A stretch of DNA of 64,000 nucleotides. Source: Candidatus Omnitrophota bacterium (GTDB taxonomy: Bacteria; Omnitrophota; Omnitrophia; Omnitrophales; Aquincolibacteriaceae). Every line of letters begins with the position of its first letter. Position 1 is the stretch's first letter. Shown piece by piece: positions 1 to 64,000 of the stretch. Location of the stretch: contig JBMONI010000002.1 in assembly GCA_049324575.1 (NCBI GenBank), positions 92,804 through 156,803 on the forward strand, given 5' to 3'. Position numbers and translations under genes: made by a program. The notes beneath the pieces are model-generated. The model was given only the letters and a program-made list of their open reading frames with translations. It did not search any database and was not told the origin of the DNA.

Positions 1-3000
1 AAAGACCCAATAATACTGATAAGGGTCGGCCCCCTGGCGAGGCCGTTTGATAACATAAGCGTCTTGGAGACCGGATTCAGCGACGTTCCCTTCCAAAAAC
101 GCTTTATAGGCTTCCGATCCATCGGGATCTGCTTCAGCGCTAACGGCATCAGAGGGAGTCCCTTCTTCAGGAGCGGGCGGCGTAGTCACATCCGAAGCGC
201 GAGGCGGCAGATCGATAAGACGAAAAGCCAAGACCACAGTCGAAGCCTCGGACGAAAGGATCTTAATGGCAGTCTCTTCGGCCAGTTGGTAACGAGCGCC
301 CCATCCCGCATCGCTTGAGATCGCGGCTCCAAAAGCTCTCAAGGTCTTTAGTTTTTTAGCGCCGTCGCCGGGCACATCCGGTCGGATCGGCCATTCAAGG
401 GTGACCCTCTTCTTTTCCGCGCTGAATTTCAATTCAAGCGGATCCTCCGAGCGGTACCACTCCTGGGACGTGATCAGACCGACAAGATCACTGATATCAA
501 GATCGGCGGCCTCTCCTTCTTCCCTCACCTCGGCCCGTAATGAAATAACACGGGCCTCGGCGCGAAGGCCATGTTTGGGACGCAACTCCCGGTCCGCATT
601 GTGGAAAAAACTCCTCACGGCCACCGGCATCCCGACGCTCTTGCGCGAATCATACCCCACTTGATTATTCAGCCATCTCCGGAAGGTTTCAAATTGCGGC
701 GGTCTTGTGATCCTCGCCCTTTCAAGAAAACGACGCTCTTTTTTCAACAACTTTTCGAAAAAGCGAATGGCGCCTTGATTTTCCGGGGTCGGATCAGCTT
801 CCTTTGCCATCGCAAGCGCTCTTTCGATCGCGGCTAGCGCGGTTATTTCGGCAACGGCCGTCACCACGGGTTGAGCGACATCACTTCGCAATTCCGCCCG
901 CCCTTGGAGGCGAGGCGTCTCGCCTTGGGCGGACGCACGGCGACGGCGCGAAACTTCGCCGTCCGAAGTCACGGGCCCCATCACCCCTTCCGCATTGGTC
1001 ACGCTGGGTGTATAGCGGTTGAGATAATTCCAAAGGAGCGAGCGCTCATTGAGAAGCGAAACGTCCCAGCCCCGGACCCCGGCAAAGATCCTTTCGAAAT
1101 GCGCGAGCACATTGAAAACAAATTCCTGGCGATGCGGTTTTCTCGCTTCCTGGCTCAAAGCGATATCCACCAGCGGCGCCAAAAGACTTTTCAGGATCGG
1201 GAGTGAGTAAGGAAGGTAAACATTGATGGCGCGATCGGCATTGGCCCGAGTTTCAAAAACGCGGCGGGTTTCGGCGATACGTTGTTCCTTCCACCGGCTG
1301 ATGACCTCCTGGACAGTCTTTTCAGGTCCGACCACCAATGTCGAAAGGATATCGAGCATCAGACGAATATCGTAGCCTGTGAGCAAACCGTTCCCCTGGA
1401 GCAAAAGGTCCGGACTGTTATAGGTGAAAAGACCGTAATGCGGGCCATAAGGTTTCACCGCTTCGACCATGGCATCTGAAAGCGCCTCGTTCCCGCTTAC
1501 GATCAGGACTTCATCCGTTTCCAAACGCATTTTTTGTTGCTTGCCGGTTTCATCGCGAAATGAAATTTCATTTCCTTGCAATATCCCCCGGACTTCCTCG
1601 GGCCCCGCAAATTCGATATCCAGAACCTTGACTTTGAAACCACGCTCGCGAAGCCCCGCTTCAACTCTTTCGGCGATCACATGCTTTCCGGACGACCGCA
1701 TCCCGCCCATCAGCACGACATTCCCTCCTTGACGGGAGCGAATTCGATCGGCGATCTCTGTCACCGCTCCTTCGATCGAGCGATGAAGCGTTTCATCGAC
1801 ATCGGCGATCAGCTCTTGCCGCTCTTTTGCGTTCAATCCGTTCAACTGATGCACCGTCGCCGGCGTTTGATCGAGCGCTTCTTTTTCGATGGTATACGGT
1901 AATCTCCGGGAAGGAAAAAGAAAGACCCTCAGAAGGATCGTCAGAACGCGAACAAGCCGCCCCCACCGATCGGACGGTTTGGACAAAGGTTTTCTGTATT
2001 TTTTGTAAAAAACCGATTGAGGATCCGCCAGTTCCGCATTCACGATCCGGGCCAGGGCCGTGATAAAAGCGGCCTTGCGAAGGTTCGTCTTTTTCGCCCG
2101 GGCGAGTTTGACCACGCTGTAAAAGGCCTTCAGAATGCGGTCTTCCATCATGCCGTTGACCATCACTTCGGGCCACTGTTCATTGACGTTATTCTGCCGC
2201 CATTCGAGGAAAGAGACGATCACGCCGCCCGCATTCGCGATGACATCGGGAACGATCAGGGCTCCTTTTCTTTCGAGGATCTTTTCAGTTTTCCGATTCT
2301 TGATCGGCCCATTCGCCCCTTCGACGATCATTTTCGCCCTGATCAGGGGGGCGATCTTTTCATCCACGGTATTCTCGCCCGCCGCGAGCGTCAGGATGTC
2401 GACATCGCTTGACCAGAATTCCGCCACCGGAACGATCCTGGCTTTTCCAGGATTCGCTTCGGCATAAGCGCGGAGCGCGTGTCCTTTGAATTTCCCGAGG
2501 TTCTCTTCCACGGAATAAAAACGGTTCACAAAATCATTGAGCTCGGGAATATCCAGCCCTTCGGGACCCACACTTGCGATCGCCATCGCTTCCTTGGGAT
2601 CATAGGCTTCCTTGATCGCCATGATCTTTCCCCCGGCCTCGGCGTAGAACCCGGTCGCATATCCCCCGACGTTCCCGCCTCCTTCCACCGCGAACCGAAG
2701 CCCCTTGATCTCGGTCCCGATGCCGAGCATTTTTCCAAAGATTTTCAGAGCTTCGCGCGTAATGAAATAAACGCCGCGTCCGGTAGCCTCGCGCCGGCCT
2801 TTCGAGCCTCCCTTGTCTACCGGTTTCGACGTAACAAAGCCAAGCGGAGATCCCTGAACCATTTTGAGATTTTGATGTGCCGGGTCTTTCAGATAAAAAT
2901 CGAGATAAGGCGTTCCGGTATCGGGGAATGAATTTTCAAGGAATCTGCGGAATCTCGGCGTCATAAAAAGCTCCGCATGTTTGATCTTCAGATACTCATC

Positions 3001-6000
3001 CGCCATCCATCCCATGATCTTTTCGGAGGTCCCGATATCGGGAGCGGGAATATCATCCAGAGGCCCGATCGTATCGGGATTTTTCTCGATAAGCGCCCGG
3101 ACATAGCCCCGGGTCAGCCGCGCAAGTTCGCCTTCGGAAAGAGTGCTCGGATCAATCTCGATGCCGCCTTTTCCACCGCCGTAAGGAAGTCCCGCGATCG
3201 CGTTTTTGACGCTCATCCACATCGAAAGCGCCTGGACATCCTCCACATCCACATGCGGACTGTACCGCACGCCCCCTTTCCCGGCGCCCAGGGCCGCGTT
3301 GTGATAAACGCGGTAGCCTTTGAAGGTCCGTGTCGAGCCATTATCCATCCGCGCCGGAATAGAAACTTCCGTCACGCGGTAAAAAGACAAAAGCCAATCG
3401 AGAAGTTTCCGGTCAAGCCCCATCGCTTTGGCCGCCTGACGGACCTGCTCCTTCGCGTTCCGAAGCGCGATCGCACCCGCCGACGCCTGTCGCACTTCGG
3501 CCCTGCCGGATTTTTTTTCGGTCGAAGCTGGCTCGACCTTGTCAGGGGCGGCCGCGCGAGAAGAGCTCTGAAGCTGGGCCCAAATCTCCGCTTCCCTTTC
3601 ATCCAAAGCCGCAAGGCGCCGGGCAAGATGCACGGCCATGCGGGGGTCGGTTCCGAATTGTTGATTGAGGCGTTCCCTTTCTTCCTGGATCGTTTGAAGC
3701 TCAAGAAGCGCACGATCTTCCGATACGCGCGTCGCCATCGCCGGAGAAAGAACGCCCGCTTTTTCTGCCTGTCGCAGTTCAGCGCGGGGAGGATTTTGAA
3801 ACTGTTTCAGTTTTTCGCTGACCCGCTTATACAGATCAGAATCTTCGTACACCCCTTTGATGAGCAAAAAGATGTTGTTTGCTTGCTTCGCTTTTTCCAG
3901 AAGCGCAGAATCGATGCCTTCCAAGACCTCCACTAAAGCGCTTATGCCGACTTCTCTCATGGCAACGACCACAGGATCTTCCCAAAGTTTTCGTTCCGCC
4001 TTTTCCACAAAATCCTCATCATGGATATTCGCCAGAACAAGCGTGTTGGCTAAATACTGATGGACTGTGAGATTCCCGTTATATTCCAACGCCATGCTAA
4101 TACCGCTTTGAGGGGTCACTCCCATTTTCTGCCAGACGGGATAGACCCTGGCAAAATTGCCTTTCTGAGAGGCCCATTCCTCAGTGCCTTCCTCCATTTT
4201 CAACTCGCCGTAGTAAACCGGGATCTCCAGTCCTGACCCGAAGTCGATCTTTTTGACAGGAAATATCCTCGACTTCGCGAAATCATCCATAAGCTTCCCG
4301 CCCAGGCTTGCGGCTAGAGACGGGATAGGATCGTCCGGTGTCAATGTCCCGCGCCAACTCAGTTCCATATCCTGATAACGCGACACACCGTGTCGTTTGA
4401 ATAACTCCACGATATATCCGTAATTCGCAGGTTTAACCTTTTTATGAAAACTATCCACGCTCACGCGAATAAAGAGATTCTTCAGCGGCTTCTTGCCGAG
4501 TTCGCGCCTGGCCTTCGCAGCTCCGGCGATATCATCAAGCAACCTTTCCGTTCTTGTTTCGTCCGAGAACATGATGCCGCTCGTGATAATCTCGATCTCT
4601 TCGACGTCGGCTTCTCTGATAAATTTCAGAAGGGACGGCATCCGCGTCAGCGGCTCCCCGCCCGTCAGCCCGATCTTTCTGAATCGTTTTTCTTTCAGAT
4701 ACTTAAGGATCCTGTCCACGTCCTTTTCATTGAAAAAAACTTCTTTTCTGCGATCTTGAACGGCATGCATGAAACAGAATGCACATTGGACTGGGCAGAA
4801 ATTTGTCAGCGAAATATAGAGCTCTTCATATTTCAAAAATTGTTCCCGAGAATATGCCCGCGCTTCGGCCCGAGGTTTTGCGCTAATGCCTAATCGCCCA
4901 ACGGCTAACGGCTGAATGATCGCTCGGAGTTCCGCCCGGCCGTTCGGCGAGATCACCGCGTCAGCGCGACTCGCGTATTCCATCGTGCCCGCTTTCGCGG
5001 CCGCAAGTTCCCCCGCCTGCGAGAAGATCGAACGTATGTAGGCCTTGGTGCCCGCCTCGTCCGCTTTCGTGATTCGCGGCGTCAATCTCGCGTACGTGTA
5101 GCCCTTCGATTCAAAATGTTCCCGGAACGGTTCCGCGTGGAATCCGCCCGTCACCACCGCTACCCGGTCCGTCCCCAGTTCCTTGATCCGCTCTTCGACA
5201 CGCCTCATCATGATCGTGTCGCGCTGCTTCGCGAATGAATAAAAAGACATTGCCTTATTGAACAGATCATCGATCTCGGCCAGATTCTCGAACGCCACGT
5301 CTTTGACGCGATTGTCTTTGTTGAGCGCCGAGAATCGGGAGGCGATATTCGAAGGAAGCAGAGGCGTATGGGAGTAGGACGGTATGGCAGTATGGAGTAT
5401 GGAGTATGGAGTATGGGGTTTTGCTGCATCCTGTGTACTGCTTACTGTCATACTGTTATATTCGCTGTCCGTCAATTTCAACTCGAACAGTTTCTCCAGC
5501 AACTGATAATCCGAAAGCAGCGCCACCAGCGCTTTTTCCTCGTCCGTCTTCGACATCCGTTCCAAGAGCTTCCCTTTCAACTGCTCCACTTCCGCCATCA
5601 GCGCCCCCGCCTCAAGCTCCGTCGACAAAAGCCACTGCCCAAGATAACTCTTCACCTGCGGGTATTTCCCATGCGCGAAGTCCCTCGGCAAATATCTCAC
5701 CATGTCCTCCACCAAGGACTCCGATTCCGCGCCCGAAAGCGGGATCTCGTGGATCGGGGTCCCGAGCACTTTCTCGATATAACCGTAAAGGTTCCGTGCG
5801 GAGATCCATTTCCCGTGGATCCGCGATTGCGCTCTGGTCAGATACGGCTTCACCGCGGCGAGGAATGCCGCGCGCTCGCTCTCGAATTTCGCGGCGTCGA
5901 ATTTCTCCGCGAGGTCCGTCGTCACATACAGCCTCACCAGCATCGGCCACTCGGCCTGATAGCCCGGGTCCGCGAGGTCCCAGCCGTAGCGCTTCGCTTT

Positions 6001-6684
6001 CGCGCGCAGGAACTTCGTCCATTCGCCGAAGCTCATCCGCTCCAGGGCGTACGATTCCTGCGCTCGCATGAATCCTTTCAGCGTGTCGTTCAGATAATGA
6101 CCCGAAAGACGCGCGATCGATTCGTCCATCGCCTTCAGGAACTTTCCCGTCGATTCTTTCGCTTTCAACACTTCGATGAACGCTTGCTCGTTCGCTTTGT
6201 AGGCCGCGAGGTCTTCGATGCCGTAAGCCGAAGCCGCCTTTTCATCGAGAAGATAAAGCTCCGCGCCGTGGACAAGCGCTTTTTTCGTGAGGTAGTCGTT
6301 GGCTTTGCGGTTGCGCGTTGGGTCGTTCGGAAAGAAATTCAGGATCGCGGGATCGAGTTTCGCCACCGCGCCTTCCACCAGCACCGTCTTGATCCCGAGC
6401 GTCTTTGTCAGATGATTCAGCAGCGCCTGGATATTTTTCTGCGCTTCGAAATTCCCGTGCGCCGTCTGAATGTGCACGATCGCCGGCCCTTGCGCCGTTT
6501 TCAGATGATCGAGGCGCCCGTGCTTTGTGGGAATGCTGATCGCACCCCAAGAAGCGTGGTCCGAAGCTTGGCGAACACCGATTTCCGTCACTGGAAATCC
6601 TGGCGCACCATAAGAAACATTGGTTGTGATGAAAATAACGGTGGTGAGGGCAGCGACAGCAGCTTTAAAGGGTCGAGCGCGCAT
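1..6684 (-). CDS. Giant multidomain protein, partial (C-terminus beyond window start; at least 2,228 aa in window). Order N to C: signal peptide, TraB/GumN/Tiki-like domain, radical-SAM core, Glu/Leu/Phe/Val dehydrogenase (GDH), P-loop NTPase-like domain, further uncharacterised sequence.
   Basis: Manual reverse-complement translation of every 60-nt line from 6720 down to 1: ATG at 6684..6682 (MRARPFKAAVAALTTVIFITTNVSYGAP...), in-frame TAG 15 codons upstream, then no stop through position 1. Absent from ORF track only because no stop lies inside the window. Motifs read directly: CPVQCAFCF + IGLTGGEPL (radical SAM); LPYGGGKGGIEIDP, DIPAPDIGTS, VEGGGNVGG, EGANGP, IANAGGV (GDH); GGMRSSGKH (Walker-A-like); H..H / VLVEGA / VAVVTGGFHAEP...GYTYARL (TraB/GumN-like). 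Confidence 0.85.
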   Translation of the reverse strand, partial: MRARPFKAAVAALTTVIFITTNVSYGAPGFPVTEIGVRQASDHASWGAISIPTKHGRLDHLKTAQGPAIVHIQTAHGNFEAQKNIQALLNHLTKTLGIKTVLVEGAVAKLDPAILNFFPNDPTRNRKANDYLTKKALVHGAELYLLDEKAASAYGIEDLAAYKANEQAFIEVLKAKESTGKFLKAMDESIARLSGHYLNDTLKGFMRAQESYALERMSFGEWTKFLRAKAKRYGWDLADPGYQAEWPMLVRLYVTTDLAEKFDAAKFESERAAFLAAVKPYLTRAQSRIHGKWISARNLYGYIEKVLGTPIHEIPLSGAESESLVEDMVRYLPRDFAHGKYPQVKSYLGQWLLSTELEAGALMAEVEQLKGKLLERMSKTDEEKALVALLSDYQLLEKLFELKLTDSEYNSMTVSSTQDAAKPHTPYSILHTAIPSYSHTPLLPSNIASRFSALNKDNRVKDVAFENLAEIDDLFNKAMSFYSFAKQRDTIMMRRVEERIKELGTDRVAVVTGGFHAEPFREHFESKGYTYARLTPRITKADEAGTKAYIRSIFSQAGELAAAKAGTMEYASRADAVISPNGRAELRAIIQPLAVGRLGISAKPRAEARAYSREQFLKYEELYISLTNFCPVQCAFCFMHAVQDRRKEVFFNEKDVDRILKYLKEKRFRKIGLTGGEPLTRMPSLLKFIREADVEEIEIITSGIMFSDETRTERLLDDIAGAAKARRELGKKPLKNLFIRVSVDSFHKKVKPANYGYIVELFKRHGVSRYQDMELSWRGTLTPDDPIPSLAASLGGKLMDDFAKSRIFPVKKIDFGSGLEIPVYYGELKMEEGTEEWASQKGNFARVYPVWQKMGVTPQSGISMALEYNGNLTVHQYLANTLVLANIHDEDFVEKAERKLWEDPVVVAMREVGISALVEVLEGIDSALLEKAKQANNIFLLIKGVYEDSDLYKRVSEKLKQFQNPPRAELRQAEKAGVLSPAMATRVSEDRALLELQTIQEERERLNQQFGTDPRMAVHLARRLAALDEREAEIWAQLQSSSRAAAPDKVEPASTEKKSGRAEVRQASAGAIALRNAKEQVRQAAKAMGLDRKLLDWLLSFYRVTEVSIPARMDNGSTRTFKGYRVYHNAALGAGKGGVRYSPHVDVEDVQALSMWMSVKNAIAGLPYGGGKGGIEIDPSTLSEGELARLTRGYVRALIEKNPDTIGPLDDIPAPDIGTSEKIMGWMADEYLKIKHAELFMTPRFRRFLENSFPDTGTPYLDFYLKDPAHQNLKMVQGSPLGFVTSKPVDKGGSKGRREATGRGVYFITREALKIFGKMLGIGTEIKGLRFAVEGGGNVGGYATGFYAEAGGKIMAIKEAYDPKEAMAIASVGPEGLDIPELNDFVNRFYSVEENLGKFKGHALRAYAEANPGKARIVPVAEFWSSDVDILTLAAGENTVDEKIAPLIRAKMIVEGANGPIKNRKTEKILERKGALIVPDVIANAGGVIVSFLEWRQNNVNEQWPEVMVNGMMEDRILKAFYSVVKLARAKKTNLRKAAFITALARIVNAELADPQSVFYKKYRKPLSKPSDRWGRLVRVLTILLRVFLFPSRRLPYTIEKEALDQTPATVHQLNGLNAKERQELIADVDETLHRSIEGAVTEIADRIRSRQGGNVVLMGGMRSSGKHVIAERVEAGLRERGFKVKVLDIEFAGPEEVRGILQGNEISFRDETGKQQKMRLETDEVLIVSGNEALSDAMVEAVKPYGPHYGLFTYNSPDLLLQGNGLLTGYDIRLMLDILSTLVVGPEKTVQEVISRWKEQRIAETRRVFETRANADRAINVYLPYSLPILKSLLAPLVDIALSQEARKPHRQEFVFNVLAHFERIFAGVRGWDVSLLNERSLLWNYLNRYTPSVTNAEGVMGPVTSDGEVSRRRRASAQGETPRLQGRAELRSDVAQPVVTAVAEITALAAIERALAMAKEADPTPENQGAIRFFEKLLKKERRFLERARITRPPQFETFRRWLNNQVGYDSRKSVGMPVAVRSFFHNADRELRPKHGLRAEARVISLRAEVREEGEAADLDISDLVGLITSQEWYRSEDPLELKFSAEKKRVTLEWPIRPDVPGDGAKKLKTLRAFGAAISSDAGWGARYQLAEETAIKILSSEASTVVLAFRLIDLPPRASDVTTPPAPEEGTPSDAVSAEADPDGSEAYKAFLEGNVAESGLQDAYVIKRPRQGADPYQYYWVF
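1330..1745 (-). other. P-loop NTPase-like domain within the giant protein (Walker-A-like GGMRSSGKH)
   Basis: Translated ...RQGGNVVLMGGMRSSGKHVIAERVEAGLRERGFKVKVLDIEF...; family not recognised. Confidence 0.35.
1985..3420 (-). other. Complete Glu/Leu/Phe/Val dehydrogenase (glutamate dehydrogenase-like) domain within the giant protein
   Basis: Translated SIPARMDNGSTRTFKGYRVYHNAALGAGKGGVRYSPHV...LPYGGGKGGIEIDPSTLSEGELARLTRGY...DIPAPDIGTSEKIMGWMADEY...GGSKGRREATGRGVYF...FAVEGGGNVGG...DILTLAAGENTVDEKIAPLIRAKMIVEGANGP...PDVIANAGGVIVSFLEWRQN; catalytic Lys and Rossmann GxGxxG both present. Confidence 0.85.
3990..4830 (-). other. Radical SAM core domain within the giant protein (CxxxCxxC at 4800..4774)
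   Basis: Translated ...YISLTNFCPVQCAFCFMHAVQDRRKEVFFNEKDVDRILKYLKEKRFRKIGLTGGEPLTRMPSLL...; no further Cys cluster, so no SPASM/twitch extension. Confidence 0.75.
5050..6590 (-). other. TraB/GumN/Tiki-like (PF01963-like) domain region of the giant protein
   Basis: N-terminal AIVHIQTAHG...TVLVEGAV and C-terminal RVAVVTGGFHAEPFREHFESKGYTYARL resemble the paired GxxH / E motifs of the TraB/GumN family; assignment from motif memory. Confidence 0.45.
5365..5417. repeat. Imperfect tandem heptanucleotide repeat (GTATGGA)n, three perfect plus about four degenerate units, inside the giant CDS
   Basis: Plus strand 5390-5410 = GTATGGA x3 perfect, flanked by GTATGGG, GTATGGCA, GTAGGACG, GTATGGG; on the coding strand CCATACT repeats encode ...KPHTPYSILHTAIPSYSHTP... 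Confidence 0.85.
6598..6684 (-). other. Predicted N-terminal signal peptide or signal anchor of the giant protein (MRARPFKAAVAALTTVIFITTNVSYGA)
   Basis: Basic n-region (R2,R4,K7) followed by a roughly 20-residue hydrophobic stretch; translated by hand. Confidence 0.55.
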
Positions 6685-7145
6685 ACCTTGTGTAAGAATT
6701 CCCGCGTTACCGATTAAGGTAAAGTTATTCTATTGTCTTACGCTTAACTTTTAAAAAATCTCAGGAAAGACAAAGATGCAAGAAATTTAACCGTCATGAA
6801 TGGCTTTGTCAAGTATAAGCCATACAATTTGTTACGAAAAATCCACCCCTGCCGATTTAGCACTCTTTTTCAGTATAAATCCGGATCGTTTTTTCCCATT
6901 TTCAAGTCACCGGCTAGCCCTTGGTAAAATAGGCCCTAATTCATGCTTGTTCCGATCAAAAACTAGCATTCTTGCCTCTTCCGTACATTTTCTTCGCGTA
7001 AAAAACTCGAAGATCCTCTCACAGACCCAATATCCTAACAGCGAATAGCGGCTTTCCCCGGCTCCGTGACATTTTCCGGAAGTTTAGGTAGAATACCGCT
7101 TCCGTTTTTTTACCGTATCTTTTCACCCAGAAAAGGAGTTTTGCC

Positions 7146-7892
7146 ATGTATAAATTGGTGCTTCTGCGTCACGGCGAAAGCGTTTGGAACAAAGAGAATC
7201 TCTTCACCGGATGGACCGATGTCGACCTTTCCGAAAAAGGCTGCCAGGAAGCGCGCGAGGCCGGACTCACCCTCAAAAAAGAGGGTTTTACTTTTGATTA
7301 TGCCTTTACCTCGGTCCTGAAACGGGCAATCCGGACGCTTTGGCTCACCACCGATGCCATGGACCTCCTGTGGCTTCCGGTCGAAAAATGCTGGCGGTTG
7401 AACGAGCGTCACTACGGAGCTTTGCAGGGACTTAATAAAAGCGACATGGCCGCAAAATACGGCGAAGAGCAAGTCAAGATCTGGCGCCGCAGCTACGATG
7501 TCCGCCCCACCGCTCTCGAAGAGAACGATCCGCGCAATGTTCGCAAAGACCCGCGCTATGCCGGACTGAAACCCGGCGAAGTCCCTCTCACCGAATGCCT
7601 GAAGGACACGGTCGCGCGCGTCATCCCCTGCTGGAAAGAAAGGATCGCCCCCGCGATCCGGTCCGGGAAAAAGATCATCGTCGCCGCGCATGGCAACAGC
7701 CTTCGCGCCATGGTCAAATTTCTCGATAACATTTCCGACGAAGCGATCGTCAGCATGAACATTCCGACCGGTCTTCCGCTTGTCTATGAACTTTCTTCAG
7801 ACCTGAAGCCGATCAAAAATTATTATCTCGGGGACCCCGAAAAAGTAAAAGCCGCCATGGCCGCTGTCGCGAATCAAGGCAAAGCGAAATAA
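7146..7892 (+). CDS. gpmA: 2,3-bisphosphoglycerate-dependent phosphoglycerate mutase
   Basis: [32 protein letters not shown]... classic GpmA N-terminus (RHGES catalytic His); RBS AAAAGGAG 8 nt upstream. Confidence 0.95.
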
Positions 7893-8021
7893 GGCTTCGC
7901 CCGCCTCGAGATATTCCCGCGCGTGCTGTCCCTTTCCAGCTCCAGACCGCCCCGTTCCTCCTCGCCCGTAAAGAGTCTTTTTCCTTAATTAAAGAATAAT
8001 TACAATCTAATCGATATTATT

Positions 8022-8075
8022 TGACAGACAACCATTAGTTGTATTATCTTGTAATCTGCATACGATATATCGAAT
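8022..8075 (+). promoter_or_regulatory. Candidate nrdAB promoter (TTGACA 8022-8027) overlapping two NrdR-box-like palindromes (ACAACCATTAGTTGT 8028-8042; ATACGATATATCGAAT 8060-8075, centres about 32 bp apart)
   Basis: Inverted repeats read in the AT-rich leader upstream of nrdA; spacing and ACA..wAtATaTw..TGT pattern match the published NrdR box consensus as I remember it. Confidence 0.5.
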
Positions 8076-8160
8076 ATGAATTTATACGATTTCAAAATTG
8101 CCAGATGTTTTCAGTTCAGTTTCCGTCCTTCTTTCCGCAAACAGTCTTAAGGAGATTCTC

Positions 8161-11100
8161 ATGACCGAACTATCGACTCATCTCGCCTCGATCGCCGTCA
8201 AAAAAAGGAACGGCCAGGAAGTCCCATTCTTCGCCGTCCGGATCCAGCGCGCCATCGCCAGCGCTTTCAAAGCGCATTGCGGACTGCCGCAGGAATCCGA
8301 CCTTCCCGAAGATCTTGCCCGCTCCGTGGAAAAGATCACCACCCAAGTCGTGGCCGGGTGCGAGACCGAAGCCGTCGACCGCAAGGTCCTTTTCATCGAA
8401 GACATCCAGGACACCGTCATCCGGACACTCGCTGCATCCGGCTTTCCGGAAATCGCCCAGCGCTATAAAGATTACCGTCATCTTCAGCAGACCGAACGCC
8501 TCGAGCACCAGCGCATCACGGTCAGGAAACGGGACGGGCGGACTGTATCGTTCAAACCCGAAAAGATCACACGCGCGATCGCAAAAGCCTTCGCTGCGGA
8601 ACTCGGAGAGGATCTTTTTCCCGAGACCGCGATCGAAGCCGCCTTGAAAGTTTCCGATGCCGTCATTCAAAAGGTCCGCGCCTTGAGCGCCGATGCTTTC
8701 ACGGTCGACATCGAGAAGATCCAGGATCTCGCGGAACTCGCTCTGATGGAGCAGGGATTCCACGATATCGCGCAGCGCTACATCCGTTATCGCGAAGACC
8801 GGCGCATGGCGCGCATCAGCGGGCCCTCCTCCCTCGCGGCCGAGACCTCGCAGCCTTCGCTTCGCCTCAAAAAAGCGAACGGAACTGTGCTCCCGCTCGA
8901 CCTTGCGCTGCTTCGCCGGATCATTCTCGACGCCTGTTTCGGCTTTGAGGACGAAGTCTCGCCTGAGCTCATTTTGAAGGCAGCCCTCCGTAATTGTGTC
9001 GATACTATGCCGGAGGAAAAGCTGATCGACGCAGTGGCCCTCGCCGTGCGACCGCTCATCGAAAAAGACACGGCCTATTCGTATATCGCCGGGCGCGTTC
9101 TGCTCAAAAAACTTTATGAAGAGGTTCACGGCGGTCCGGCCTCCAAAGAGCTCATCCGCGGCGTCTATCCCGAGCTTTTCCGGAAGGCTGTGGTGCGCGG
9201 GATCGAAGCCGAGCGACTTTCGCCCGCCATGCAGGATTACAACCTGCAGAAGCTCGGCAAAGCCCTCCGGATGGAACGCGACGAAAGCTTTCAGTTCATG
9301 GGCCTGCAGATCCTCTATGACCGGTATTTCCTCCATCACGACGGCGTCCGTTTTGAAACCCCGCAGATCTTTTGGATGCGGATCGCGATGGGCCTGGCCC
9401 TGAACGAAGGAAAGGCGAAGGATGACCGGGCGATCGAATTTTACGAAGTCCTTTCGACCTTTCGGTTCGTCAGCTCAACGCCGACGCTTTTCAACGCCGG
9501 GACCCTGCATCCCCAGCTTTCCTCCTGTTTCCTCACCACCGTCGCCGACGACCTCGACCATATCTTCAAAAGCATCAAGGACAACGCCATGCTCTCGAAG
9601 TGGAGCGGCGGCCTCGGGAACGACTGGACTTCGGTCCGGGCCATGGGCGCAAGAATCAAGGGCACGAACGGAAAAAGCCAGGGGATCATCCCGTTCCTCA
9701 AGGTCGCCAACGATACCGCGGTCGCCGTCAATCAGGGCGGAAAACGCCAGGGTGCGGTTTGCGCTTACCTGGAATGTTGGCATCTCGACTTCGAGGAATT
9801 CCTCGAACTGCGAAAAAACACCGGCGATGACCGGCGGCGCACACACGATATGCACACGGCCAGCTGGATCCCGGACCTTTTCATGAAACGGGTCCTGGCC
9901 AACGGCGACTGGACCCTTTTCAGCCCGAACGAAGTCCCGGACCTCCATGATCTTACGGGAACCGCCTTCGAGGAGCGGTACCGGGGATACGAATCCGCGG
10001 CACTCGCGGGAAAACTCCGCCAATCCAAGCGCATGCCGGCCGTTGATCTCTGGCGGAAAATTCTCACCATGCTTTTCGAAACCGGCCATCCCTGGGTCAC
10101 TTTCAAGGACCCCTCGAATATCCGCTCGCCGCAGGACCATCAAGGCGTCGTGCACAGCTCAAACCTCTGCACGGAGATCCTTCTCAATACGAACCGCGAT
10201 GAGACCGCGGTCTGCAACCTCGGTTCGCTCAACCTGGCCGCCCACATGACTTCCGGCGGCTTCGATCGAACGCTTTTGGCCGACACGGTCGGTATCGCCA
10301 TGCGCATGCTCGACAATGTCATCGACCTCAACTATTACCCGACCCCTGAGGCGAGAAACTCGAACCTCAAGCACCGGCCGGTGGGCCTCGGCCTGATGGG
10401 TTTCCAGGATTGTCTGTACCGGATGGGTGTCAGTTACGCTTCCGACGAGGCCGTCCGCTTCGCCGATGAAAGCATGGAATTCATCTCTTATCATGCTCTC
10501 CTGGCCTCGACCGAGCTTGCGCGCGAGCGAGGCCCTTACGCGTCCTTCAAAGGTTCGAAATGGGACCGCGGGATCCTGCCGTTCGATACGCTGGCGCTCC
10601 TCGAAAAAGAACGCGGAGGCTATCTCGAGATCGACCGGTCACAAACCCTGGATTGGACCCCGGTCCGTGAGGCGATCCGCCAGCACGGCATGCGCAATTG
10701 CAATACCATGGCGATCGCTCCGACCGCCACGATCGCCCAGATCGTCGGGATTACGCAGTCGATCGAGCCTCTCTATAAACATCTTTTCGCCAAAAGCAAC
10801 CTCTCGGGCGAATTCACAGCGATCAATCCTTATCTCGTGGCCGAGCTCAAGGCCCTCGGGATCTGGGATACGGGAATGATCGATGACCTGAAATATTTCG
10901 ACGGGTGCTTGGCCGAGATCGCAAGGATCCCGCAAAGCGTCAAGAACCGTTTTCCGACAGCGTTCGAGATCGATTACGAGTGGATCATCGAATGCGCGAG
11001 CAGGCGTCAGAAATGGATCGATATGGGGCAGTCCGTGAATCTGTATCTCGCGGAAGCCAGCGGCAAGAAACTGCATAGCATGTACACCCTGGCTTGGCAG

Positions 11101-11271
11101 AAAGGGTTGAAAACGACCTACTACCTGCGCTCCCTGGGCGCGACACGGATCGAGAAATCCACGCTGGACGCGAAAAAATACAAGAACACGATCGGTAAAA
11201 AAAAATTCACCCCGGAACAGACGGCCCAGTGCCGCCTCGATAACCCTGACAGTTGCGAAGCCTGTCAGTAA
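8161..11271 (+). CDS. nrdA: Class I ribonucleoside-diphosphate reductase alpha subunit with N-terminal ATP-cone(s)
   Basis: ATG at 8161 preceded by AAGGAG (the ORF-track start at 8098 is an upstream extension). ATP-cone VKKRNGQEVPF..., active-site region NLCTEILLNTNRDETAVCNLGSLNLAAH. Confidence 0.93.
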   Translation: MTELSTHLASIAVKKRNGQEVPFFAVRIQRAIASAFKAHCGLPQESDLPEDLARSVEKITTQVVAGCETEAVDRKVLFIEDIQDTVIRTLAASGFPEIAQRYKDYRHLQQTERLEHQRITVRKRDGRTVSFKPEKITRAIAKAFAAELGEDLFPETAIEAALKVSDAVIQKVRALSADAFTVDIEKIQDLAELALMEQGFHDIAQRYIRYREDRRMARISGPSSLAAETSQPSLRLKKANGTVLPLDLALLRRIILDACFGFEDEVSPELILKAALRNCVDTMPEEKLIDAVALAVRPLIEKDTAYSYIAGRVLLKKLYEEVHGGPASKELIRGVYPELFRKAVVRGIEAERLSPAMQDYNLQKLGKALRMERDESFQFMGLQILYDRYFLHHDGVRFETPQIFWMRIAMGLALNEGKAKDDRAIEFYEVLSTFRFVSSTPTLFNAGTLHPQLSSCFLTTVADDLDHIFKSIKDNAMLSKWSGGLGNDWTSVRAMGARIKGTNGKSQGIIPFLKVANDTAVAVNQGGKRQGAVCAYLECWHLDFEEFLELRKNTGDDRRRTHDMHTASWIPDLFMKRVLANGDWTLFSPNEVPDLHDLTGTAFEERYRGYESAALAGKLRQSKRMPAVDLWRKILTMLFETGHPWVTFKDPSNIRSPQDHQGVVHSSNLCTEILLNTNRDETAVCNLGSLNLAAHMTSGGFDRTLLADTVGIAMRMLDNVIDLNYYPTPEARNSNLKHRPVGLGLMGFQDCLYRMGVSYASDEAVRFADESMEFISYHALLASTELARERGPYASFKGSKWDRGILPFDTLALLEKERGGYLEIDRSQTLDWTPVREAIRQHGMRNCNTMAIAPTATIAQIVGITQSIEPLYKHLFAKSNLSGEFTAINPYLVAELKALGIWDTGMIDDLKYFDGCLAEIARIPQSVKNRFPTAFEIDYEWIIECASRRQKWIDMGQSVNLYLAEASGKKLHSMYTLAWQKGLKTTYYLRSLGATRIEKSTLDAKKYKNTIGKKKFTPEQTAQCRLDNPDSCEACQ

Positions 11272-11451
11272 AAGAATTTGAAATGAAAAACAGAAATCCG
11301 AACACGGAAAATTCGAAACAACCGCGAAACTCTAAATTCGAAAGGGTCCAGCCCGGACGTTTTTCGGGCCTTGCATTTTCCGATTTCACGTTTGTTTCGA
11401 ATCTCTTATTTATAATTTCGGATTTGCCAACATCAAAATAAGGAGGCTGTG

Positions 11452-12507
11452 ATGAATAAAAAAGACTACATCATTCCGATGACCAAGGAGCGGATCCGCA
11501 TCGAGGACAAGCGGATCATCAATAACAAGGCCGTCGACGTAAACCAGCTGATCCCGATCAAATATGAATGGGCATGGCAGTATTATCTCGACGGATGCGC
11601 GAACCACTGGATGCCGCAGGAGATCTCCATGCAACGTGACATCGAGCAGTGGAAAGACCCGAAAGCCTTCTCTGACGATGAGCGTCTCATGTTCAAGCGG
11701 AACCTCGGATTCTTCACGACCTCCGACACGCTTGTCGCGAACAATATCATCCTGGCGATCTACCGCTACGTCACAGCCCCCGAGATCCGCCAGTATTTCC
11801 TCCGCCAAGCCTTCGAAGAGGCTGTTCACACCCACGCTTACCAGTACATCCCGCAATCACTTGCCTTTGACGAAGGCGAGCTCTACAACATGTACCGCGA
11901 GATCCCGTCGATGCATGCCAAAGCAGAGTTCGAAGCCGAACTCACCGCTGATATCCTGAAACCGGACTTCGAAACCGACTCTTTTGAAGGCCGCCAGCGG
12001 CTTTTGAGCAATTTAATCGGTTATTACGGAGTCACCGAAGGGATCTTTTTCTACGCGGCCTTTGTCATGCTGCTTTCCTTCGGCCGGCACAACAAATTGC
12101 CCGGCATGTGCGAGCAGGTCCAGTACATTCTCCGCGACGAAAGCATGCACCTCAATTTCGGACTGCATTTGATCAACGAGATCATCCGGGAGGAGCCGGC
12201 CATCTGGACCCCGGCTATGCGGGAAGAGACCGTACACAAATTCAAGAAAGGCGTGGAACTCGAGGTCGAATATGCCAAAGACTGTCTGCCGAACGGGCTC
12301 ATGGGCCTGACCCTGGACCTGATCCGCGAATACATCCAGCATATCGCGGACCGCCGGCTCGAAAGGCTCGGGCTTCCGGTCCAGTTCCCGAAGGCCGGGA
12401 ACCCTTTCCCCTGGATGAGCGAGATCATCGACCTGAGAAAAGAAAAGAATTTCTTCGAAACGCGCGTGACGGAATATCAGACCGGCGGAACGCTTGACTG
12501 GAGCTGA
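11452..12507 (+). CDS. nrdB: Class I ribonucleotide reductase beta subunit (ferritin-like, di-iron/tyrosyl radical)
   Basis: MNKKDYIIPMTKERIRIEDKRIINNKAVDVNQLIPIKYEWAWQYYLDGCANHWMPQEI...; RBS AGGAGG at 11441-11446; the GTG at 11449 is a 1-codon extension. Confidence 0.93.
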   Translation: MNKKDYIIPMTKERIRIEDKRIINNKAVDVNQLIPIKYEWAWQYYLDGCANHWMPQEISMQRDIEQWKDPKAFSDDERLMFKRNLGFFTTSDTLVANNIILAIYRYVTAPEIRQYFLRQAFEEAVHTHAYQYIPQSLAFDEGELYNMYREIPSMHAKAEFEAELTADILKPDFETDSFEGRQRLLSNLIGYYGVTEGIFFYAAFVMLLSFGRHNKLPGMCEQVQYILRDESMHLNFGLHLINEIIREEPAIWTPAMREETVHKFKKGVELEVEYAKDCLPNGLMGLTLDLIREYIQHIADRRLERLGLPVQFPKAGNPFPWMSEIIDLRKEKNFFETRVTEYQTGGTLDWS

Positions 12508-12534
12508 GCCGGCGCTATTTTCAAAAGCCCGGGC

Positions 12535-13269
12535 TCAAGACTGAATGCTGGCGATGATCCGGTCGCGGGTCTCTTCGCGCAGTTTCTCGAAGTCACCCGC
12601 CTGCAGCAATGCCGTTTCGACCGGCTCCAGGATGCGGATCCGGCAATAGACCTTGGTCGTAAAGACCCAGCTGTGCTTGGGCAAGGCATCGATCGTCCCT
12701 CCGATCGAGACCGGCAGGATCGGCAGTTTATGTTTGATCGCCAGTTTGAAAGCCCCGTTCTGAAATTCCTGGACCTCCCCCGTGCGGCTGCGTGTCCCTT
12801 CCGGAAAAAAAAGGACGGACATCCCCTTGGCCAGCCAATCGGAAGCTTCGCGATAGACTTGTTTGATGCTCGAAGCCTCACCACGACGAAGGCGGATATG
12901 CCGGCAAAGGCTGAGGCACCAACCGAGGGGCGGGACCTTGAAAAGACTGTCTTTAACGACCCATTTGAACTGCAGATGGGTCTGATAGATCACGGGGATA
13001 TCCCCGAGGCTCTGGTGATTCGCCACGATCACATAGGTCCGTCTGGGATCGACACGCTCCCGGCCCTCGATCTTGAGCGACCAGAAAGGGTTCGGCCGGA
13101 TCATGACGTCCGACCACCAGTAGCATTGGGCATGGGCGAGGCGGCGATCGGGATCCAGCGGAAAGGTCAGCAGGACGATCACCGCCTGCACGAGGGCTAG
13201 CACGGCGGTCGTCACAAAAAAATTCAGCCAGATGAAGGGCGAGATCAGATAACAAATAAAACGGGGCAT
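12535..13269 (-). CDS. plsC: 1-acyl-sn-glycerol-3-phosphate acyltransferase
   Basis: HX4D acyltransferase motif (VANHQSLGDIP), FPEGTRS motif; start trimmed to ATG 13269 (MPRFICYL...) with GGAGGAG RBS. The track's 13527 start is an upstream extension. Confidence 0.85.
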   Translation of the reverse strand: MPRFICYLISPFIWLNFFVTTAVLALVQAVIVLLTFPLDPDRRLAHAQCYWWSDVMIRPNPFWSLKIEGRERVDPRRTYVIVANHQSLGDIPVIYQTHLQFKWVVKDSLFKVPPLGWCLSLCRHIRLRRGEASSIKQVYREASDWLAKGMSVLFFPEGTRSRTGEVQEFQNGAFKLAIKHKLPILPVSIGGTIDALPKHSWVFTTKVYCRIRILEPVETALLQAGDFEKLREETRDRIIASIQS

Positions 13270-13303
13270 GTTCTTTTTCTCCTCCGAAGCGGCGCAGTGA
13301 ATC

Positions 13304-14137
13304 TCATTTGGTCTGAAGAAAACGCGCGGGGGGTTTGATCCTCTTAGACCGCATCGCCTGATAGACCAACCGGTCGAGATCTTCTTTGGAAAGACCGCGG
13401 AACAATTGCCCGCCGAAAGCCACGCTGATCTCCCCGCGCTCTTCGGAAGCGACAAGGCTGAGCGCGTCTGCCTTTTCCGTGATGCCGATCGCCGAACGGT
13501 GCCGGGTCCCGACCCCCAGAGGGACATTCGGACCAGAGGCCAGAGGCAGGATCACTTTCAGCGCGCGGATCCTCCCCTTGCGAATGAGGATCGCTCCGTC
13601 ATGGACCGGCGATTCATGCGAAAAAAGAGAAAGCAGGATCTCCGATTTTACCTCGCCGTCGAAAGAAAAACCCTTGGAAAGGAACGGTGAAAGGTCGGAG
13701 CGTCTTTCAAGAACGATCAAAGCGCCCATCTTTTTTGCGGCCATGGCCTCGAGGGCGCGCGTGATCTCCGCCAAATAGACCGGCAAGCCAAATTTGCGGC
13801 GGAGCCGCCACCACGTCCTGAAACGCCCCCAGAGTCCCAACAGCATTTGAAAGCTGAGCAAGAGGAAGCCGAACGTCACAAGGGCCATCTGGACCCCGTC
13901 GAGAAAACGGACTGTGAGGATCCCGGTCAGGATCCATCGGACCGCGGTCCAGAGGCAAAAAGCGCCGGCCCCATAGCGTAAAAGACGGTTCCCGCAAGAA
14001 TCGGCGGGATGGTAAAGAATGAAACCAAAGCCCGTGAGAAGGGCCAGCCAGAAAAGGATCGGAGTTAGCGCATCAAAATTCATAGGAAGGTCATCTCGGT
14101 CATGAAATGGGATTATAAACGAAAAGAGCCGGTTCAT
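13304..14137 (-). CDS. cdaA: Diadenylate cyclase (c-di-AMP synthase), membrane-anchored CdaA type
   Basis: Three N-terminal TM helices then DisA_N motifs HDGAILI and GTRHRSAIGITEKADALSLVASEERGEISVA (DGA / RHR). Start codon sits in the loop of hairpin 14124..14148. Confidence 0.8.
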   Translation of the reverse strand: MNRLFSFIIPFHDRDDLPMNFDALTPILFWLALLTGFGFILYHPADSCGNRLLRYGAGAFCLWTAVRWILTGILTVRFLDGVQMALVTFGFLLLSFQMLLGLWGRFRTWWRLRRKFGLPVYLAEITRALEAMAAKKMGALIVLERRSDLSPFLSKGFSFDGEVKSEILLSLFSHESPVHDGAILIRKGRIRALKVILPLASGPNVPLGVGTRHRSAIGITEKADALSLVASEERGEISVAFGGQLFRGLSKEDLDRLVYQAMRSKRIKPPARFLQTK

Positions 14138-14148
14138 CACCGGCTCTT
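14124..14148. repeat. 9-bp perfect stem hairpin AAGAGCCGG-ttcatca-CCGGCTCTT enclosing the cdaA ATG/GTG start; terminator-like when read on the plus strand (followed by TTTTTG)
   Basis: Read directly from 14121-14150. Confidence 0.6.
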
Positions 14149-14197
14149 TTTGCTGTCTTATCTAGGGGCATCTGACAAAACTGACTTCGCGATTGTT

Positions 14198-14227
14198 CTG
14201 GAGGGCAGGTTTAAACCTGCCCTCCAG
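14198..14227. repeat. Perfect inverted repeat CTGGAGGGCAGG-tttaaa-CCTGCCCTCCAG (12-bp arms)
   Basis: Read directly; lies about 175 nt downstream of the 14401 gene on the minus strand and upstream of cdaA; no adjoining U-tract. Confidence 0.7.
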
Positions 14228-14400
14228 GTTCTGTTAGACGCTCTATGTCATAAAAACATCCGCTACGCCTGCGAGATTAGCTTGGGATTAGGACTGCGGA
14301 TTAGCCCCCGGCCTTGCGACCGTTCACCCCGGTTCAGGTTCTCCCGCTCCCGGTCACCCGGGATTTGGCGGCGTATCCTGTAAAAGATACGCGAACGCAA

Positions 14401-14769
14401 TTACATCGCGACTTCCGGAGCGACAGCAGCGGCTTCTTCAGCCACCGGAGCAACTTCTTCGGCTGCCGGCGCAGCTTCCGCTGCGACAACCTCCTCCACG
14501 CTCACCGACACGGCCTCGAGGGTCACATCGTCCTGTTCGACGACGACATTCTGCCCCACCAAGGTCGTCGGATCCGTCACGCCTTCCGGCCACACGGTCG
14601 TATCCACATAATTCACCTGGACCGAACCATCGACCGTCGCAACCTCAAGGGCCATCGCCTCCGCATCCACGGAAACGACCGCGCCTTCCACGGTTGCGGC
14701 ATACGACACGCCGCTCAACATCACCACAGCGACGACAAGCAATACCACGACTTGAAGTGTCTTTTTCAT
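14401..14769 (-). CDS. Hypothetical secreted protein (signal peptide; Val/Glu/Ala-rich repeats)
   Basis: MKKTLQVVVLLVVAVVMLSGVSYAATVEG... signal peptide; low-complexity EAV-repeat body; no recognised domain. Confidence 0.5.
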   Translation of the reverse strand: MKKTLQVVVLLVVAVVMLSGVSYAATVEGAVVSVDAEAMALEVATVDGSVQVNYVDTTVWPEGVTDPTTLVGQNVVVEQDDVTLEAVSVSVEEVVAAEAAPAAEEVAPVAEEAAAVAPEVAM

Positions 14770-15252
14770 TCAATTCACCTCCCTTCCTTTAAAGGATCGT
14801 TCCGCGCAAAGTTCGCGCGGATCACTGATTTTTATTCAAAAAACCGTTTTTGAATAAAAAAAACCATTTAATTTTAACTGCCATGCCGCTCCGCTGAGCC
14901 GGTCATCACAGCAAAATTAAATGGTCGCTACTCTTTTGCTTCCGTCAAAACGAGACTTGCGGTCCCGTTCTGCTACCCCGGCTTTCTTCATACGGAAAGC
15001 CTTTATCTTCAATACGGGGATATTTCGGACTATGTTCTCTCCTTATGACAGGGCGATCGCAAAAACGCGTATCAGACTAGCATCAAAACCTTGATTGTCA
15101 ATCGGGTATTTAGATGCTTGGGAAGGCCGATTATTCAAAAGACAAAAGCCAAACTCCCCGATGCCCGCTTAGCCTCGCGGGCTTGAAGCGTCATAACTTA
15201 TTTCAAGACAATGGGTTAGAAAAACAACGGTTCCGCTTTTCAAAAATAGACC

Positions 15253-15984
15253 CTAGCCGATATTTTTCAGGATTTCCTCGAAAGCCGGCGGAAGTTCGGC
15301 CGTCACGGTCATCTCCTGGCAGGTTTCTGGATGACGGAAAGTGATCGAGGAAGCATGCAGCATCAACCGCTTGGCCCCGATCTTTCCGCGAAGATTCTTA
15401 TTCATCCGGAAATCCCCATAGATCTCGTCCCCGACGATCGGCCAGCCCCGGAAGGCCGCTTGAATACGGATCTGATGGGTCTTCCCGGTCACCAGGAGGA
15501 TCTCGAGGAGGGAAAGATGCATCCCTTGGAAATATTTTTCAAGACGATAGGTCAAGACCGCATTGGGCGCTTTCCCTTTAAGGATCAAGGAGCGTACCGC
15601 GCTTCGTCCGATCTTTTTGATCAGATGATCGCGCCAGGCCCCCTCACGCGGATGGACCCGCCCCAAGGCAAGCGCCCGGTAGATTTTCCTGATCTCCCCT
15701 TTTTCAAACTGTTCCCGACAAACTTCCGCTGACCGATGGGTCTTAGCCGCCAGAAGAACACCGGAAGTATCCTGGTCAAGGCGGTGGATCAACCACAGCG
15801 GTCCTCCGGCCGACTCGAAAACTCTTCGCGCAGGATCGTACTTTCCTTCAAAAGCGCACCGCCCGGAAGCTCTTCCGGGATTTGGATGGGAGAGGACCCC
15901 TTCGGGTTTTTCGACGATCAAAAGATCCGAATCCTCATAGAGGATGGGAGAGGTTGTCATTTGGTTTTTCGGGAACATCGTCAT
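15253..15984 (-). CDS. RluA-family 23S/tRNA pseudouridine synthase
   Basis: HRLDQDTSGVLLAAKT (catalytic Asp motif) and GKTHQIRIQ; start trimmed to ATG 15984 (MTMFPKNQ...); the track's 16209 extension overlaps the neighbouring gene. Confidence 0.85.
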   Translation of the reverse strand: MTMFPKNQMTTSPILYEDSDLLIVEKPEGVLSHPNPGRASGRCAFEGKYDPARRVFESAGGPLWLIHRLDQDTSGVLLAAKTHRSAEVCREQFEKGEIRKIYRALALGRVHPREGAWRDHLIKKIGRSAVRSLILKGKAPNAVLTYRLEKYFQGMHLSLLEILLVTGKTHQIRIQAAFRGWPIVGDEIYGDFRMNKNLRGKIGAKRLMLHASSITFRHPETCQEMTVTAELPPAFEEILKNIG

Positions 15985-16021
15985 TCGCGCTGTCTCCCAA
16001 AAGATCCGCAGCGCCTCCGGT

Positions 16022-17773
16022 TCATTCCCGCAACGCCTCCAAAAGGGCCTGAGCGGCAGCCTCGGGCCCGGAACGCTCGTTGCCTGAGATCCCCAGGCGG
16101 GTACGGATCTGACCAACCGCGATCTTTTTCTCGAAGAACATACCGAAGAACCGGCGGGCGCATTCGTCATGGAGCTCTTTATACTGGGCAGGCCCGAAGA
16201 TATTGGCAAAATAGGAATGAACGATCCCGGTCGAAGTTGTCGTTCCTTTGCTCATGACCGCCCCGGCACGAAAGACCTTCAGCGCATTCTCCGGATCATG
16301 GAACTTTTCAAGGATCGGATGCTCTTCGTCAACCTGCTCATAGTTATTCGCATAAAGAACCATATCGACAGAAAATCCGCGGACCACGTTCTCGAAGCTT
16401 GTGACCGGAAGGACAATGCGTGCATTAACTTTATTCGGGCTCATAATGACCGCCCGGTCCATTTGCCCGAAAGCGTAACCAGGCTGAAGATCATCCAACC
16501 GAAGAAAAGCCCCGATCTCGGTGCCGTACCCAAGGATCTCCCCCGACGGTCCCAGTCCGAGAGAACCCATATCGTCCGCCACAATGGTCATATCCTGAAT
16601 CTGGTCGGAGCCAATCGTTCTCAGCGCTTCCAGGGTCTCGGATTTCCCCGCTCCGGTATCCCCGATGAAAAGAACCGTTTTCTCATAATCTCCCTTTAAG
16701 ATCAGCCGGACCAAAGCCCCGTGGAACGGCAAACGGCCCCGTTTCATCATGAGGATATTGTGGAGCGTTAGCACCATTTTCTTTAAATAGCCGAAATAAC
16801 CAAAGTGATCCTCTCCCGGGACCGCCGCGACCATCATGGCGTTCGTTTCATCCTCGTAAAAGACCGAAGGAAGATCCCCGAATTTTTTCAAACCCCCTCC
16901 GGGAACACCGAAAACATAAACTGCGTCTGGCTTCTTTTCGAGGTCCTCATCATTCGCGATCTCAAAAAGATTGCACAGGGAAAAACCCAGTTCGTAAAAT
17001 TTTTGATGAAAATAGATCAGGATCGTCAGCTCACCGACCTTCGCGGGATAACATAGCCACTCCGTGGCTTCGAGCCCAGGAAGATCCTCCAGCGGATTTT
17101 CCATTACACGGGCAAATTTTCCGGAGCGTTTGTTCTGCGGCGGGTTCAAGATCAGCGGTGGGTATAAAAGCATCTGGCGGATCACCGGCACGCTGAGCAG
17201 TTTTTGATAGCTCCCCCCGGGAAGCGGTACCGGGAGCGGGAGTGAAATCACCGCTGCCTCGGCGCCGGCCCGGACCTGGCGGTAGGTGCGTGGCGGACGA
17301 TCCGTAATGTTTTCCTCGATGTCGCGGTAAGTCCCCCGTGCCAAATGCGTCAACTGTTCGATCGTGTTATTGAACGTTTTGGAAGGCCGGCGGTGGAGGT
17401 CCGTCCCGGTTGAATCGCAAATGATAAACCGGTCAAAGCTCCGCCAATAGTTATAAAGATATTCGACGAAATCGTTCAAAAGCCCCGGGTCCCGGAAGAA
17501 CTTTTCGCCGCCCGGAACGACGTTCGGCACCAGGGAGCCCGGCATTTTCGCAAGGAAGCGGAGCGTTTCGATGAGAGCCCGGAGATCCTGGTCCCCCGGC
17601 TCAAACGTATCGAAAACGCGAAGCAGGACCGATCGGCGCGCGACCAGGCGGCGAACGGCATGATCGAGGACGACCCGAAAAAGCTCGCTTTCGAGAAGCT
17701 CATCCGCCGTTTCACAAATACGGGTCTTGATGCGCAGGATGACTTTATTTTCGAATATTTGAAAACTGCTCAT
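16022..17773 (-). CDS. Uncharacterised 583-aa protein whose C-terminal half is HPr kinase/phosphorylase (HprK C-domain)-like P-loop
   Basis: FHGALVRLILKGDYEKTVLFIGDTGAGKSETLEALRTIGSDQIQDMTIVADDMGSL matches the HprK pattern HG...GdSGiGKSE...LvADD; the N-terminal roughly 250 aa were not recognised. Confidence 0.55.
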   Translation of the reverse strand: MSSFQIFENKVILRIKTRICETADELLESELFRVVLDHAVRRLVARRSVLLRVFDTFEPGDQDLRALIETLRFLAKMPGSLVPNVVPGGEKFFRDPGLLNDFVEYLYNYWRSFDRFIICDSTGTDLHRRPSKTFNNTIEQLTHLARGTYRDIEENITDRPPRTYRQVRAGAEAAVISLPLPVPLPGGSYQKLLSVPVIRQMLLYPPLILNPPQNKRSGKFARVMENPLEDLPGLEATEWLCYPAKVGELTILIYFHQKFYELGFSLCNLFEIANDEDLEKKPDAVYVFGVPGGGLKKFGDLPSVFYEDETNAMMVAAVPGEDHFGYFGYLKKMVLTLHNILMMKRGRLPFHGALVRLILKGDYEKTVLFIGDTGAGKSETLEALRTIGSDQIQDMTIVADDMGSLGLGPSGEILGYGTEIGAFLRLDDLQPGYAFGQMDRAVIMSPNKVNARIVLPVTSFENVVRGFSVDMVLYANNYEQVDEEHPILEKFHDPENALKVFRAGAVMSKGTTTSTGIVHSYFANIFGPAQYKELHDECARRFFGMFFEKKIAVGQIRTRLGISGNERSGPEAAAQALLEALRE

Positions 17774-17888
17774 GGCTTCAACTCTCCGGATCCGGCACGG
17801 TTTTAAACGCTATTATACCCAACTGTTAAATAAAAGAAGGATGAATTTTGGAATCTCCTCGCTGGCCCGCTTCGCCGCGAAAAGGGTT

Positions 17889-18848
17889 TCAGCGGACAAG
17901 GAATCCTTGCAGCCAATTGAGGAGATAGCCGGTCAGGATGATCGCCAGCGTCGTCACCGCGAAGAAGATCCCGATCAAGGGCAGCCGCATCGCCCGGCGC
18001 AGCATGACCGCTTCCGGCAGACTCAGCGCCGCGATCGCCATCATAAAAGCCAGCGCAGTCCCCAAGGGGATCCCCTTCTGGAACAACACCACCGCGATCG
18101 GCAGTATCGCCGCGCAGCTCCCGTACATCGGGACTCCCAGGAGCACGGCGATCGGGACGGAAAAGTAACCCGTGCGGGCGATGATTGCTTGCACCGCTTC
18201 TTCGGGAACGAGATTATGGATCAGGGAACCGAGCCCTACGCCCACGAGAACCCATAACCAGATCTTGTGGACGATCGAAAAAGCCTCTTCGAGGCCAAAC
18301 CGAAGGCGGTCACGGAGACCTCGAAACCCCGGTTCCTCTTCGTCCTCTTCCGCCGATGTAAAATCGCTGACCAGATACTTCTCGACCCGGAGTCGCTGAA
18401 GCAGGGCCCCTGAGGCCACCCCGATCAGGATCCCGCTCGCGATATAGGCCAAGGTGATCTTCCATCCGAAGAATCCGAGCATCAGGACTACGAGATATTC
18501 ATTGATCAGGGGGGAGGTGATCAAAAAAGCGAAATTCACGCCAATCGGAATACCGGCCTTGAGCAGCCCGATGAAGATCGGGATCGAAGAGCAGGAACAG
18601 AACGGCGTGACCGCCCCGAACAGGGCCGCGAACCCGTAGGAGGCCGCCGCGCGTTTTGATAAAAAATCGCGGAGGCGTCGGCGGGGAAGGTACGAACGCA
18701 AAAAACCGATCGCGGTGATCATCCCCACGAGGAGCAAGAGGATCTTCACGCTATCATAAATAAAGAAATCGAGAACCGCTCCCCAACGTGAATCGACCGG
18801 AAGCCTGAAGATCTCTTCCGTGATCCATGCCGAGATCATCCGCAGCAT
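17889..18848 (-). CDS. arsP: ArsP-family (COG0701) permease, putative organoarsenical/metalloid efflux permease
   Basis: Polytopic membrane protein with the TPFCSCSSIPI motif characteristic of ArsP; second GSCAAILP motif. Confidence 0.7.
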   Translation of the reverse strand: MLRMISAWITEEIFRLPVDSRWGAVLDFFIYDSVKILLLLVGMITAIGFLRSYLPRRRLRDFLSKRAAASYGFAALFGAVTPFCSCSSIPIFIGLLKAGIPIGVNFAFLITSPLINEYLVVLMLGFFGWKITLAYIASGILIGVASGALLQRLRVEKYLVSDFTSAEEDEEEPGFRGLRDRLRFGLEEAFSIVHKIWLWVLVGVGLGSLIHNLVPEEAVQAIIARTGYFSVPIAVLLGVPMYGSCAAILPIAVVLFQKGIPLGTALAFMMAIAALSLPEAVMLRRAMRLPLIGIFFAVTTLAIILTGYLLNWLQGFLVR

Positions 18849-19009
18849 GAGGATCCTCCCGATCGCTCACCGGACGCTCTTTTTTGTTTTGGGCCGCAGC
18901 ACTTTTTTTCTTGGGCTTTAGCCTCAAGCTTTTGATCGAGATGGTCAAAAAAACGTTTTAAAAATCCGCTGCGGGAGGTTTTTTTATCGCCCTGTTTTGG
19001 GTTGGTCAT
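18836..19009 (-). CDS. Small 57-aa basic protein with two vicinal cysteine pairs (…KKCCGPK…SSCCG)
   Basis: ATG 19009 with GAGAGAAAGAA upstream; 4-nt overlap (ATGA) with the DUF134 stop. Its 3' end contains the GGAGGA RBS and ATG of arsP, giving a three-gene coupled unit. Confidence 0.5.
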   Translation of the reverse strand: MTNPKQGDKKTSRSGFLKRFFDHLDQKLEAKAQEKKCCGPKQKRASGERSGGSSCCG

Positions 19010-19323
19010 TTCTTTCTCTCCTTTCGCAAGGACGAAACTTCGCAACAGCCGCCCCGGATCCGGATCGCTTTCAGATTCACAAAAGCATCCGCTGTTTTCC
19101 GGTGCGCAGAGGCCAGGATCCTCGAAACGGTCGAGCGGTGGACCTTCATCTTTTTCGCGACGGCATCCTGGTCCCGGCGCTCACCGTCGCAGAGCCGGAT
19201 CGCCTCGAACTCGTCGAGAGTCAGGATGACCCCTTCGAGCTTTTTCCCTTTTTTGCAAAGAGGCCGGAAGCACCGCTCATGCGGCCGGCAGCTGATCCAA
19301 CGCGTTTTTTTAGGCCGGGACAT
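19006..19323 (-). CDS. DUF134/UPF0251 family predicted DNA-binding protein
   Basis: MSRPKKTRWISCRPHERCFRPLCKKGKKLEGVILTLDEFEAIRLCDGERRDQDAVAKKMKVHRSTVSRIL... typical DUF134; ATG 19323 with GGAGG RBS. Confidence 0.7.
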   Translation of the reverse strand: MSRPKKTRWISCRPHERCFRPLCKKGKKLEGVILTLDEFEAIRLCDGERRDQDAVAKKMKVHRSTVSRILASAHRKTADAFVNLKAIRIRGGCCEVSSLRKERKK

Positions 19324-19511
19324 AAAGCCTCCAGAGTTATGCACATATACTCATAATAATCTATCAGATTCGTCAAGCCACGTCCCTTTTTTTCAGAATC
19401 AGTCCCACTTCCCCGCTGCGGATTCATCTGGCCGAACAAGCCGATCCCCTTTATAATCATGCCCTAACTTAACCCCCCTTCCGGGGCTTTGTTCTCAAGG
19501 AGGTTTGGGCC

Positions 19512-19931
19512 ATGCTTGAAGAATTCAAAAAGTTCGCGCTGCGGGGCAACGTCGTCGATATGGCAATCGGTATCATCATCGGCGCGGCCTTCGGCAAGAT
19601 CATTAACTCGCTCGTCAACGATGTCCTGATGCCCCCGATCGGAAAGCTGCTGGGCGGGGTCGATTTCTCGAATTTGTTTTTCAACATAAGCGGAGGAACT
19701 TACGACAGTCTCGCCGCCGCTCAAGCCGCCGGCGCCGCCACGATCAATTACGGCGTTTTCATCAACACGGTCATTAACTTCGTGATCATCGCGTTCGCGA
19801 TGTTCCTGATCGTCAAAGGAATGATCTCGCTGCAAAAAAAGGAAGAGGCCGCCCCTGCGGCTCCGCCAGCGTTGACGGCGGATCAGATCCTTCTGACCGA
19901 GATCCGGGATATCCTGAAAACCCGTTCGTAA
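19512..19931 (+). CDS. mscL: Large-conductance mechanosensitive channel
   Basis: [44 protein letters not shown]... canonical MscL; RBS AAGGAGG. Confidence 0.95.
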
Positions 19932-19944
19932 TCGATTCTTCGAA

Positions 19945-19990
19945 AATAAAAAAGCCCGGGGGAAAATCCCCGGGCTTTTTCTTTTTAAAA
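19945..19990. terminator. Bidirectional rho-independent terminator (GCCCGGGGG-aaaat-CCCCGGGC, A-tract 5' and T-tract 3')
   Basis: Read directly between mscL (+) and the SulP gene (-). Confidence 0.8.
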
Positions 19991-20006
19991 GGCCCTCCGC
20001 GCTCGG

Positions 20007-21728
20007 TCAGGACTGCTCACGCTTGACCGTCGGAACGAAAGGCTCCGGTCGCGGGACTTTCGGAAGCCCCAGGATCTCCCGTGCCCGGTTCAGCGCATCG
20101 TCGATATTCCCGAAAACATGATCCTCCCCGATCTGCTCCAAAAGCCCGGACCGCTCGAGGGCAAAAAGCGGCTGGGTATGCACATCCGAGAGGATGAAAG
20201 CTGTCTTTTGTCTTTCCGACTCCCGAAAGGCCTGCCGGAGAACATGGAGCCCGGTCGCATCCATTGCCGGCACATGGCGCATCCGGACGATCCGGACCTG
20301 GGGTTTGCGGCCAAAAACACGCATCGCTTCCATGAATTTATAAGACGCCCCGAAAAAGAAAGGTCCGTTCACCTCGTAAACTTCAATACCCGCCGGGACT
20401 TCCCGCTTAACGATCGCATTCGGGTCTTCTTTTTCCTCTTCATCCCGGAACTCCCGCGTCACGACCTCGACGTTCGTCACGATCGCCATCCGGCGGATGA
20501 AAAGGAATGCCGACAAAAGCACCCCCGTCTGGATCGCTACGGTCAGGTCAACCGCAATCGTGAGAAAGAAAGTAATGAGGAGAACCGCGACATCGCTCTT
20601 CGGGCTCGTCAGCAGCATTCGAAAGGTTTTCCATTCGCTCATGTGGTAGGCGATCATCACAAGGATCGCCGCCAAACAGGCAATGGGCACAAAAGCGATC
20701 CACCGGCTCATGCACATCATGATGACAAAAAGGGTCGCGACATGCACGAGCCCGGCTACCGGAGTCCGTCCTCCGCTTTTGATGTTCGCAGCCGTCCGGG
20801 CGATCGCGCCCGTTGCCGGGATTCCACCGAAAAGCGGCGAAAGGATGTTCGCGATCCCCTGCGCGACGAGTTCCATATTCGGCCGGTGCATTCCTCCGAT
20901 CATGCCGTCAGCAACCACGGCCGACAGGAGGGACTCGATCCCCGCCAAAAGCGCGATCGTCAGCGAGACCGGGAAAAGTTCGCGCACCGTGGCCAGATCG
21001 AAATGCGGGACCCTCGGGTTCGGAAGCGTGTGGGGCACCGCGCCGTAACGGCTCCCGATCGTTTCTACCGGAAGATCCAGAAAATACGCAAGGAGAGTCC
21101 CCGCCACAAGAGCCACCAACGGGCTCGGGATGCGAAACCGTCCCATCTTTTTCGCAACCTTGTCCCAAAAAAAAATCACCCCGAGGGAAAAAACACTTAA
21201 AAAGAACGTCGACGGGTTCCAGGTGTGAAGGTTCCTGAAATAAGCGCCCCACTTCTCCCAGAAATCCGCCGGCACGGAAAGGATATGAAGTCCCAGAAAA
21301 TCTTTCACCTGGGAAGAGAAAATAATGACCGCGATCCCGCTTGTAAATCCGACAATAATCGGATACGGAATGAACTTGACCGCCGAACCAAAACCGAGGA
21401 AACCCATGATCATCAGGATCGCACCCGCCATCAGCGTCGCAATGGCCAGGCCATTCAGACCGTACCGATGGACCACGGTATACACGATCACAACAAAAGC
21501 CCCGGTCGGTCCCCCGATCTGCACCCGGCTCCCCCCGAATGCCGAAATCACGAAACCGGCCACGATCGCAGTGAAAAGGCCCCTCTCCGGAGAGACCCCG
21601 GAAGCGATCGCAAAAGCAATGGCGAGAGGAAGCGCCAGGACGCCGACCACGATCCCGGCGATCGTATCGGACTGGAACTGGGTCCACGAATAGGCTTTGA
21701 GCGTTGTCAGCAGCTTAGGTCTTAACAT
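20007..21728 (-). CDS. SulP-family anion transporter with C-terminal STAS domain
   Basis: Multi-TM SulP body plus cytoplasmic STAS-like tail; start trimmed to ATG 21728 (MLRPKLLTT...). Confidence 0.85.
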   Translation of the reverse strand: MLRPKLLTTLKAYSWTQFQSDTIAGIVVGVLALPLAIAFAIASGVSPERGLFTAIVAGFVISAFGGSRVQIGGPTGAFVVIVYTVVHRYGLNGLAIATLMAGAILMIMGFLGFGSAVKFIPYPIIVGFTSGIAVIIFSSQVKDFLGLHILSVPADFWEKWGAYFRNLHTWNPSTFFLSVFSLGVIFFWDKVAKKMGRFRIPSPLVALVAGTLLAYFLDLPVETIGSRYGAVPHTLPNPRVPHFDLATVRELFPVSLTIALLAGIESLLSAVVADGMIGGMHRPNMELVAQGIANILSPLFGGIPATGAIARTAANIKSGGRTPVAGLVHVATLFVIMMCMSRWIAFVPIACLAAILVMIAYHMSEWKTFRMLLTSPKSDVAVLLITFFLTIAVDLTVAIQTGVLLSAFLFIRRMAIVTNVEVVTREFRDEEEKEDPNAIVKREVPAGIEVYEVNGPFFFGASYKFMEAMRVFGRKPQVRIVRMRHVPAMDATGLHVLRQAFRESERQKTAFILSDVHTQPLFALERSGLLEQIGEDHVFGNIDDALNRAREILGLPKVPRPEPFVPTVKREQS

Positions 21729-21938
21729 CGTTGGGAAAGACTCCGTCCTCAGACCGGTCGGGGCAGGAAAATGAAAAAATGAAAGCGTATCTACGAAGAT
21801 AATTCCTGTCCGCGAACGCGATGATAACTTATCATAAAAAAACAACTTTTGGAAAAATGTTTTATCGTGCGGCAACTTTAAAAAGCGACGGATTGCCCTT
21901 GCCGGCTATAATAGGCTGTCGTTAGAGAACTTTTCGAA

Positions 21939-23180
21939 ATGCTAGAAAAGAGAAGGATCCAAACCTTTATGGCGCTGAAATTCCGGTCCGCCAAACCCAG
22001 GAACTGGATCATCGACTGCGCCCAATGGCTGAACGCTGTCGACCTCCTTTGGCGAAGCCGGGTGCAGCTTGGCCGTCATGACCTCGAAAACCTCGGCCGT
22101 ATCCCCCAGGATGCGGGCCTGATCATCGCGTCGAATCATGCCGACGAAATGGATATCAAGGTCTGTATGGAGATCTCCAAGCGCTCGGGCCGCCGGTTCC
22201 TTTACATGATCAATGCCGAGGCCTTCGAAGAATATCTCGGCTGGGCCGGCTGGTGGCTGCGCCGGCTGGGAGGTTTTTCGGTCGAGCGCGGCGGCACGGA
22301 CGTGCGCGCGAAAGATTACTCGGTCGATGTGGTGAAAAGCGGGCGCGATGCCTTGGTGATCTTTCCCGAAGGCGAAATCCATTATCTGAACGATGCGGTC
22401 CAGCCCTTCAAATCCGGTATCGTCCATATCGGCATGGAAGCCCTAACTGAAATGCGCCAGACCGATCCCCAGTGGCAAGTGTATATTCTTCCGGTCTCTT
22501 TGAAATATCGCTACCGCGACCCGGTGGCCCATGAGCTCGACAAGCGCATTCAAAAGATGGAACGGACACTTTTTCAAAAAATATCCCACGCGACCTTCCA
22601 GGAGCGCCTGCTCCGGCTTTGGGCTAAACGGCTCCGCCGGGAAGACCTGCTCCAGAAAAAAGACGCGACTTCAGCGTCTTTTGACGCCCTGAAAGAAGCG
22701 ATCCATCAAACACGGCGCTCGATCCTGGCGCGCATTGAATCCAAATACCCCGCCGAAGGCCTCTCCCCCCCCAAACAGCTTAAAGACCGGGCGCAGAAAC
22801 TCATCTTCCATTTGAGAGAGCGTTTGAGCCAGAAAAAATTCTTCAGCAAAGAAACCGCCAAGCTCCTGCGGGAAGATCTGGAAGAACTCAAGCGGGTCGT
22901 CCATATGGAAGGCTGGCAGCCGCGCTATGTCGATCTCCATCCTTCGGATGAGCGGCTTGCGGAATCGGTCATGAAGCTGGAACGGGAACTCTACGGGACC
23001 AAACGCCCGAAGCCGCTTGCAAACCGCATGGTCGCGGTCAGGATCGGAGAACCGATCCTTCTGGGGGATTTCGCTTCGGCCTATGCGCAGGATGCGCGCA
23101 GGACCGCTCAGGAGCTAACCGACCTGCTCCGGCAAAAGATCCAGGAACAGGTCCAGCCTTCGGCCTCGCCTTTAGCGTAA
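21939..23180 (+). CDS. PlsC-like glycerolipid acyltransferase (lysophospholipid / GPAT-like)
   Basis: [12 protein letters not shown] (HX4D), FPEGE motif; TATAAT at 21907-21912 upstream. Confidence 0.65.
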
Positions 23181-24230
23181 CACGGGGCTAAACCACTTTT
23201 TCTTGAGGAGAAAAGCGGCATTCACAAGGCTGATCAGCACTGGCACTTCGACCAGCGGGCCAACAACCGCTGCGAATGCCTGACCGGAATGGATCCCGAA
23301 CACTGCCACCGCAACGGCAATAGCAAGCTCGAAATTATTGCTGGCCGCAGTAAAAGAAAGCGTAGCGGATTGGCTATAAGTCGCTCCTATTCTCTTGCTC
23401 ATGAAAAACGAGATCAGGAACATCGTAACGAAATAGATGAGAAGCGGGATCGCGATCCGCACCACATCCGTCGGGATCTTCACGATATACTCCCCCTTCA
23501 TGGAGAACATCACAACGATGGTAAACAGCAAAGCGATAAGCGTGACGGGGCTGATCACGGCTATGAATTTTGTTTCATACCAGGCCTTGTCCTTGAACTT
23601 AAGCAAGATAAACCGGGTCAGGAACCCTGCGATGAACGGGATCCCGAGATAGATAAAAACACTTTCTGCGATCTGACGGATCGTAATGTCGACCACCGTC
23701 CCCTCAAGTCCAAACCAGCGTGGGAGGATCGTGATAAAAACCCAGGCGTAGAGAGAAAAGAACAATACCTGGAAGATCGAGTTGAACGCCACCAGTCCTG
23801 CGCAATACTCCGTGTCTCCTTCCGCAAGATCGTTCCAAACGATCACCATTGCGATACAGCGCGCGAGACCGATCAGGATAAGTCCGATCATATATTCCGG
23901 ATAATCCCGGAGAAAGAGGATTGCCAGTGCAAACATCAAGACAGGTCCGATCACCCAGTTCTGGATCAGGGACAGAACCAGGATTTTGACATTCTTGAAC
24001 ACATCGCCGAGCTCTTCATATTTCACTTTGGCAAGCGGCGGGTACATCATGAGGATCAGTCCGATCGCGATCGGGATATTCGTTGTACCGGCCTGGAACC
24101 TGTTCCAAAATCCGACGATGGGCGGGTAGAAATATCCTGCCGCAACACCGACCCCCATGCCAAGAAAGATCCAGAGCGTCAGAAATCGATCGAGAAAAGA
24201 AAGTCTCTTTGGCTGGTCGCAGCAGGGCAT
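23172..24230 (-). CDS. acr3: ACR3-family arsenite efflux transporter
   Basis: [36 protein letters not shown]... near-canonical ACR3 N-terminus; 10 TM; RBS GGAGGTGA. Confidence 0.9.
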
Positions 24231-24386
24231 AAATCACCTCCTCTTTTTTGAGAAGCTATTCAACCGAGCCTCTTTTAAATTTTTACGGATCCCATCGCAG
24301 CCTTTCCGGAGCCCGTTCAAAACCGCCTCCGCCATCTGGGAACGGCGGGAGTTCTCAGTATAAAAGATTATTTCCCTGTTTCCTTC

Positions 24387-24725
24387 TTATTTTATATCCG
24401 CGCGGTAGAGGATCACATTCGCCTTTTCGAGCGTCACCAGCCCTTCGCGGACCATGGCGTCCAAATGCGGAAGAAAGGTCTGGATCTTTTCTTCGGTGTC
24501 TACGATCTCGATCACGATCGGAAGGTCTTCTGAAAGTCTAAGAAGTTTTGCGGTATGCATACGGCTTTTACAGCCGAACCCCATAAATCCCTTGATCGCC
24601 GTGGCACCGGCCATCCCTTCTTTCTTGGCCAGATGGATGATCGCCTCATAAAGCGGCCTGCCCTGCCACTTATCCTGCTCTCCCAGGAAGATCCGCAACA
24701 ATTTTCCGTCCGCCGGTAATTTCAT
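24387..24725 (-). CDS. DUF190 (PII-like) protein commonly co-encoded with crcB
   Basis: MKLPADGKLLRIFLGEQDKWQGRPLYEAIIHLAKKEGMAGATAIKGF...; ATG 24725; the track's 24833 GTG start overlaps crcB and is rejected. Confidence 0.8.
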   Translation of the reverse strand: MKLPADGKLLRIFLGEQDKWQGRPLYEAIIHLAKKEGMAGATAIKGFMGFGCKSRMHTAKLLRLSEDLPIVIEIVDTEEKIQTFLPHLDAMVREGLVTLEKANVILYRADIK

Positions 24726-24738
24726 CGAAGCCCTCCGA

Positions 24739-25110
24739 TCAAAGGATCTCGGCGATCCAGAGCCCCGCTCTGAAGAAGAGAAAACCCAGGGCCACACTGA
24801 CCGCCATGTTAAGGAATGCGCTGAAAGTTTCACCGCTCTTAAAAAGTTCCGCGGTTTCGAGCATCAAGGTCGAAAAAGTCGTGAAAGCCCCGCAGAACCC
24901 CGCCATCAAAAGCACCCTCGCATTCGGCCCCAGGAGGAATTTCTCCTCGGCGAGTCCCGCGAGAAAACCGACGAAAAGACAGCCGCTGACGTTGACCGCC
25001 AAGGTTCCGTAGGGAAAACGGGTCCCGAACAATCCATAAACGGCCCCGGAGAGGCCATACCGTGCCAGGGTCCCCGTGACCCCTCCCAAGATGAGACAGA
25101 TCCATTTCAT
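24739..25110 (-). CDS. crcB: Fluoride ion channel CrcB/Fluc
   Basis: MKWICLILGGVTGTLARYGLSG...GAFTTFSTL... 4-TM CrcB; RBS GAGGGGGA. Confidence 0.92.
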   Translation of the reverse strand: MKWICLILGGVTGTLARYGLSGAVYGLFGTRFPYGTLAVNVSGCLFVGFLAGLAEEKFLLGPNARVLLMAGFCGAFTTFSTLMLETAELFKSGETFSAFLNMAVSVALGFLFFRAGLWIAEIL

Positions 25111-25132
25111 GCCGCAAAATCCCCCTCAAATG

Positions 25133-25212
25133 AAAAAACTCCTGCCATTCTTTCGAATTTGCAGGAGTCATCAGCCCGAAGGCATTTAAAGGCGAACTCC
25201 ATCGCCTGGATA
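25133..25212 (-). promoter_or_regulatory. Fluoride riboswitch (crcB motif) with expression-platform intrinsic terminator; sigma-70-like -10 TATAAT at 25221-25226
   Basis: Minus-strand RNA reads CCAGGCGAUGGAGUUCGCCUUUAAAUGCCUUCGGGCUGAUGACUCCUGCAAAUUCGAAAGAAUGGCAGGAGUUUUUUCA; GGCGAUGGAGUUCGCC...CUGAUGACUCC is the conserved aptamer core, followed by a CUCCUGC/GCAGGAG + U6 terminator that competes for the aptamer 3' end. Confidence 0.88.
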
Positions 25213-25310
25213 CCGGCCGCGATTATACCCGGAATTTGCGAACTGGAAAACTTTTTTACTAGGAGAACAAGGACCCTGAGAAAGCCGAAAGCCCCGGATC
25301 TGGATTCAAA

Positions 25311-25652
25311 TCAACCGATCGCGACCTTGTTATGTTCGCCGGTGCGAATACGGATGCATTCCTCCATGTCTAAGACGAAGATCTTCCCGTCTCCCACATG
25401 ACCGGTCTTTCCCCCTTCCATGATCGCATCGATCGCCGGTTTCACGAATTCGTCGTTGACCGCGATCTCGAGCTTGGCCTTCTTGAGAAGGCTCCCCGCT
25501 TCCTTATGACTCCGGTAAACCTCGGCGATCCCTTTCTGACGGCCGCGGCCCAACACGTTGGAGACGGTCACCAGATGGATCTCATAAGCCTCGAGCCTTT
25601 CGAGAACCTGGTCCAGCCGGTCCGGCTGAACGATCGCTATGATGTATTTCAT
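25311..25652 (-). CDS. glnK: Nitrogen regulatory protein P-II
   Basis: MKYIIAIVQPDRLDQVLERLEAYEIHLVTVSNVLGRGRQKG... canonical PII T-loop region. Confidence 0.92.
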   Translation of the reverse strand: MKYIIAIVQPDRLDQVLERLEAYEIHLVTVSNVLGRGRQKGIAEVYRSHKEAGSLLKKAKLEIAVNDEFVKPAIDAIMEGGKTGHVGDGKIFVLDMEECIRIRTGEHNKVAIG

Positions 25653-25664
25653 TTTTCGCTCCTT

Positions 25665-26978
25665 TTAGTCAAGAAGGGTGTAAGCCGCTTCGCGATGCTG
25701 GGTAAGGTCCAGGCCGATCCTCTCATCCTGCTCGGAAACCCTCAGCTTCAGGACCCCGTCGACCAATTTCAAAAGGACCACTGAGACCGTAAAAGAATAA
25801 ACGATCGTGATCAGGACCGCTTTGAGCTGGACCATGAACAAGCCGGGATTCCCGTAAAAAAGACCGTCGGCCCCGGCCGGATTGACCGCCTTCGACGCCC
25901 AAAGGCCGGTCGCAAGCGCGCCCCATATTCCCCCGATCCCATGGACCCCGAAAGCGTCCAGGGAATCGTCATATCCGAATTTGGGTTTTAGGTAAGCCAC
26001 CGCAAAGAAACAAATGACGGAAACGCCAGCGCCAACCCAGATCGCGTCCATGGCGCTCACAAAACCCGAAGCCGGCGTAATGGCCACAAGTCCTGCGACG
26101 GCCCCCGTAATCATTCCGAGCATAGTCGGCCTGGAATTGATCTTCCATTCAAGCAAAGCCCACGTAAGCCCTGCACTCGCAGCCGCCACATGGGTCGCCA
26201 CAAAAGCGTTCACCGCCAGTCCGTTGGCCCCTAAAGCACTCCCGCCGTTGAAACCGAACCACCCGAACCAAAGGATCCCGGCACCCAGAACCGCCAACGG
26301 AAGATTATGCGGAGGCGACATATGGTGGGGATATCCTTTTCGCCTCCCCAGGACAAGGGCGGCCGCGAGAGCAGCGACCCCGGCATTGATATGGACCACG
26401 GTCCCGCCCGCAAAATCCAAAGCGCCGGTCTGTCTCAAGAATCCGCCAACGGCCCAAACCCAATGGCAAACGGGATTGTAGACAAAAGTCGCCCAAAGAA
26501 CCGAAAAGACGCAGAACGCCGAGAATTTCATGCGCTCCGCGAAAGCGCCGAGGATCAGGGCCGGAGTGATAATCGCGAACATGGCCTGATAGATCATGAA
26601 CGCCTGATGCGGGATGGTCGCCGAATAATCGGCGTTCGGCTCGAGTCCGACGCCCTTCAAACCGAACCAGTCCAGGCTCCCGATCCACCCCTTGATATCG
26701 GGTCCGAACGAAAGACTGTAACCAAACAGGATCCACTGCAACGTGATGATGCAAATGATCACAAAGCATTGCATCAGGACGGAAAGCATGTTCTTTTTAC
26801 GGACCAGTCCCCCATAGAAAAAAGCGAGACCCGGGGTCATGAAAAGAACAAGCGCTGCAGCCATGAGAACCCAGGCAGTATCACCGGTATCGACGGTCGG
26901 CCCTTCAGCCCAGGAGACCCCGCCGGAAATCAGGAGCAGAAGGGCACTAAGCCCAAGCATTTTGAAAAATCGCTTCAT
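25665..26978 (-). CDS. amt: Ammonium transporter
   Basis: Signal peptide, 11 TM, DFAGGTVVHI and GVHGIGGIWGAL motifs. Confidence 0.95.
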   Translation of the reverse strand: MKRFFKMLGLSALLLLISGGVSWAEGPTVDTGDTAWVLMAAALVLFMTPGLAFFYGGLVRKKNMLSVLMQCFVIICIITLQWILFGYSLSFGPDIKGWIGSLDWFGLKGVGLEPNADYSATIPHQAFMIYQAMFAIITPALILGAFAERMKFSAFCVFSVLWATFVYNPVCHWVWAVGGFLRQTGALDFAGGTVVHINAGVAALAAALVLGRRKGYPHHMSPPHNLPLAVLGAGILWFGWFGFNGGSALGANGLAVNAFVATHVAAASAGLTWALLEWKINSRPTMLGMITGAVAGLVAITPASGFVSAMDAIWVGAGVSVICFFAVAYLKPKFGYDDSLDAFGVHGIGGIWGALATGLWASKAVNPAGADGLFYGNPGLFMVQLKAVLITIVYSFTVSVVLLKLVDGVLKLRVSEQDERIGLDLTQHREAAYTLLD

Positions 26979-27100
26979 GGAAATCTCCTCAGTTTACAAA
27001 ATTGCATGGCGGTCAACATTCTTGTAGCCCAATCCCCCAAGTCCTCTAAAGCTTATTCAAAGGGATCCCCTTGGACCACGGATAGTCTATTCAATGATTT

Positions 27101-27116
27101 TGCAATATTGATGCCA
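27101..27116 (-). promoter_or_regulatory. Candidate sigma-54 promoter (TGGCAT-N5-TTGCA; GG-N10-GC) upstream of amt-glnK
   Basis: Minus-strand sequence ...TTTGGCATCAATATTGCAAAA... about 120 nt upstream of the amt ATG. Confidence 0.5.
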
Positions 27117-27144
27117 AATCGCAGAAACTGTGGAATGAGGTGGG

Positions 27145-27867
27145 TTATTTCTTAGGAGTGAAAACGTCTTTGAGGAGCTGGGTCACGCGGGCGGCGGGGT
27201 CTTTGCGGATCGCTTTTTCCTGTTCGCCGAGCATATAGAATAACCCGGCCAGGGATCGCTCGACGACGTAGTCTTCGATCCCCGGCAAAGGCAGTTGCTT
27301 GGCCACAGGAAGGACGTTGTACCGGCCTGCGATCGTCTGATAGAACCGGGAGACCTGATATTCAGCGATCGTTTTCGCAACAACCGGACGATAGAGCTTC
27401 GCAAGGTCCGCAAAGGTCTTGTTCTTGAAGTAATCGGTCGCGGCCGTATCGCCTCCCCGGTAGATCCCCATCACATCTTGGATGCTCATGCCGGAAATCG
27501 CCTGAAGGAAAATGGGTTTGGCCTGGGGCGCCGCGGCTTCGGCCGCGCGGTTCATGCTTAGGATCAGCTGATCCAATTGAGAACCAAGCCCTAACGGGCG
27601 AAGCATGGATTCGGCCTTGCGCAATCGCTCGGGAAGCAGGATTTTGATCGCTTCGTTCTTAAAATAGCCGTTTTCGCAGGCCGTAAGCGCCACGGCTTTT
27701 TCAGAACCGATCTGGAGGGCCTCTTTGAGACCGGAAAGGATCTTGGTCTGGCTGGGCTGCGCCGTCCCGCCTAGGCCGAACCGTTGGAGAAAATCTCCCC
27801 ATCCGGCGTAGGCGGGACCTGACGCAATAAAAAGAGCGAGGAATACCGCAAAAAGTCTTTTCTTCAA
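27145..27867 (-). CDS. DUF4197-like secreted protein
   Basis: Signal peptide KKRLFAVFLALFIASGPAYA; best start is TTG 27867 (GGGGA 13 nt upstream). The track's 28017 start overlaps the upstream small gene in another frame. Confidence 0.55.
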   Translation of the reverse strand: MKKRLFAVFLALFIASGPAYAGWGDFLQRFGLGGTAQPSQTKILSGLKEALQIGSEKAVALTACENGYFKNEAIKILLPERLRKAESMLRPLGLGSQLDQLILSMNRAAEAAAPQAKPIFLQAISGMSIQDVMGIYRGGDTAATDYFKNKTFADLAKLYRPVVAKTIAEYQVSRFYQTIAGRYNVLPVAKQLPLPGIEDYVVERSLAGLFYMLGEQEKAIRKDPAARVTQLLKDVFTPKK

Positions 27868-27887
27868 AAAACTCTGATATCCCCGCT

Positions 27888-28058
27888 TTATCCCTTCTTC
27901 CGCCCAAGGAAGAAGTAAAGGATGAGGCCCAGGACCGGCAGGACCAGGATCAGCACGATCCAAAGGATCTTCATCCCCATGGTAAGCGAGCTCTTTACGA
28001 CTTCGACGATGGCCCAAATATCAAGGACCAATACGATCAACCCGAGAATACCGCCCAT
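27888..28058 (-). CDS. Small 56-aa two-TM membrane protein resembling PLD-nuclease N-terminal (PLDc_N) domain proteins
   Basis: MGGILGLIVLVLDIWAIVEVVKSSLTMGMKILWIVLILVLPVLGLILYFFLGRKKG; GGAGG RBS; below the 60-aa cut-off of the ORF track. Confidence 0.55.
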   Translation of the reverse strand: MGGILGLIVLVLDIWAIVEVVKSSLTMGMKILWIVLILVLPVLGLILYFFLGRKKG

Positions 28059-28159
28059 AAGAGTGCCTCCTATTGTTTTTAAAGAGCTTTTGCCCGTGAC
28101 TATCTTAGATTCGCCGGGGGGAAAGAATCAAGCAATTTAATCCCTCCTGCCCTGGGGCC

Positions 28160-28630
28160 TTAGTTCAGCCTCCAGATCGAAAAATTCAAATAGACCGCAA
28201 AGGAGACCCATAGGAAGTAAGGGACTAGCAAAGCGCCCGCCCCCTTATCCTGCCTAGTGAAAAGGATAATCGTCAAAGCAATAGCGGCCCATAGCAGGAG
28301 GATCTCTGCCAATGCCGCTCCCGGATTTCTCAAGCCGAAAAAAAGGAAGGACCAACCCAGATTAAGCCCCCATTGGATCGTATAGGCCCCCCAGGAGAAA
28401 GGGGCGTCATGAAATCCGCGCTTCAACCAAAGCCGCCAGCCGGCGATGGCTATCATCATGTAGAGAAGGGTCCAAACCGGGCCAAAGACCCCGTCAGGAG
28501 GGTTCCAAGAAGGTTTATTTAGCCCCTGGTACCAGCCTGCGATATTCGGGTAAGTAAGGACCGAGCCGATACCCCCGAGGCCGAGACAAACAATAACAAA
28601 AAGAATCAAACTTATAACTTTCTTGATCAT
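28160..28630 (-). CDS. tspO: TspO/MBR tryptophan-rich sensory protein
   Basis: W-rich 5-TM protein; ...GPVWTLLYMMIAIAGWRLW...WGAYTIQWGLNLGWSFLFFG... Confidence 0.9.
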   Translation of the reverse strand: MIKKVISLILFVIVCLGLGGIGSVLTYPNIAGWYQGLNKPSWNPPDGVFGPVWTLLYMMIAIAGWRLWLKRGFHDAPFSWGAYTIQWGLNLGWSFLFFGLRNPGAALAEILLLWAAIALTIILFTRQDKGAGALLVPYFLWVSFAVYLNFSIWRLN

Positions 28631-28723
28631 TTTTATCTAATCCTGACATGAAAAATAATCCATAAAAAACCCCTTGTCCAGCGCTATTTTGCCTCTCCCG
28701 AGAAGATCAGATCCTTTTCCTCC

Positions 28724-28752
28724 CTTGACAACCTCCCGGAACATGCTACACT
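28724..28752 (+). promoter_or_regulatory. Candidate sigma-70 promoter (TTGACA-16-TACACT) with a roughly 170-nt 5' UTR upstream of the RRM-protein gene
   Basis: Read directly: cTTGACAacctcccggaacatgcTACACTcc. Confidence 0.4.
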
Positions 28753-28928
28753 CCCTCCGTCAGTGAAAGGTTGAGGGGGCCAGACACAGTGGCTGGTCGT
28801 TTAGGTTAACGTTCCGTGCTCGTTTCTCCCGCCGCATATCTTTCCCGATAAATCAAATAGGTTTCGGGTTGTGGTCTATTCGGACCTTAATGCCGAGACC
28901 TAAAATCAAAATAAGGAAACTAAGAACA

Positions 28929-29255
28929 ATGCAACCAAAACTCTATGTGGGTAATCTAAGCTATAACGCGACTGAGGCCGATATTCAGGGTCTTTTCCAG
29001 AAGTACGGGGAGATCAAGTCTGTCAGCCTTATCACCGACAAGTACTCGGGACAGTCCAAGGGATTCGCTTTCGTCGAAATGGCGAAACCGGAAGATGCCG
29101 AAAAGGCATTGGCCGAGAACGGCAATCCTTTCATGGGCCGCAACCTGACCGTGTCGGAAGCTAGACCCCCCAAGCGTGACGACAACCGCGGGAACAGCCG
29201 TGGTGGTTTTGATCGCGGCGGACGCGGTGGCGAGCGGAAGCGTTTCGGATATTAA
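28929..29255 (+). CDS. RRM-type RNA-binding protein (glycine/arginine-rich C-tail)
   Basis: MQPKLYVGNLSYNATEADIQGLFQKYGEIKSVSLITDKYSGQSKGFAFVEM... RNP1/RNP2 motifs; RBS AAGGAA. Confidence 0.9.
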   Translation: MQPKLYVGNLSYNATEADIQGLFQKYGEIKSVSLITDKYSGQSKGFAFVEMAKPEDAEKALAENGNPFMGRNLTVSEARPPKRDDNRGNSRGGFDRGGRGGERKRFGY

Positions 29256-29270
29256 TTTCCGTTCTACCCT

Positions 29271-29316
29271 AAAAACCCCCCAGAGCCTTCAAGGCGCTGG
29301 GGGGTTTTTATTTTTC
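29271..29316. terminator. Bidirectional rho-independent terminator (CCCCCAGAGCC-ttcaa-GGCGCTGGGGGG, flanked by A5 and T-tract)
   Basis: Read directly between the RRM gene (+) and the cus operon end (-). Confidence 0.75.
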
Positions 29317-29340
29317 GAACTGACTTGAACTTGGTATTTT

Positions 29341-29646
29341 CTACCCGGCAGCCGGTTCGCCCTGCTCAGCCGCAACCTGGCTCGCCTCAAAAGCAGCGAT
29401 ATACTTCACAGGATCCTTCTCGAACACTCCTTTACACATAGGGCAGCAAAGACCATAACGCTTCCCTTCGTAGACGACAAAATCCTTTCCGTTCACTTCT
29501 CCACCCAGGACCGGGCATAGTTTGTTCCCCACATCCACGATCGCAGGCTCTTCCATGACCTCTTCGATAGCAAAAGCCAGGTTCCACGAGGCCGAAGTCA
29601 AAAACGCCAATGCCAGCATGAACACAACTATTACTTTCTTTTTCAT
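29341..29646 (-). CDS. Secreted YHS-domain metal-binding protein (likely periplasmic Cu/Ag-binding partner of the Cus pump)
   Basis: Signal peptide, then CPVLGGEVNGKDFVVYEGKRYGLCCPMCKGVFEKDPVKY fits the YHS pattern; AAGGAGG RBS favours ATG 29646. Confidence 0.65.
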   Translation of the reverse strand: MKKKVIVVFMLALAFLTSASWNLAFAIEEVMEEPAIVDVGNKLCPVLGGEVNGKDFVVYEGKRYGLCCPMCKGVFEKDPVKYIAAFEASQVAAEQGEPAAG

Positions 29647-29659
29647 AACCATCCTCCTT

Positions 29660-32600
29660 TTAGGGTGATATGTTCGAAATCCAGGATGCCTTACCCTCTT
29701 TCATTTCAAAACGCCATTTCCAAATGAAATAAATGACGGGGTAGACAAGCAATTCAAGTATAAACGAAGTGGCAAGCCCTCCGATCATCGGCGCCGCGAT
29801 ACGCTTCATGGCATCGGAACCTGCACCCGTTGCCCACATGATCGGCAAAAGCCCCATGAAGGTCGCCATCACGGTCATCATTTTGGGACGGACACGTTTG
29901 ACGGCGCCGTGCATGATCGCTTCTTCCAGGTCTCTTTGGGTGCGCATCTTTTTATTCCGGACCGCATCGTCATAGGCCAGATCGAGAAAAAGCAGCATAA
30001 AAACCCCTGTTTCTGCGTCAAGACCCATCAAAGCGATCATCCCCACCCAGACCGCGATCGAAATATGATAATCCAGAAGCCAGAGGAACCAGACCGCCCC
30101 GACCAGGGAAAAGGGAACCGCTAAGAGAACAATGCCTGTTTTAACCGCGGATTTAGTGTTGATATAAAGTAAGAGACAGATAAGAAAAAGCGTCAAAGGA
30201 ACCACGATCTTTAATCGTTCTTTCACGCGGATCATGTTTTCATATTGCCCGCTCCAGATCAGGGAATAACCTTGCGGAAGTTTGAGTTCGCGCGTTACGA
30301 TCTTTTTGGCTTCCGCGACATAGCTGCCGATATCCCGGCCGGCCATATCGACGTAAACATAACCCGCCAAGAGCCCGTTCTCATTGCGAATCATCGCAGG
30401 GCCGGGGACTTTTTTGATCTCCGCAAGCTGCGCGATCGGGATTTGTCTTTCCATCGGGCCTTTCACCGCAGAGCCCGTCCCCTCTGCTCGTGTAGGAACA
30501 AGAACGCGTTTGAGCTTTTCAAGGTCATCGCGGAATTCCCTCGAATACCTGACATTGACGGGATAGCGTTCACGCCCTTCTACCGTCGTCGTAATGTTTT
30601 CTCCGCCAATCGCAGACGTGATCACGCTTTGAACATCCTCCACCGAAAGTCCATAGCGCGCCATCGCTTCGCGATTGAGTTCAAAATCGAGAAAATACCC
30701 TCCCGCCACCCGTTCCGCATAGATGCTCCGGGTCCCGGGAATATCCTTCAGGATCATTTCTAAATGTGTCCCGATCTCTTCGATCTTTTTGATGTCCGCG
30801 CCCAAGACCTTGATCCCGATGGGGGTACGCACCCCGGTCGAAAGCATATCGATCCGGTTTTTGATCGGAAGAGTCCAAGCGTTGGTGGTTCCGGGGATCT
30901 GCAAAGCCTGATCCAATTTTTGCACCAGCTCCTCCCGAGAGAGATGCTGTGGCCAAATACGCTCGAGCGGCCACTGGAACATTTCCGGGACCCAGCGAGA
31001 ATACCACCGTTCCTTTTTTGTCCACTCCCTTTCCGGTTTCAGGAGAATAACGGTTTCTATCATGGAAAAAGGCGCCGGATCCGTGGAACTCTCCATCCGT
31101 CCGGCTTTCCCGAACACCCGTTCGACCTCCGGAAAAGCTTTGAGGATCTTATCCTGCTTTTGAAGAAGCCGCTGGGCCTCCGTCACCGAAATCCCGGGCA
31201 AAGTGGTCGGCATATAAAGAAGGTTCTCTTCCCATAGAGGCGGCATAAACTCGGAACCAAGCTTGAAATAGACAGGGATCGTACTCAACACAAGAAGCAG
31301 CGCTGCGAGGATCGTGGTCTTCCGGTGCTTCAGAACCCAACGGCAAACCGGCTCATAAATTCCGAACAGGACCCGACTAACCGGGTGTTTTTCTTCCGGA
31401 TAGTAAGTTCCGACCGCAATCCCTGTAACCGCTTTGGAAAGACCGGTTTCGATCTTTTTGGGAAAAAAAGGCAACTTCAGCCGGATCGGATCCATCCGGG
31501 CAAAAAGCATCCGCATCGCGGGATCCAGCGTCACCGCTAAAAGCGCCGCCATGACCATGGCCAGATTCTTTGCCCAGGCCAGCGGCCGGAATAAACGGCC
31601 CTCCTGGTCCATCAGCGTGAACACCGGCAAGAACGAAACCGCAATGACCAAGAGTGAAAAGAAAACCGCGGGTCCGACCTCTTTCAGCGCTTGAAGACGG
31701 ATCGCGTGGAAATCCCCCTGGCGCCCCCCTGCGATCCATTGCTCAAGGCGTTTGTAGGCATTTTCCACCTCTACGATAGCTCCATCCACCAAGACCCCGA
31801 TCGAGATCGCAATGCCGGAAAGTGACATGATATTCGAAGTGAGCTCCATCCGGTGAAGAAGAATAAAGGAGAGCAGGACCGAAATGGGGATCGTCACGAT
31901 CGGGACAATGGCGGAGGGGAAATGCCAGAGAAAAAGGAGAATCACAAAACTGACAATGATCATTTCTTCGATCAACTGATGTTTTAGCGTATCGATGGCA
32001 TGCAGGATCAGCTCTGAACGGTCATACGTCACAACCAATTCCACGCCGGCCGGAAACGAAGGTTTTAGCTCCTCGATCCTCGCTTTAACCCGCCGGATGA
32101 CATTTAAAGCATTTTCGCCCGAACGCATCACCACCGTGCCGGAAACCACATCGCCCTCACCATCCAGGTCCGCAAGCCCGCGGCGGATGTCGGGACCGAT
32201 CGCCACGGTGCCCAGATGCTTGATCAAGACCGGGGTTCCCTTCGGATCCGTCGTTACGACAATATTCTCAAGGTCCTGGACTGATCTTGCATAACCCCGC
32301 CCGCGGACCATATATTCTGCACCGCTGAATTCTAAAAGCCGGCCTCCGGTCTCCTGATTGCCGCTGCGGACCGCCGCTAAAACTTGGGTGATCGGGATGT
32401 CATAGGCCAGAAGCTTATTCGGATCGAGCGTGATCTGATATTGTTTGACAAAACCGCCGAGGGAAGCCACTTCCGCAACGCCGGGAACGCTTTGCAGGTA
32501 ATAACGGAGATACCAATCCTGGAAGCTTCTCAATTCCTGGAGACTGTGCTTGCCGGTCTTATCGACCAGGACATACTGGAAGACCCAGCCGACCCCGGTC

Positions 32601-33022
32601 GCATCCGGTCCAAGCTCGGTCTGCACTCCTTGTGGAAGCCGGGGAATGATCTTACTCAGATATTCGAGTGTCCGGCTTCTCGCCCAATAAAGGTCCGTTC
32701 CGTCCTTGAAGATCACATAGACATAGGAAAAGCCAAAATCCGAGAATCCGCGGACCGCTTTGACATGGGGCGCGCCGAGCATCGCGGTAACGATCGGATA
32801 AGTGACTTGGTCTTCAATGAGGTCAGGGCTGCGGTCCCACTTGGAGTAAATGATGACTTGGGTATCCGAAAGATCAGGAATCGCATCCAGCGGGATGTTC
32901 TGGATCGACCATACCGAAGCCACGACAGCGACCGCCGTGAGAACAAAAACAAGAAGCTTATTATGGGCCGAAAATTCGATGATCCGTTCAACCCAACCGC
33001 CCTGCCTCAATGGCGCGTCCAT
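29660..33022 (-). CDS. cusA: CusA/CzcA-family heavy-metal efflux RND transporter
   Basis: 1,120-aa 12-TM RND permease. Confidence 0.9.
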   Translation of the reverse strand: MDAPLRQGGWVERIIEFSAHNKLLVFVLTAVAVVASVWSIQNIPLDAIPDLSDTQVIIYSKWDRSPDLIEDQVTYPIVTAMLGAPHVKAVRGFSDFGFSYVYVIFKDGTDLYWARSRTLEYLSKIIPRLPQGVQTELGPDATGVGWVFQYVLVDKTGKHSLQELRSFQDWYLRYYLQSVPGVAEVASLGGFVKQYQITLDPNKLLAYDIPITQVLAAVRSGNQETGGRLLEFSGAEYMVRGRGYARSVQDLENIVVTTDPKGTPVLIKHLGTVAIGPDIRRGLADLDGEGDVVSGTVVMRSGENALNVIRRVKARIEELKPSFPAGVELVVTYDRSELILHAIDTLKHQLIEEMIIVSFVILLFLWHFPSAIVPIVTIPISVLLSFILLHRMELTSNIMSLSGIAISIGVLVDGAIVEVENAYKRLEQWIAGGRQGDFHAIRLQALKEVGPAVFFSLLVIAVSFLPVFTLMDQEGRLFRPLAWAKNLAMVMAALLAVTLDPAMRMLFARMDPIRLKLPFFPKKIETGLSKAVTGIAVGTYYPEEKHPVSRVLFGIYEPVCRWVLKHRKTTILAALLLVLSTIPVYFKLGSEFMPPLWEENLLYMPTTLPGISVTEAQRLLQKQDKILKAFPEVERVFGKAGRMESSTDPAPFSMIETVILLKPEREWTKKERWYSRWVPEMFQWPLERIWPQHLSREELVQKLDQALQIPGTTNAWTLPIKNRIDMLSTGVRTPIGIKVLGADIKKIEEIGTHLEMILKDIPGTRSIYAERVAGGYFLDFELNREAMARYGLSVEDVQSVITSAIGGENITTTVEGRERYPVNVRYSREFRDDLEKLKRVLVPTRAEGTGSAVKGPMERQIPIAQLAEIKKVPGPAMIRNENGLLAGYVYVDMAGRDIGSYVAEAKKIVTRELKLPQGYSLIWSGQYENMIRVKERLKIVVPLTLFLICLLLYINTKSAVKTGIVLLAVPFSLVGAVWFLWLLDYHISIAVWVGMIALMGLDAETGVFMLLFLDLAYDDAVRNKKMRTQRDLEEAIMHGAVKRVRPKMMTVMATFMGLLPIMWATGAGSDAMKRIAAPMIGGLATSFILELLVYPVIYFIWKWRFEMKEGKASWISNISP

Positions 33023-33028
33023 TCTTTC

Positions 33029-34315
33029 TCATCCTCCGTGCGCATGGCTGCTTGTGCCGCCCGCGTCTTCAAGCGCGGCTTTGAGCCGGCTTTCGGAATC
33101 GATCAGAAAATTACCGCTTGTAACAACGATCTCGCCTTCCTGAAGTCCACCCTGGATCTGATAAAAACCATCGGTTTTCGTTCCCAAGGCAACGGCGCGA
33201 GGTTCAAAAAGAGAACTTTCTTTCGCGACAAAAACAATGTTTTTTTCGCCGGTCATGAACACGGCCTCTTCGGGCACCGCCAAATGTTCGCCAAGGTCGA
33301 TCCTGAGCGAAACATTCACATACATCTCCGGCTTCAGCTCCCCCGCCGGGTTTTCGAGCTGGGCCCGCACCCGGATCGAGCGCGTCACGGGATCTACCAC
33401 GGGATCCAGCGAACGGATCGTCCCTTGAAATATCTTTTGAGAAATAGCAGGCACCTCCACTTCGACCGGGTCTCCGGCATGAACAAAAGGCATCTCATAT
33501 TCATAGATGGCCGCATAAAGCCAGACCTTGCCCCCCGCGTCGGAGTAAAGGAGCGAACGATCCGGCTTACCGGCCTCTTCGAGCTCCTGCACAAGGGCAT
33601 CGTTCAAACCCAGCAAGCGCAGTTTGATCCGGGCCGAATCCACAAGCTTTTCGGCTTGCTCTCGCATCTCAGGATCGGCGTTTTCCGCTCTTTGCAGAGC
33701 CCGGACCGCTTGCAAATATTCCTCTTCAGCCTGATAGAGTTCGGGATCGTAAGCGATCCTCCCGGAAACACGAAGGGTCTTTTCAAGCCTCTGTTCCTGT
33801 ACCGGGGCCATTTTGACACCGATGGCCTGCTGTTTTTCCGTCCCCAACCGGATCTTCGTATAACCCTCGGGGAAAGCATCTTGTACGATAACTCCCAGAT
33901 CTTCCATGCAATGAGGGCATTTGCCCATTCTCGCAAACTCCGGGGTCATGGCGATCATGCACTGCCCCATCTTGCATTTATGGAGAAGGCAGATCTCCCC
34001 CGGCTTCATGGCGACAAGCTGTTCGACCGTAAAGACCTTCGGCGATGTCTCCGGCGAACTTTCATGGCCGTTATGCCCTTCAGACGCTATCGACTCATCA
34101 GCAGAAGCTTCGCGTTTTACCAGCGACATGTTACAGATCGGGCATGTGCCCGGACGGTTCGAAGTATAATTGGGATGCATGGGGCAATAATAGAGTTCTT
34201 TGGAAGCTTGCATATCGGCCGGTGCTGCGGAGTGAAAGCGGACCCCCCAAAGAGTTCCCGCCGCAACGATCGCTGCGACCGCCAAGACCCATAATGCGCG
34301 GTTCATTTTGATCAT
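33029..34315 (-). CDS. cusB: CusB-like RND periplasmic adaptor with two N-terminal Cys/Met metal-binding motifs
   Basis: YYCPMHPNYTSNRPGTCPICNMSL and CLLHKCKMGQCM...CPHCMEDL N-terminal metal sites; MFP body. Confidence 0.85.
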   Translation of the reverse strand: MIKMNRALWVLAVAAIVAAGTLWGVRFHSAAPADMQASKELYYCPMHPNYTSNRPGTCPICNMSLVKREASADESIASEGHNGHESSPETSPKVFTVEQLVAMKPGEICLLHKCKMGQCMIAMTPEFARMGKCPHCMEDLGVIVQDAFPEGYTKIRLGTEKQQAIGVKMAPVQEQRLEKTLRVSGRIAYDPELYQAEEEYLQAVRALQRAENADPEMREQAEKLVDSARIKLRLLGLNDALVQELEEAGKPDRSLLYSDAGGKVWLYAAIYEYEMPFVHAGDPVEVEVPAISQKIFQGTIRSLDPVVDPVTRSIRVRAQLENPAGELKPEMYVNVSLRIDLGEHLAVPEEAVFMTGEKNIVFVAKESSLFEPRAVALGTKTDGFYQIQGGLQEGEIVVTSGNFLIDSESRLKAALEDAGGTSSHAHGG

Positions 34316-35643
34316 GGGAGCTTCTCCTTTTCCGCGTTTTTCAGATCAAGCCCGGCGGCCCAGGCAAGATCGGTGTATGCCTGCAAAGCCGTCGTATAAA
34401 AACGGATCTGAGAAAGTTTCGCATTAAGATAAATGCGTTCGCTATCGAGCAGATCCAAAAAATCGGTTTTCCCGGATTCATAGCCAGCTTGATCCGCAGA
34501 AAGCGCTAATTGAGCCTGCGGAACGATCGCAACGTCATAAAGATCCGCGATCTTGGAGGCGCTTTGAAAGCGGGAATACGAATCTTTGACCTCGAAGAAA
34601 GCTTGATTTTTCACAGCCAAAAGCTTGGCGCGTTCGGCCTCCTCCAATTTGGCGGCTTTCTGGATCTCCGGGATGATCCGGTTCTGCCAGATCGGAAGAT
34701 TCACTTTCAGCGGGAACATCCAGCTGTCCCGTCCGTCCATATCGGAGGGTTCCATCGTCGTCCCGGCGCCGACCCGTACATACTCAAACCCGACATTCAC
34801 ATCGGGGACATAGGCCAATTGCGCAAGACGTTTGGAATAATGAGCTTTGGAAACCATGGCTTCCGCTTCTTGGATCGCCGGCCGGTGAAGGACCGCAAGG
34901 TTCACGAGCTCTACCAGGGAATTCCCCAAAACCGGTTTGGGCGGAAGCGTTGCCTTCCCGAACGGCTGCATCGGGTCCCGGTCAAGGAGCGCATTGATCT
35001 GGGCCGTAACACTTTCCCTTTCTTGCTCCAGCCTATAAAGTTTTTCGAGGCTCATCGAAAATTCCGTCTGGGCCTTCGCGACATCGCGCTGAGATCCTTC
35101 CCGGCTTGAATAGCGGGCCTGCGCAGCCGCCTCGAATTTTTTAAGAAGTTCTTTGATTTCAGCAAGCGTATCCAGAGAGGCATCAATAAAATAAAGCTCA
35201 TAATAAAGTTTGCTGAGTTTGGCCGTAATGTCACGTTCGAACGCTTGGTAGCGGGCCCAAGCCGCCCTGGCCTCGGCTTTGGCTTCGTTCCTTTGCTCCC
35301 AGAGCTTAAGCGGAAAGGGAATGTCCTGAGCCACCATAAAACGGTTTTTCTGAGGCCCGACACGGGTCTCGGTCATTGAGCCCATAATGTCGTAGCCCCC
35401 TATTGGATCTGGAAGGGCCCACGAGGCCAGGATCTCCTTCTGAAAAGCCTCCCATCCAGCTTTCGCCGCAATAAGCTCTGGATTCCGTTGAAGGGCTTCT
35501 TGGAGGAGGACTTCCAGATCGAGGGAAGAAGAAGACAGAACCACCGCTCCTGTCTCCTCCCCCCTGCAAACAGGGGAAAGAAGGGAGAGGACCGTCAAAA
35601 TACTGAGCAGAACCCTGAGATGCTTTCCGCTAGAACCGCTCAT
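34312..35643 (-). CDS. cusC: TolC-family outer-membrane efflux protein
   Basis: Start trimmed to ATG 35643 (MSGSSGKHLRVLLSILTVLSLLSPVCRG signal); 4-nt overlap with cusB. Confidence 0.8.
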   Translation of the reverse strand: MSGSSGKHLRVLLSILTVLSLLSPVCRGEETGAVVLSSSSLDLEVLLQEALQRNPELIAAKAGWEAFQKEILASWALPDPIGGYDIMGSMTETRVGPQKNRFMVAQDIPFPLKLWEQRNEAKAEARAAWARYQAFERDITAKLSKLYYELYFIDASLDTLAEIKELLKKFEAAAQARYSSREGSQRDVAKAQTEFSMSLEKLYRLEQERESVTAQINALLDRDPMQPFGKATLPPKPVLGNSLVELVNLAVLHRPAIQEAEAMVSKAHYSKRLAQLAYVPDVNVGFEYVRVGAGTTMEPSDMDGRDSWMFPLKVNLPIWQNRIIPEIQKAAKLEEAERAKLLAVKNQAFFEVKDSYSRFQSASKIADLYDVAIVPQAQLALSADQAGYESGKTDFLDLLDSERIYLNAKLSQIRFYTTALQAYTDLAWAAGLDLKNAEKEKLP

Positions 35644-35699
35644 CCAAGCCGTCCTTTCCAGACCGGTAATTCCGGTCGCCATCGGCCGCTCTTCCGATC

Positions 35700-35978
35700 T
35701 TATTTTCTCAGGCTCTCGAAAAGACGGTAGATCTCGTTCAAGTGCTCCGTCTTCTTCGCCTGAGACCGCCCTTCGAACGCCTGCTTGGCGCAAGCGTTCA
35801 AATGATCCTTGAGGATCTTTGCTTCAACGGTTTTAAGCGCGCCGCGAATAGCCGCGATCGCGTTCAAGATATCGACGCAATACCGTCTCGTTTCGATCAT
35901 CCTCTGGATGCCGCGCACCTGTCCGGCAATCCGGCGAAGGGCGACCAACTGATCGTCATGTGGGGTTCCTTTCTTCAT
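35700..35978 (-). CDS. csoR: CsoR/RcnR-family metal-sensing transcriptional repressor
   Basis: MKKGTPHDDQLVALRRIAGQVRGIQRMIETRRYCVDILNAIAAIRGAL... with the C-H-C copper-ligand pattern; start at ATG 35978. Confidence 0.85.
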   Translation of the reverse strand: MKKGTPHDDQLVALRRIAGQVRGIQRMIETRRYCVDILNAIAAIRGALKTVEAKILKDHLNACAKQAFEGRSQAKKTEHLNEIYRLFESLRK

Positions 35979-36007
35979 GGTCTTTTCCTCCTGGCAGAAC
36001 AAATATA

Positions 36008-36028
36008 ACATACCCCATGGGGGTATGT
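36008..36028. promoter_or_regulatory. CsoR-type operator: perfect palindrome ACATACCCC-atg-GGGGTATGT immediately upstream of csoR
   Basis: Read directly; matches the GC-rich ATACCC...GGGTAT CsoR box known from copZA operators. Confidence 0.7.
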
Positions 36029-36050
36029 CAAGAAAAACCTCGGGCGAACT

Positions 36051-36374
36051 TCAGGCTTCGAGAAGGCTAAAGACCTGCCGGTAATAGTCTGCCAGATTAC
36101 GCAAGGACCGCATAAAAAGGAGGGAAAGCGCCCAGGTCACGGCGAGGATGAGGAGCGTCCAAAGCCATTTCATAGGACGGGAATATTTCGGGTGGAACCA
36201 GAGGAGCGGAAGCATCAGGGGCCCGACCATGAAAAAGCCGATCACGAGAGTGGAAAGTTTGAAATACCAGGGAGCGCCGACAGAGGTCTTTCGCCCTTCC
36301 AGGAATTCACCGCAATGCTTGCATTTGATGGCTTCGTCCTGGATCTCTTCCGCGCAAAACGGACATTTTTTCAT
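36051..36374 (-). CDS. Zinc-ribbon (CPFC...CKHC) two-TM membrane protein, hypothetical
   Basis: MKKCPFCAEEIQDEAIKCKHCGEF... followed by two hydrophobic helices. Confidence 0.5.
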   Translation of the reverse strand: MKKCPFCAEEIQDEAIKCKHCGEFLEGRKTSVGAPWYFKLSTLVIGFFMVGPLMLPLLWFHPKYSRPMKWLWTLLILAVTWALSLLFMRSLRNLADYYRQVFSLLEA

Positions 36375-36423
36375 TCCAAGCTCCCGGCATGGCCCGCCCG
36401 GTCCCGCTTATCCGAAAGACCGC

Positions 36424-37065
36424 TTAACTGACACGGATAAAAGCGGAAGCGTCGGTCTTGCAGATCGCACAGGTCCCCGAAGAGGCCGCTTCCTTGATAT
36501 TCCCGCAGACGGGGCACACGAAAAAATTCTTGGTCCCCTTTTTCCAGGCTTCCTCATGATCAAGGATCTTGCGGCAAAGGTCCGCATGAACGTTCTCGGC
36601 CTGCATCGCGTCCTTGAAAGAATCGACAGCCTCTTCGGCCCCCGCCGCCTCGGCGGTCTCGAGGAAATCCGGATACATGGCCGTGGCTCCGTCCATGCGC
36701 TCGTTGAGCATCGTTTCGAGGTTGTCGCGGGTACTCTCGACCTTCGCCGGATCGATCACCGCCGCCGGCTCGCCGCCGAGCTGGCGGATCACTTCCGCGT
36801 GCCGTTCAAAATGGACCTGGGCCGCACGCGCGATTGCGCGGAAAAAGCCCGCGACCGCTCCAAAGCCTTCCTGGTCAGCCTTCCCGGCGAACGCCATCGC
36901 GTTCACATGGGCATTGCTCTCCGCGCGGAAAGCGGTCATGAGAAGCTCAAGCGGGCCGTTCTCCTGGTTCGTTTCCGCGGCCACGCTCATGCCCGACAAG
37001 GTTATCCCCATCAAACCTGCCAGCAAGAATGCCCCCAGTCGCTTGCGCGCTCGGACCCTGTTCAC
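36424..37065 (-). CDS. Rubrerythrin with apparent N-terminal signal peptide and C-terminal rubredoxin-like CPVCG...CAICK
   Basis: Ferritin-like E...E..H motifs (AFRAESNAHVNAMAFAGKADQEGF...HFERHAE); GTG start 37065 has a good RBS (GGGAAGGA-8nt) and overlaps the stop of the upstream giant gene (GTGA). Confidence 0.75.
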   Translation of the reverse strand: MNRVRARKRLGAFLLAGLMGITLSGMSVAAETNQENGPLELLMTAFRAESNAHVNAMAFAGKADQEGFGAVAGFFRAIARAAQVHFERHAEVIRQLGGEPAAVIDPAKVESTRDNLETMLNERMDGATAMYPDFLETAEAAGAEEAVDSFKDAMQAENVHADLCRKILDHEEAWKKGTKNFFVCPVCGNIKEAASSGTCAICKTDASAFIRVS

Positions 37066-40000
37066 GCTTTTTTTCCTTCCCGCAAAGAGACCTCAGCACC
37101 GATCGGGCTCTTGCTCACATCCCGGCGGACCCGGCCCACCTTCAAACGGCCGCGAGGCTCTCCGAGATCCTTGGGAAGGACCAGCTGATTCCCCGCCAGG
37201 GAAGCCCCGACCACGCCTTCGATCGCCTGACGAAGCATCCATCCCGCCGCCCCGGTATAACCGTGCCATATCATGCGGCCCTGGTCGTAATTGGTCAAAA
37301 GGTCTGCCGCCTGTTTGTTCGGCTGGCCCCCGTAGATCTCGATCTCTCCGGCCGTCACATGCGGAATGGAGGAAATTTTCAACCATAGCCGAAGCGCGGT
37401 TTCGCGATAGGAAGCCGCTTTGGAAGCATTCCCCCGCGAGGCATAATGTTCGGCCAGGACCCTGGCGGCTTTCACAAGCCATTGGACCCCGTGACAGTAC
37501 ATGCCGTTCTCGCGGACCCCTTCCGGATATTTACTGCTTCGGCCCAGATAAGGCTTAGTATCCTCGCGAAGCGACGGCCATCCGAGCAGGATGGCGTTCG
37601 GTTTTTCAAGGACCTGAAGCGCCGTATTGAAAACGATCTCATTGCGCTCGGGATTGATCCCCGCCATGACCGCCCACGCCGCGGTCAGGGCGTCAATCTC
37701 CCAGATCCCGCTCCCCTTGATACCGATCTCGGTGCCGTCATCATGGATCGCCCGAAGATACCGGTCGGTCCGCCATGTTCTTTCGAGCGCTTCGGCAAGC
37801 GCCTTCATCTTTTTCTCGTAGTGCTCCCGCCGGGCGAGCCCGTCCCGCTTCTCGATGATCCCAAGCATTTCCTTGAGGATATAGTAAAGGAAGAAACCGA
37901 GCCAAATACTTTCCCCCTTCCCCGCGCTCCCGATCTCATCCAGCCCGTCGTTCCAGTCCCCGGTCCCGATCAGCGGGATGCCGTTACGCCCCATCCTTTT
38001 TTCGAGTACGACGTCGATCGATTTCATGCAATGGCGATAGACCGTATCGGCCCGCGTGGAGCGCTGGTAAAAATGTCCCCAGCCATGTTTGTTCTTCGGC
38101 AGAGGCGCGAACGGGAATTCCGAGGTCACATAAGAGGTCATTTCGTCGAGAATCGTTTCATCCCCGGCAAGGCGAAGATATTCCGCCACTCCCCAGGAGA
38201 GCCACAGCAGATTGTCCGAGGCATGGGAACGGCAGGAAAAAGAAGTGCGTCCGTCGGTCAGCGTGAAGAACCAGTGGAAGACATCCCCTTCCACGAATTG
38301 ATGCGAGGCATGGAGCAGGATCTGTTTACGAGCCAGCGCCGGATCGACCCAGATCATATTGACGGTATCCTGAAGCTGGTCCCGGAAACCGAACGCGCCG
38401 CTGGTCTGATAAAAGCCCCGGCGCGCCCAGATCCGTTCCGCAAGGGCCTGATATTTGAGCCAGTATTGGTATGCATCGAACTCCGGAAGGTCGGTCTTGA
38501 TCTCAAGGGTGTTCATGAGCCGGAGCCACCAGTCGCGCGTTTCTTCCAGGCTCTTTCGGGCGGTATCGAGATTTTTGTATTTCTGGACGATCCGGATCGC
38601 CTCCGGATGCGTGTCGGTCTGTCCCAAGACGATCGCAATGGTTTTCTCGCCCCTGGCCGGGATCTCCACCGTCCCAAGGAATCCCGCGACCGGCTTGTCA
38701 TCGGTCCGATGCCCGAGGTCCGGCTCCCCGGTTTCCACCAAAAAGGGGTGCGTCACCCCGCGGCCCCGGCCGAAAAAGGCCCCGCGTTTCGTGACCCAGC
38801 GGTCGGCCGGAATCGACATGGACGCAAAAGCCCACCCGGTGCGGAAAAGATTGCGTGGATTCTCGAAAAGAAGCGCATCGAGGACCTTGTCATGTTTTTG
38901 GCACAAAGCTCCGGCCCGCTCAGGCTGGAACGCGAGCGCGATCTGAAAATAAGGCGCGATCCGCATCCGCTTGAGCCTGTCGGAATCGTTCTTCACGGTG
39001 AGAAGATAAACCCCGGTCGGCTCGTCCGGAGGGACAAAAACGGTCAACTGGGTCGAGACCGAGCCGGAACTCATCCGGAACACCGCGGTCCCGTCCACGC
39101 TGAATTCGGATTCATAGCGCGCCCGCAGATCATTCAAGGGATGATAGGTCGGTGAGAACCATTCTTTTTGATCCGGATCGTACAGATAGATCGCTTCCGC
39201 CGGGACTTCTTTCGTCACCGTATCGGGCCAATCCGGCGTCACGCGGTTCTGCTGAGAATTGCCGTTGCAGGAAGTATGCAGGCCCCGGTTCGTGACCATG
39301 ACCGAATGCACGGCATTGGAAAGTGCGTGATCATAAGGACGGGTCGTGAACGGGGTCCGGACGATAAGCTTCCGCCCTTCGGCCGTATATTCCGAATAAG
39401 GCTGCGGGGTCCCGGGCAGGATCTCGCCGTGGCCGATCAAAGGCTGTCTTTTCTTACCGGGGACCGCGGGGGACGCGGCGGCCTTCGGGGCCAGATGCTT
39501 CTCGATCATCTCGAGCGCCGCCTTCTTGTTCTTCGCCCAGCCGATCATCAGCCGCATCGATTTTGGGGCCGCGGGCGCAAGCGCCATGTCCACCACAAGA
39601 CAACCGATCGGATCGAAGGTCGGATAAGGCGCCATGTCTCGCGCTTCAAGAAAACCCATGGTCTCAAGGATCCGGGGTGTCCAAAGACTCCGGGCGCGGC
39701 CGATAAAATCCATGCGGGAGGTATGGAACCCCTCGGGCGCCGCCTCCGAAGCCAGGATCCCCATGGACTTCGTGTTCTTCTGCCAGGAAAGCACGGCATT
39801 GGCCTCGCTCACATATTCCATTTCCGGATAAAGCCGAGCATACTGCGTATGGAAGCGATCATCCAGAGGCCGGTTCAACACCCACTCCAGATACGGGACG
39901 ATCTTGAGCGCGCGGGGCTTCGAACTCAAGTTCTCGAGCAAAATCGTCCACACCTCCGCCGTCCCGTTATGCGGAACGAGCCCGATCTCGATCGTGGCCC

Positions 40001-43000
40001 GCACCCCGTGATTCTCGTTCACAAGCTTCAGGCGATTTCCGTCCTTGGAGATCCTGGACGCCGGGAACCGGTCGCGCGGAAAATTCCCGAAGATTGGCCA
40101 GGCGCGCGCCGCGCTCCCCGGTTTTTCCGCCATATCCACCACAAAAAGCGCGCGGCCGCAGGGCTCGAGATTATCGTAGCAGCGGCGGCTCACATCATAG
40201 CTTTTTTGCACCACTTCGCTGTACCCTTCGCCGCCCTCGAGGACCACCGTCTTGTATTCATGATGTCCGATCTCGAAACTTTTCTCGCGGCGGCTTTCCC
40301 CGCGGCGGACCATCGCGCGGAAACAAAAGGAAATGAGCGTCGCCAACAAGACCGCCCCGAGACCGACCCCCAAGAGCTGAAGGACCGGAAGCGCCCGCAG
40401 GGACGCGACAAGTCCCGCGCCCTTTGCGTTCTGGATCGCAAGCGAGGTCCCCCACGCATAATCCCATTCCGCGCCGCGCGGGATATAAAAGGGAATGAGA
40501 AGCGGCGCCCATGTGGTGAACCGCTTGACCCCTTCGGGAATGCACCGTTGCGCAGCGGCCGGACCGATGAACTTCGCGGTCTTCTCGTCCAGCTTATCCA
40601 TGCCGATAAAGCTCAGGTTCACGAGCGTCGCGACCCGCAGCCCCATGTGGTCCATCCAGATCAGGACACGAAAGAAATCAAAGGCCAGCACGTAGACGAA
40701 AACCGTAAGGCTCCAGTCCCGGAAAGCCTCCGGAGACAGGGTCAGCTTATTCCAGATCGCGACCAAGGTGCGGATCGCGCCATCCTGGTTATACCAGGTC
40801 GGATCGGGCATCATGCGCAGGAACGTAAAAATAATAGGCGACATCCAGAGTCCCCAACGGAGGACGTAAAGCATGTGCTGGATGAGCTCCATGAAACCGG
40901 CTTTCGAGAAAAAGAATTTGATCGGCGCGGTATCCTTCTGGAAGAACGCCTCCATGAAGACCTTATTGACAGCGAAAAGCCAGGCCGCGATCGACCAGTT
41001 AATGACCCCCGCCAGGGATTCGGTGAAAAGGAGCTTGGCCCCGCCGGAGTAACTGCCGAGGTCGATCCGCCCCCATTTGTTGACCAACGGATAGGTGATG
41101 TAGTCGACCGGAGTAAATCCGGCGCTCGTATAAAGTTTGAATTTTTCGATAACCACGGGGACCTGAAGCGAATCCAAATAGAAAGCGACCGCGCTTCCGA
41201 CGAAAGCGCCCAGGGCCGCGTCCACCAGATAAAGCCGCCACGACTGGATATTCCCCTGGCCTTTGAACGTATAGAGGGCGTCCCGCAGCAAACTGACCCC
41301 CAGCGAGGCCGCCAGACCGACCATGCAGCCGAAATGGATCCGGCTCGGCATCGCTTCCTGGAAAAGCCCGCGGCTGATCATGAAAGCCAGTCCAAAGCCG
41401 ACCACCGCTCCGCGCACGTACAGGATCGGATTCCGGTAACTGTAATGAGCCCGCTCAAAAAAAGGAAGACTGCCGTCGAACGATTCGATGATGGTCTTGA
41501 TGAGCGGGAAAACAAGCGCTCCCGCCATAAGCCCCACGACCAGAGGGAAAGAAGCCATGATCGAGCTCACCGCCGAATGGTTGAGCGCCAGATACAAAAG
41601 ATAAAGGATCGCAAGCAGGATCCCGCTATAGGCCATCCCCTTGCGCATGCCGGTATAGGAATGCTGGGAAACCGTTTCCGAACTCGGAGCTTTCCGGTGC
41701 ACCCCGTCCACAATAGCGCCCGTGATCAGATAAACTTCGCCCCAAAGCCCCGCATAAGAAAGGATCGTCGCAAGGATCGACACCATGCCGCGAAAGAGCG
41801 CCGGCAAAGCGCCGACCCAGGCGGTGGAACCCCAATCCGCGATCTCAGGCGCGAGCGCCACGGCGACCGAAACAAAAAGCATGGAAAGATGCGCTTTGCG
41901 GACGTTCAGGACCTTCCCCTGGGTCGCGAGACTGATCCCGCTGATCACGACTTCGTTAAAAGCAAAAACGATCACGGCACGGCCCAAGATCCCCAAAACG
42001 ACCGGCCACGCCGCAAGTACGCTCAGCGTCAAGGCGCCGGCCAGGTCCTGCAAAAGCGCCGCGTTCTCGAGAAGAAGGATCCAGCCTAAAAGATAAGGAG
42101 TAAGCACGATCAGTCCGCCCGCGATCGGCCGCAGGTGCTTTCCGGAGTTGGCCATCGACAGGACGTTCACGGACTGGTAGATCACAAAGGTCAGCGCTGC
42201 GAGATGGTTCGTTAAAAGGAAGAGCTGCGACCATGTCGCCGGGGCCTGAAGGATCTCCTGCCGGCTCGAACCCGCGGCCAAAAGTCCCGTCAAAAGGATG
42301 TCCTGGAAAAGCTCGGACGGGGTCAGCGTTTTCCCGGCAAGCACCCGCTTGCAAACGGCAGAAAGCGCGGCTCCGAGCAAGGCGATCCCGAGGAAATGAA
42401 AATTGGTATCGAGCGTGCTCCCCTTGCCGAGCCCGCAGATCATGAAACCGATCGCAAGGATCGTGACCGCAACGGCCCCGTAAAAAAGATCCTTTTTGAG
42501 ATGCCAGAGCCAGGACCTCGGAAACGCCGAAAGGTCCTCGGCCGGGACCGCAGAAGGAGCAGCGGACATCCGCCGGCCCCGGAAGATCCGCTTTAAGAAC
42601 GCGGCGACGCCCGCCATCAGGAGGCTCAGCAGGATGACGAGAGAGACCTTGATCAGCGTAAAATTCTTCTCGAGCGGCGTCAAACGTCCGAAGCGGAGAT
42701 CGAAGAAAAGTTTTCCCGTGACGGCTTCGCTGATCTCAAGCGGGCTCACGCCGATCGGATTGATGGCCATCGGTCCTATCGCCATCGGACTGACGACATA
42801 AACGACCTCCGTCAGGTTCCCGATCGTATTCCAGTTCACCGCCTCAAGGAAATAATTCCATCCGGGCTGCAGCCGTAGCGGAATGCTCTGCATCCCGCGG
42901 GTCCCCTTGATCTCGGCTTTGACGGTCACCTGCTGGATCTGATCCCCATGGGGGACCTTGACGCCGATCTTTACGGCGTCCGCGACCTCGGCCCCGTAAT

Positions 43001-44330
43001 CCTCGGGATACGATTTAGTCCAGATCCCCACCGTCGATCCTTCGGGCAGCGTGTAACTGAACTCCCAAAGGTCCCTTTTCAAGCTTTCATCGAAAACGCC
43101 GGTCACACTCCCCTGCGAAGGCCCGATGTTGAAAACCCCTTTTTCCCCCGCATCGAGCATCCCGAAAACGGCCGTGAAGAGGTCCGGAGCGGAAGTTTTC
43201 GGAACCGGGCTTGCCCTTTTGACGAAATCAAAAGCCAAATAAAGGGTGCCATGGGCCTTTTCGATCCCCTCCCGCGCCGTAATGCGAAGCCGGAGTTCTT
43301 TGAGGTCCCCGAGAGAAGCTCCGTCCAGGAATTCCTGGATCGAATTCCATCCCCGTTTGAGTTCAAGCGGAAAGTTTTTTTCGCTTCGGGTCCCTTTCAA
43401 AAGGACTTCCGCAGTGATCTGTTCGACCTGTCCCGCTTCCGGCACCCGGATCCCCATCCGGAGGGTGTCCATCGCTCCGGACTCGATCCCCGCCGGGAAA
43501 TCCTTGGCCCTCATTTCCACTGAGCCCTCATCCTCGATCGAGTAATCGAACTCCAGAACGTCTTTTCCCGCAACCTCATCGAAGGAAGGCGTAAGCGTCC
43601 CCTTGGCATCCCCGTCCTTTTCGACCTCGCGCTTACCTGCGCTCATCAGCGTCATGGACGACACCCCCGCGGCCGCAGGAGTCGGTTTCGGAGGCGGCGG
43701 TGCAGCAACCCGAGGAGAACTGACCGTGGTTTTGACGGACGGGGTCTGCGGAGGTAACATCGAGATGAATTCCGCGGTAAAAGCAACGGATCCTTCGGCG
43801 CTCATTCCTTGAGCGGCCGGTGAAACGGAAAATTCGACTGCTTCCAGCGTCCCCACCTTCGCCCAATCCAAGGATTCCTGGAAAGCGCTCCATCCCTCAC
43901 GAAGCCGCACGGGGATCTGCTGGGTCCCGGCCGATCCCTTGATCTCCAAGGTTAGGGAGATCTGCTTTGCGGTCTCGGCACTTGCCGCTTTGGCCCCGAT
44001 CCTTACCGCAGAAACGGCCGCAGCGCTCAGGAAGGCGGGGAACGATCTCGCCCAAAAAACCACTTTCGCTCCCGCCGGAATGGAGTAATCGAGCTCGAGA
44101 ACGTCTTTGCCGCTCGCGCTGTCATAAGTCGGCGTCGAAACCGCCTTCAGCACCCCATCCTTCGTGAGGCCACGCTCCTTGGCGTCCAAAAGCGTCGCGA
44201 TCGGGGCTGAGGCATCGGTTTCGGCGGCGCTCGAGACCCCGGAAGGAAAACAAGCATTTAAGAAAAAAACGGAAAGGGAAAAGAGGAGCGATCTTGAGAA
44301 CAAAAAAGCCTGCTGTCTTCTCGAGAACAT
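37062..44330 (-). CDS. Giant 2,422-aa membrane protein: signal peptide, three tandem roughly 170-aa repeats (exported), roughly 20-helix membrane domain, C-terminal GH94-like glycoside phosphorylase / cyclic-glucan-synthase-C-terminal-like domain
   Basis: Three repeat motifs DVLELDYSIPAGAKVVFWARSFPA / DVLEFDYSIEDEGSVEMRAKDFPA / DLWEFSYTLPEGSTVGIWTKSYPE; long hydrophobic block; C-terminal motifs QTSGAFGFRDQLQDT and IGTGDWNDGLDEIG typical of GH94. Confidence 0.75.
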   Translation of the reverse strand: MFSRRQQAFLFSRSLLFSLSVFFLNACFPSGVSSAAETDASAPIATLLDAKERGLTKDGVLKAVSTPTYDSASGKDVLELDYSIPAGAKVVFWARSFPAFLSAAAVSAVRIGAKAASAETAKQISLTLEIKGSAGTQQIPVRLREGWSAFQESLDWAKVGTLEAVEFSVSPAAQGMSAEGSVAFTAEFISMLPPQTPSVKTTVSSPRVAAPPPPKPTPAAAGVSSMTLMSAGKREVEKDGDAKGTLTPSFDEVAGKDVLEFDYSIEDEGSVEMRAKDFPAGIESGAMDTLRMGIRVPEAGQVEQITAEVLLKGTRSEKNFPLELKRGWNSIQEFLDGASLGDLKELRLRITAREGIEKAHGTLYLAFDFVKRASPVPKTSAPDLFTAVFGMLDAGEKGVFNIGPSQGSVTGVFDESLKRDLWEFSYTLPEGSTVGIWTKSYPEDYGAEVADAVKIGVKVPHGDQIQQVTVKAEIKGTRGMQSIPLRLQPGWNYFLEAVNWNTIGNLTEVVYVVSPMAIGPMAINPIGVSPLEISEAVTGKLFFDLRFGRLTPLEKNFTLIKVSLVILLSLLMAGVAAFLKRIFRGRRMSAAPSAVPAEDLSAFPRSWLWHLKKDLFYGAVAVTILAIGFMICGLGKGSTLDTNFHFLGIALLGAALSAVCKRVLAGKTLTPSELFQDILLTGLLAAGSSRQEILQAPATWSQLFLLTNHLAALTFVIYQSVNVLSMANSGKHLRPIAGGLIVLTPYLLGWILLLENAALLQDLAGALTLSVLAAWPVVLGILGRAVIVFAFNEVVISGISLATQGKVLNVRKAHLSMLFVSVAVALAPEIADWGSTAWVGALPALFRGMVSILATILSYAGLWGEVYLITGAIVDGVHRKAPSSETVSQHSYTGMRKGMAYSGILLAILYLLYLALNHSAVSSIMASFPLVVGLMAGALVFPLIKTIIESFDGSLPFFERAHYSYRNPILYVRGAVVGFGLAFMISRGLFQEAMPSRIHFGCMVGLAASLGVSLLRDALYTFKGQGNIQSWRLYLVDAALGAFVGSAVAFYLDSLQVPVVIEKFKLYTSAGFTPVDYITYPLVNKWGRIDLGSYSGGAKLLFTESLAGVINWSIAAWLFAVNKVFMEAFFQKDTAPIKFFFSKAGFMELIQHMLYVLRWGLWMSPIIFTFLRMMPDPTWYNQDGAIRTLVAIWNKLTLSPEAFRDWSLTVFVYVLAFDFFRVLIWMDHMGLRVATLVNLSFIGMDKLDEKTAKFIGPAAAQRCIPEGVKRFTTWAPLLIPFYIPRGAEWDYAWGTSLAIQNAKGAGLVASLRALPVLQLLGVGLGAVLLATLISFCFRAMVRRGESRREKSFEIGHHEYKTVVLEGGEGYSEVVQKSYDVSRRCYDNLEPCGRALFVVDMAEKPGSAARAWPIFGNFPRDRFPASRISKDGNRLKLVNENHGVRATIEIGLVPHNGTAEVWTILLENLSSKPRALKIVPYLEWVLNRPLDDRFHTQYARLYPEMEYVSEANAVLSWQKNTKSMGILASEAAPEGFHTSRMDFIGRARSLWTPRILETMGFLEARDMAPYPTFDPIGCLVVDMALAPAAPKSMRLMIGWAKNKKAALEMIEKHLAPKAAASPAVPGKKRQPLIGHGEILPGTPQPYSEYTAEGRKLIVRTPFTTRPYDHALSNAVHSVMVTNRGLHTSCNGNSQQNRVTPDWPDTVTKEVPAEAIYLYDPDQKEWFSPTYHPLNDLRARYESEFSVDGTAVFRMSSGSVSTQLTVFVPPDEPTGVYLLTVKNDSDRLKRMRIAPYFQIALAFQPERAGALCQKHDKVLDALLFENPRNLFRTGWAFASMSIPADRWVTKRGAFFGRGRGVTHPFLVETGEPDLGHRTDDKPVAGFLGTVEIPARGEKTIAIVLGQTDTHPEAIRIVQKYKNLDTARKSLEETRDWWLRLMNTLEIKTDLPEFDAYQYWLKYQALAERIWARRGFYQTSGAFGFRDQLQDTVNMIWVDPALARKQILLHASHQFVEGDVFHWFFTLTDGRTSFSCRSHASDNLLWLSWGVAEYLRLAGDETILDEMTSYVTSEFPFAPLPKNKHGWGHFYQRSTRADTVYRHCMKSIDVVLEKRMGRNGIPLIGTGDWNDGLDEIGSAGKGESIWLGFFLYYILKEMLGIIEKRDGLARREHYEKKMKALAEALERTWRTDRYLRAIHDDGTEIGIKGSGIWEIDALTAAWAVMAGINPERNEIVFNTALQVLEKPNAILLGWPSLREDTKPYLGRSSKYPEGVRENGMYCHGVQWLVKAARVLAEHYASRGNASKAASYRETALRLWLKISSIPHVTAGEIEIYGGQPNKQAADLLTNYDQGRMIWHGYTGAAGWMLRQAIEGVVGASLAGNQLVLPKDLGEPRGRLKVGRVRRDVSKSPIGAEVSLREGKKA

Positions 44331-44453
44331 GGATTTTGTCCTTTTATACAGCGGTAAAAAAAGTCCCCGCTCATTTTCCGCGCGATGGGTCCTGCTTCAT
44401 GAGAGTGCGCTGGAGGCGGTACCGTTCGAAACCGCCGGATTCCGGGGTGTCGT

Positions 44454-44482
44454 ATTATAATCAGAATCGGCTTTTTGCCAAA
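44454..44482 (-). promoter_or_regulatory. Candidate sigma-70 promoter TTGGCA-16-TATAAT for the 2,422-aa gene
   Basis: Minus-strand ...cTTGGCAaaaagccgattctgatTATAATacg..., about 120 nt upstream of the ATG. Confidence 0.4.
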
Positions 44483-44549
44483 GAATTTGTTTCCAGAAAC
44501 CCCGCCGGGGAGCCTCGCCGGAACAAGCCCGACGCGCAACGCCAAGCCC

Positions 44550-46622
44550 TCATGACAGAGGGCGGATCAGAACGACGATGGACCGGGCCTTCACGAGATA
44601 ATCCGGCCCCCGCAACGCAGCTTCATGCCCGGGATCCAAAACATCCTCCGGGCTTTCAAGGGACGTATCGATCACCCGTTTCCAATCCTTGGTCGTCCCC
44701 TCCTGCAAGGTAAAAATATGGTCTTTCCAATCCCCGTTGATCATGACGTAGAGGTCGCTGTCGCCAAGATCCTTCCCCAGCAGACAATAAGCCAGCGCAT
44801 GGGACTCCTCCCCGAAATCGGGGTCCGGACCGGTGCCATACCAGCGGACATCATCACGCCAATAACCGCTGCGGCCGATCGAACGGTGCGCTTTCCGGAA
44901 AGCGATCATATTCTTGAAAAAACGGAAGATCGGCCGGTTCTTTTCGAGGAGGTCCCAATCGAGCCAGGTCGTTTCATTATCTTGATTGTAGGGGTTGTTA
45001 TTGCCTTTTTGTGTGTTCAGGAACTCGTCCCCGGCACAGAACATCGGCGTTCCGTTGGAAAGCATCAAAAGCGCGAAGAAATTCTTCGCCTGGCGGCGGC
45101 GAAGAGCCGCGACCTCTTGGGGGACATTTTGGTCGCCTTCGATCCCGCAGTTCCAGCTGAAATTCCAGTCCGATCCGTCCTGGTTGTCATTGCCATTGGC
45201 CTGGTTATGCTTTTGATTGTAAGCGGTGAGATCATAAAGACAAAAACCGTCGTGCGAGGTCACGTAGTTGATGCTTTGATAAGGCCGGTACGCATTCGCG
45301 ACTTCCTCGGGAAAAAGATCGTCGCTACCGTAAAGTCTTTGCGCGAGCGCGCCGACCACCCCCTTATCCCCTTTCACGAACATGCGGATATCATCGCGGT
45401 ACTTTCCGTTCCACTGCCGCCACACCAAGCCGGGAAATTGTTTCCCGAGCAAGTTCGCCTCGATGTCCCAAGCCTCGGCCACGAGCCGAAGATCGCTTTG
45501 GTAAGCAAGATAACTGATCTCGAAGATGATCGGCGGCGAGACCGTGTTGAGGGACCCGTCATCATGGCGCGCAAAGATGGAAGCCAGGTCAAAACGGAAT
45601 CCGTCAATGCGCATCTCATCCGCCCAGCGCCGAAGACTTTCGAGGACCAGCAGCCGTACCGCGGGGCTTGTGCAACGCATTGTATTGCCGCATCCCGTAT
45701 TGTCCACATAAGCTTTCGTCTCCGGATCCAGGAAGTAATATTCCGCATTGTCGATCCCTCGGAAACTATGGGTCGGCCCTTTTTCGTTCCCTTCGCTCGT
45801 ATGGTTGTAGACCACATCCATCCAGACCTCGATCCCCGCGTCATGGAAAGCTTTGACCATCTGCCGGAATTCGTCCCGGGGATTCCCGTACGCATATTGC
45901 CGGTGAGGAGAGAAGAAGTTGAGCGTCATATAGCCCCAATAGGCCCCCTCCTGCGGATCGAACTGATGGACCGGAAGCAATTCAACGACCGTAACTCCGA
46001 GATCTTTGAGATAAGGGATTTTGTCGATCAGCCCTAAAAAGGTCCCCCGACGTTCCGGCGCTATCCCGGAATTCGCGCGCGCGGTGAATCCTTTTACATG
46101 GAGTTCGTAGATGATCGTATCATGGGTATGACGGGGGCGGCGATCCTCTCCCCAAGGGAAATCGTCCGCCCTCCGGGGCAGCACGCCGAGAGGGGAACGG
46201 CCGACCGTCATTCCGGGGCCGACCGCGGCCATACGGTCATAGCGGGGCGGGAAAAATATTTCCTCGGCAAAAGGATCGAGGAGGAGCTTGCCTGCATCAA
46301 AGCGATGCCCGCGCTCGGGGTCCCACGGCCCCTCGATTTGATATGCGTAAAGTTCCGCTCCAGCGAGTTTGCTGAACGGGATCATGCAGTGCCAGATATG
46401 TTCCGACCGGTTCTTCCGCGGATCGAAGCGAAATCCGAACACCGCTTTGGACGGGTCCTCGCGCCGGTAAAAAAGCAGTCTCACGCCGGTTGAGTTCTTG
46501 GAATAAAGTGCGAAATTATAGGCCTGGGCCGATTCGACCCAGGTCGATCCGAGCGGCCACACCGCGCCCTCTTTTAATTCCCAAGCTTCGATCGTCTGCA
46601 TTTTTCCCATATTCTTTTTCAT
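44550..46622 (-). CDS. glgX: Glycogen debranching enzyme (GH13 isoamylase type)
   Basis: N-terminal CBM48-like region then GH13 catalytic motifs (GFRFDLA, EAWD). Confidence 0.88.
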   Translation of the reverse strand: MKKNMGKMQTIEAWELKEGAVWPLGSTWVESAQAYNFALYSKNSTGVRLLFYRREDPSKAVFGFRFDPRKNRSEHIWHCMIPFSKLAGAELYAYQIEGPWDPERGHRFDAGKLLLDPFAEEIFFPPRYDRMAAVGPGMTVGRSPLGVLPRRADDFPWGEDRRPRHTHDTIIYELHVKGFTARANSGIAPERRGTFLGLIDKIPYLKDLGVTVVELLPVHQFDPQEGAYWGYMTLNFFSPHRQYAYGNPRDEFRQMVKAFHDAGIEVWMDVVYNHTSEGNEKGPTHSFRGIDNAEYYFLDPETKAYVDNTGCGNTMRCTSPAVRLLVLESLRRWADEMRIDGFRFDLASIFARHDDGSLNTVSPPIIFEISYLAYQSDLRLVAEAWDIEANLLGKQFPGLVWRQWNGKYRDDIRMFVKGDKGVVGALAQRLYGSDDLFPEEVANAYRPYQSINYVTSHDGFCLYDLTAYNQKHNQANGNDNQDGSDWNFSWNCGIEGDQNVPQEVAALRRRQAKNFFALLMLSNGTPMFCAGDEFLNTQKGNNNPYNQDNETTWLDWDLLEKNRPIFRFFKNMIAFRKAHRSIGRSGYWRDDVRWYGTGPDPDFGEESHALAYCLLGKDLGDSDLYVMINGDWKDHIFTLQEGTTKDWKRVIDTSLESPEDVLDPGHEAALRGPDYLVKARSIVVLIRPLS

Positions 46623-46628
46623 CCTAGC

Positions 46629-48050
46629 TCATGATCCCAACATGTGGATCTTGATGAAATTCGTCCCGCCCGCTCTTTGGGCGGGGATCCCGCCGACCAT
46701 GAGAACGCGATCGCCGGCCGAGGCCAATCCTCGCGCGATCAGGGTCTTTTCCATGAGACGTGTCAAACCTTCGAAAGTATCGGAAGTCTCGGAAACAAGC
46801 AAAGGACGGATCCCCCAAAAAAGATTCAAGGCATGATACACGTCAGGAGACGGCGTCAGCGCGATCACCGGAGCCCTGGATCTCTCGGCCGCGACAAAAC
46901 GGGCCGTATGCCCGCTGGCGGTAAAAACAACGATACAGCGGGGCCGCACCGCTTTTTCGAGTACATTGACGGCCTGGCTCAAGGCATGGGTCTCGGTCGT
47001 GCCCGCAGGCGGATAATTCCGGAATTCGATCTTTGCTTCGACATCGGTCGCGATACGGGCCATCATTTCGACCGCACGCACCGGGAAAGCCCCCACCGCG
47101 GATTCCCCCGAAAGCATCACGGCATCGGTCCCGTCGATGATCGCATTCGCCACATCACTCGCCTCGGCGCGGGTCGGACGCGGTTGTGCGATCATGCTCT
47201 CAAGCATTTGCGTTGCCGTGATCACCGGAAGCCCGCGGCGATTGCAAAGCTCGATAATCCTTTTCTGGAGCATCGGGACTTTCTCAGGACTCATTTCCAC
47301 ACCGAGATCGCCCCGCGCGACCATCACGCCCTGGACTTCGTCAAGGATTTCCTCCAGATGCTCGATGGCCTGCGGTTTTTCGATCTTGGCCAGGATAGGC
47401 TTTCTCGCCCCCTTGGACGCGAGGAACTCCTTAAGCGAGCGGATGTCCCGAGCGCTACGGACAAAACTGAGAGAGAGCCAATCTACCTTCTGGGTCAAAC
47501 CGAATTCGATATCCTGTTTGTCCTTTTCGGTCAACGCGGGCAGTTGCAGGGAAACTTGCGGAAAATTGACGCCTTTGCGACTTTTCAGGATCCCGCCTTC
47601 CACGACGCGGCAATGAAGTGCCGGAAGCGATACTTTCTCGATCGTAAGTTCGAATGCGCCATCGGCCAGGAGAACGGTCATTCCCGGCTTCGCATCCGCT
47701 GCCGCATGGAGATAATCGACCGGAATCGTGCCCGGCCCGTCCCGATATTCCGCTTCCGGAACCAGTGTGACCGTTTTTCCGGACTGGAGAGCGCACTGAT
47801 CTCCCGGAAGCCGCCCGACACGGATCTTCGGTCCCTGAAGGTCCTGGAGAAGGGTCACGGGACGATCAAGCTCGGAGGCCGCGGTGCGAAGGTCTGCGAT
47901 CGCGCGTCGATGTTCCTCATGATCGCCGTGGGAAAAATTGATCCGCGCCACGCTCATGCCCGCCAGGATCATTTGACGCAAGATCTCCGGGCTTCGGCTC
48001 GCGGGGCCGAGCGTCGCTACAATCTTGGTATGGCGGGGAAGATCCTCCAT
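46629..48050 (-). CDS. pyk: Pyruvate kinase
   Basis: TKIVATLGPASRSPEILRQMILAGMSVARINFSHGDHEEH... canonical. Confidence 0.95.
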   Translation of the reverse strand: MEDLPRHTKIVATLGPASRSPEILRQMILAGMSVARINFSHGDHEEHRRAIADLRTAASELDRPVTLLQDLQGPKIRVGRLPGDQCALQSGKTVTLVPEAEYRDGPGTIPVDYLHAAADAKPGMTVLLADGAFELTIEKVSLPALHCRVVEGGILKSRKGVNFPQVSLQLPALTEKDKQDIEFGLTQKVDWLSLSFVRSARDIRSLKEFLASKGARKPILAKIEKPQAIEHLEEILDEVQGVMVARGDLGVEMSPEKVPMLQKRIIELCNRRGLPVITATQMLESMIAQPRPTRAEASDVANAIIDGTDAVMLSGESAVGAFPVRAVEMMARIATDVEAKIEFRNYPPAGTTETHALSQAVNVLEKAVRPRCIVVFTASGHTARFVAAERSRAPVIALTPSPDVYHALNLFWGIRPLLVSETSDTFEGLTRLMEKTLIARGLASAGDRVLMVGGIPAQRAGGTNFIKIHMLGS

Positions 48051-48271
48051 CCAGCCTTTTCCTTTGGGTTGAGGGACCGGATAAACTCAGACATTGTATC
48101 GCAAAGGCGGCAGCACGGAGAAGCCTTATTCGCGCGATTTCGCTTTGTCTTGGCTTGGGGGGTTTGTTATACTCCTCGCCGCAAAACGCCTTTGGACCCG
48201 CGGATCCCGAGATGGGTTTCCCCCCGCCTCCCAGGATCCGAGGGAATAATCCCCCGGGGACTCTGAACGCT

Positions 48272-49021
48272 ATGGAAAGACCCGATAGCCGCTCGCCGGA
48301 AAATCTTGCCGCCTTGTTCAAGAAACTGGGCGATATCCGTCACGACTTCCGGAACAAGAACCTGTACGCATTCCTGCTCGCCCGATTAAAGCCCGGTTCG
48401 CTCCTCGATATCGGATGCGGCGCCGGGCATTTTCTTCATCTCGCGCAAAAGGCGGGACACCCTATCACGGGGATCGAACCGAACGAAGGACTTATCGCGC
48501 TCGCTGAAAAACTTTACGGCAAACTCGATATCCGGAAACTCGCCGTCGAAGACCTAAGCGCGATCGACGAGCGTTACAACAATATCACCGTGATCGATGT
48601 GCTGGAACATATCGAAAAAGACGAGGAATTGCTGAAACGGCTCAAAAACCTTCTTGCCGCGAACGGGCGCCTGCACATCCTGGTCCCCTGCTACCAACAC
48701 CTTTACGGAAAAAGGGACCAGACGCTTGGCCATTACCGCCGTTACGAAAAAACGGATCTCGTCTCGAAACTCCGCCGGACGGGTTACGAGGTCCGCGAAA
48801 GCCGCTATTGGAATATGCTGGGATATGGGCCTTACTGGTTCGCGGAAAAACTCCTGAAGCGGGAGATCTCGGTCGCTCTCCGGACCCAGCGTAAAAAGAA
48901 CTTCGTTCAGAAATCGCTTTCACGGGTCCTGGATCTCTGGTTTAGGATTGTCGAAAACCGACTAAACCTGGGATTCGGTCTGAGCTTTTACTGCTCCGCT
49001 TCCCCTGCCAGGGTTCCCTGA
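48272..49021 (+). CDS. Class I SAM-dependent methyltransferase
   Basis: LLDIGCGAGHF motif I; start trimmed to ATG 48272. Confidence 0.75.
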   Translation: MERPDSRSPENLAALFKKLGDIRHDFRNKNLYAFLLARLKPGSLLDIGCGAGHFLHLAQKAGHPITGIEPNEGLIALAEKLYGKLDIRKLAVEDLSAIDERYNNITVIDVLEHIEKDEELLKRLKNLLAANGRLHILVPCYQHLYGKRDQTLGHYRRYEKTDLVSKLRRTGYEVRESRYWNMLGYGPYWFAEKLLKREISVALRTQRKKNFVQKSLSRVLDLWFRIVENRLNLGFGLSFYCSASPARVP

Positions 49022-49150
49022 GGTCGTTCCCTATATCCCTTCAGCCCCCTCCCTAAGCGTAGGGCATTTTCAAGCGCCCTTGACAAAATTTTTTCAACGC
49101 CTTGGAGGGCGCCCTTAAGGGTGCCCTACGTAAACAAAATGACGGGGATA

Positions 49151-50554
49151 TCAATAGGAAAGCGCTTTTTGTTTTTGAGGGACCGCGATGCTCACAGCCA
49201 TAAGCGCGATCCAGGAGACCGCAAAAGCCATGAGCTGGGAGGGATAGGTTGATGGGAGGATGTTTGAAAAAACGATCCAGGCGAGGATCCCGCTCACGAG
49301 AGCGGCAAGCGCCCCGGCAGTACTCGCGCGTTTCCAGAACATCCCGGCGATCATTGGCGCAGAAACGCCGACGAGAAGGATCCCCCACGACTGCGTACAG
49401 AGCGTATAAACATTCTTGAAACAGATCGCCAGAAAAAGGGACGCGAGTCCCACGATCGGGATGCTCGCTTTGCACCAGCGCAGCCGGGCCGCATCATCAT
49501 ACTGAGGATGGAAATAGGCCGCGAGATTGTTCCCGATGATCCCGGCCGGGGCCAGAAGTGCGCTGTCCGCCGTGCTCATGATCGCCGAAAGCAGGGCCCC
49601 CACCATCAGCGCCCGAAGCGGAAGCGAGAGATATTTCTCGGAAAGCGCGAGAAGGATCGAATCGCCGGCGTTTTCGGGAAGCACAATCCTTCCCAAGATC
49701 CCGAGCAGGACAGGGATCATGCCGATGATCATGTAAAGCAACCCCGCAAGGACCGCGCTCCACCGCGCGATCGTCTCATTCCTCGGCGCCATGATGCGCT
49801 GAAAAAGATCCTGGGCCGGAAGAGAGCCAATCCCCACGATCATCCAGGCCTGAGCGTAGGAAAGCCAAGCAAGCGCGCCGCCCTCGCGCGGGTAAAAATG
49901 GAAAAAATGATCGGGGATCTGCGCCCGGGCCGTCTGCCATCCACCGAGATCCGAAAGAAGGACCGGGAAAAGGATGCCGAGCCCGAGGATAATGAAGAAC
50001 ATCTGGACAAGATCCGTTGCGGCGACGGCCCACATCCCCCCTGAATACGTATACAAAAGAACGACCGCAGTCGCCGTCGCGACGGCCACACTCACCGGAA
50101 GTCCGGTCAGGGAATGAAGAATAAGCCCGAAGGCCAGCAGCTGGCCGCCGACCCACCCCAGATAAACGGGGACATAGAGCAACCCGAAGATCGAGGCGGT
50201 TTTTTTTCCATAACGAGCCTCGAAAAAATGAATGATCGTCGTAAACCCGAACCGGCGGAAAAAACGAACAAAAAAAAGTCCGCTCAGGATCAGGCACAGA
50301 CCCGCGCCGAAAGGATCGGCGATGACCCCCAGGATCCCCTGCTCATAGGCTGTGCGGGAAGACCCCATGCAAGTCTCGGCCCCGAACCAAGTCGCAAAAA
50401 GAGTCCCGAGACTGAGCCATCCCCCAAGCCTTCCTCCCGCGACGATATAATCCCTTGTATTGTGGATCTTCCCGCTGGCCCAGAATCCGATCGCAAGCAT
50501 CACGGCCATATACACGGCCACGCTGACCACGAGAACGATCTGAGATCCTGTCAT
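49151..50554 (-). CDS. Sodium:solute symporter (SSS) family transporter
   Basis: 13-TM SSF fold, ...YIVAGGRLGGWLSLGTLFATWFGAETCMG... Confidence 0.85.
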   Translation of the reverse strand: MTGSQIVLVVSVAVYMAVMLAIGFWASGKIHNTRDYIVAGGRLGGWLSLGTLFATWFGAETCMGSSRTAYEQGILGVIADPFGAGLCLILSGLFFVRFFRRFGFTTIIHFFEARYGKKTASIFGLLYVPVYLGWVGGQLLAFGLILHSLTGLPVSVAVATATAVVLLYTYSGGMWAVAATDLVQMFFIILGLGILFPVLLSDLGGWQTARAQIPDHFFHFYPREGGALAWLSYAQAWMIVGIGSLPAQDLFQRIMAPRNETIARWSAVLAGLLYMIIGMIPVLLGILGRIVLPENAGDSILLALSEKYLSLPLRALMVGALLSAIMSTADSALLAPAGIIGNNLAAYFHPQYDDAARLRWCKASIPIVGLASLFLAICFKNVYTLCTQSWGILLVGVSAPMIAGMFWKRASTAGALAALVSGILAWIVFSNILPSTYPSQLMAFAVSWIALMAVSIAVPQKQKALSY

Positions 50555-50587
50555 GAAGGCTATCTCCCGAGCAAGAGGGCAGAAGGA

Positions 50588-52012
50588 TCAGCCCTTAAGT
50601 GCGGCCACGATCTGGGTAAGAGTCTTCTTTGCATCGCCGAAGACCATCATCGTGTTCGGATGGACGAAAAGCTCGTTCTCGATCCCCGCAAAACCAGGGT
50701 TCATACTGCGCTTGAGGACAAGGGTCGCCTTCGATTGGTCGACATTGAGAATCGGCATCCCGAAGATCGGGCTGCCGGGCGTATTCCTGGCGGCCGGATT
50801 CACCACGTCGTTGGCTCCGACGACGATCGAAACATCGGTGCGCGGAAATTCATCGTTGATCGCCTCGAGCTCGAAAAGCTGGTCATACGGCACATTCGCC
50901 TCGGCAAGAAGCACATTCATATGCCCGGGCATCCGTCCCGCGACCGGATGGATCGCGTATTTGACCGAGGTGCCGTTCTTCTCGAGCTGCTCGGCCACAT
51001 CGCGTACAGCATGCTGCGCCTGCGCCACCGCCATCCCGTAGCCGGGAACGATAATGACGGAATTGGCCACCTTCAAAAGCTCGGCAGCCTCTTCGGGCGA
51101 GCATTCCCGAACGGCTCCCCCCTTCGCTTCCGCCACAGCACCCTTGGCCTCTTTGCCGAACGCCCCGAAGATCACGTTACCGAAAGAACGGTTCATCGCT
51201 TTGCTCATGATGACCGCCAGAATGAACCCCGAACCGCCGTCAAGCGATCCGCAGACGATCAGCACGGGATTATTGAGAGCGAAACCCGTTGCGGCCGCGG
51301 CCAGTCCGGCATAAGAATTCAGAAGACAGATCACGACCGGCATATCCGCGCCTCCGATCCGCACGACGAAAAGGATCCCTAGAATGAAAGCGATCGCGGT
51401 CAGGATCCAGAAGAGGACCGGCTGATTCGGCTCAATGACAAGAAGGATCATCATCGTTAGCGCGGTCGCAAGCAAAAGAAGATTCAGCGCATTTTGCCCC
51501 CTGAAAGTCTGGGGCCGACCGGGCAGGATCCCCTGCAGCTTCCCGAACGCCATCAAGCTCCCGGTAAAGGTCAGAGCGCCGAGCAGGACCTCGAAACCGA
51601 TCGCGCCCGCAAAGAAACGCTCCAGGTGTTCGTGGTGATTGGTGTATTTGGCGATCCCGACGAGCGCGACCGCGAGTCCGCCGAACGCATGCGAAAGAGC
51701 GATCCGTTCCGGCATTTTGGTCATCGGGATCCAAAGACCCATCGGGATCCCGATCAGCGTCCCCACGATCAGCCCGCCGGCGATCCACTCATAGGTCACG
51801 ATCCCCCGGTGGACCAGGGTACCCGCTACCGCAATGAGCATTGCGATCACCGCCATCATCATGCCGCGGCGTGCCGTATCGGCTTTGGAAAGTCCGTGCA
51901 GACCGAAAATGAAAAGCAGCGATGAAATGAAGAGCGAAACAAGGTAGACAATCTGCCGAAGATCGACCGCCCCAGCCGTTTCCTGCCCCGGGAACACCGC
52001 AAGCGCGATCAT
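50588..52012 (-). CDS. pntB: NAD(P) transhydrogenase subunit beta
   Basis: ...SVIIVPGYGMAVAQAQHAVRDVAEQLEKNGTSVKYAIHPVAGRMPGHMNVLLAEANVPYD... dIII NADP-binding domain. Confidence 0.95.
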   Translation of the reverse strand: MIALAVFPGQETAGAVDLRQIVYLVSLFISSLLFIFGLHGLSKADTARRGMMMAVIAMLIAVAGTLVHRGIVTYEWIAGGLIVGTLIGIPMGLWIPMTKMPERIALSHAFGGLAVALVGIAKYTNHHEHLERFFAGAIGFEVLLGALTFTGSLMAFGKLQGILPGRPQTFRGQNALNLLLLATALTMMILLVIEPNQPVLFWILTAIAFILGILFVVRIGGADMPVVICLLNSYAGLAAAATGFALNNPVLIVCGSLDGGSGFILAVIMSKAMNRSFGNVIFGAFGKEAKGAVAEAKGGAVRECSPEEAAELLKVANSVIIVPGYGMAVAQAQHAVRDVAEQLEKNGTSVKYAIHPVAGRMPGHMNVLLAEANVPYDQLFELEAINDEFPRTDVSIVVGANDVVNPAARNTPGSPIFGMPILNVDQSKATLVLKRSMNPGFAGIENELFVHPNTMMVFGDAKKTLTQIVAALKG

Positions 52013-52308
52013 GCCTTGGCCTTTTCTTTCTTGCGGAACATTTTGAGCATGCGGTCCGTGATCAAAAATCCGCCCACGACGTTGATCGTCGCTGCGCCTA
52101 CGGCCACAGCCCCAAGGATGGAACTGGTGAGATTGCGCCCTTCGCCGGCGATCACCAGGGAGGCAACCAGCGAGATCCCCGAGATCGCGTTCGTGAAAGC
52201 CATCAGCGGCGTATGCAAAAGCTGCGGAACTTTCGAAATGATCTGGTACCCGCAGAAGATCGAAAGCGCGAACACATAGAGAAGAATGATGAAATACTCT
52301 AGCGGCAT
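52009..52308 (-). CDS. pntAB: NAD(P) transhydrogenase subunit alpha part 2 (membrane dII piece)
   Basis: 99-aa three-TM protein; 4-nt overlap with pntB. Confidence 0.88.
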   Translation of the reverse strand: MPLEYFIILLYVFALSIFCGYQIISKVPQLLHTPLMAFTNAISGISLVASLVIAGEGRNLTSSILGAVAVGAATINVVGGFLITDRMLKMFRKKEKAKA

Positions 52309-52462
52309 CGTTTCAAATCCTTTGTTGCATGTCTCTTAAATACCCAAGATACCGGATTTCGGCACGATCAGCGGGTATTATATCCTTCCGCGCAAAATTT
52401 CAAAACGAATTCCCCGCCGCCGGCCCGAGATCCCCCGGCAAAACTTCGGGGCCGGTTCGGAT

Positions 52463-52792
52463 TCACCATTTTTTGAAAATGAAAAAGACCGCTCCGATCA
52501 GGAATGCGAAACCGACGAGATAATTCCACTTCAGTTCTTCCCGAAGATAAAACACGGAAAAAAAACAGAAAACCACGAGCGTAATGACCTCTTGGATCGT
52601 CTTCAGCTGGGCGGTCGAAAAATGCATGGATCCGATCCGGTTGGCCGGGACCTGGAAGCAATACTCGAAGAACGCGATCAGCCAACTCACCAATACCACG
52701 ATCCAGAGTGCCTTATGCTTGAACCGCAGATGGCCGTACCAGGCAAAGGTCATAAAAATATTCGAAATCGTCAGCAATGCGACTGTTCTCAT
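52463..52792 (-). CDS. DUF486-like small 4-TM (DMT-superfamily) membrane protein
   Basis: Hydrophobicity pattern; WYGHLRF motif. Confidence 0.45.
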   Translation of the reverse strand: MRTVALLTISNIFMTFAWYGHLRFKHKALWIVVLVSWLIAFFEYCFQVPANRIGSMHFSTAQLKTIQEVITLVVFCFFSVFYLREELKWNYLVGFAFLIGAVFFIFKKW

Positions 52793-52828
52793 AGCCGGAT
52801 CTCTGTTTATCCCTGGCCGCAGAAAGCG

Positions 52829-53389
52829 TCAGGCCGCAAGATGCTCCAAAAGGATCTTGAGCCCAAGCCCCGCGAGGATAATCCCCCCTAAAATTTTAAC
52901 TTTTTGCTGGAGTCCCTGGCCGAATCTTTTTCCGATCTGGACCCCGATACAGGAAAGGAAAAAGGTCACGGCTCCGATCAAAACTGCCGCAAGCCCGATA
53001 GGGACCTCAAGGAACGCAAATCCGATCCCCGCCACAAACGCATCGATACTGGTCGCAAGCGAAAGTGCAAAAAGCACATCCGCCCTGAGCGGATCGAAGA
53101 GCCTCCCTGCCCCAGGCGGCCGCAGGCCTTCCGCGATCATCTTCCCGCCGAGCAGTCCCAGCAGTCCAAAAGCAATCCAGTGGTCGACATTCGTGATCAG
53201 GGCCCGCAAACCGCTCCCCGCGAACCCTCCCAAGACCGGCATGAACGCTTGGAAGATCCCGAATGAAAGACCGATCTTTAGCGCGTCCGTCATCCGGGGA
53301 CGGGGGATGATAAAACCGCTCATGACCGCGACGGCAAAAGCATCCATCGCCAGGGCAAATGCCAGAATAAAAAGTTCGGGGAAATTCAT
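52829..53389 (-). CDS. mntP: Manganese efflux pump MntP
   Basis: MNFPELFILAFALAMDAFAVAV...SIDAFVAGIGFA... twin DAF motifs. Confidence 0.9.
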   Translation of the reverse strand: MNFPELFILAFALAMDAFAVAVMSGFIIPRPRMTDALKIGLSFGIFQAFMPVLGGFAGSGLRALITNVDHWIAFGLLGLLGGKMIAEGLRPPGAGRLFDPLRADVLFALSLATSIDAFVAGIGFAFLEVPIGLAAVLIGAVTFFLSCIGVQIGKRFGQGLQQKVKILGGIILAGLGLKILLEHLAA

Positions 53390-53404
53390 GAAGGATCCGG
53401 AATT

Positions 53405-53737
53405 TTAGCGGTTACGGCGGGCGGCATAAGCAAAAGCGAAAAAATATTTTTTCCAGGAATCGGAGGTTGAGCAGTACTCATTGTCCCCCAAAAAATAGTC
53501 CGCCAAAGTTTCTCGGACACGAGCGATCTCGCGACGACGGGCGGAAGTATGGGAATTCGCCAACGTAAGGTCGGTTAGCTCCAAAGCACGCTCCGCCGCC
53601 TTGACCGAATAAGCGGCATTCCCCCGATCCTTCCACAGAAGAGCCCTTTCGACTTCACTGCCGATATGGGCCATCTGCTCGAGAAAAGGCCTCTGAGCCC
53701 ATCGACCAGACGCCTCCTCGCGATGCTGAACGTTCAC
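53405..53737 (-). CDS. Hypothetical protein
   Basis: ORF only; 4-nt overlap with upstream ORF. Confidence 0.35.
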   Translation of the reverse strand: MNVQHREEASGRWAQRPFLEQMAHIGSEVERALLWKDRGNAAYSVKAAERALELTDLTLANSHTSARRREIARVRETLADYFLGDNEYCSTSDSWKKYFFAFAYAARRNR

Positions 53738-54075
53738 GGAACGATCCTCTGCCTGACGATCGCAACGATCCGCTCCCGGATATCGGCACGTTCGACGCCC
53801 CGGCTCCGGTTCCCCTGCGAGGGACGTATGTTGATCATCGAATCAAACTCCACGAATTCCCCAGGCGGAAGCTCCGGGTAAAGATTGATGCCCCACAGAT
53901 CCTGCTGCCTTGAACCGGCCTCCAGAAGTACGGCCTCGAGATCCGAATGCAGTTCCGCGTCAACAGCCAAAAGCCCTCGTTCGATATCCACGACCGCCTT
54001 GACCATATTGCCAAAAAGCGCCGCGGCCATTTCTTCCAGACGCGAGAATTTCAGAGTATTTTCGATGATCTCCAT
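53734..54075 (-). CDS. Hypothetical protein
   Basis: ORF only. Confidence 0.35.
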   Translation of the reverse strand: MEIIENTLKFSRLEEMAAALFGNMVKAVVDIERGLLAVDAELHSDLEAVLLEAGSRQQDLWGINLYPELPPGEFVEFDSMINIRPSQGNRSRGVERADIRERIVAIVRQRIVP

Positions 54076-54145
54076 AGAATGGCTTTCGTGAGTTCCTTAA
54101 ACGGAGGATTATACCCGGGAACCCGGGTTTGCGATAATCGAAATA

Positions 54146-54568
54146 TCAGCCGATCTTCAGAAGCCAGATCCCCGCGATGACCAAGACCGCTCCGGCGATC
54201 TTCCAAACGCTGAGCGATTCCCCCAAAAAAAGCACGCCGAGCAGGAAGGCGATCAAAGGATAACTGCCCGAGATCGGAACGACCTTGGAGACATCCCCGA
54301 GTTTGAGACCGTTATAAAAACAGATCTGTGCTACAAAGCTCGCCAGAAATCCGCTGAGGATAAGCAATACGACCGAACGCACTTCGACCGCACGGATATC
54401 CTCAGGTTTGACCATGAAAAGCCCGAGCAGGATGACGCCGATCACAACCCCAAAACACCGATAGAACAGGCCGGCCAGGGGCCGAACGTTCACAAGCCCC
54501 GCCTTTTCCAAGATGGGAACCAGACCCCAGATCACCGCCGCCAGGATCGACCATAGAAAAGCGCTCAT
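54146..54568 (-). CDS. EamA-like small DMT transporter
   Basis: 140-aa 4-TM protein with EamA-like pattern. Confidence 0.55.
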   Translation of the reverse strand: MSAFLWSILAAVIWGLVPILEKAGLVNVRPLAGLFYRCFGVVIGVILLGLFMVKPEDIRAVEVRSVVLLILSGFLASFVAQICFYNGLKLGDVSKVVPISGSYPLIAFLLGVLFLGESLSVWKIAGAVLVIAGIWLLKIG

Positions 54569-54744
54569 TCCCTCTCCTTGCCGCTCAGAAAGAAGTCCGG
54601 AAGGATTCCCCGAAACGGCCTATCGAGCGCAAACATTACCGCTGTCAAAGTGGATTTTCAATAAAAAATTTCCAGTCTTCCAGGCCGGGAAAAGACCTTT
54701 GGGTTCAAGGAAAAGACACTGCTCCTCACGGAAGCAGGGAAAAA

Positions 54745-56385
54745 TCAGCCAGAAGGAGGGAGTAAACGGAACCAGTAAAAGGTGTGCGGCCCCAGGGTGA
54801 AAAAATAAGGCAAGTCGCCGATCTTTGGAAACCGCGTATTCCCCCACAATTCGAGAGGTTCCCATCCGCTATAGCGGTGGAGTTCCAGCTCGACCGGCTG
54901 GACATAACGGGATAGGTTATTGACGATCAGCAAGGTCTCGTCCTTATACGCGCGGATATAAGCGAGGATCTTCGGATTTTTATGCCGTAGGAATTCAACG
55001 GTCCCCCGGCCGAACGCCTTGAAATTTTTTCGCACACGGATCATCCTTTTCGTCCAGTTCAAGAAAGAGGATTGGGTCATGTTCTGGGCTTCCACATTGA
55101 TCGCCTGATAGCCGTAGACCGGATCGATGATGACCGGCGCATAAAGTTTATCGGAGCTGACTTCCGAGAACCCCGCATTCCGGTTCCCGTTCCATTGCAT
55201 GGGAGTCCGGACCCCGTTGCGATCGCCAAGATGGATATTGTCGCCCATGCCGATCTCGTCCCCGTAATAGATAATCGGCGTCCCCGGCAAACTGAACAGG
55301 AGGCTGTTCAAGAGCTCCATCTGACGCCGCCCGTTGTTCATGAGCGGAGCCAGCCGGCGCCGGATCCCCAGGTTCAATTTGGCCTTCGGATCCGAAGCGT
55401 ATTCGCGGTACATATAGTCCCGCTCTTCGTCCGTGACCTTTTCCAGGGTCAGCTCGTCATGATTGCGCAGGAAAACGGCCCACTGGCAATTCTCGGGGAT
55501 CGCCGGCGTCCGCTGCATGATCTCAAGGATCGGAGTTTGGTCTTCTTTTCGGATCGCCATGAAAATACGCGGCATGAGCGGAAAATGGAACGCCATGTGA
55601 CATTCGTCACCCTCCCCGTAATAGGGGCGGACATCCTCCGGCCACTGATTCGCTTCCGCCAGCAAGATCGCATCCTTGGAGATCGCGTCCAATTTGGCGC
55701 GTAATTTTTTGAGGAAGGCGTGCGTTTCGGGAAGATTCTCACAAGAAGTGCCTTCCCGTTCAAAAAGATAGGGAACCGCGTCGAGCCGGAATCCGTCAAC
55801 GCCCATCTTGAGCCAAAAAGCGAGAACCTCTTCCATTTCGCGGCACACCTCGGGATTGTCAAAATTGAGATCCGGCTGATGGCTGAAAAACCGGTGCCAG
55901 TAGTATTGGCCCGAAACCGGATCATGGGTCCAATTGGATTTTTCCGTATCCGAAAAAATAATCCTGGCTTCCTTGTATTTTTGGGGGTCCTCGGTCCAAA
56001 CGTAGTAATCCCTCTTGGGAGAGTCCTTGGACGAACGGGCTTCTTTGAACCAGGCATGCTCATCCGAAGTGTGGTTGGGCACAAGCTCAATAATGACCTT
56101 GATGCCGTGGTGGTGCGCTTCCTTCACGAAGGCTTTGAAATCCGCGAGGGCCCCGTACTCGGCAGCCACTTCGCGAAAATCGGAGATATCATAGCCGTCA
56201 TCTTTCAGGGGACTTTTGTAAAACGGCAGGAGCCAAAGGCAGTTGACCCCAAGCTCCCGGAGATAATCGAGTTTTTTCGTCAAACCCGGAAAATCGCCAT
56301 ACCCGTTCGAATTCGAATCCAAAAAAGCTTTGACATGGACCTGATAAATGATCGCGTCCTTATACCAAAGAGGGTCCTGCGCCAT
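54745..56385 (-). CDS. treS: Trehalose synthase / maltose alpha-D-glucosyltransferase (GH13)
   Basis: WYKDAIIYQVHVKAFLDSNSNGYGDFPGLTKKLDYLRELGVNCLWLLPFYKSPLKDDGYDISDF... near-identical to TreS N-terminus. Confidence 0.9.
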   Translation of the reverse strand: MAQDPLWYKDAIIYQVHVKAFLDSNSNGYGDFPGLTKKLDYLRELGVNCLWLLPFYKSPLKDDGYDISDFREVAAEYGALADFKAFVKEAHHHGIKVIIELVPNHTSDEHAWFKEARSSKDSPKRDYYVWTEDPQKYKEARIIFSDTEKSNWTHDPVSGQYYWHRFFSHQPDLNFDNPEVCREMEEVLAFWLKMGVDGFRLDAVPYLFEREGTSCENLPETHAFLKKLRAKLDAISKDAILLAEANQWPEDVRPYYGEGDECHMAFHFPLMPRIFMAIRKEDQTPILEIMQRTPAIPENCQWAVFLRNHDELTLEKVTDEERDYMYREYASDPKAKLNLGIRRRLAPLMNNGRRQMELLNSLLFSLPGTPIIYYGDEIGMGDNIHLGDRNGVRTPMQWNGNRNAGFSEVSSDKLYAPVIIDPVYGYQAINVEAQNMTQSSFLNWTKRMIRVRKNFKAFGRGTVEFLRHKNPKILAYIRAYKDETLLIVNNLSRYVQPVELELHRYSGWEPLELWGNTRFPKIGDLPYFFTLGPHTFYWFRLLPPSG

Positions 56386-56387
56386 GG

Positions 56388-57197
56388 CTAACGATCTCCT
56401 GTCATCCGAACTTGAGCAAGCCGTTCCAAAAAATTCAGAACCGCCGCGGGGGAACGAAGCCGGTAATGCGCCGAAGTCCGCTTCCCGGCCCCTATCCGGA
56501 TCCCGATCCCCGACCTGTGCACGACCCGAAAAGCATCTTCATCGGTTTGATCATCCCCGAGATAGACCACCGTCGCTCGTTTCCGCCATGTCGACGGAAG
56601 TGTCTTCAGCAACGCCCGGACCGCTTTTCCTTTGTCCGTTCTTCCTCGTCTTGGGCGAATCTCCCACACCTTTTTCCCTTTTTTAAGCCGGAATAAAGAA
56701 GAGCCGGAGAAACGGCTCCATGTTCTTTCGACGATCCGCCGGACTTTTGCAACCTCGGACGTCTTAACTCGACGGTAATGAACGCTCAAAGTATAGATCT
56801 TGTTTTCGACCCAGGCTGCCGGAATCGGCCTGAGAGCGGCCCGAAGTTCACGCGCGAGATTCAAAACAGGCCCAACCAATCGCGCGGCCCAGGGATCGAC
56901 CCGCCTCCGGCAGCGAATTCTTTGCTCGAGCCCGTGATTGCCGACATAATCGATCTTCGGAAGACCGACAAGCCGGACAAGTTCCCGAAGATTTCTCCCG
57001 CTTACGATGGCCACCCTCGTTCGCGAAGCGCAGGCAAGCCGGCGAAGTGTTTCTTTGACGCGAAATGCCAATTTTGCTTCCGACGGGCGGCTCACGATCG
57101 GAGTCAGGGTCCCGTCATAATCACAGATCAAATACAAACATGTTACCGCCGCAAGACGGCGAGCCAGGTCCGGGGGAAGCGTGGAAGGCTTCGTCAT
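56388..57197 (-). CDS. otsB: Trehalose-6-phosphate phosphatase
   Basis: HAD motifs LICDYDGTL and VSGR; start trimmed to ATG 57197, 2 nt after the otsA stop. Confidence 0.85.
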   Translation of the reverse strand: MTKPSTLPPDLARRLAAVTCLYLICDYDGTLTPIVSRPSEAKLAFRVKETLRRLACASRTRVAIVSGRNLRELVRLVGLPKIDYVGNHGLEQRIRCRRRVDPWAARLVGPVLNLARELRAALRPIPAAWVENKIYTLSVHYRRVKTSEVAKVRRIVERTWSRFSGSSLFRLKKGKKVWEIRPRRGRTDKGKAVRALLKTLPSTWRKRATVVYLGDDQTDEDAFRVVHRSGIGIRIGAGKRTSAHYRLRSPAAVLNFLERLAQVRMTGDR

Positions 57198-57199
57198 GC

Positions 57200-59431
57200 T
57201 CAATAGGATTTCACCAAACCGGTGATCATATCCGCCGCCCATCGGTAAATATTATATTCCTGGACGATATTGCGAAGCGCATGCATTCGTTCTTTCTTTT
57301 CTGCCGGAAGCATGGTCAAGGCTTGATGGATCGTCTCGGCGGTGCCTTCGATATCATACGGATTGACCAAAAGCGAGCTATTGGCGAATTCATAACTCGC
57401 GCCCGCAAAGCGGCTCAGGATCAGCACTCCATCCTCATCGCCACGGGCCGCGGCATACTCCTTGGCCACGAGATTCATTCCGTCGTGAAGCGAGCTTACA
57501 AGACAAAAATCAGCGAGCTTGTAGAATTGACGGACCTTGTCCTGGCCATGATGTTCTTTGAGGAACTGGATCGGCATATAATTGCCGGACCCGTATTTTT
57601 CATTGATCTGCTTGACCAGATCGTCAACCTCTTTCAAGTGGCTCTGATAACTTGGGATCAGGGTCCTCGATGGAGCCCCGAGCTCCACAAAAACAAGCTG
57701 CCCCTGATAGGCGGGATATTTCTCGAAGAACCGCTCGATTGAGCGAAAACGTTCCAAAAGTCCTTTCGTATAATCGATACGGTCAACTCCCACCCCCACC
57801 CTTTTCCCTTCCAAACCAAGGTCACGCTTGATCTTATCCAAGGCCTCTTTTTCCCCGGCCCCAAGAGCCTTCAAGTCTTCCGAGGAGAAAGCGATGCTGA
57901 TCGGAAAAGGCCTTACATAGCTCGTATTTCCCCCTCGGCTCACGCCGAAAGTCGTCCAGTCGATCCTCGACTCCAGGGCACGATCCACCGTATCCAGAAA
58001 ATTATTACAGTGATATTGCGTATGAAAGCCGATCAGATCGGCTCCCAGCATTCCTTCGAGGATCTCGTCCTGCCAGGGACAGATCCCGAACGCCTCAGGA
58101 TTCGGCCACGGGATATGCCAGAAGATCGCGATCTTGGCATCGGGCCGGGCTTCCTTGATCATTTTGGGAAGCAGCGCAAAATGATAATCCTGCACAAGAA
58201 TAAGCGGCGGCTCATCATCCAGCTCCTCCAGAAGCGCCGCCGCAAACTTCCAGTTCACTTCCTTGTAGCAGGTCCAGTCCTCGATCCGGAAAACAGGCCG
58301 GACATGACTGATATGGCAAAGCGGCCAGAGACCTTCATTGGAAAAACCGTAATAATAGCCTTTTTCTTCCTGCTCGCTGAGCCAGACCCGCTTCAGCGTA
58401 AAAGAAGGCCTCCAGGGCGGGACCGTGATTTTGTTTTTTTTATCGACGGTCTCCCGATCGGCATTCCCCGCTCCGTGCGCCACCCAAAGCCCTCCGGTCG
58501 CCTGCATAACAGGGTCCAGGGCCGTCACCACGCCGCTGGCCGGCACAATGCATTCGATCTCATTTCCCTTTTTCCGATGGATATACGGCTCGCGGTTCGA
58601 GACCACAAAAAGCTGTTTGCCCCTGAGCTTGGTCTGCAGATAATCCTTGAGACGCTCTTTGGTCCAGATAGCGCCTTCGACATTGGCCAAACGGGACTGT
58701 TGAACGAGATCCAGGCGGGCCACCTTCAAACTCGCCGCCATATGGCTAACGCTAAGGAGCAACTTTTCGATCTCCCCCTGCGCCTTTCCCTCCGCGACCG
58801 ACGGCGCATGCTCGACCCCGAGCGCTTTTTGGACCATGGCGGCGATCCTGGCAATAGGCCCCGTTACGCTCCAGCGGATTACCCAAAGCGAAACGACTGA
58901 AAGGATGACGGCGAGGATAGAGAAGGTCAAAGCCGAGTTCTTCCAGAACTCCCGGATCTGGCTGACGATAAAGCCCCGGTCATGAATAAGCCCCAGGGCC
59001 CCTACGGCCTTTTCTCCCTGATTAAGCGGGACCGCAAAATAATTGACCTTGCGGCCCTCCCATTCCCCGTTGATATCCACGAAAATATTCTCGTCGGCGG
59101 CCCTGGCGGATTCCCTCTTAAAAAGGTCCCCTTCCGTCAATTCGGGAGGAAGCGCGATCCGGGGCCCCTCGTTCATATCGACAATGATCCCGATCAGCCG
59201 TTTGTGGCCCTGGAATTTTCCGATGAATTGCCGGATCCGCTCGGGTTGGTCGGTGCGTTCGAGGGAAGATTCGATCGCTTCCTTGAAACTCTTTGCGAGA
59301 ACCGCCGTTCGCAGCCTCAGCTCTTCATTCAAACGGCTCTCTTCTTTTTGCGCCTGGAAATAGGTGAAGCCAACGACCACCAAGGTGGTGGCGATCAACA
59401 AGGAAATGATCAATCGAAGCGTTATTTTCAC
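57200..59431 (-). CDS. otsA: Trehalose-6-phosphate synthase (GT20) with N-terminal roughly 270-aa membrane sensor-like extension (TM, exported segment, TM, HAMP-like)
   Basis: C-terminal GT20 motifs (IFWHIPWP, GFHTQYHC); N-terminus MKITLRLIISLLIATTLVVVGF... then a second TM SALTFSILAVILSVVSLWVI. Confidence 0.85.
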   Translation of the reverse strand: MKITLRLIISLLIATTLVVVGFTYFQAQKEESRLNEELRLRTAVLAKSFKEAIESSLERTDQPERIRQFIGKFQGHKRLIGIIVDMNEGPRIALPPELTEGDLFKRESARAADENIFVDINGEWEGRKVNYFAVPLNQGEKAVGALGLIHDRGFIVSQIREFWKNSALTFSILAVILSVVSLWVIRWSVTGPIARIAAMVQKALGVEHAPSVAEGKAQGEIEKLLLSVSHMAASLKVARLDLVQQSRLANVEGAIWTKERLKDYLQTKLRGKQLFVVSNREPYIHRKKGNEIECIVPASGVVTALDPVMQATGGLWVAHGAGNADRETVDKKNKITVPPWRPSFTLKRVWLSEQEEKGYYYGFSNEGLWPLCHISHVRPVFRIEDWTCYKEVNWKFAAALLEELDDEPPLILVQDYHFALLPKMIKEARPDAKIAIFWHIPWPNPEAFGICPWQDEILEGMLGADLIGFHTQYHCNNFLDTVDRALESRIDWTTFGVSRGGNTSYVRPFPISIAFSSEDLKALGAGEKEALDKIKRDLGLEGKRVGVGVDRIDYTKGLLERFRSIERFFEKYPAYQGQLVFVELGAPSRTLIPSYQSHLKEVDDLVKQINEKYGSGNYMPIQFLKEHHGQDKVRQFYKLADFCLVSSLHDGMNLVAKEYAAARGDEDGVLILSRFAGASYEFANSSLLVNPYDIEGTAETIHQALTMLPAEKKERMHALRNIVQEYNIYRWAADMITGLVKSY

Positions 59432-59611
59432 GCTAGCCTCGGCTCAGTAAAAAGACCCATTGCGAAGAAACCAGGACCCTGCTCTCGGGATCCCGGGAAA
59501 AACATGGGGCAAAGCAAGCCCCTCCCCGCTCCAACGATCGGTCGCGATGAGGACAAAAACCTCCACGCGTTTTCGTCAGCGAAAAATCTTCCCTTTGGGG
59601 GCCGGGAAAGA

Positions 59612-59899
59612 TCAGGCGTTCTTTTTCCCGAAAGCGGCGGCCACCCGGCGAAGGCTCGCCAAGCGGGCTTTTTTCTGCTCTGCGGTTCCGGTGCCCAGCA
59701 TCTGGGAAGCGGTCGCAAGCGATCTGACGTTCATGGACTTTTTCGAAGGCGCGGGATCGGAGATCTGGTACGAATCCGCATAACTTGAAGTTTCTTGATA
59801 ACCGGAAGTCGAAGACCCGGTTGAAGCCGTGTTCTCCCCGCCCCAGTTAAAACCGGAAAACAGCAAAACACAGATCAAAAGCGCTAATGTTTTTTTCAT
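59612..59899 (-). CDS. Small hypothetical secreted protein
   Basis: Signal peptide MKKTLALLICVLLFSGFNWGG; no domain recognised. Confidence 0.35.
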   Translation of the reverse strand: MKKTLALLICVLLFSGFNWGGENTASTGSSTSGYQETSSYADSYQISDPAPSKKSMNVRSLATASQMLGTGTAEQKKARLASLRRVAAAFGKKNA

Positions 59900-60028
59900 G
59901 ATATCCCCCTTTTGTGACTCGACAATTGGACTTCCAACGGCCCCTTTTATTCAAACGGTGCGAGGTCCGAACCCCCTTACTGCAAGGATTCAAGGACATC
60001 CGTCCTTCCGAAAAAGCCGGTCCCCCTA

Positions 60029-60070
60029 AAAATAAAAAACCGCCGTCCGGTTATTGCAACCAGATGGCGG
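60029..60070 (-). terminator. Rho-independent terminator downstream of pckG (CCGCCATCTGG...CCGGACGGCGG + U-tract on the minus strand)
   Basis: Read directly. Confidence 0.7.
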
Positions 60071-60202
60071 CCCGACCATCAGCTTACTACTTCCTCCGGA
60101 AGCACCCCCCTTTCCGGACCTCTTATTCGCTCATATTTCCCAAAGAGCGTGAAGGAATTCTAGCCACGGAAAATAGCCCCGTCAAGGGAGAAATAACCGC
60201 TT

Positions 60203-61972
60203 TCAGTCTACCTTAGCGGTCAATGCGCTCAACTCCTGGCGAAGTCCCTGAGGCAGCCGGTCCCCGAACTGGCTGAAGAATTTTTCAGTGTCTTCGACCT
60301 CGGCCTGCCAAGCTTCGGGATGGATCTCGAAGAGCTTTTCCAGATCTTTTGGGGGAATGTGGAGCCCTTCCAGATTCAGGTCTTTGAGATGAGGAATGCG
60401 TCCTAGAGGCGTCTCCCGGGCTTCCACCTGATCCCGCGTCCGCTCGATGATCCACTTCAGCACGCGGATATTATCGCCAAACCCCGGCCAGATGAACTTG
60501 CCGTCCTCATTGACGCGGAACCAGTTCACCGAAAAGATCTTCGGCGGATGCGTTAGTTTTTTCCCGACATTCAGCCAATGGGCGAAATAATCGCCCATAT
60601 GATAACCGCAGAAAGGAAGCATGGCCATCGGATCGCGCCTCAGCACCCCTTCCTTGTGGATCGCCGCGGCGGTCGTCTCGGAACCCGTCCGTGCCCCCAT
60701 AAAAACCCCATGCTGCCAGCTTAAGGACTCGCAAACCAGAGGAATAAGCTGGGTCCGGCGGCCGCCAAAGATGATCGCTGAGATGGGAACTCCCTTGGGG
60801 TTGTGGAACTCTTTCGACAAGGTCGGCGCGTTCAGGATCGAAACCGTAAAACGCGAGTTCGGATGAGCCGCTTTCGACCCGCTCGAGGGATCCCACGCCT
60901 TGCCCTGCCAATCAAGCAAGTGTTCCGGCCTTTCGCCGTCGAGTCCCTCCCACCACGGATGGTTTTTCTCCGTATCCAAAGCGGTGTTCGTAAAAAGCGT
61001 CGGATAGAACTTTTGGGCTTTAAGCGTTTTGATCATGTTCGGGTTGGTCTTGAGCGAAGTCCCTGGCGCGACCCCGAAAAGCCCCGCTTCGGGATTGATC
61101 GCCCACAGCCTCCCATCCGGCCCAACATTCAACCAGGCGATATCGTCACCCAACGTCCATATCTTATAGCCTGGCAAAGCCGACTTCAGCATAGCAAGGT
61201 TCGTCTTCCCGCAGGCCGAAGGCATGGCGGCCGTGACATAGGTCACATAACCTTTCGGATCCTCGATCCCCAGGACCACCATATGCTCCGCAAGCCAGCC
61301 CTCCTTGTACCCCTGCCAGGACGCGATCCTCAACGAAAAACATTTTTTCCCGAGAAGCGCGTTCCCGCCGTACCCCGAACCGATGCTCCAGACAAAATTT
61401 TCGTCGGGGAAATGCATGATAAACCGCTTGTTGGGATCGAAATCGCCGACAGAATGAAGCCCTTTGACGAAGTTCGTACTGTTACCGATCTTGGCAATAA
61501 CGTCTTTGCTCATGCGCGTCATGATCCGCATGCTCACAGCGACATAGGTAATATCGGTCAGCTGAACGCAGGCCTTGGCGTAGGGAGAATCGGGATGCCC
61601 CATCATGTAAGGAAGCACATACATCGTTCTCCCTTTCATGCAATTGACGGAAAGCTTACGCATCTTTTCCTTCGCTTCATCGGGATGCATCCAATTATTA
61701 TTCGGACCCGCCGTTTCTTTGTCGGTATGACAAACGAAGGTCAAATGTTCCGTGCGGGCAACGTCGGTCGGATGACTGCGGTGAAAATAAGCATTGGGCC
61801 AGGCATGATGGTCGAGCCGCTGGAAGACCGGCGTATTGCCGATCTTCTCCTCTTTCATCCCGATCTCGAGCAACTTCCGCGTTTCTTCCTCGGAACCGTC
61901 ACACCAGTGGATACGGTCGGGCTTGCACAATTTCGCCTGTTCTTCGACCCATTGTTCGAGCGGTGTCGCCAT
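60203..61972 (-). CDS. pckG: GTP-dependent phosphoenolpyruvate carboxykinase
   Basis: MATPLEQWVEEQAKLCKPDRIHWCDGSEEE... canonical PEPCK-GTP; RBS AAGGAGAG before ATG 61972. Confidence 0.95.
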   Translation of the reverse strand: MATPLEQWVEEQAKLCKPDRIHWCDGSEEETRKLLEIGMKEEKIGNTPVFQRLDHHAWPNAYFHRSHPTDVARTEHLTFVCHTDKETAGPNNNWMHPDEAKEKMRKLSVNCMKGRTMYVLPYMMGHPDSPYAKACVQLTDITYVAVSMRIMTRMSKDVIAKIGNSTNFVKGLHSVGDFDPNKRFIMHFPDENFVWSIGSGYGGNALLGKKCFSLRIASWQGYKEGWLAEHMVVLGIEDPKGYVTYVTAAMPSACGKTNLAMLKSALPGYKIWTLGDDIAWLNVGPDGRLWAINPEAGLFGVAPGTSLKTNPNMIKTLKAQKFYPTLFTNTALDTEKNHPWWEGLDGERPEHLLDWQGKAWDPSSGSKAAHPNSRFTVSILNAPTLSKEFHNPKGVPISAIIFGGRRTQLIPLVCESLSWQHGVFMGARTGSETTAAAIHKEGVLRRDPMAMLPFCGYHMGDYFAHWLNVGKKLTHPPKIFSVNWFRVNEDGKFIWPGFGDNIRVLKWIIERTRDQVEARETPLGRIPHLKDLNLEGLHIPPKDLEKLFEIHPEAWQAEVEDTEKFFSQFGDRLPQGLRQELSALTAKVD

Positions 61973-62144
61973 TTCAAGTCTCTCCTTTTTCAAATCTTAA
62001 GAAAATACGGCTGGTCCTTCGCCTACGGCTAGGCCTTTCGTGGCGGGGATTATAGCAATAAATCCTTCCGGCGCCAAAATGATTCTATCCAAAGCCCTTT
62101 TAAAACACGGCACGCGGCCGGAGGAGCGGAAAACGCCCTCCCCC

Positions 62145-63131
62145 TTATTTCCCGCTGGGAAGATAAGGGCATTTTTCCTTGGCGGCAAGGACCGCGCAAT
62201 CTTCAGCGCACGGGATAATGCTGACCGTCGCCTCGCACGCAGGAATATTTTCATGGAGATCCCGCTCGACGCTCTTCGCCAGCCGATGGGCTTCGTCAAA
62301 AGGCAGAGCCTTCGGCAGGACTAATTTGAGCTCGACAAAGTTATGCCGTCCTGAACTGCGGCTCCGGACATCCCGGAATTCACAGCATTGGCCGAGATAT
62401 TTTCCAAGCTGCTTCATAACCTCCATTTTCCCCTTCTCCTCCAGAGAGGCGTCCAGCAATTTGAGAAATGCCCGTTTTGCAAGACCGAAAGAAGGAAGCG
62501 AGATCAAAAAACTCACGATCAGGGTCGCGGCCGGATCAAGGTAGACCGCCCAGGGGCTGAGAGGGGTCCGTGAAAGGAGGACAGCCAGCAAAAAGGCCGC
62601 CGCAACGGTCAGAGAGATAAAACCTTCCAGCTGATAATGGACCCCTTCGGCACGGACCGCCGGAGAATCGCTGGCCCGGCCGAGCGCAAGGATCCAGGCC
62701 GCTCCGATAAAATTGACCATCGCGCTGATCACGCTGAACCCGAAACCCAGCCACGGCATCCCGATCTCCTTGGGATGCAGAAGATGCATGAGCGCCTGAA
62801 ACGACATGGCAAAGGCAATGCCGATCAGCACCATGCCTTCGAGCGCCTCGCAGACATGCTCCACCTTCCCGTAGCCGTAATTATGGAGCGGATCCGCCGG
62901 ACGGCTTGAAAGCTCCACGGAATAATAAAGGATCCCCGACACAATGAGCCCGACCACGGTGATCCCGAGATCGGCAGCGATCGCGAGCGAATTGACAAAA
63001 ACCAGCGCCGTGGCCTTCAGGACAAAAAGAAGGATATTGCCGAACAAGCTGACCTGCGCTGCGCGAAACATCAATTGGGGGTTGGGGATCCCGGAAACCA
63101 TTCCATGCTCCATTTTAAAAAAATCAGACAC
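62145..63131 (-). CDS. Cation diffusion facilitator (CzcD/FieF-type) transporter
   Basis: 6 TM plus cytoplasmic CTD; HxxxD-type sites. Confidence 0.88.
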   Translation of the reverse strand: MSDFFKMEHGMVSGIPNPQLMFRAAQVSLFGNILLFVLKATALVFVNSLAIAADLGITVVGLIVSGILYYSVELSSRPADPLHNYGYGKVEHVCEALEGMVLIGIAFAMSFQALMHLLHPKEIGMPWLGFGFSVISAMVNFIGAAWILALGRASDSPAVRAEGVHYQLEGFISLTVAAAFLLAVLLSRTPLSPWAVYLDPAATLIVSFLISLPSFGLAKRAFLKLLDASLEEKGKMEVMKQLGKYLGQCCEFRDVRSRSSGRHNFVELKLVLPKALPFDEAHRLAKSVERDLHENIPACEATVSIIPCAEDCAVLAAKEKCPYLPSGK

Positions 63132-63220
63132 GCCTTGGACGGATTTTGAGAGATTATAGATCGCTCCGCAAAAGAAAGGAAAACAATTACGGGGACCCGC
63201 GGTGACCCAGCCGCTTTGTT

Positions 63221-64000
63221 TTAAACCAGAGACGGGCCGGTTTTTCTTGCGGGTCCTTCTTGGGGCAATTGAACGGTAAAAACCGATCCTTGCCCGAGTA
63301 CGCTTTCCACTTGGATCGAACCGCCATGCCGTTCGGCGATCTCTTTGCAGATCGAAAGTCCCAGGCCGACCCCTTTTTCGGCGCTGATGGCCGGTTTGCC
63401 GAATTGTTCATAGCGGTTGAAGATCTTCGGGATATGCTCGGCCGCAATCCCGATCCCCGAATCGGAAACACGGCAAAGCCCATGCCCCGGCGTTTCCGCG
63501 ATCTCGACCTTGATGAAGCCCTTTTCCGTATATTTGACCGCATTGTTCAGCAGGTTCGTGATACAGCGGGCAATCGCATCCCGGTCCCCATGGATCAAGA
63601 CCGGTTTTTCGGGGAAGCGCGGCTCGAGCGCAAGCCCTTTCCGGGAAACATTCTTTTCGAAAAGCCTGCATAGTTCCTTCACAAGCTCTACGAGGTCAAA
63701 TGCCGTGATCTGAAGGCTCGCACGGCCGGATTCCATTTTCGCCACGTCGAGCAGGTCGGAGGTAGTCCTCAGCAGACGCGCAATACAGCTCTGCGCAAGC
63801 TCGATCAGTTCTTTTTGCAATGGCGTCAGGTTCTCGGCGTGCAGCTCGAGGAGCTGCGCCGTCACCTCCCGAAGCGCCGCGAGCGGATTCCTCAGCTCAT
63901 GGCTCACCATGTGCACGAACCGGTCCTTTAGAAGAAGGATCCTCCGGCGTTCGACCGCATAATCGATCGCACGCAAAAGCCCGTCGGAGGTCACAACTCC
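63221..64000 (-). CDS. Sensor histidine kinase, partial (N-terminus beyond window end)
   Basis: H-box HMVSHELRNPLAAL, N/G1/G2 boxes (NLLNNAVKYT, DSGIGI, GLGLSI). Confidence 0.85.
   Translation of the reverse strand, partial: GVVTSDGLLRAIDYAVERRRILLLKDRFVHMVSHELRNPLAALREVTAQLLELHAENLTPLQKELIELAQSCIARLLRTTSDLLDVAKMESGRASLQITAFDLVELVKELCRLFEKNVSRKGLALEPRFPEKPVLIHGDRDAIARCITNLLNNAVKYTEKGFIKVEIAETPGHGLCRVSDSGIGIAAEHIPKIFNRYEQFGKPAISAEKGVGLGLSICKEIAERHGGSIQVESVLGQGSVFTVQLPQEGPARKTGPSLV

Follow-up and report, generated by a model that had tools for sequence, protein, structure and literature searches.

At the start of the window, as we call the whole 64,000-nt stretch that was analysed, lies a giant gene on the minus strand. 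Translation confirmed what the initial annotation had proposed: an uninterrupted frame of 2,228 codons runs from the ATG at 6684 to position 1, where it is still open, and the plus-strand ORFs overlapping 1..6684 are antisense shadows, such as an Arg-rich 449-aa ORF at 5368..6717. The nearest in-frame stop upstream of ATG 6684 is 16 codons away, and this start is credible since the alignments of homologs begin at residues 1-10 of the giant ORF. The gene is chromosomal, in a neighborhood of housekeeping genes (gpmA, nrdAB). The features of the locus, all on the minus strand, are:

1..6684, minus strand: giant ORF, at least 2,228 codons, C-terminus beyond the window start
6607..6684, minus strand: signal-peptide-like N-terminus, aa 1-26 (MRARPFK, 14-15 hydrophobic residues, then SYG/AP)
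5062..6540, minus strand: conserved N-domain, aa 49-541, with a TIKI/TraB/ChaN/erythromycin-esterase-like alpha/beta core
6457..6459, minus strand: H76 in HIQTAHG, candidate catalytic His, invariant in alignments A1 and A3
6373..6375, minus strand: E104 in VLVEG, candidate catalytic Glu, invariant
5221..5223, minus strand: R488, invariant, matching the basic residue that TIKI proteases conserve (RRSP R4001)
5137..5139, minus strand: H516 in TGGFH, second candidate catalytic His (RRSP H4030), invariant
4924..4938, minus strand: separator motif 1, RAELR, aa 583-587, within the N-domain's disordered tail
4858..4872, minus strand: separator motif 2, RAEAR, aa 605-609, paired in tandem with motif 1 (P0001 and P0003 have such a pair too)
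3787..4857, minus strand: radical SAM module, aa 610-966 (357 aa), of complete-enzyme size
4774-4797, minus strand: radical SAM cluster motif CxxxCxxC (CPVQCAFC), aa 630-637
3772..3786, minus strand: separator motif 3, RAELR, aa 967-971, from the motif scan
3505..3771, minus strand: spacer, aa 972-1060 (89 aa), helical/coiled-coil-like, with only a sub-threshold APG6_N coiled-coil match and no domain
3490..3504, minus strand: separator motif 4, RAEVR, aa 1061-1065, from the motif scan
2026..3489, minus strand: glutamate/ELFV dehydrogenase (GDH), aa 1066-1553, from Pfam and PDB alignment
901..2025, minus strand: orphan region, aa 1554-1928, sharing a module with GDH and carrying a Walker-A-like element
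1681-1707, minus strand: Walker-A-like GGMRSSGKH, aa 1660-1668, non-canonical (GxxxxGKH)
886..900, minus strand: separator motif 5, RAELR, aa 1929-1933, from the motif scan
565..885, minus strand: orphan module, aa 1934-2040 (107 aa), with no Pfam or homolog match
523..564, minus strand: separator motifs 6 and 7, RAEAR (aa 2041-2045) and RAEVR (aa 2050-2054), from the motif scan
1..522, minus strand: orphan module, aa 2055-2228 and on past the window, with no homologs

We examined the reality of this reading frame. An independent Logan assembly (L003, SRR32167788) is 100% identical across window 6454..10326, which reproduces the 5′ end of the giant ORF. It is barely credible that an assembly chimera or decayed pseudogene mimics a single ORF here: besides that match, the 2,228 codons are free of stops, composition is even from end to end, and the same three-part architecture recurs in thousands of independent assemblies. 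On the other side, the gene is cut by the window edge and the source contig for a coverage check was not found. The C-terminal remainder was found neither by peptide and exact-DNA scans of genome_contigs nor by an exact-DNA scan of metagenome_contigs; a contig look-up via gpmA returned a 3.9-kb Logan contig alone, without the missing remainder, and aa 1560-2228 used as homology-search query gave no matches.

The N-terminus is signal-like, of the Sec type, as the leader noted in the initial annotation had suggested. The AF2 model has a helix at 5-23 and then a disordered stretch at 22-46, and a hydrophobic N-terminal window is found in 129 of 162 family members (net charge +2.6 before it, -0.6 after). 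The giant ORF has no further TM-like segment except one buried GDH strand. On aa 1-580 no Pfam model scored above threshold; the N-domain had no match in PDB by phmmer and profile searches, and no significant Foldseek match. A fold search favors a TraB/Tiki-like assignment, with a parallel beta-sheet core as in Ere, ChaN, TraB and RRSP, and sub-threshold profile matches were seen to Cofac_haem_bdg (E 0.0027, 4/15 members), DUF5682 (E 0.01, 2/15 members) and Erythro_esteras (E 0.036, 1/15 members). Membership of the TIKI/TraB/ChaN/erythromycin-esterase superfamily is supported by these weak but convergent matches, and the earlier TraB/GumN/Tiki-like label is borne out at that level. A helical insert of ~340 aa (aa ~160-500) divides the core in two.

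The candidate catalytic residues H76, E104, R488 and H516 are invariant over 15-27 aligned members that are just ~20-48% identical to the query. The H76-to-E104 spacing of 28 equals that of Bcr135 (H85/E113) and RRSP (H3902/E3930), while R488 and H516 are 28 apart vs 29 in RRSP. Mutagenesis found the corresponding RRSP His/Glu/Arg/His residues to be needed for endopeptidase activity (PMC6254334). The Glu that opens the 2His/2Glu set, E3900 in RRSP, lies two residues ahead of the first His; the giant ORF has Thr74 there instead, beside the invariant Q73. In RRSP the requirement for this Glu in cells is partial. Superfamily members that are not proteases include the haem binder ChaN, the esterases of the Ere group, and PMT, which has no catalytic motif. 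We regard the N-domain as hydrolase-like, a putative peptidase or esterase.

The N-domain family comprises 6,675 clusters (4,007 at E<=1e-10); the domain invariably stands at the N-terminus, the longest protein having 7,823 aa, and where a source is named it is mostly Omnitrophota or another PVC-type bacterium. The part conserved among relatives is the first ~556 residues only, shared by 46/46 homologs, and the Pfam domains downstream differ: kinases, sugar enzymes, histidine kinases and glyoxylate-cycle enzymes are among the relatives' cargo. Complete members end in a conserved ~300-aa C-terminal cap that finishes in [S/A]-A, the last residue being Ala. HMMs of the cap gave no match to the giant ORF, and aa 2055-2228 and beyond are not the cap; absence of the cap from the window implies that the giant gene is truncated at its edge. 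The cap is modeled as alpha/beta at low confidence (pLDDT 59), and its profile search of the big database returned one fragment. Autotransporters end in a ~250-300-aa C-terminal beta-barrel with a terminal aromatic residue; a type V barrel was rejected for the cap, given the predicted alpha/beta fold and the Ala end. No description of this giant-protein family was found in the searchable open-access papers and bioRxiv preprints, none of which joins Omnitrophota with polyproteins or has the motif strings in a relevant context, in keeping with the earlier view that the architecture lies outside described families.

Two of the downstream modules are recognizable enzymes, both named in the initial annotation. 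The radical SAM core is confirmed by PF04055 at aa 624-723 (48-49 bits vs a cut-off of 29.5). Only the N-terminal ~100 residues of the module match, weakly, to MoaA, Tes, viperin and others, and no functional subfamily among these or the SPASM maturases was indicated, the NCBIfam equivalogs scoring far under cut-off (e.g., MoaA 41 vs 325). A defense-system reading was dropped, as PADLOC yields just generic viperin-like radical SAM similarity. The glutamate dehydrogenase looks catalytically intact from its sequence: both Pfam domains are present (ELFV_dehydrog_N at aa 1103-1231, 163 bits; ELFV_dehydrog at aa 1292-1552, 166 bits), together with the catalytic Lys motif GGGKGG (aa 1169-1174) and the dinucleotide-binding GGGNVGG (aa 1335-1341), and there is a ~43-aa insertion near aa 1232-1276. 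It aligns to residues 32-428 of PDB 4xgi (E 6e-83), the top PDB matches all being GDHs, and scores 307 bits against NCBIfam GdhA_Arch, under the equivalog cut-off of 750. The orphan region that follows (aa 1554-1928) has nothing in PDB and no homologs. The Walker-A-like element reported there is present but non-canonical, with His where the GxxxxGK[S/T] pattern has Ser/Thr (GMRSSGKH), and aa ~1640-1700 gave sub-threshold matches only, to APS_kinase (E=0.015), MeaB and ParA.

The modules are separated by a pentapeptide, R-[S/A]-E-x-R, with seven copies in the giant ORF. Across 47 proteins we counted 140 copies vs 2.6 expected (maximum 7 over 200 shuffles), and 0-6 copies of near-miss control peptides. 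An independent set of 134 proteins has 662 vs 9.9 expected, with a single copy inside aa 1-520; the median position of a protein's first copy is aa 621. The other ORFs of the window have no copy in 18,210 aa, and in locus L001 the other ORFs have one in 5,278 aa vs six in the giant ORF of that locus. Chance origin is ruled out by the shuffles, the near-miss controls and this absence from other genes, and a DNA-level repeat or recombination site by the unconserved flanks and the varied synonymous codons of the seven window copies.

The motif is real at the peptide level and marks module boundaries, as several sequence comparisons agree. It interrupted no Pfam envelope in the nine homologs scanned, and the segments that it delimits are protein-sized (GNAT 188 aa, methyltransferase 230 aa, a whole hybrid histidine kinase 1,158 aa). 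For both radical SAM and GDH, a separator sits directly upstream of the point where the native enzyme would begin; counting from the motif gives the native numbering of GDH and of a MoaA-like radical SAM enzyme within ~3 residues, module residue 12 of the latter pairing with MoaA residue 15. When members are compared with one another, 37% of the shared blocks begin no more than 15 aa downstream of a motif and 30% stop no more than 15 aa upstream of one, where the null is ~8% (maximum 13%). P0002 is P0001 plus one duplicated 92-aa motif-to-motif unit. Tandem motifs are spaced 9-22 aa, and pLDDT is <50 over aa 542-584, the region of motif 1. Each protein favors its own variant (P0016 RSELR, P0014 RSEAR, P0012 RSEMR, the giant ORF RAExR), as expected if whatever reads the motif co-evolved with it. 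Roughly 25-33% of the family, chiefly the most distant members, have no R[SA]ExR: among the first 46 homologs, ranked by N-domain, it is present in 29/32 of the closest and 1/14 of the most distant. A de novo gapped-pattern count found no convincing substitute separator in the motif-less members; P0099 may carry T.QN.H.E as an alternative pattern. Three organizing features escaped the first reading: that R-A-E-x-R separators recur along the chain, that the protein belongs to a family, and that a C-terminal cap is to be expected past the window edge.

The initial annotation had taken radical SAM, GDH and P-loop to act together as a self-contained redox or modification machine. The domains are indeed real and look catalytically competent, and GDH and the P-loop-like region, with no separator motif between them, share a module and could cooperate. 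Such a dedicated fusion is nonetheless very improbable. The rSAM-GDH combination occurs in none of the 46 homologs, the radical SAM module itself is absent from all 46, and GDH is found in only two, with other partners: P0019 (ICL, malate synthase and PEPCK), a motif-less member, and P0020 (response regulator). P0006 has a different radical SAM domain without GDH. In the giant ORF two separators and the 89-aa spacer intervene. Since the downstream parts differ in every relative, radical SAM next to GDH does not represent conserved coupling.

We favor, at roughly even chances, a processed polyprotein in which R[SA]ExR would be the cutting site and the N-domain the candidate protease. The chain begins with the Sec-type signal-like peptide and the ~500-residue hydrolase-like domain, behind which comes a genome-specific string of protein-sized modules, each bounded by R-[S/A]-E-x-R; in the giant ORF these are radical SAM, a short spacer, GDH with the P-loop-like orphan stretch, and two or more further orphans. 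The pentapeptide would serve as a site-specific processing site at which the chain is cut into separate enzymes, and the radical SAM and GDH modules would be independent passengers, not coupled. Comparison of the window with loci L001 and L002 revealed no conserved neighbor, be it a protease, a secretion gene or any other partner, which would make the TIKI-like domain the most economical protease candidate, in cis or in trans. Several observations weigh against a processed polyprotein: Thr74 stands where RRSP has the first Glu of its set, some superfamily members (ChaN, Ere, PMT) are not proteases, no separator splits GDH from the P-loop-like region, and this reading does not account for a Sec-type signal ahead of an Fe-S radical SAM enzyme and an NAD(P) GDH, both cofactor-dependent and of cytoplasmic type. 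Given the motif-less members, cleavage at R[SA]ExR cannot be the family-universal mode.

Those same members would suit an unprocessed scaffold, an intact membrane-tethered or secreted 'beads-on-a-string' multi-enzyme chain in which the motif is an uncut docking or recognition peptide, bound perhaps by the N-domain, the cap or a chaperone, or is punctuation for co-translational folding. An alternating R-x-E-x-R would equally suit a beta-strand binding epitope, ChaN-like superfamily members bind rather than cleave, and a conserved N-domain with a conserved cap suggests two ends cooperating on one chain. However, the invariance of the His/Glu/Arg/His set at such low identity favors an enzyme over a mere binder, the motif falls exactly at the enzymes' native N-termini and in disordered linkers, like processing sites, and closely spaced tandem motifs are awkward as docking sites and common at polyprotein junctions; we hold the scaffold to be possible but doubtful. 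The chain may instead be processed in trans, by a separate protease whose gene lies in another part of the genome (e.g., subtilisin/kexin-like, Arg-specific), leaving the N-domain another job, such as esterase, anchor or processor of something else. All the evidence for the motif as a boundary or processing signal serves this reading too, as do the missing first Glu and the C39 and S8 peptidases reported as part of giant Omnitrophota proteins or alongside them (bioRxiv 10.1101/2023.11.21.568195), but the lack of a conserved protease gene beside the giant gene in the three loci, and the tracking of the motif with N-domain closeness (which phylogeny could explain too), make it unlikely.

The polyprotein reading can be carried further. 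A TIKI-like endopeptidase exported by Sec might cut its own tail, several thousand residues long, at R-[S/A]-E-x-R, releasing genome-specific, otherwise cytoplasmic enzymes (radical SAM and GDH in the giant ORF) outside the producer's cytoplasm: in an enlarged periplasm, in vesicles, or in a host or prey cell with its metabolism rewired by the bacterium. This would be a MARTX-like delivery of 'metabolic effectors' by thousands of lineages of bacteria, most of them carrying the Omnitrophota label; we think it unlikely and offer it as speculation.

If the pentapeptide is a processing site, bacteria of a major uncultivated phylum would make ordinary enzymes in the manner of RNA viruses, from a giant precursor whose own head acts as the protease, and thousands of metagenomic 'giant genes' would need re-annotation as strings of separate proteins. 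R[SA]ExR is a concrete, testable candidate for cleavage points that a giant-gene survey called unknown, and a simple rule for dividing giant proteins before their structures are predicted or their functions annotated. With a signal peptide ahead of them, the Fe-S and NAD(P) enzymes raise the question of where they work, a point that matters for the predatory or parasitic life proposed for Omnitrophota. Should the chain stay uncut, the 6,675-cluster domain family with invariant catalytic residues, the 50- to 60-fold enriched separator and the Ala-terminated cap appear undescribed in open-access papers and bioRxiv.

Several known systems resemble parts of this one. The N-domain shares with TIKI/TraB/PrgY/GumN, ChaN and erythromycin esterase an alpha/beta core whose parallel strands bear the catalytic residues at their C-terminal ends, the His-Glu pair 28 apart, the conserved Arg and the GxxH histidine. 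Members of that superfamily are mostly extracytoplasmic, with signal peptides. The N-domain is unlike them in its helical insertion, in matching no curated model over threshold, in its lost first Glu, and in being always fused to thousands of cargo residues.

Omnitrophota, source of the giant Archaeovorin- and Dockerin-type proteins, also figures among the source labels of the present family. Those proteins and the 'gigantic proteins' noted by the Aravind lab are likewise very long ORFs that mix enzymes, histidine kinase/receiver modules and peptidases, and proteolytic processing of them has been suspected. The Archaeovorin and Dockerin types exceed 30,000 aa and carry C39/S8 peptidase, dockerin and SecA-like domains and many TM regions, and the survey's authors called their cleavage points unknown (bioRxiv 10.1101/2023.11.21.568195). 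Open-access and bioRxiv giant-protein papers were found to make no mention of the TIKI-like N-domain, the R[SA]ExR separator or the Ala-terminated cap. Proteolytic release has reportedly been proposed for polyvalent proteins as well. These belong to phages and conjugative elements and have 2-15 unrelated enzymatic domains in variable combinations (Iyer et al., 2017; PMC5512222). They lie on mobile elements and are dominated by anti-defense and DNA- or RNA-targeting domains, whereas the giant gene is chromosomal with metabolic and signaling cargo, and its family's head, cap and separator differ from theirs.

MARTX toxins are giant secreted proteins with variable, strain-specific enzyme modules between conserved ends; the giant family likewise has variable modules, a conserved head and cap, and recurrent linker motifs. 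MARTX toxins contain an internal cysteine protease domain, and their modules are freed by this in-built protease in the inter-module linkers, for which cutting at R[SA]ExR would be the counterpart. Neither that domain nor the glycine-rich RTX-type repeats found at both MARTX ends had a Pfam match in the 2,228 aa present. The candidate protease is here the N-terminal TIKI-like domain, with a strict pentapeptide separator and an N-terminal Sec-like signal; the cargo is housekeeping-type metabolic and signaling enzymes vs the recognized toxins of MARTX, and the labels are Omnitrophota and other PVC-type bacteria, whereas MARTX occurs in Vibrio-type pathogens. The MARTX effector RRSP is a TIKI-superfamily site-specific endopeptidase (PMC6254334, PMC6315884), with the same His/Glu/Arg/His arrangement as the N-domain of the giant ORF. 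Viral polyproteins (picornavirus, flavivirus, nidovirus) also hold their protease within the chain, where the giant family has the N-domain as candidate and cleavage is presumed. The giant gene is unlike them in its bacterial chromosome, housekeeping neighborhood and cellular-enzyme cargo, and like them in its recurrent junction peptide upstream of native N-termini and in the proposed plan of one ORF for many mature proteins.

We found an uninterrupted frame of 2,228 stop-free codons on the minus strand of the window, running from ATG 6684 to position 1 and open past the window start, as the initial annotation had claimed. An in-frame stop lies 16 codons upstream of the ATG, and GC content is even along the ORF (0.50-0.58). 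Window 6454..10326 is matched at 100% identity by an independent Logan contig (L003, SRR32167788), so the 5′ end of the giant ORF is reproduced. The plus-strand ORFs across the region, such as an Arg-rich 449-aa ORF at 5368..6717, are antisense shadows, as first proposed. The context just upstream, on the opposite strand, is ordinary housekeeping:

Window 7146-7892, strand opposite to the giant ORF: gpmA (Pfam His_Phos_1 match)
Window 8098-12507, plus strand: nrdA-like and nrdB-like genes of a class I ribonucleotide reductase (reading of translations)

The nrdA-like product (1,057 aa) looks from its sequence to have three ATP-cone-like N-terminal repeats. Further along the window, an AcrB-type RND efflux pump (29660-33022, minus strand, 1,120 aa, ACR_tran 700 bits) is ordinary.

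Pfam matches along the giant ORF product are as follows:

aa 624-723: Radical_SAM (Pfam), with CPVQCAFC at aa 630-637
aa 1103-1231: ELFV_dehydrog_N (Pfam)
aa 1292-1552: ELFV_dehydrog (Pfam)
aa 1660-1668: P-loop-like GGMRSSGKH (sub-threshold Pfam matches only)

The domain calls of the initial annotation were largely right: radical SAM (rSAM) and ELFV/glutamate dehydrogenase (GDH) score above the Pfam threshold, and the P-loop falls below it. The GDH part aligns nearly end to end with solved GDHs (4xgi residues 32-428, E 6e-83), keeps GGGKGG and GGGNVGG, has a ~43-aa insertion, and scores under every NCBIfam equivalog cut-off. The rSAM module resembles known families over its first ~100 residues only, and family-model and structure-sequence comparisons assigned it to no subfamily. 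PDB and homology searches detected no relatives of aa 1560-2228.

Searching with the entire translation retrieved 46 proteins of 1,284-3,887 aa, each covering only ~25% of the query. Their named sources are mostly Omnitrophota, with Auribacterota, Elusimicrobiota and unclassified bacteria also represented. Local BLAST placed the common part at aa ~1-556, N-terminal in every match and here termed the head. The downstream cargo differs per homolog: phosphoglucomutase with UGPase, cupins, glycosyltransferases, hybrid histidine kinases, WD40/AAA, GNAT, 2-hydroxyacid dehydrogenase, hexokinase, UDP-glucose dehydrogenase, protein kinases, isocitrate lyase with malate synthase, PEPCK and GDH, and others. 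Judged by sequence comparison, it is the head that is conserved and not the enzymes. Exhaustive HMMER scanning with the head alone gave 6,675 clusters (50% identity level), 4,007 of them at E<=1e-10; the head is always at the N-terminus, in proteins of up to 7,823 aa. In homolog P0019 (10001-20713 of L002, another giant-gene locus), which lacks the separator motif described next, the head is followed by isocitrate lyase, malate synthase, PEPCK and GDH, a near-complete glyoxylate/gluconeogenesis set within one ORF.

The modules are separated by a pentapeptide, R-[S/A]-E-x-R. All seven copies of RAE[LVA]R in the giant ORF (aa 583, 605, 967, 1061, 1929, 2041 and 2050) fall between recognisable units. 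Elsewhere in the 64-kb window the remaining reading frames contain 0-2 copies each, and the 18,210 aa encoded by the other non-overlapping ORFs contain none. Across the query and its 46 homologs there are 140 copies of R[SA]E[LVMIAF]R, where residue shuffles predict 2.6 (maximum 7), and control motifs (reversed, or Lys-, Asp- or Gln-substituted) occur 0-6 times. An independent set of 134 family representatives holds 662 copies against 9.9 expected, only one of them within the first 520 residues; the median position of the first copy is aa 621, and copies are a median of 258 aa apart. The motif flanks are not conserved. The seven copies in the window use differing synonymous codons, so selection acts on the motif peptide. 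Proteins have preferred variants: RSELR in P0016, RSEAR in P0014, RSEMR in P0012 and RAExR in the giant ORF. Between roughly a quarter and a third of members lack the motif: it is absent from 16 of the first 46 homologs, mainly the most distant, and 39 of the 134 representatives have fewer than two copies. A search of motif-less members for a substitute separator found none. One motif-less member, P0099 (6,474 aa), has recurring gapped T..N.H, QN.H and Q..H.E patterns, 5-7 copies each, which might be an alternative separator. A second giant ORF in the window (37062-44330, minus strand, 2,422 aa) also lacks R[SA]ExR and is unrelated to the head-domain family; a GH94 supersandwich and catalytic domain (cyclic beta-1,2-glucan synthase/phosphorylase type) occupy its C-terminal ~750 residues, and no Pfam match at E<=1e-3 falls in its first ~1,660.

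The motif marks module boundaries. It interrupts no Pfam envelope in the nine homologs scanned, and the segments between copies are protein-sized: a GNAT segment has 188 aa, a methyltransferase segment 230 aa and a protein kinase segment 313 aa, UDP-glucose dehydrogenase falls within a single segment, and another of 1,158 aa holds a complete PAS-GAF-PAS-HisKA-HATPase-receiver kinase. In the giant ORF aa 610-966, the 357 aa between motifs, form one unit the size of an rSAM enzyme. Residues counted from the motif end agree with native numbering to within about three for both the rSAM module (12 vs 15 in MoaA) and the GDH module (11-14 vs 9-11 in several GDHs). Of the homology blocks between different members, 37% start no more than 15 residues downstream of a motif and 30% end no more than 15 residues upstream of one, against ~8% (maximum 13%) for randomly placed blocks. 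The cluster representatives P0001 and P0002 differ by exact duplication of one 92-aa unit, from RSEVR to the next RSEVR, which is either a recent module duplication or an assembly variant. The first motif falls in the modeled disordered tail of the head and is often doubled, with copies 9-22 residues apart. A conserved tandem pair, its motifs 13-22 residues apart around a short hydrophobic spacer (IIQPLAVG, IVSGVAG or IVEGVAG), lies directly after the head:

Window 4858-4938, minus strand: giant ORF
aa 616-633: homolog P0001
aa 590-607: homolog P0003

Such a pair could be a primary autocleavage or pseudo-substrate element.

Complete members end in a conserved region, the cap, present once per protein and C-terminal, with a median of 301 residues from last motif to C-terminus in the 134 representatives. 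Some 75% of members terminate in Ala (34/46 and 96/134 proteins not cut by contig ends), against an overall Ala frequency of 9%. The tail consensus is L(-15), hydrophobic(-11), A(-9), hydrophobic(-5), [A/S](-2), A(-1); tails such as LIAKSA, LIARSA, YIGTMA and AFASAA follow an amphipathic helix in complete homologs (e.g., P0004, P0052, P0058). A non-polar AA or SA C-terminus recalls the recognition tails of ssrA/ClpXP and Tsp/Prc, and the ends of HlyA-type secretion signals. Jackhmmer and hhalign joined the two largest cap clusters at 100% probability and a third to these at 98% (E ~1e-14 to 1e-16); an 18-member C-terminal cluster showed no demonstrable relation to the others by these methods. 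The AlphaFold model of the cap is poor (pLDDT 59), with an alpha/beta look and only generic Rossmann-like fold matches. Cap HMMs found no match in the available 2,228 residues of the giant ORF; a family-typical C-terminus would put a further ~300 residues or more beyond the window. Four minimal members (P0064, P0070, P0080 and P0089; 1,183-1,363 aa) have a head, a few hundred residues with only 1-2 motifs, and an Ala-terminated tail, which suggests that head and cap are the core into which cargo modules were inserted.

The head was modeled with AlphaFold from 27 sequences, confidently (pLDDT 81, pTM 0.73). The model has an N-terminal helix (aa 5-23) and then a disordered stretch, an alpha/beta core (aa ~56-160 and 505-540) with a large helical insertion, and a disordered tail from aa 542. 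Foldseek gave no significant match, its matches being dominated by the helical insert, and PDB sequence and profile searches were empty. When 15 diverse family members were scanned singly against Pfam, sub-threshold matches to ChaN ("Tiki superfamily"; 4/15, best E 0.0027), erythromycin esterase (1/15) and DUF5682 (2/15) converged on one superfamily. The invariant residues H76, E104, R488, G513, G514 and H516 map in the model to C-terminal ends of core strands. RRSP, a MARTX effector, requires H3902, E3930, H4030 and the conserved basic R4001 for endopeptidase activity, and Bcr135 uses H85/E113 (PMC6254334). His-to-Glu spacing is 28 in all three, and Arg-to-His spacing is 28 in the head vs 29 in RRSP; Thr74 stands where RRSP has the first Glu of its 2His/2Glu set. 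On sequence and model we place the head, as a divergent member, in the TIKI/TraB/ChaN/Ere superfamily, with its active site preserved, which supports the TraB/GumN/Tiki-like call of the initial annotation at superfamily level. We infer that the head is a peptidase.

The most economical reading is a processed polyprotein, in which the conserved head would carry a variable string of independent enzymes and probably cut it at R-[S/A]-E-x-R. Rival explanations are an uncleaved scaffold, with the boundary peptide as a docking motif, and cleavage by a trans-acting protease; no partner gene is conserved beside the giant gene across the window (gpmA, nrdAB) and loci L001 (tRNA synthetase, scpAB) and L002 (trp genes, dnaK). 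An artefact was also weighed; the giant gene is real. The coupled redox or modification machine of the initial annotation does join two enzymes present in this ORF, but it is least compatible with the free variation of cargo: the rSAM module is shared by none of the 46 homologs and GDH by only two. That reading should be replaced.

The topology of such a polyprotein is puzzling. By sequence its N-terminus resembles a Sec signal, in which a positively charged n-region precedes an h-region of 14-15 residues, followed by small residues. The pattern recurs in 129 of 162 family members (net charge +2.6 ahead of the hydrophobic stretch and -0.6 behind it), and no further membrane-like segment occurs in the 2,228 aa of the query. 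An exported head would be consistent with the usual extracytoplasmic location of TIKI-type domains. Behind a Sec signal, neither a [4Fe-4S]/SAM enzyme nor an NAD(P) dehydrogenase would be expected to function in a periplasm; the modules may be released before export, work in an unusual compartment, or be delivered to another cell.

Earlier work has covered giant multidomain Omnitrophota proteins in general (10.1101/2023.11.21.568195; PMC12419801), with no mention of head, motif or cap, and the first of these sources states that their cleavage points are unknown. The open-access literature, to which our search was confined, held nothing relevant on Omnitrophota polyproteins or motif strings and no description of the head/motif/cap family. 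The closest functional analogues are MARTX toxins, viral polyproteins and polyvalent proteins encoded by mobile elements. In MARTX toxins, variable effector modules lie between conserved ends and autoprocessing is built in; their effector RRSP is a TIKI-type site-specific endopeptidase (PMC6254334). The giant ORF product is not a MARTX member: its 2,228 aa contain neither CPD nor RTX repeats by Pfam, and it differs in its protease candidate, its N-terminal signal and its non-toxin cargo. The head-domain family is very large, undescribed in the searchable literature and may belong among the autoprocessing multi-module proteins.

Follow-up and report, generated by a model that had tools for sequence, protein, structure and literature searches.

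A YydG/EpeE-like radical SAM module without an auxiliary cluster, embedded as a cassette in a modular Omnitrophota long protein

Sequence profile and predicted fold identify the peptide epimerase YydG/EpeE of Bacillus subtilis (PDB 8AI1-8AI6; TIGR04078) as the nearest characterised relative of the enzyme family described here. EpeE carries an auxiliary [4Fe-4S] cluster in its T-SPASM (extended twitch) domain (PMC13012085), and Cys223 serves as the hydrogen-atom donor in its chemistry (PMC13012085; PMC5682303). The protein in which our module resides recalls a second described group, the Omnitrophota long proteins of the 'multi-enzyme metabolic cluster' type, with which, as these are presented in passages of two preprints (bioRxiv 10.64898/2026.06.07.730766; 10.1101/2023.11.21.568195), it has in common the phylum, the tiling of unrelated enzyme domains along one polypeptide, a signal peptide and PF04055; both preprints deal with proteins of >=10,000 aa, the threshold set in the 2026 one, and our protein is visible for 2,228 aa up to the window edge. 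The same passages point to a paradox, namely the occurrence of cytoplasmic-type enzymes behind signal peptides, and the cleavage points of giant proteins are given as unknown in the relevant part of West-Roberts et al. 2023 (bioRxiv 10.1101/2023.11.21.568195). Neither a YydG-like family nor a glutamate dehydrogenase (GDH) module appears in the passages on Omnitrophota long proteins ('glutamate dehydrogenase' has 0 occurrences there), and a literature search for 'YydG-like' returned nothing relevant.

The window analysed here, i.e. the whole stretch of 64,000 nucleotides, contains a minus-strand open reading frame which runs from an ATG at 6684 to window position 1 without an in-frame stop and encodes at least 2,228 aa (Table 1). 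An in-frame stop precedes the ATG at 6730-6732, and all Pfam domains of the giant protein lie in one frame. NCBI MFZ5801587.1 and MFZ5801610.1, both assigned to 'Candidatus Omnitrophota bacterium', match the flanking proteins exactly, and the neighbours of the giant gene in the window are a dPGM-like phosphatase and NrdAB. A promoter consensus scan returned 4 sites vs 1.0 expected; no Rfam riboswitch was found within 6500-7300, upstream of the reading frame. The visible polypeptide is tiled by an EreA/TraB-like domain, the radical SAM module, both halves of an ELFV-type GDH, a P-loop region and further modules. The P-loop region matched APS_kinase below threshold (E 0.004-0.015) and had no significant match in a PDB search; its homology to the corresponding region of P0012/P0007 was considered and rejected as not significant (E 0.14). 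Residues 2055-2228 had no Pfam match, and metagenome contigs scanned with the C-terminal 298 aa yielded no relatives. A fragment of an orthologue, 86% identical, was also seen (P0157). The radical SAM module forms one cassette of a modular multi-enzyme long protein, equipped with a signal peptide, from an uncultured Omnitrophota bacterium.

Table 1. Features of the giant reading frame and its upstream region, in window coordinates
Feature	Residues (aa)	Position (nt)	Strand	Basis or remark
Promoter-like site TTGACA-17-TAAATT, ~100 nt 5' of ATG		6784..6812	-	consensus match only
Giant multi-enzyme ORF, Candidatus Omnitrophota MAG		1..6684	-	C-terminal end beyond window edge
Sec-type signal-peptide-like N-terminus, MRARPFKAAVAALTTVIFITTNVSYG/AP		6604..6684	-	read by eye
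EreA/ChaN/TraB/Tiki-like hydrolase fold with large helical insert, N-terminal	28-582	4939..6603	-	
Punctuation RAELR	583-587	4924..4938	-	
Punctuation RAEAR, 9 aa ahead of radical SAM first strand	605-609	4858..4872	-	
Radical SAM module, 345 aa, YydG/EpeE-like family without auxiliary cluster	619-962	3799..4830	-	homologue alignment and AF2 model
CPVQCAFC; C630, C634, C637 as putative [4Fe-4S] ligands		4774..4797	-	invariant in alignment A1
LTGGEPL; GGE = G675, G676, E677		4648..4668	-	invariant in A1
SVDSFH, family motif common with EpeE (ISYDEYH)	742-747	4444..4461	-	S, D, H >=90% conserved
Punctuation RAELR, 4 aa past radical SAM last helix	967-971	3772..3786	-	
Charged helical linker, 89 aa, coiled-coil-like	972-1060	3505..3771	-	composition read from sequence
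Punctuation RAEVR, just ahead of GDH	1061-1065	3490..3504	-	
Complete ELFV-type GDH	1073-1556	2017..3468	-	Pfam ~1e-48 per half; PDB 4xgi_A
P-loop region, weakly kinase-like; Walker-A GGMRSSGK	1660-1667 (Walker-A)	985..1767	-	APS_kinase sub-threshold
Punctuation RAELR	1929-1933	886..900	-	
Punctuation RAEAR and RAEVR	2041-2045; 2050-2054	523..564	-	
Further module(s), meeting window edge	2055-2228 and beyond	1..522	-	no Pfam match

A preliminary description of this DNA had proposed a minimal radical SAM core at 3990-4830, set within a protein longer than 2,000 aa, directly upstream of a full GDH domain. The two motifs on which it relied, CPVQCAFCF (aa 630-638, window 4797-4771) and IGLTGGEPL (aa 671-679, window 4674-4648), were found on the minus strand within one uninterrupted reading frame, which exceeds 2,000 aa and also carries a complete GDH. 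Its remark that a second Cys cluster is lacking was borne out as well, the visible 2,228 aa containing exactly 3 cysteines, all of them in the CX3CX2C triad. The profile search that it had suggested gave 48.0-49.1 bits for PF04055 on aa 624-723 against a gathering score of 29.5, and Fer4_12 scored 41.7-44.8 bits against a threshold of 22. CX3CX2C, the profile score, GGE and a predicted partial TIM barrel of the (beta/alpha)6 type all support assignment to the radical SAM superfamily. Pfam covers only the first ~100 residues of the module; homologues, in contrast, align over ~345 aa, and the AF2 model (pLDDT 88.6) predicts a full (beta/alpha)6 core followed by a beta-rich and helical C-terminal subdomain resembling that of EpeE. 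The core is therefore not minimal, and the proposed range cuts off the C-terminal helical subdomain. Judging from these motifs, profiles and alignments, the flagged DNA encodes a complete single-cluster radical SAM module, which is probably active.

The family to which the module belongs is uncharacterised, and it surfaced only in an exhaustive search of representative proteins; prefiltered searches with the module or with the A1 profile gave generic radical SAM matches at E ~1e-4 or none, and a scan of genome contigs yielded no relatives. Twelve homologues at E<1e-30 align along the whole module; several of these are arranged in tandem pairs or belong to proteins 2,383 to 5,119 aa long. Embedding in proteins above 2,000 aa, described as rare at the outset, proved to be less so: 7 of the best 150 matches exceed this length, and PF04055 is reported in 90 Omnitrophota long proteins in the part of the 2026 preprint devoted to them (bioRxiv 10.64898/2026.06.07.730766). 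Alignment A1 comprises 15 modules of 22-42% identity, across which C20, C24, C27, G65, G66, E67, T91, P176, G260, D293 and R300 are invariant. The Cys triad, whose conservation the preliminary description had made a point to check, is thus present throughout the alignment and in every complete homologous module (with the spacing CX5CX2C in 2 of the 15), and the family has no other conserved cysteine; in P0162 the triad provides the sole cysteines in 4,944 aa. The window protein groups with P0008, P0009, P0011 and P0016 in a clade of single-module proteins, P0008 and P0011 being its closest relatives, and the sister clade consists of tandem-module proteins. P0008, P0011 and P0016 have a C-terminal domain in common.

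Comparison with EpeE reveals likeness of fold and divergence in most other respects. The window module is 13-15% identical to EpeE, and its AF2 model matches both the core and the C-terminal domain of that enzyme. On the other hand, TIGR04078 scored 23.7 bits on the module vs an equivalog cutoff of 300, and even the best family member (E 3.8e-13) stays far under this cutoff. The auxiliary-cluster cysteines of EpeE and a hydrogen donor of the Cys223 type are both missing; the EpeE operon, with its precursor peptide, peptidase and ABC transporter, has no counterpart near the module, and unlike EpeE the module is embedded in a giant multi-enzyme protein. Membership in the YydG family was consequently rejected, three of the defining features being absent. 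The next structural neighbours after EpeE included ChlB, SkfB, CteB, anSME and SuiB. The structural match to the Twitch/SPASM enzymes (anSME, CteB, SuiB, SkfB, BtrN, MoaA) and to viperin/BlsE was clearly weaker than that to EpeE, and the corresponding HMMs scored far under their curated cutoffs and covered ~100 aa of a module which has no auxiliary-cluster cysteines; PF13186 (SPASM) had no match in the giant protein, where no C-terminal cysteine motif was found either. Assignment to MoaA/viperin/Tes was rejected (33-44 bits vs cutoffs of 180-450, module residues 10-106 only), and so was assignment to pVip, for which PADLOC matches reached 29-32 bits in the N-terminal part only.

On the basis of these motifs, C630, C634 and C637 would hold a [4Fe-4S] cluster, and SAM would be bound by the (beta/alpha)6 core together with the GGE motif, which in radical SAM enzymes contacts the amino/carboxylate end of SAM. 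The reduced cluster would then cleave SAM to a 5'-deoxyadenosyl radical, and this would take a hydrogen atom from the substrate. Because there is neither an auxiliary cluster nor a thiol donor, the resulting radical would have to be resolved differently from the EpeE reaction, and the conserved S742/D744/H747 together with Tyr825 are candidates for this role. Against this scheme stands that no partner of the reductase or flavodoxin type was found.

The best overall explanation, to which we assign a probability of roughly one half, is that of a probably active, single-cluster YydG/EpeE-like module which forms a cassette of a long protein, is independent of the adjoining GDH and acts on a diffusible small molecule. 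The substrate class is the part which we hold weakly: a phosphorylated, sugar-like or nucleoside-like metabolite, used in trans, may be proposed since the recurrent gene partners are carbamoyltransferase, PRTase-like, histidine-phosphatase and nucleosidase proteins rather than precursor peptides. Loci L009 and L010 combine a carbamoyltransferase, a double-PRTase-like protein and a double radical SAM protein, and the same set returns in L013-L015 with His_Phos fused; in P0007 the carbamoyltransferase is fused to two radical SAM modules, L011 contains a PNP_UDP nucleosidase, and the giant P0162 includes His_Phos. These partners are documented in the tandem-module sister clade, and not in the single-module clade of the window protein. 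A further difficulty for the preferred explanation comes from the N-terminus. If the Sec-type signal peptide, in a giant protein with no obvious transmembrane stop-transfer segment, is taken at face value, an oxygen-sensitive enzyme dependent on SAM and reductant would be placed outside the cytoplasm.

A different substrate is favoured by the fact that EpeE and, among the structural neighbours that come after it, the majority modify peptides or proteins, which counts against the small-molecule reading; a peptide substrate is conceivable, too, given the predicted EpeE-like fold. The module would then abstract a hydrogen, at C-alpha or on a side chain, from a polypeptide, which might be part of the giant protein (in cis) or a separate peptide. 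We regard this as possible rather than probable, as the auxiliary cluster and the Cys223-type donor of EpeE are missing and the score for TIGR04078 is so low. Moreover, genes for a precursor peptide, a peptidase or an ABC exporter were found neither in the window nor in L009-L015; a small reading frame 3' of the gene in L009 was considered as a precursor peptide and rejected, being a transposase fragment as read by eye. The RAExR pentapeptides of the giant protein were likewise rejected as a recognition site or substrate signature of the radical SAM enzyme, for its closest relatives, P0008 and P0011, lack them.

A separate problem, orthogonal to that of the substrate, is whether the module remains embedded at all. 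The pentapeptide RAE[LVA]R occurs 7 times in the visible protein vs 0.06 expected (P ~4e-13); every copy lies between folded units, and the radical SAM module is closely flanked by copies at both ends. None of the remaining 47 predicted genes in the window contains the pentapeptide. The codons vary among the copies, which implies selection at the protein level; a nucleotide-level signal (internal start or SD) was rejected, with Arg and Ala codons varying and position 4 often being Ala. Nine copies of the same motif class are found in P0105 and 8-9 in P0046/P0162; apart from the window protein, two giant proteins, of which one is from Omnitrophota, have both motif and leader domain. Searching the literature for RAELR retrieved accidental strings only. 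The leader domain has the conserved motifs IVHIQTAH (aa 69-76), LVEG, QRD and VVTGGFH (aa 510-517), and N-termini with AxA-like sites similar to that of the window protein were seen in 7 of 7 homologues of this EreA/TraB-like domain.

The recurrence of motif and leader domain suggests, at the level of sequence, a processed polyprotein. Cleavage at RAE[LVA]R would free the radical SAM module as a protein of ~357 aa (aa 610-966), and GDH and the P-loop region would remain together (aa 1066-1928). Such processing, which we consider doubtful, would agree not only with the number and placement of the motifs and their recurrence in other giants, but also with the Tat-like RRQFL signal or transmembrane helices which follow the motif in P0162 in the way that an independent protein would begin, and with RSELR close to the N-terminus in L012, in a gene of its own located after a stand-alone homologue of the leader domain. 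The fold superfamily of this domain includes the proteases Tiki and RRSP; however, esterases and a haem-binding protein belong to it as well. Furthermore, P0082 has the leader domain without the motif, other giants (P0011, P0016) have different repeated linkers, and the repeats may serve as structural spacers or have been left behind by module shuffling. An extended version, in which R-[AS]-E-[LVMA]-R would mark where multi-enzyme long proteins of Omnitrophota are cut, and the window protein, as an exported polyprotein, would be processed there, possibly by its leader hydrolase, and release its enzymes, including the YydG-like radical SAM enzyme, we think unlikely and offer as speculation. The near-total absence of cysteine would then be an adaptation to extracytoplasmic transit, and the enzymes would perhaps be active only in another compartment or cell (host or prey). 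MARTX toxins and viral polyproteins provide an analogy only, for the window protein shares no sequence homology with them and contains neither a cysteine-protease domain nor RTX repeats.

A functional link between the radical SAM module and GDH, as suggested in the preliminary description, would involve a shared small molecule: a radical rearrangement might come first, for instance, and a 2-oxo acid or amino acid would then be reductively aminated or deaminated. Both modules lie in one polypeptide, the GDH is intact, and amino-group chemistry adjoins radical SAM steps in nucleoside-antibiotic pathways. ELFV_dehydrog_N (aa 1103-1231) and ELFV_dehydrog (aa 1292-1552) scored 166 and 163 bits, each at ~1e-48, with ~43 aa inserted between the two halves, and GGGKGG, GGGNVG, EGANGP and ANAGGV are aligned and intact in the comparison with PDB 4xgi_A (E 4e-83). 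This makes the domain complete, as had been claimed, but also a canonical hexamer-type enzyme; NCBIfam GdhA_Arch scored 307 bits, under its equivalog cutoff of 750. Nor is the radical SAM module directly upstream: ~110 aa intervene, comprising RAELR, the 89-aa linker, for which no significant Pfam match was found, and RAEVR. Coupling of the two enzymes is unsupported because none of the 154 retrieved relatives, including the 12 close ones, carries an ELFV domain, and the partners in the sister clade are of other kinds. A dedicated partnership is thus very improbable, and GDH is an independent cassette rather than a conserved partner. That the module is a degenerate, non-catalytic relic retained as a structural element, as the limited Pfam match and the lack of an auxiliary cluster might imply, is hardly credible in view of a Cys triad and GGE that are invariant at such low identity, the restriction of cysteines to the triad in both the window protein and P0162, and a confidently predicted full-length fold.

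For radical SAM enzymology, these results define an uncharacterised family which combines the predicted fold of YydG/EpeE with a single cluster and lacks a thiol donor. Its chemistry cannot equal that of EpeE, and its members occur either within giant proteins, as a cassette, or in tandem pairs belonging to a conserved carbamoyltransferase/PRTase operon. As regards the biology of Omnitrophota, the protein context may outweigh the radical SAM domain itself. If the punctuation motif is not a cleavage site, what is left is a further long protein of modular build whose radical SAM domain is divergent. A motif placed at module borders, statistically unmistakable and shared by three or more giant proteins which also have a conserved hydrolase-like leader, leads to a concrete hypothesis of how such proteins may be processed.

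The radical SAM motifs CPVQCAFCF and IGLTGGEPL lie, as the preliminary description had claimed, in a protein of more than 2,000 residues. Both are read from the minus strand within a single ORF (see the table), which opens with an ATG located 45 nt past an in-frame stop and is stop-free down to window position 1, so that the visible part amounts to at least 2,228 aa and lacks the C-terminus. This giant ORF is a modular Omnitrophota long protein; two proteins encoded beside it match, with full identity, NCBI entries from a Candidatus Omnitrophota MAG. It contains exactly three cysteines, all in the CX3CX2C triad, and the earlier remark that there is no second Cys cluster thus holds for the whole visible protein. 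The Radical_SAM profile (PF04055), proposed earlier as a check, scored 48-49 bits against a gathering score of 29.5, and Fer4_12 matched as well. The ORF reading, the Pfam placement and the cysteine count together confirm the original observation, whereas its interpretation was supported only in part: the pairing with the glutamate dehydrogenase (GDH) was not supported, and the notion of a minimal core did not stand.

Features of the giant ORF (residue numbers) and of its surroundings in the window
Feature	Residues	Window position	Strand	Remark
Giant ORF	1 to at least 2,228	1-6684	-	ATG at 6684
Signal peptide and leader domain		4939-6684	-	
RAE[LVA]R	583	4924-4938	-	
RAEAR	605	4858-4872	-	
Radical SAM module	619-962	3799-4830	-	
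Pfam Radical_SAM	624-723		-	
CPVQCAFCF		4797-4771	-	reverse complement
IGLTGGEPL		4674-4648	-	reverse complement
RAELR	967	3772-3786	-	
RAEVR	1061	3490-3504	-	
GDH	1073-1556		-	
ELFV_dehydrog_N	1103-1231		-	~1e-48
ELFV_dehydrog	1292-1552		-	~1e-48
Region after GDH	1557-1900	985-2016	-	
RAE[LVA]R	1929	886-900	-	
RAE[LVA]R	2041	550-564	-	
RAE[LVA]R	2050	523-537	-	
Promoter-like site		~100 nt upstream of ATG 6684	-	consensus match only
Histidine phosphatase (dPGM-like)		7146-7892	+	
Ribonucleotide reductase, class I large subunit		8098-11271	+	
GH94 gene, 2,422 aa		37062-44330	-	

A HMMER search run exhaustively over 1.84 billion representatives gave 352 matches. Twelve of them (E<1e-30) span the whole ~345-aa unit, aligning to query residues ~33-375. 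Among these 12 are tandem double-module proteins (P0005, P0010, P0014), a His_Phos protein with two radical SAM modules (P0006), a 2,383-aa protein in which a GT2-like region, recognized by eye, is followed by a carbamoyltransferase and two modules (P0007), and two other giants (P0011, 5,119 aa; P0016, 2,671 aa). AlphaFold2, run on an alignment of 15 modules sharing 22-42% identity with that of the window, predicted six beta/alpha units, after which come beta-hairpins and a helical bundle (pLDDT 88.6, pTM 0.89). Since homologues align over the full length and a full fold is predicted, the domain is not a minimal core; Pfam recognizes its first 100 residues only. T627, the triad cysteines C630, C634 and C637 (whose conservation in relatives had been in question), G675, G676, E677, T701, P786, G870, D903 and R910 are invariant in all 15 modules, two of which show CX5CX2C spacing; S742, D744 and H747 (SVDxFH), like N936/N937, reach at least 90% conservation. 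Beyond the triad, the module family has no conserved cysteine. The window module is a true radical SAM unit, conserved and with a single cluster, and presumably a catalytically competent one.

Three independent comparisons agree in pointing to the peptide epimerase YydG/EpeE as its nearest known relative. EpeE chains occupied Foldseek ranks 1-9 (E 6e-12 to 6e-11, TM 0.65-0.74), followed by BlsE (E 3e-6, TM 0.43). The family profile matched YydG chains at E 9e-11, with the next match at 1e-6, and its alignment pairs the family's lSvDefH with ISYDEYH of EpeE. Among NCBIfam models, TIGR04078 (rSAM_yydG) reached the lowest E-value of any over the family members (3.8e-13) and was the top match for several stand-alone, more distant relatives. 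EpeE carries an auxiliary [4Fe-4S] cluster in its T-SPASM domain and uses Cys223 as a hydrogen donor (PMC13012085, PMC5682303); the window module has neither ligands for that cluster nor a donor of the Cys223 type, scores 23.7 bits against the TIGR04078 cutoff of 300 bits, and is not accompanied by a precursor-peptide operon as is YydG. Membership in YydG was therefore rejected despite the EpeE-like predicted fold. Judging from the model, the module is a YydG/EpeE-like fold devoid of the auxiliary cluster and, as the Cys223-type donor is missing too, its radical would have to be resolved by chemistry other than that of EpeE.

The GDH itself looks functional from its sequence: it matches canonical hexameric GDHs (4xgi_A, E 4e-83) with the motifs GGGKGG, GGGNVG, EGANGP and ANAGGV intact, and ~43 aa are inserted between its halves. 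The radical SAM module was said to lie directly upstream of it; the two are set apart by RAELR, a charged helical linker of 89 aa, and RAEVR. When the GDH, linker, middle and C-terminal segments were searched against all 154 retrieved proteins, no match was found, and Pfam scans of the giants revealed no GDH. With GDH in 0 of 154 relatives, the proposed functional pairing is not borne out, and the two domains show no conserved link. Past the GDH, a basic hydrophobic stretch (RWGRLVRVLTILLRVFLFPSRR) precedes a region that shows weak similarity to 4-oxalocrotonate tautomerase and contains a Walker-A P-loop (GGMRSSGK); no RAExR lies between the GDH and this segment, so any cleavage at the motifs would leave the two connected.

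The recurrent partners of the module suggest, as its putative substrate, a small molecule that is phosphorylated, sugar-like or nucleoside-like, and not a ribosomal peptide. In the tandem-module sister clade, a conserved three-part cassette (L009:4404-12355, L010) joins a carbamoyltransferase, a double radical SAM protein and a 1,008-aa protein with two PRPP-binding (PRTase-like) motifs seen by eye, for which the precomputed PRTase_2 match was faint. At L013-L015 (L013:3879-12599) the carbamoyltransferase and the PRTase-like part form one protein of 1,814 aa, and the radical SAM pair carries a fused His_Phos; P0007 unites carbamoyltransferase and two modules in one protein, and at L011 a double module stands beside a PNP_UDP nucleosidase. 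In the Omnitrophota giant P0162 (HRK61150.1; 4,944 aa), a distant module of this radical SAM superfamily occurs together with His_Phos and a methyltransferase. The cassette, unfused or partly fused, looks like a biosynthetic system not yet described. PF04055 is grouped with sugar-metabolism domains in a preprint on Omnitrophota long proteins (bioRxiv 10.64898/2026.06.07.730766). A small-molecule substrate is favoured only weakly (probability about 0.45) over a peptide one, because these partners come from the tandem sister clade and not from the window's single-module clade; a peptide substrate, which the recurrent partners fit less well, seems somewhat less likely.

The punctuation of the giant ORF is highly non-random: RAE[LVA]R occurs seven times against ~0.06 expected from composition (P ~4e-13), in every case between folded units, and the radical SAM module is tightly bracketed by RAEAR, 9 aa before it, and RAELR, 4 aa after it. 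A six-frame scan of the 64-kb window gave 11 matches; this ORF accounts for 7, and the 47 other predicted genes have none. Arg and Ala codons vary among the copies, which argues for selection at the peptide level. P0105 (6,629 aa; Logan assembly) has nine copies of RAE[AVL]R, after Pro/Ala/Gly-rich linkers, and in P0046/P0162 RSE[MALI]R recurs 8-9 times; both of these giants also carry distant modules of the same radical SAM superfamily. The motif may serve as a site of processing or docking.

In P0162 (aa 1088-1125 and 1775-1817), one RSE[AL]R motif is followed directly by a Tat-like NRRQFLG signal (NRRQFLGIFTAGIMG) and another by two hydrophobic helices, as if its internal modules began like N-termini of independent exported proteins. 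At L012, a separate FG-GAP-like gene (L012:11578-14007, +), whose product starts VVPAVQQIISAAL-RSELR-EGEEK, follows P0158, a stand-alone leader-domain homologue (L012:9739-11550); RSELR also stands close to the start of a neighbouring protein that is not fused. P0011 and P0016 have inter-module repeats of their own, long linkers (SSEGRGMRDEGR...) and ~60 aa (HDPDAPHQAVNNVTAKLGTDE...), respectively, and by eye share with P0008 a C-terminal domain (GTSWIKGYE.../LLLGTSSIPYF...).

The giant ORF is surrounded by ordinary chromosomal genes (dPGM-type histidine phosphatase, NrdA/NrdB, acyltransferases, transporters, a GH94 glucan synthase-like protein), and no riboswitch was found upstream of it. The divergently transcribed dPGM-like gene adjoins it; P0006 is a fusion of His_Phos_1 with radical SAM modules, and in P0162 the domain shares a giant protein with one such module. 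The adjacency may be functional, or the gene may simply be a housekeeping GpmA. The ribonucleotide reductase has more than one ATP-cone (two matched stretches) and an N-terminal extension. The second very large gene, with GH94 supersandwich and catalytic domains, resembles cyclic beta-1,2-glucan synthase and contains no RAExR motifs.

A signal peptide precedes the 555-aa leader, which has an EreA/ChaN/TraB/Tiki-like fold with the motifs IQTAH, LEG, RD and GGFH and no Pfam match. The leader is conserved, being the N-terminal domain of three other giant proteins and present in two stand-alone secreted ones. An 86%-identical orthologue (P0157, NCBI ACOY3K_01780) from an Omnitrophota MAG has an out-of-frame tail past ~aa 440; a frameshift or a misassembly has probably split the orthologous giant gene there. 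The putative Sec-type signal peptide stands before enzymes requiring SAM, NAD(P)H, ATP and Fe-S assembly, a paradox also noted for Omnitrophota long proteins in the same preprint. In P0162, as in the giant ORF, the three radical SAM cluster ligands are the only cysteines, and such depletion in two independent giants fits a protein spending time outside the cytoplasm. It is this extreme depletion that keeps alive the idea of a polyprotein or exported effector, which we nevertheless consider quite improbable, any processing being putative.

The feature is a variant of what is already known from the radical SAM superfamily and from the multi-enzyme long proteins of Omnitrophota. Its most valuable lead is not the radical SAM-GDH pairing but the YydG-like, cluster-poor radical SAM family together with the punctuated, leader-bearing giant-protein architecture, which supplies testable candidate cleavage sites.

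Follow-up and report, generated by a model that had tools for sequence, protein, structure and literature searches.

Omnitrophota carry giant genes that rank with the longest known, and how a cell controls them and meets their cost has yet to be explained. One of them occupies an end of the 64,000-nt stretch of Omnitrophota DNA analysed here (the window) and carries a tandem repeat of a 7-nt unit within its coding sequence. Since seven is not a multiple of three, the locus raises the question of whether strand slippage at this repeat switches the giant protein on and off, or whether the repeat is simply tolerated there. Two papers on Omnitrophota giant genes mention neither heptamers nor frameshifts nor phase variation, and a search for papers linking Omnitrophota with heptanucleotides gave none.

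A heptanucleotide array within the N-terminal domain

The minus-strand reading frame has no stop between 6729 and base 1, a span of 2243 codons, and continues beyond the window edge. Taking the ATG at 6684 as the start, in agreement with the start of the homologue P0001, gives a multi-domain ORF of at least 2228 aa (1..6684, minus strand) that runs off the window. Its N-terminal part carries a hydrophobic helix and an EreA/ChaN/TraB-like domain. Also encoded are a radical SAM domain at aa 624-723, a Glu/Leu/Phe/Val dehydrogenase at aa 1103-1552 and a segment resembling P-loop kinases. The conserved N-terminal domain covers approximately aa 1-580 (4945..6684, minus strand) and contains the motifs HIQTAHGNFEAQKN and VVTGGFH. 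Pfam assigned no family to this domain and returned just a sub-threshold match to DUF5682.

The repeat is located 1.27 kb downstream of the ATG. On the plus strand, positions 5366-5417 read GTATGGGA GTAGGACG GTATGGCA and then GTATGGA GTATGGA GTATGGA GTATGGG. Read on the coding (minus) strand, the latter part is a perfect (TCCATAC)4 array at 5389..5417, the slippage-prone core of the element. The three degenerate 8-nt units beside it (5366..5389, minus strand; 24 nt in total, in frame) are read as the decayed outer part of the same array. TRF places the array at 5382-5416 with a period of 7, 4.9 copies, 96% matches and a score of 61, the highest among the 15 tandem-repeat rows of the 64-kb window, and the perfect lag-7 run extends over 5389-5416 (4.0 copies). 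Since 21 consecutive lag-7 matches are expected approximately 1e-8 times per 64 kb (64000 x 0.25^21), the array is not the product of chance. The sequence and TRF thus bear out the first-pass annotation, which had reported a GTATGGA repeat in the giant coding sequence, and the encoded peptide, KPHTPYSILHTAIPSYSHTPLLP, agrees with the one given there. Where the repeat falls in the protein has to be corrected, however. It had been described as encoding a linker, with truncation falling after the first domain, whereas it encodes a loop (aa 421-441) that is predicted to be disordered and lies inside the EreA/ChaN/TraB-like domain. TRF detected no other period-7 array than 5382-5416 in the window, and no further copies of the heptamer unit were found there; a unit dispersed through the window was accordingly rejected.

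Adjacent to the array, across an 18-nt spacer (5418-5435), is a decayed inverted partner arm at 5436..5456 (minus strand), in which 17 of 21 bases agree with 5379-5399 read as its reverse complement. Array, spacer and arm together make up an inverted heptamer-array pair. The alignment score of the partner arm is 22, compared to a shuffle mean of 10.9 (sd 2.2), and 0/500 shuffles reach this value. Of the two arms of this element, the window array is the better preserved. The RNA fold of this hairpin is only weakly better than that of shuffled sequences (z -1.44; 22/200 shuffles fold as well), and the window element was rejected as a strong hairpin.

Changing the copy number in silico by -2, -1, +1 or +2 units produced ORFs of 467, 489, 474 and 496 aa, respectively, while the frame stays open with 0 or +3 units. 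With one extra unit the ORF ends at 474 aa, at a TGA at 5267..5269 (minus strand), which is the state seen in P0001. The simulation and this truncated relative uphold the frameshift geometry that had been claimed for gain or loss of a unit. Slippage by one or two units would therefore be expected to shift the frame and to end translation within 30-60 codons. The protein would then lack all downstream enzyme domains as well as the second half of its N-terminal domain, in which the GGFH motif lies.

A one-unit difference in the closest relative

P0001 comes from an Omnitrophota MAG, is 83% identical over the BLAST alignment and was the lone close relative found. It is deposited as a 474-aa hypothetical protein. 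Addition of one TCCATAC unit to the window DNA yields an ORF of equal length, and the tail of this product is the P0001 tail over its first 29 residues (KPHTPYSILHTPYCHTVLLPYASASFEYR); the P0001 tail also translates identically across the degenerate 8-nt units (5366..5389) in the shifted frame. We infer from the protein of this one relative that P0001 corresponds to the window sequence with exactly one TCCATAC unit added. An indel of one whole 7-nt unit is the mark of slippage, unlike the homopolymer-type error typical of sequencing. Copy number is therefore not invariant, whereas invariance had been set beforehand as an outcome that would refute phase variation. Conservation of the repeat at the protein level in orthologues had been named as a second such outcome, and it is not seen either, as more distant orthologues lack the repeat or carry other heptamers.

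Past the 29-residue identity, 11 inferred nucleotide differences separate the two sequences. Nine of these change an amino acid in the shifted frame of P0001, against two in the frame of the window, and 7/11 fall at third codon positions of the window's frame. Judged from this pattern, the unshifted frame was the one under past selection in the P0001 lineage too. Because the downstream differences are mostly silent in the window's frame, the P0001 frameshift is young relative to the divergence of the two genomes.

On this evidence the window genome, with four units in frame, would represent an "on" state, and P0001, with five units and a product cut at 474 aa, an "off" state. The unit change in P0001 would have arisen by replication slippage, and under a switch it would be reversible and heritable rather than an occasional loss-of-function mutation. 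The comparison indicates that the repeat changes length and breaks the frame in nature; its use as a cellular switch is a hypothesis. If the arrays had no switching role, the extra unit might instead be an ordinary deleterious slippage mutation in a gene on its way to becoming a pseudogene, a minority allele that the assembly has fixed, or an artefact of assembly. It is unlikely, though, that an artefact would lengthen a tract of four units by precisely one unit of 7 nt.

Several searches were made for further relatives. A flank-anchored DNA pattern allowing approximately 1-9 units gave 0 matches in JGI metagenome contigs, and a protein-based scan of JGI metagenome contigs returned no close relative (best match 36% identity). 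Among GTDB species representatives, tblastn found no strain-level relative (best match 41% identity). A protein search with aa 462-1100, downstream of the repeat, gave 0 matches. The giant orthologues recovered by tblastn had not come up in the first protein search either, so the database seems to be without giant proteins and the blank result carries no weight. Looking up the neighbouring gene gpmA identified one Logan contig (SRR32167788) that is 100% identical to window positions 6454-10326 and ends at 6454, 1 kb short of the repeat; the strain itself is thus present in that dataset.

Heptamer arrays in related Omnitrophota genes

The survey of related sequence covered 85 Omnitrophota loci and the window (1.26 Mb). 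Period 7 was the commonest among the TRF rows (132, compared to 80 for period 9, 63 for period 12 and 19 for period 6), and perfect arrays of at least three copies numbered 10 for period 7 and 0 for periods 5, 6, 9, 10 and 11. The first 2.2 kb of the family ORFs hold 39 arrays, or 0.229 per kb, versus a single array in the remaining 318 kb of those ORFs (0.003 per kb), a difference in density of approximately 70-fold; outside family ORFs the density is 0.07 per kb. Of 94 arrays, 39 lie in frame in this 5' region, which also holds 8/10 of the perfect ones, and in the species representatives the in-frame state holds for 39/39 period-7 arrays located there. Across lineages the arrays recur at 4-5 loop sites of the N-terminal domain. 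One gene may carry up to seven arrays (L004, L011), a number that is hard to square with each acting as a fast switch.

None of the family genes at the 85 loci, which come from GTDB species representatives, is frameshifted at a heptamer array, leaving P0001 as the sole "off" case, so that consensus assemblies rarely show an "off" state. The family genes contain just two frame switches, one at an N-run (L007) and one at a non-array site (L042), and the idea that arrays break further genes of the family was rejected.

Heptamer arrays also occur beyond the family ORFs. Many of these lie in no long ORF at all, and they are often arranged as inverted pairs with strong predicted hairpins. As a class, therefore, they are not specific to switching, and since the window array is one arm of an element class also found between genes, it need not have arisen as a switch. 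These observations are accommodated by a reading in which the arrays and their hairpins make up a genome-wide repeat class of Omnitrophota, neutral or selfish, that is tolerated in disordered loops and has no switching role, which we consider a possible but rather unlikely account. It fits the genome-specific units that are common to several loci of a genome (GTACGGA in L001/L004; GAGAC/GTCTC in L011), the degenerate state of most arrays (70-90% matches), the in-frame state of every intragenic array in the species representatives and the predicted disorder of the encoded loop. Tolerance fails to explain the concentration of arrays in the first 2.2 kb, however, as the remaining 318 kb also has many inter-domain linkers, and it leaves unexplained why most perfect, and hence recently active, arrays sit in the 5' region. 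The recurrence of arrays at the same few loop sites, with sequences more diverged than their flanks, also speaks against it; between L006 and L011, nucleotide identity is 0.36 in the arrays and 0.69 in the flanking coding sequence.

That divergence, together with the recurrent loop sites, is what would be expected if the arrays served to vary exposed N-terminal loops in frame, in length and sequence, for example by changes of three units or by compensating changes in the two arms. A gain of three units preserves the frame, orthologous arrays of L001 and L004 differ in length by an in-frame gap of 9 nt, and a preprint that includes 176 complete ONT genomes gives secretion or membrane anchoring as the prediction for most giant proteins of Omnitrophota (10.64898/2026.06.07.730766). 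We nevertheless regard protein-level variability as very improbable. The sole variant observed at the window locus is out of frame, a 7-nt unit is poorly suited to in-frame change as two of three slips are lethal to the protein, and both exposure of the loops and diversifying selection on them would have to be assumed.

The inverted geometry points to a further explanation, in which the element is an RNA or DNA hairpin signal in the 5' mRNA (for protein binding, processing, stability or translation pausing) and frameshifting is a side effect. Inverted heptamer arrays would form helices of 5-6 bp broken every 7 nt. In 15 adjacent inverted pairs the units are complementary at 5-7 of 7 positions, the arms remain complementary even though the units differ between genomes, and the periodic hairpins fold much better than shuffles (z -2.7 to -7.2). 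The window array has a recognisable partner arm as well. At orthologous sites of L001 and L004, which keep the same unit, nucleotide identity is 0.72-0.82 in the arrays and 0.57-0.58 in the flanks, where third-position identity is 0.38-0.39. This conservation holds for L001 versus L004 only; in other orthologue pairs the arrays diverge faster than their flanks, and general nucleotide-level conservation of the arrays was rejected. The hairpin of the window itself is weak, and arm complementarity can arise without selection, through hairpin-templated (quasipalindrome) mutation. A structural signal is therefore judged improbable.

We return to the reading of the array as a genuine, slippage-prone heptanucleotide microsatellite that acts as a low-rate on/off switch for the giant protein, to which we give an even chance. 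The first-pass annotation had called the repeat a classic case of phase variation. Its geometry, the one-unit difference and the truncated relative agree with this description; the presence of only four perfect units and the in-frame state of all 39 related arrays do not. Classic phase variation would, moreover, call for frequent and reversible switching. As in phase-variable loci, an uninterrupted repeat of non-multiple-of-three unit length lies inside the ORF (4.0 perfect units), the window and P0001 differ by a whole unit, as read from the P0001 protein, and copy number toggles between full-length and truncated products in the simulation, with P0001 as the truncated state. Repeated "off" alleles are absent among the related genes (85 loci, with P0001 the only case). 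A frameshift switch works best in a 5'-proximal position, where the arrays concentrate.

A broader version of this idea is that heptamer-array hairpins serve Omnitrophota as contingency switches that act by frameshift, placed specifically within the initial ~2 kb of a large family of giant multi-enzyme genes, with the window and P0001 as two states of one of them. A slip in either arm would stop a costly protein early, and a compensating slip would restore expression. We consider this version unlikely; if true, it would mean that ultra-small environmental bacteria that depend on hosts possess a phase-variation system that spans the phylum and has not been described before.

Comparison with known repeat systems

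Among the simple sequence repeat (SSR) contingency loci of Haemophilus and Neisseria is hmw1a of H. influenzae, where a heptanucleotide tract, (AATTTTG)14, lies inside the ORF and causes a frameshift (PMC2651432). The Omnitrophota locus resembles hmw1a in having a unit length not divisible by three within a very large ORF, in whole-unit differences between genomes and in truncation of the product by a frameshift. The four units of the window lie above the permissive search threshold of that survey (at least three units for heptamers) and below the 13-38 units described for H. influenzae heptanucleotide tracts (PMC2651432). With 4-5 units in the window and P0001, against 13-38, any switching would probably occur at a low rate. 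The two also differ in that the Omnitrophota tract is paired with an inverted array as its other arm, that related genes bear several arrays, and that the organism is an uncultured environmental bacterium rather than a host-adapted pathogen.

If the arrays are tolerated by-products, the closest comparisons are the heptameric SSRs and STRRs of cyanobacteria and Xanthomonas, or REP-like hairpins. The heptanucleotide repeats of Calothrix and Nostoc are of the STRR type. Together with the Xanthomonas GGGAATC repeat, they are over-represented heptameric SSRs (PMC4692102). The Omnitrophota arrays share with them a 7-nt unit strongly over-represented relative to other periods, genome-specific units at many loci, inverted pairs that in some cases could form stem-loops, and lengths that vary between relatives. 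In contrast to these repeats, which are described as essentially intergenic, approximately 40% of the Omnitrophota arrays are in frame within coding sequence, where they cluster in the 5' 2.2 kb of the genes of a single family, and their units are not G-rich or quadruplex-forming. With 39/94 arrays in the first 2.2 kb of family ORFs, assignment to a predominantly intergenic heptameric SSR class fails on location.

Rickettsia palindromic elements (RPE) are palindromic repeats found in frame in protein-coding genes as dispersed copies, 100-150 bp long, of one consensus. Like these, the Omnitrophota arrays are hairpin-forming repeat DNA translated as an extra peptide in a tolerant region of a protein. 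They differ from RPE in sharing the heptamer unit alone, with differing spacers and arm lengths, and their arms are internally tandem; growth by local slippage is therefore more likely than transposition, and a class of dispersed palindromic insertion elements (RPE/REP/MITE-like) was rejected. The in-ORF repeats of Borg elements generally have unit lengths divisible by three, and slippage in them is frame-neutral. The 7-nt Omnitrophota unit, in contrast, makes slippage frame-breaking. Tandem repeats in Borg elements create intrinsically disordered protein regions (PMC9879509), and in this respect both systems would comprise fast-evolving nucleotide tandem repeats in ORFs that encode disordered segments.

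What the locus documents, to judge from the P0001 protein, is a frame-breaking unit change at a 5'-proximal microsatellite of a giant gene, in a family whose period-7 arrays are strongly concentrated in the 5' part of the genes. Should the arrays be switches, giant proteins would be turned on and off stochastically, contingency loci would no longer be a matter of host-adapted pathogens, and some of the "fragmented" giant genes in MAGs would be real off states. If they are merely tolerated, a strong positional bias remains unexplained and the arrays are also a source of mis-annotation, as in P0001.

A second slippage site had been proposed at a T8 run at 3511..3518 (minus strand; A8 on the coding strand), which encodes EKK just before an SGRAEVR linker. 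The run is real and slippage at it is possible. It is an ordinary feature, one of nine A/T runs of at least 8 nt in the window, and was rejected as a special site.

The heptamer array and its giant gene

The GTATGGA tandem repeat reported in the first-pass annotation is present in the window, where positions 5366-5417 of the + strand read GTATGGGA GTAGGACG GTATGGCA GTATGGA GTATGGA GTATGGA GTATGGG. On the coding strand this corresponds to CCCATAC TCCATAC TCCATAC TCCATAC TGCCATAC CGTCCTAC TCCCATAC, which encodes the peptide KPHTPYSILHTAIPSYSHTPLLP, as annotated. Tandem Repeats Finder (TRF) placed the array at 5382-5416 (period 7, 4.9 copies, 96% matches) with a score of 61, the highest among 15 tandem-repeat rows in the window. 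The perfect lag-7 run spans 5389-5416 (4.0 copies), and the chance expectation for such a run is ~1e-8 per 64 kb (64000 x 0.25^21). The T8/A8 run proposed as a second slippage site exists at 3511-3518, but the window holds nine A/T runs of at least 8 nt in all.

The repeat is antisense to the + strand. A minus-strand reading frame of 2243 codons stretches from 6729 to base 1 without a stop and continues beyond the window; an ATG at 6684, which agrees with the start of the closest homologue, gives a giant ORF (1-6684, minus strand) of at least 2228 aa. It contains a radical SAM domain (aa 624-723), a Glu/Leu/Phe/Val dehydrogenase (aa 1103-1552) and, C-terminal to the latter, a weak P-loop kinase-like segment. 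The N-terminal ~580 residues make up a conserved domain for which no Pfam family was found and which has 405 tblastn relatives in GTDB species representatives. Omnitrophota account for nearly all of the best 80 of these 405 loci, with several loci apiece in some MAGs. The repeat-encoded segment had been described as a linker after the first domain; alignments instead place it inside that domain, as an insertion flanked by the motifs HIQTAHGN.EAQ and ITGGFH.

The giant protein also carries seven copies of the motif R-[AS]-E-[VALTI]-R (RAELR, RAEAR, RAEVR), at aa 583, 605, 967, 1061, 1929, 2041 and 2050, versus 0.06 expected from shuffles. Several directly precede recognised domains (aa 605, radical SAM; aa 1061, dehydrogenase), and five further homologues (P0002-P0006) have similar motifs (RSESR, RSETR, RVEAR, RSEIR). 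The motif could be a polyprotein processing site. It was not found in the other long ORFs of the window or in a second giant reading frame (37065-44396, minus strand, 2444 codons stop to stop), which is also without N-terminal-domain similarity and heptamer arrays. Downstream of the giant gene's start, 7146-12507 on the opposite (+) strand holds ordinary housekeeping genes, including a phosphoglycerate mutase (His_Phos_1) and ORFs of 1057 and 352 aa that by eye resemble the ribonucleotide reductase large and small subunits. The one Logan contig from the source sample (SRR32167788_121766, an independent assembly of run SRR32167788) matches window 6454-10326 at 100% identity and ends at 6454, 230 nt inside the giant gene.

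A one-unit difference in the closest relative

The sole close homologue among 5.8 billion proteins was P0001 (83% identity, 474 aa, locus tag ACOY3K_01780), from an NCBI Omnitrophota MAG. No indel interrupts its collinearity with the window protein as far as ...AAKPHTPYSILHT, beyond which P0001 reads PYCHTVLLPYASASFEYR... and then stops. Adding one TCCATAC unit to the window DNA in silico produced an ORF of exactly 474 aa whose tail matches that of P0001 across 29 residues, bearing out the earlier suggestion that a one-unit change would frameshift and truncate the protein. Changes of -2, -1 and +2 units gave ORFs of 467, 489 and 496 aa; with +3 units the frame was restored.

Beyond this match, 9 of 24 positions differ between the two tails. 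These differences require at least 11 nucleotide changes, of which seven lie at third codon positions of the window's frame; read in that frame, the 11 alter only two residues. Such mostly silent changes indicate that selection acted on the unshifted frame while the P0001 sequence evolved, and that the +7 event is recent. To judge from these sequences, P0001 and the window differ naturally by one whole repeat unit, which truncates the gene in P0001, the unit count of this single relative being deduced from its protein. An invariant copy number with the repeat conserved as protein in orthologues, which the first-pass annotation had set against its own proposal, was not what we found.

Period-7 arrays in related Omnitrophota loci

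Across the window and 85 related loci (1.26 Mb in total), 7 was the commonest tandem period, with 132 TRF rows versus 19, 80 and 63 for periods 6, 9 and 12. Ten perfect arrays of 3 or more copies occurred at period 7 and none at periods 5, 6, 9, 10 or 11. Units are genome-specific: GTACGGA in loci L001 and L004, GAGAC/GTCTC types in L011, GTCTGTG in L059 and GTATGGA in the window. The first 2.2 kb of ORFs sharing the N-terminal domain (family ORFs) hold 39 arrays in 171 kb (0.229 per kb), a density ~70-fold greater than in the rest of those ORFs (one array in 318 kb, 0.003 per kb); elsewhere there are 54 in 769 kb (0.07 per kb), a count that takes in two 5' arrays of a second L050 paralogue. 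The 5' part of family genes also holds 8 of the 10 perfect arrays.

Within family genes the arrays recur at four to five loop sites in the N-terminal domain, and orthologue pairs keep these sites while the array sequence turns over. Arrays are less similar than flanks in L006/L011, L009/L010 and other pairs (e.g. 0.36 vs 0.69), whereas L001 and L004, which have a common unit, show nucleotide identities of 0.72-0.82 in arrays and 0.57-0.58 in flanks. The arrays might accordingly be read as generators of in-frame loop variation, a role that we consider very improbable; single-unit changes in the window break the frame.

Fifteen adjacent arrays are paired in inverted orientation, with units complementary at 5-7 of 7 positions, and these pairs are predicted to fold into periodic hairpins with 5-6 bp helices broken every 7 nt (z-scores -2.7 to -7.2). 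Inverted heptamer pairs were seen both in frame within orthologous genes and outside family ORFs (L001, L004, L005, L006, L010, L011, L042, L048 and others). The window array has a decayed partner arm at ~5436-5456 (17 of 21 bases match, a score reached by 0 of 500 shuffles), and its own predicted hairpin is weak (z -1.44). It thus seems unlikely that this array serves as a hairpin signal in RNA or DNA and shifts the frame only incidentally.

A candidate mutational switch

We propose that the repeat, a microsatellite prone to slippage, is one arm of an inverted heptamer-array element, that it toggles the giant-gene frame in nature (on in the window, off in the genome of P0001), and that it acts as a heritable on/off switch flipped by mutation at a low rate. 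We give this joint reading about an even chance. The sequences show the array, both frame states, the one-unit difference, the signature of selection and the 5' bias; slippage, reversibility and adaptive value are the presumptive parts. The 5' concentration of arrays in the family lends it circumstantial support. A less probable but credible account is that a disordered loop tolerates the repeat as neutral or selfish DNA and that the P0001 allele is a plain loss-of-function mutation; arrays of like class do lie outside family ORFs.

The mechanism would be similar to that of SSR contingency loci, with H. influenzae hmw1a as the nearest precedent: a frameshift reported there is consistent with a length change in an intragenic heptanucleotide tract (PMC2651432). 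The annotated "classic phase-variation geometry" holds insofar as a unit change breaks the frame in P0001. A classical, fast phase switch is argued against by the tract of four units, versus 13-38 in H. influenzae heptanucleotide tracts (PMC2651432), by single genes with up to seven arrays, by the arrays outside family ORFs, and by the species representatives, in which no array-frameshifted family genes were found. No close relatives of the window locus were found in the metagenome or genome collections searched.

As a class, the Omnitrophota repeats are similar to the heptameric SSRs over-represented in cyanobacteria and Xanthomonas, described as intergenic and at times inverted (PMC4692102). 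Neither heptamers nor frameshifts nor phase variation are mentioned in the Omnitrophota giant-gene papers searched, and in the paper library as a whole no paper treating Omnitrophota together with heptanucleotide repeats was found. Most worth following up is the bias of frame-breaking arrays towards the 5' part of genes across the family.

Only two frame switches were seen in family genes of species representatives, at a masked N-run (L007) and at a non-array site (L042). The latter (L042 7858-7941, MAG CAYGIT010000043.1) changes frame at ~7898, near GACCCCTTTATC and with no heptamer array there, and is probably an ordinary frameshift or assembly error.
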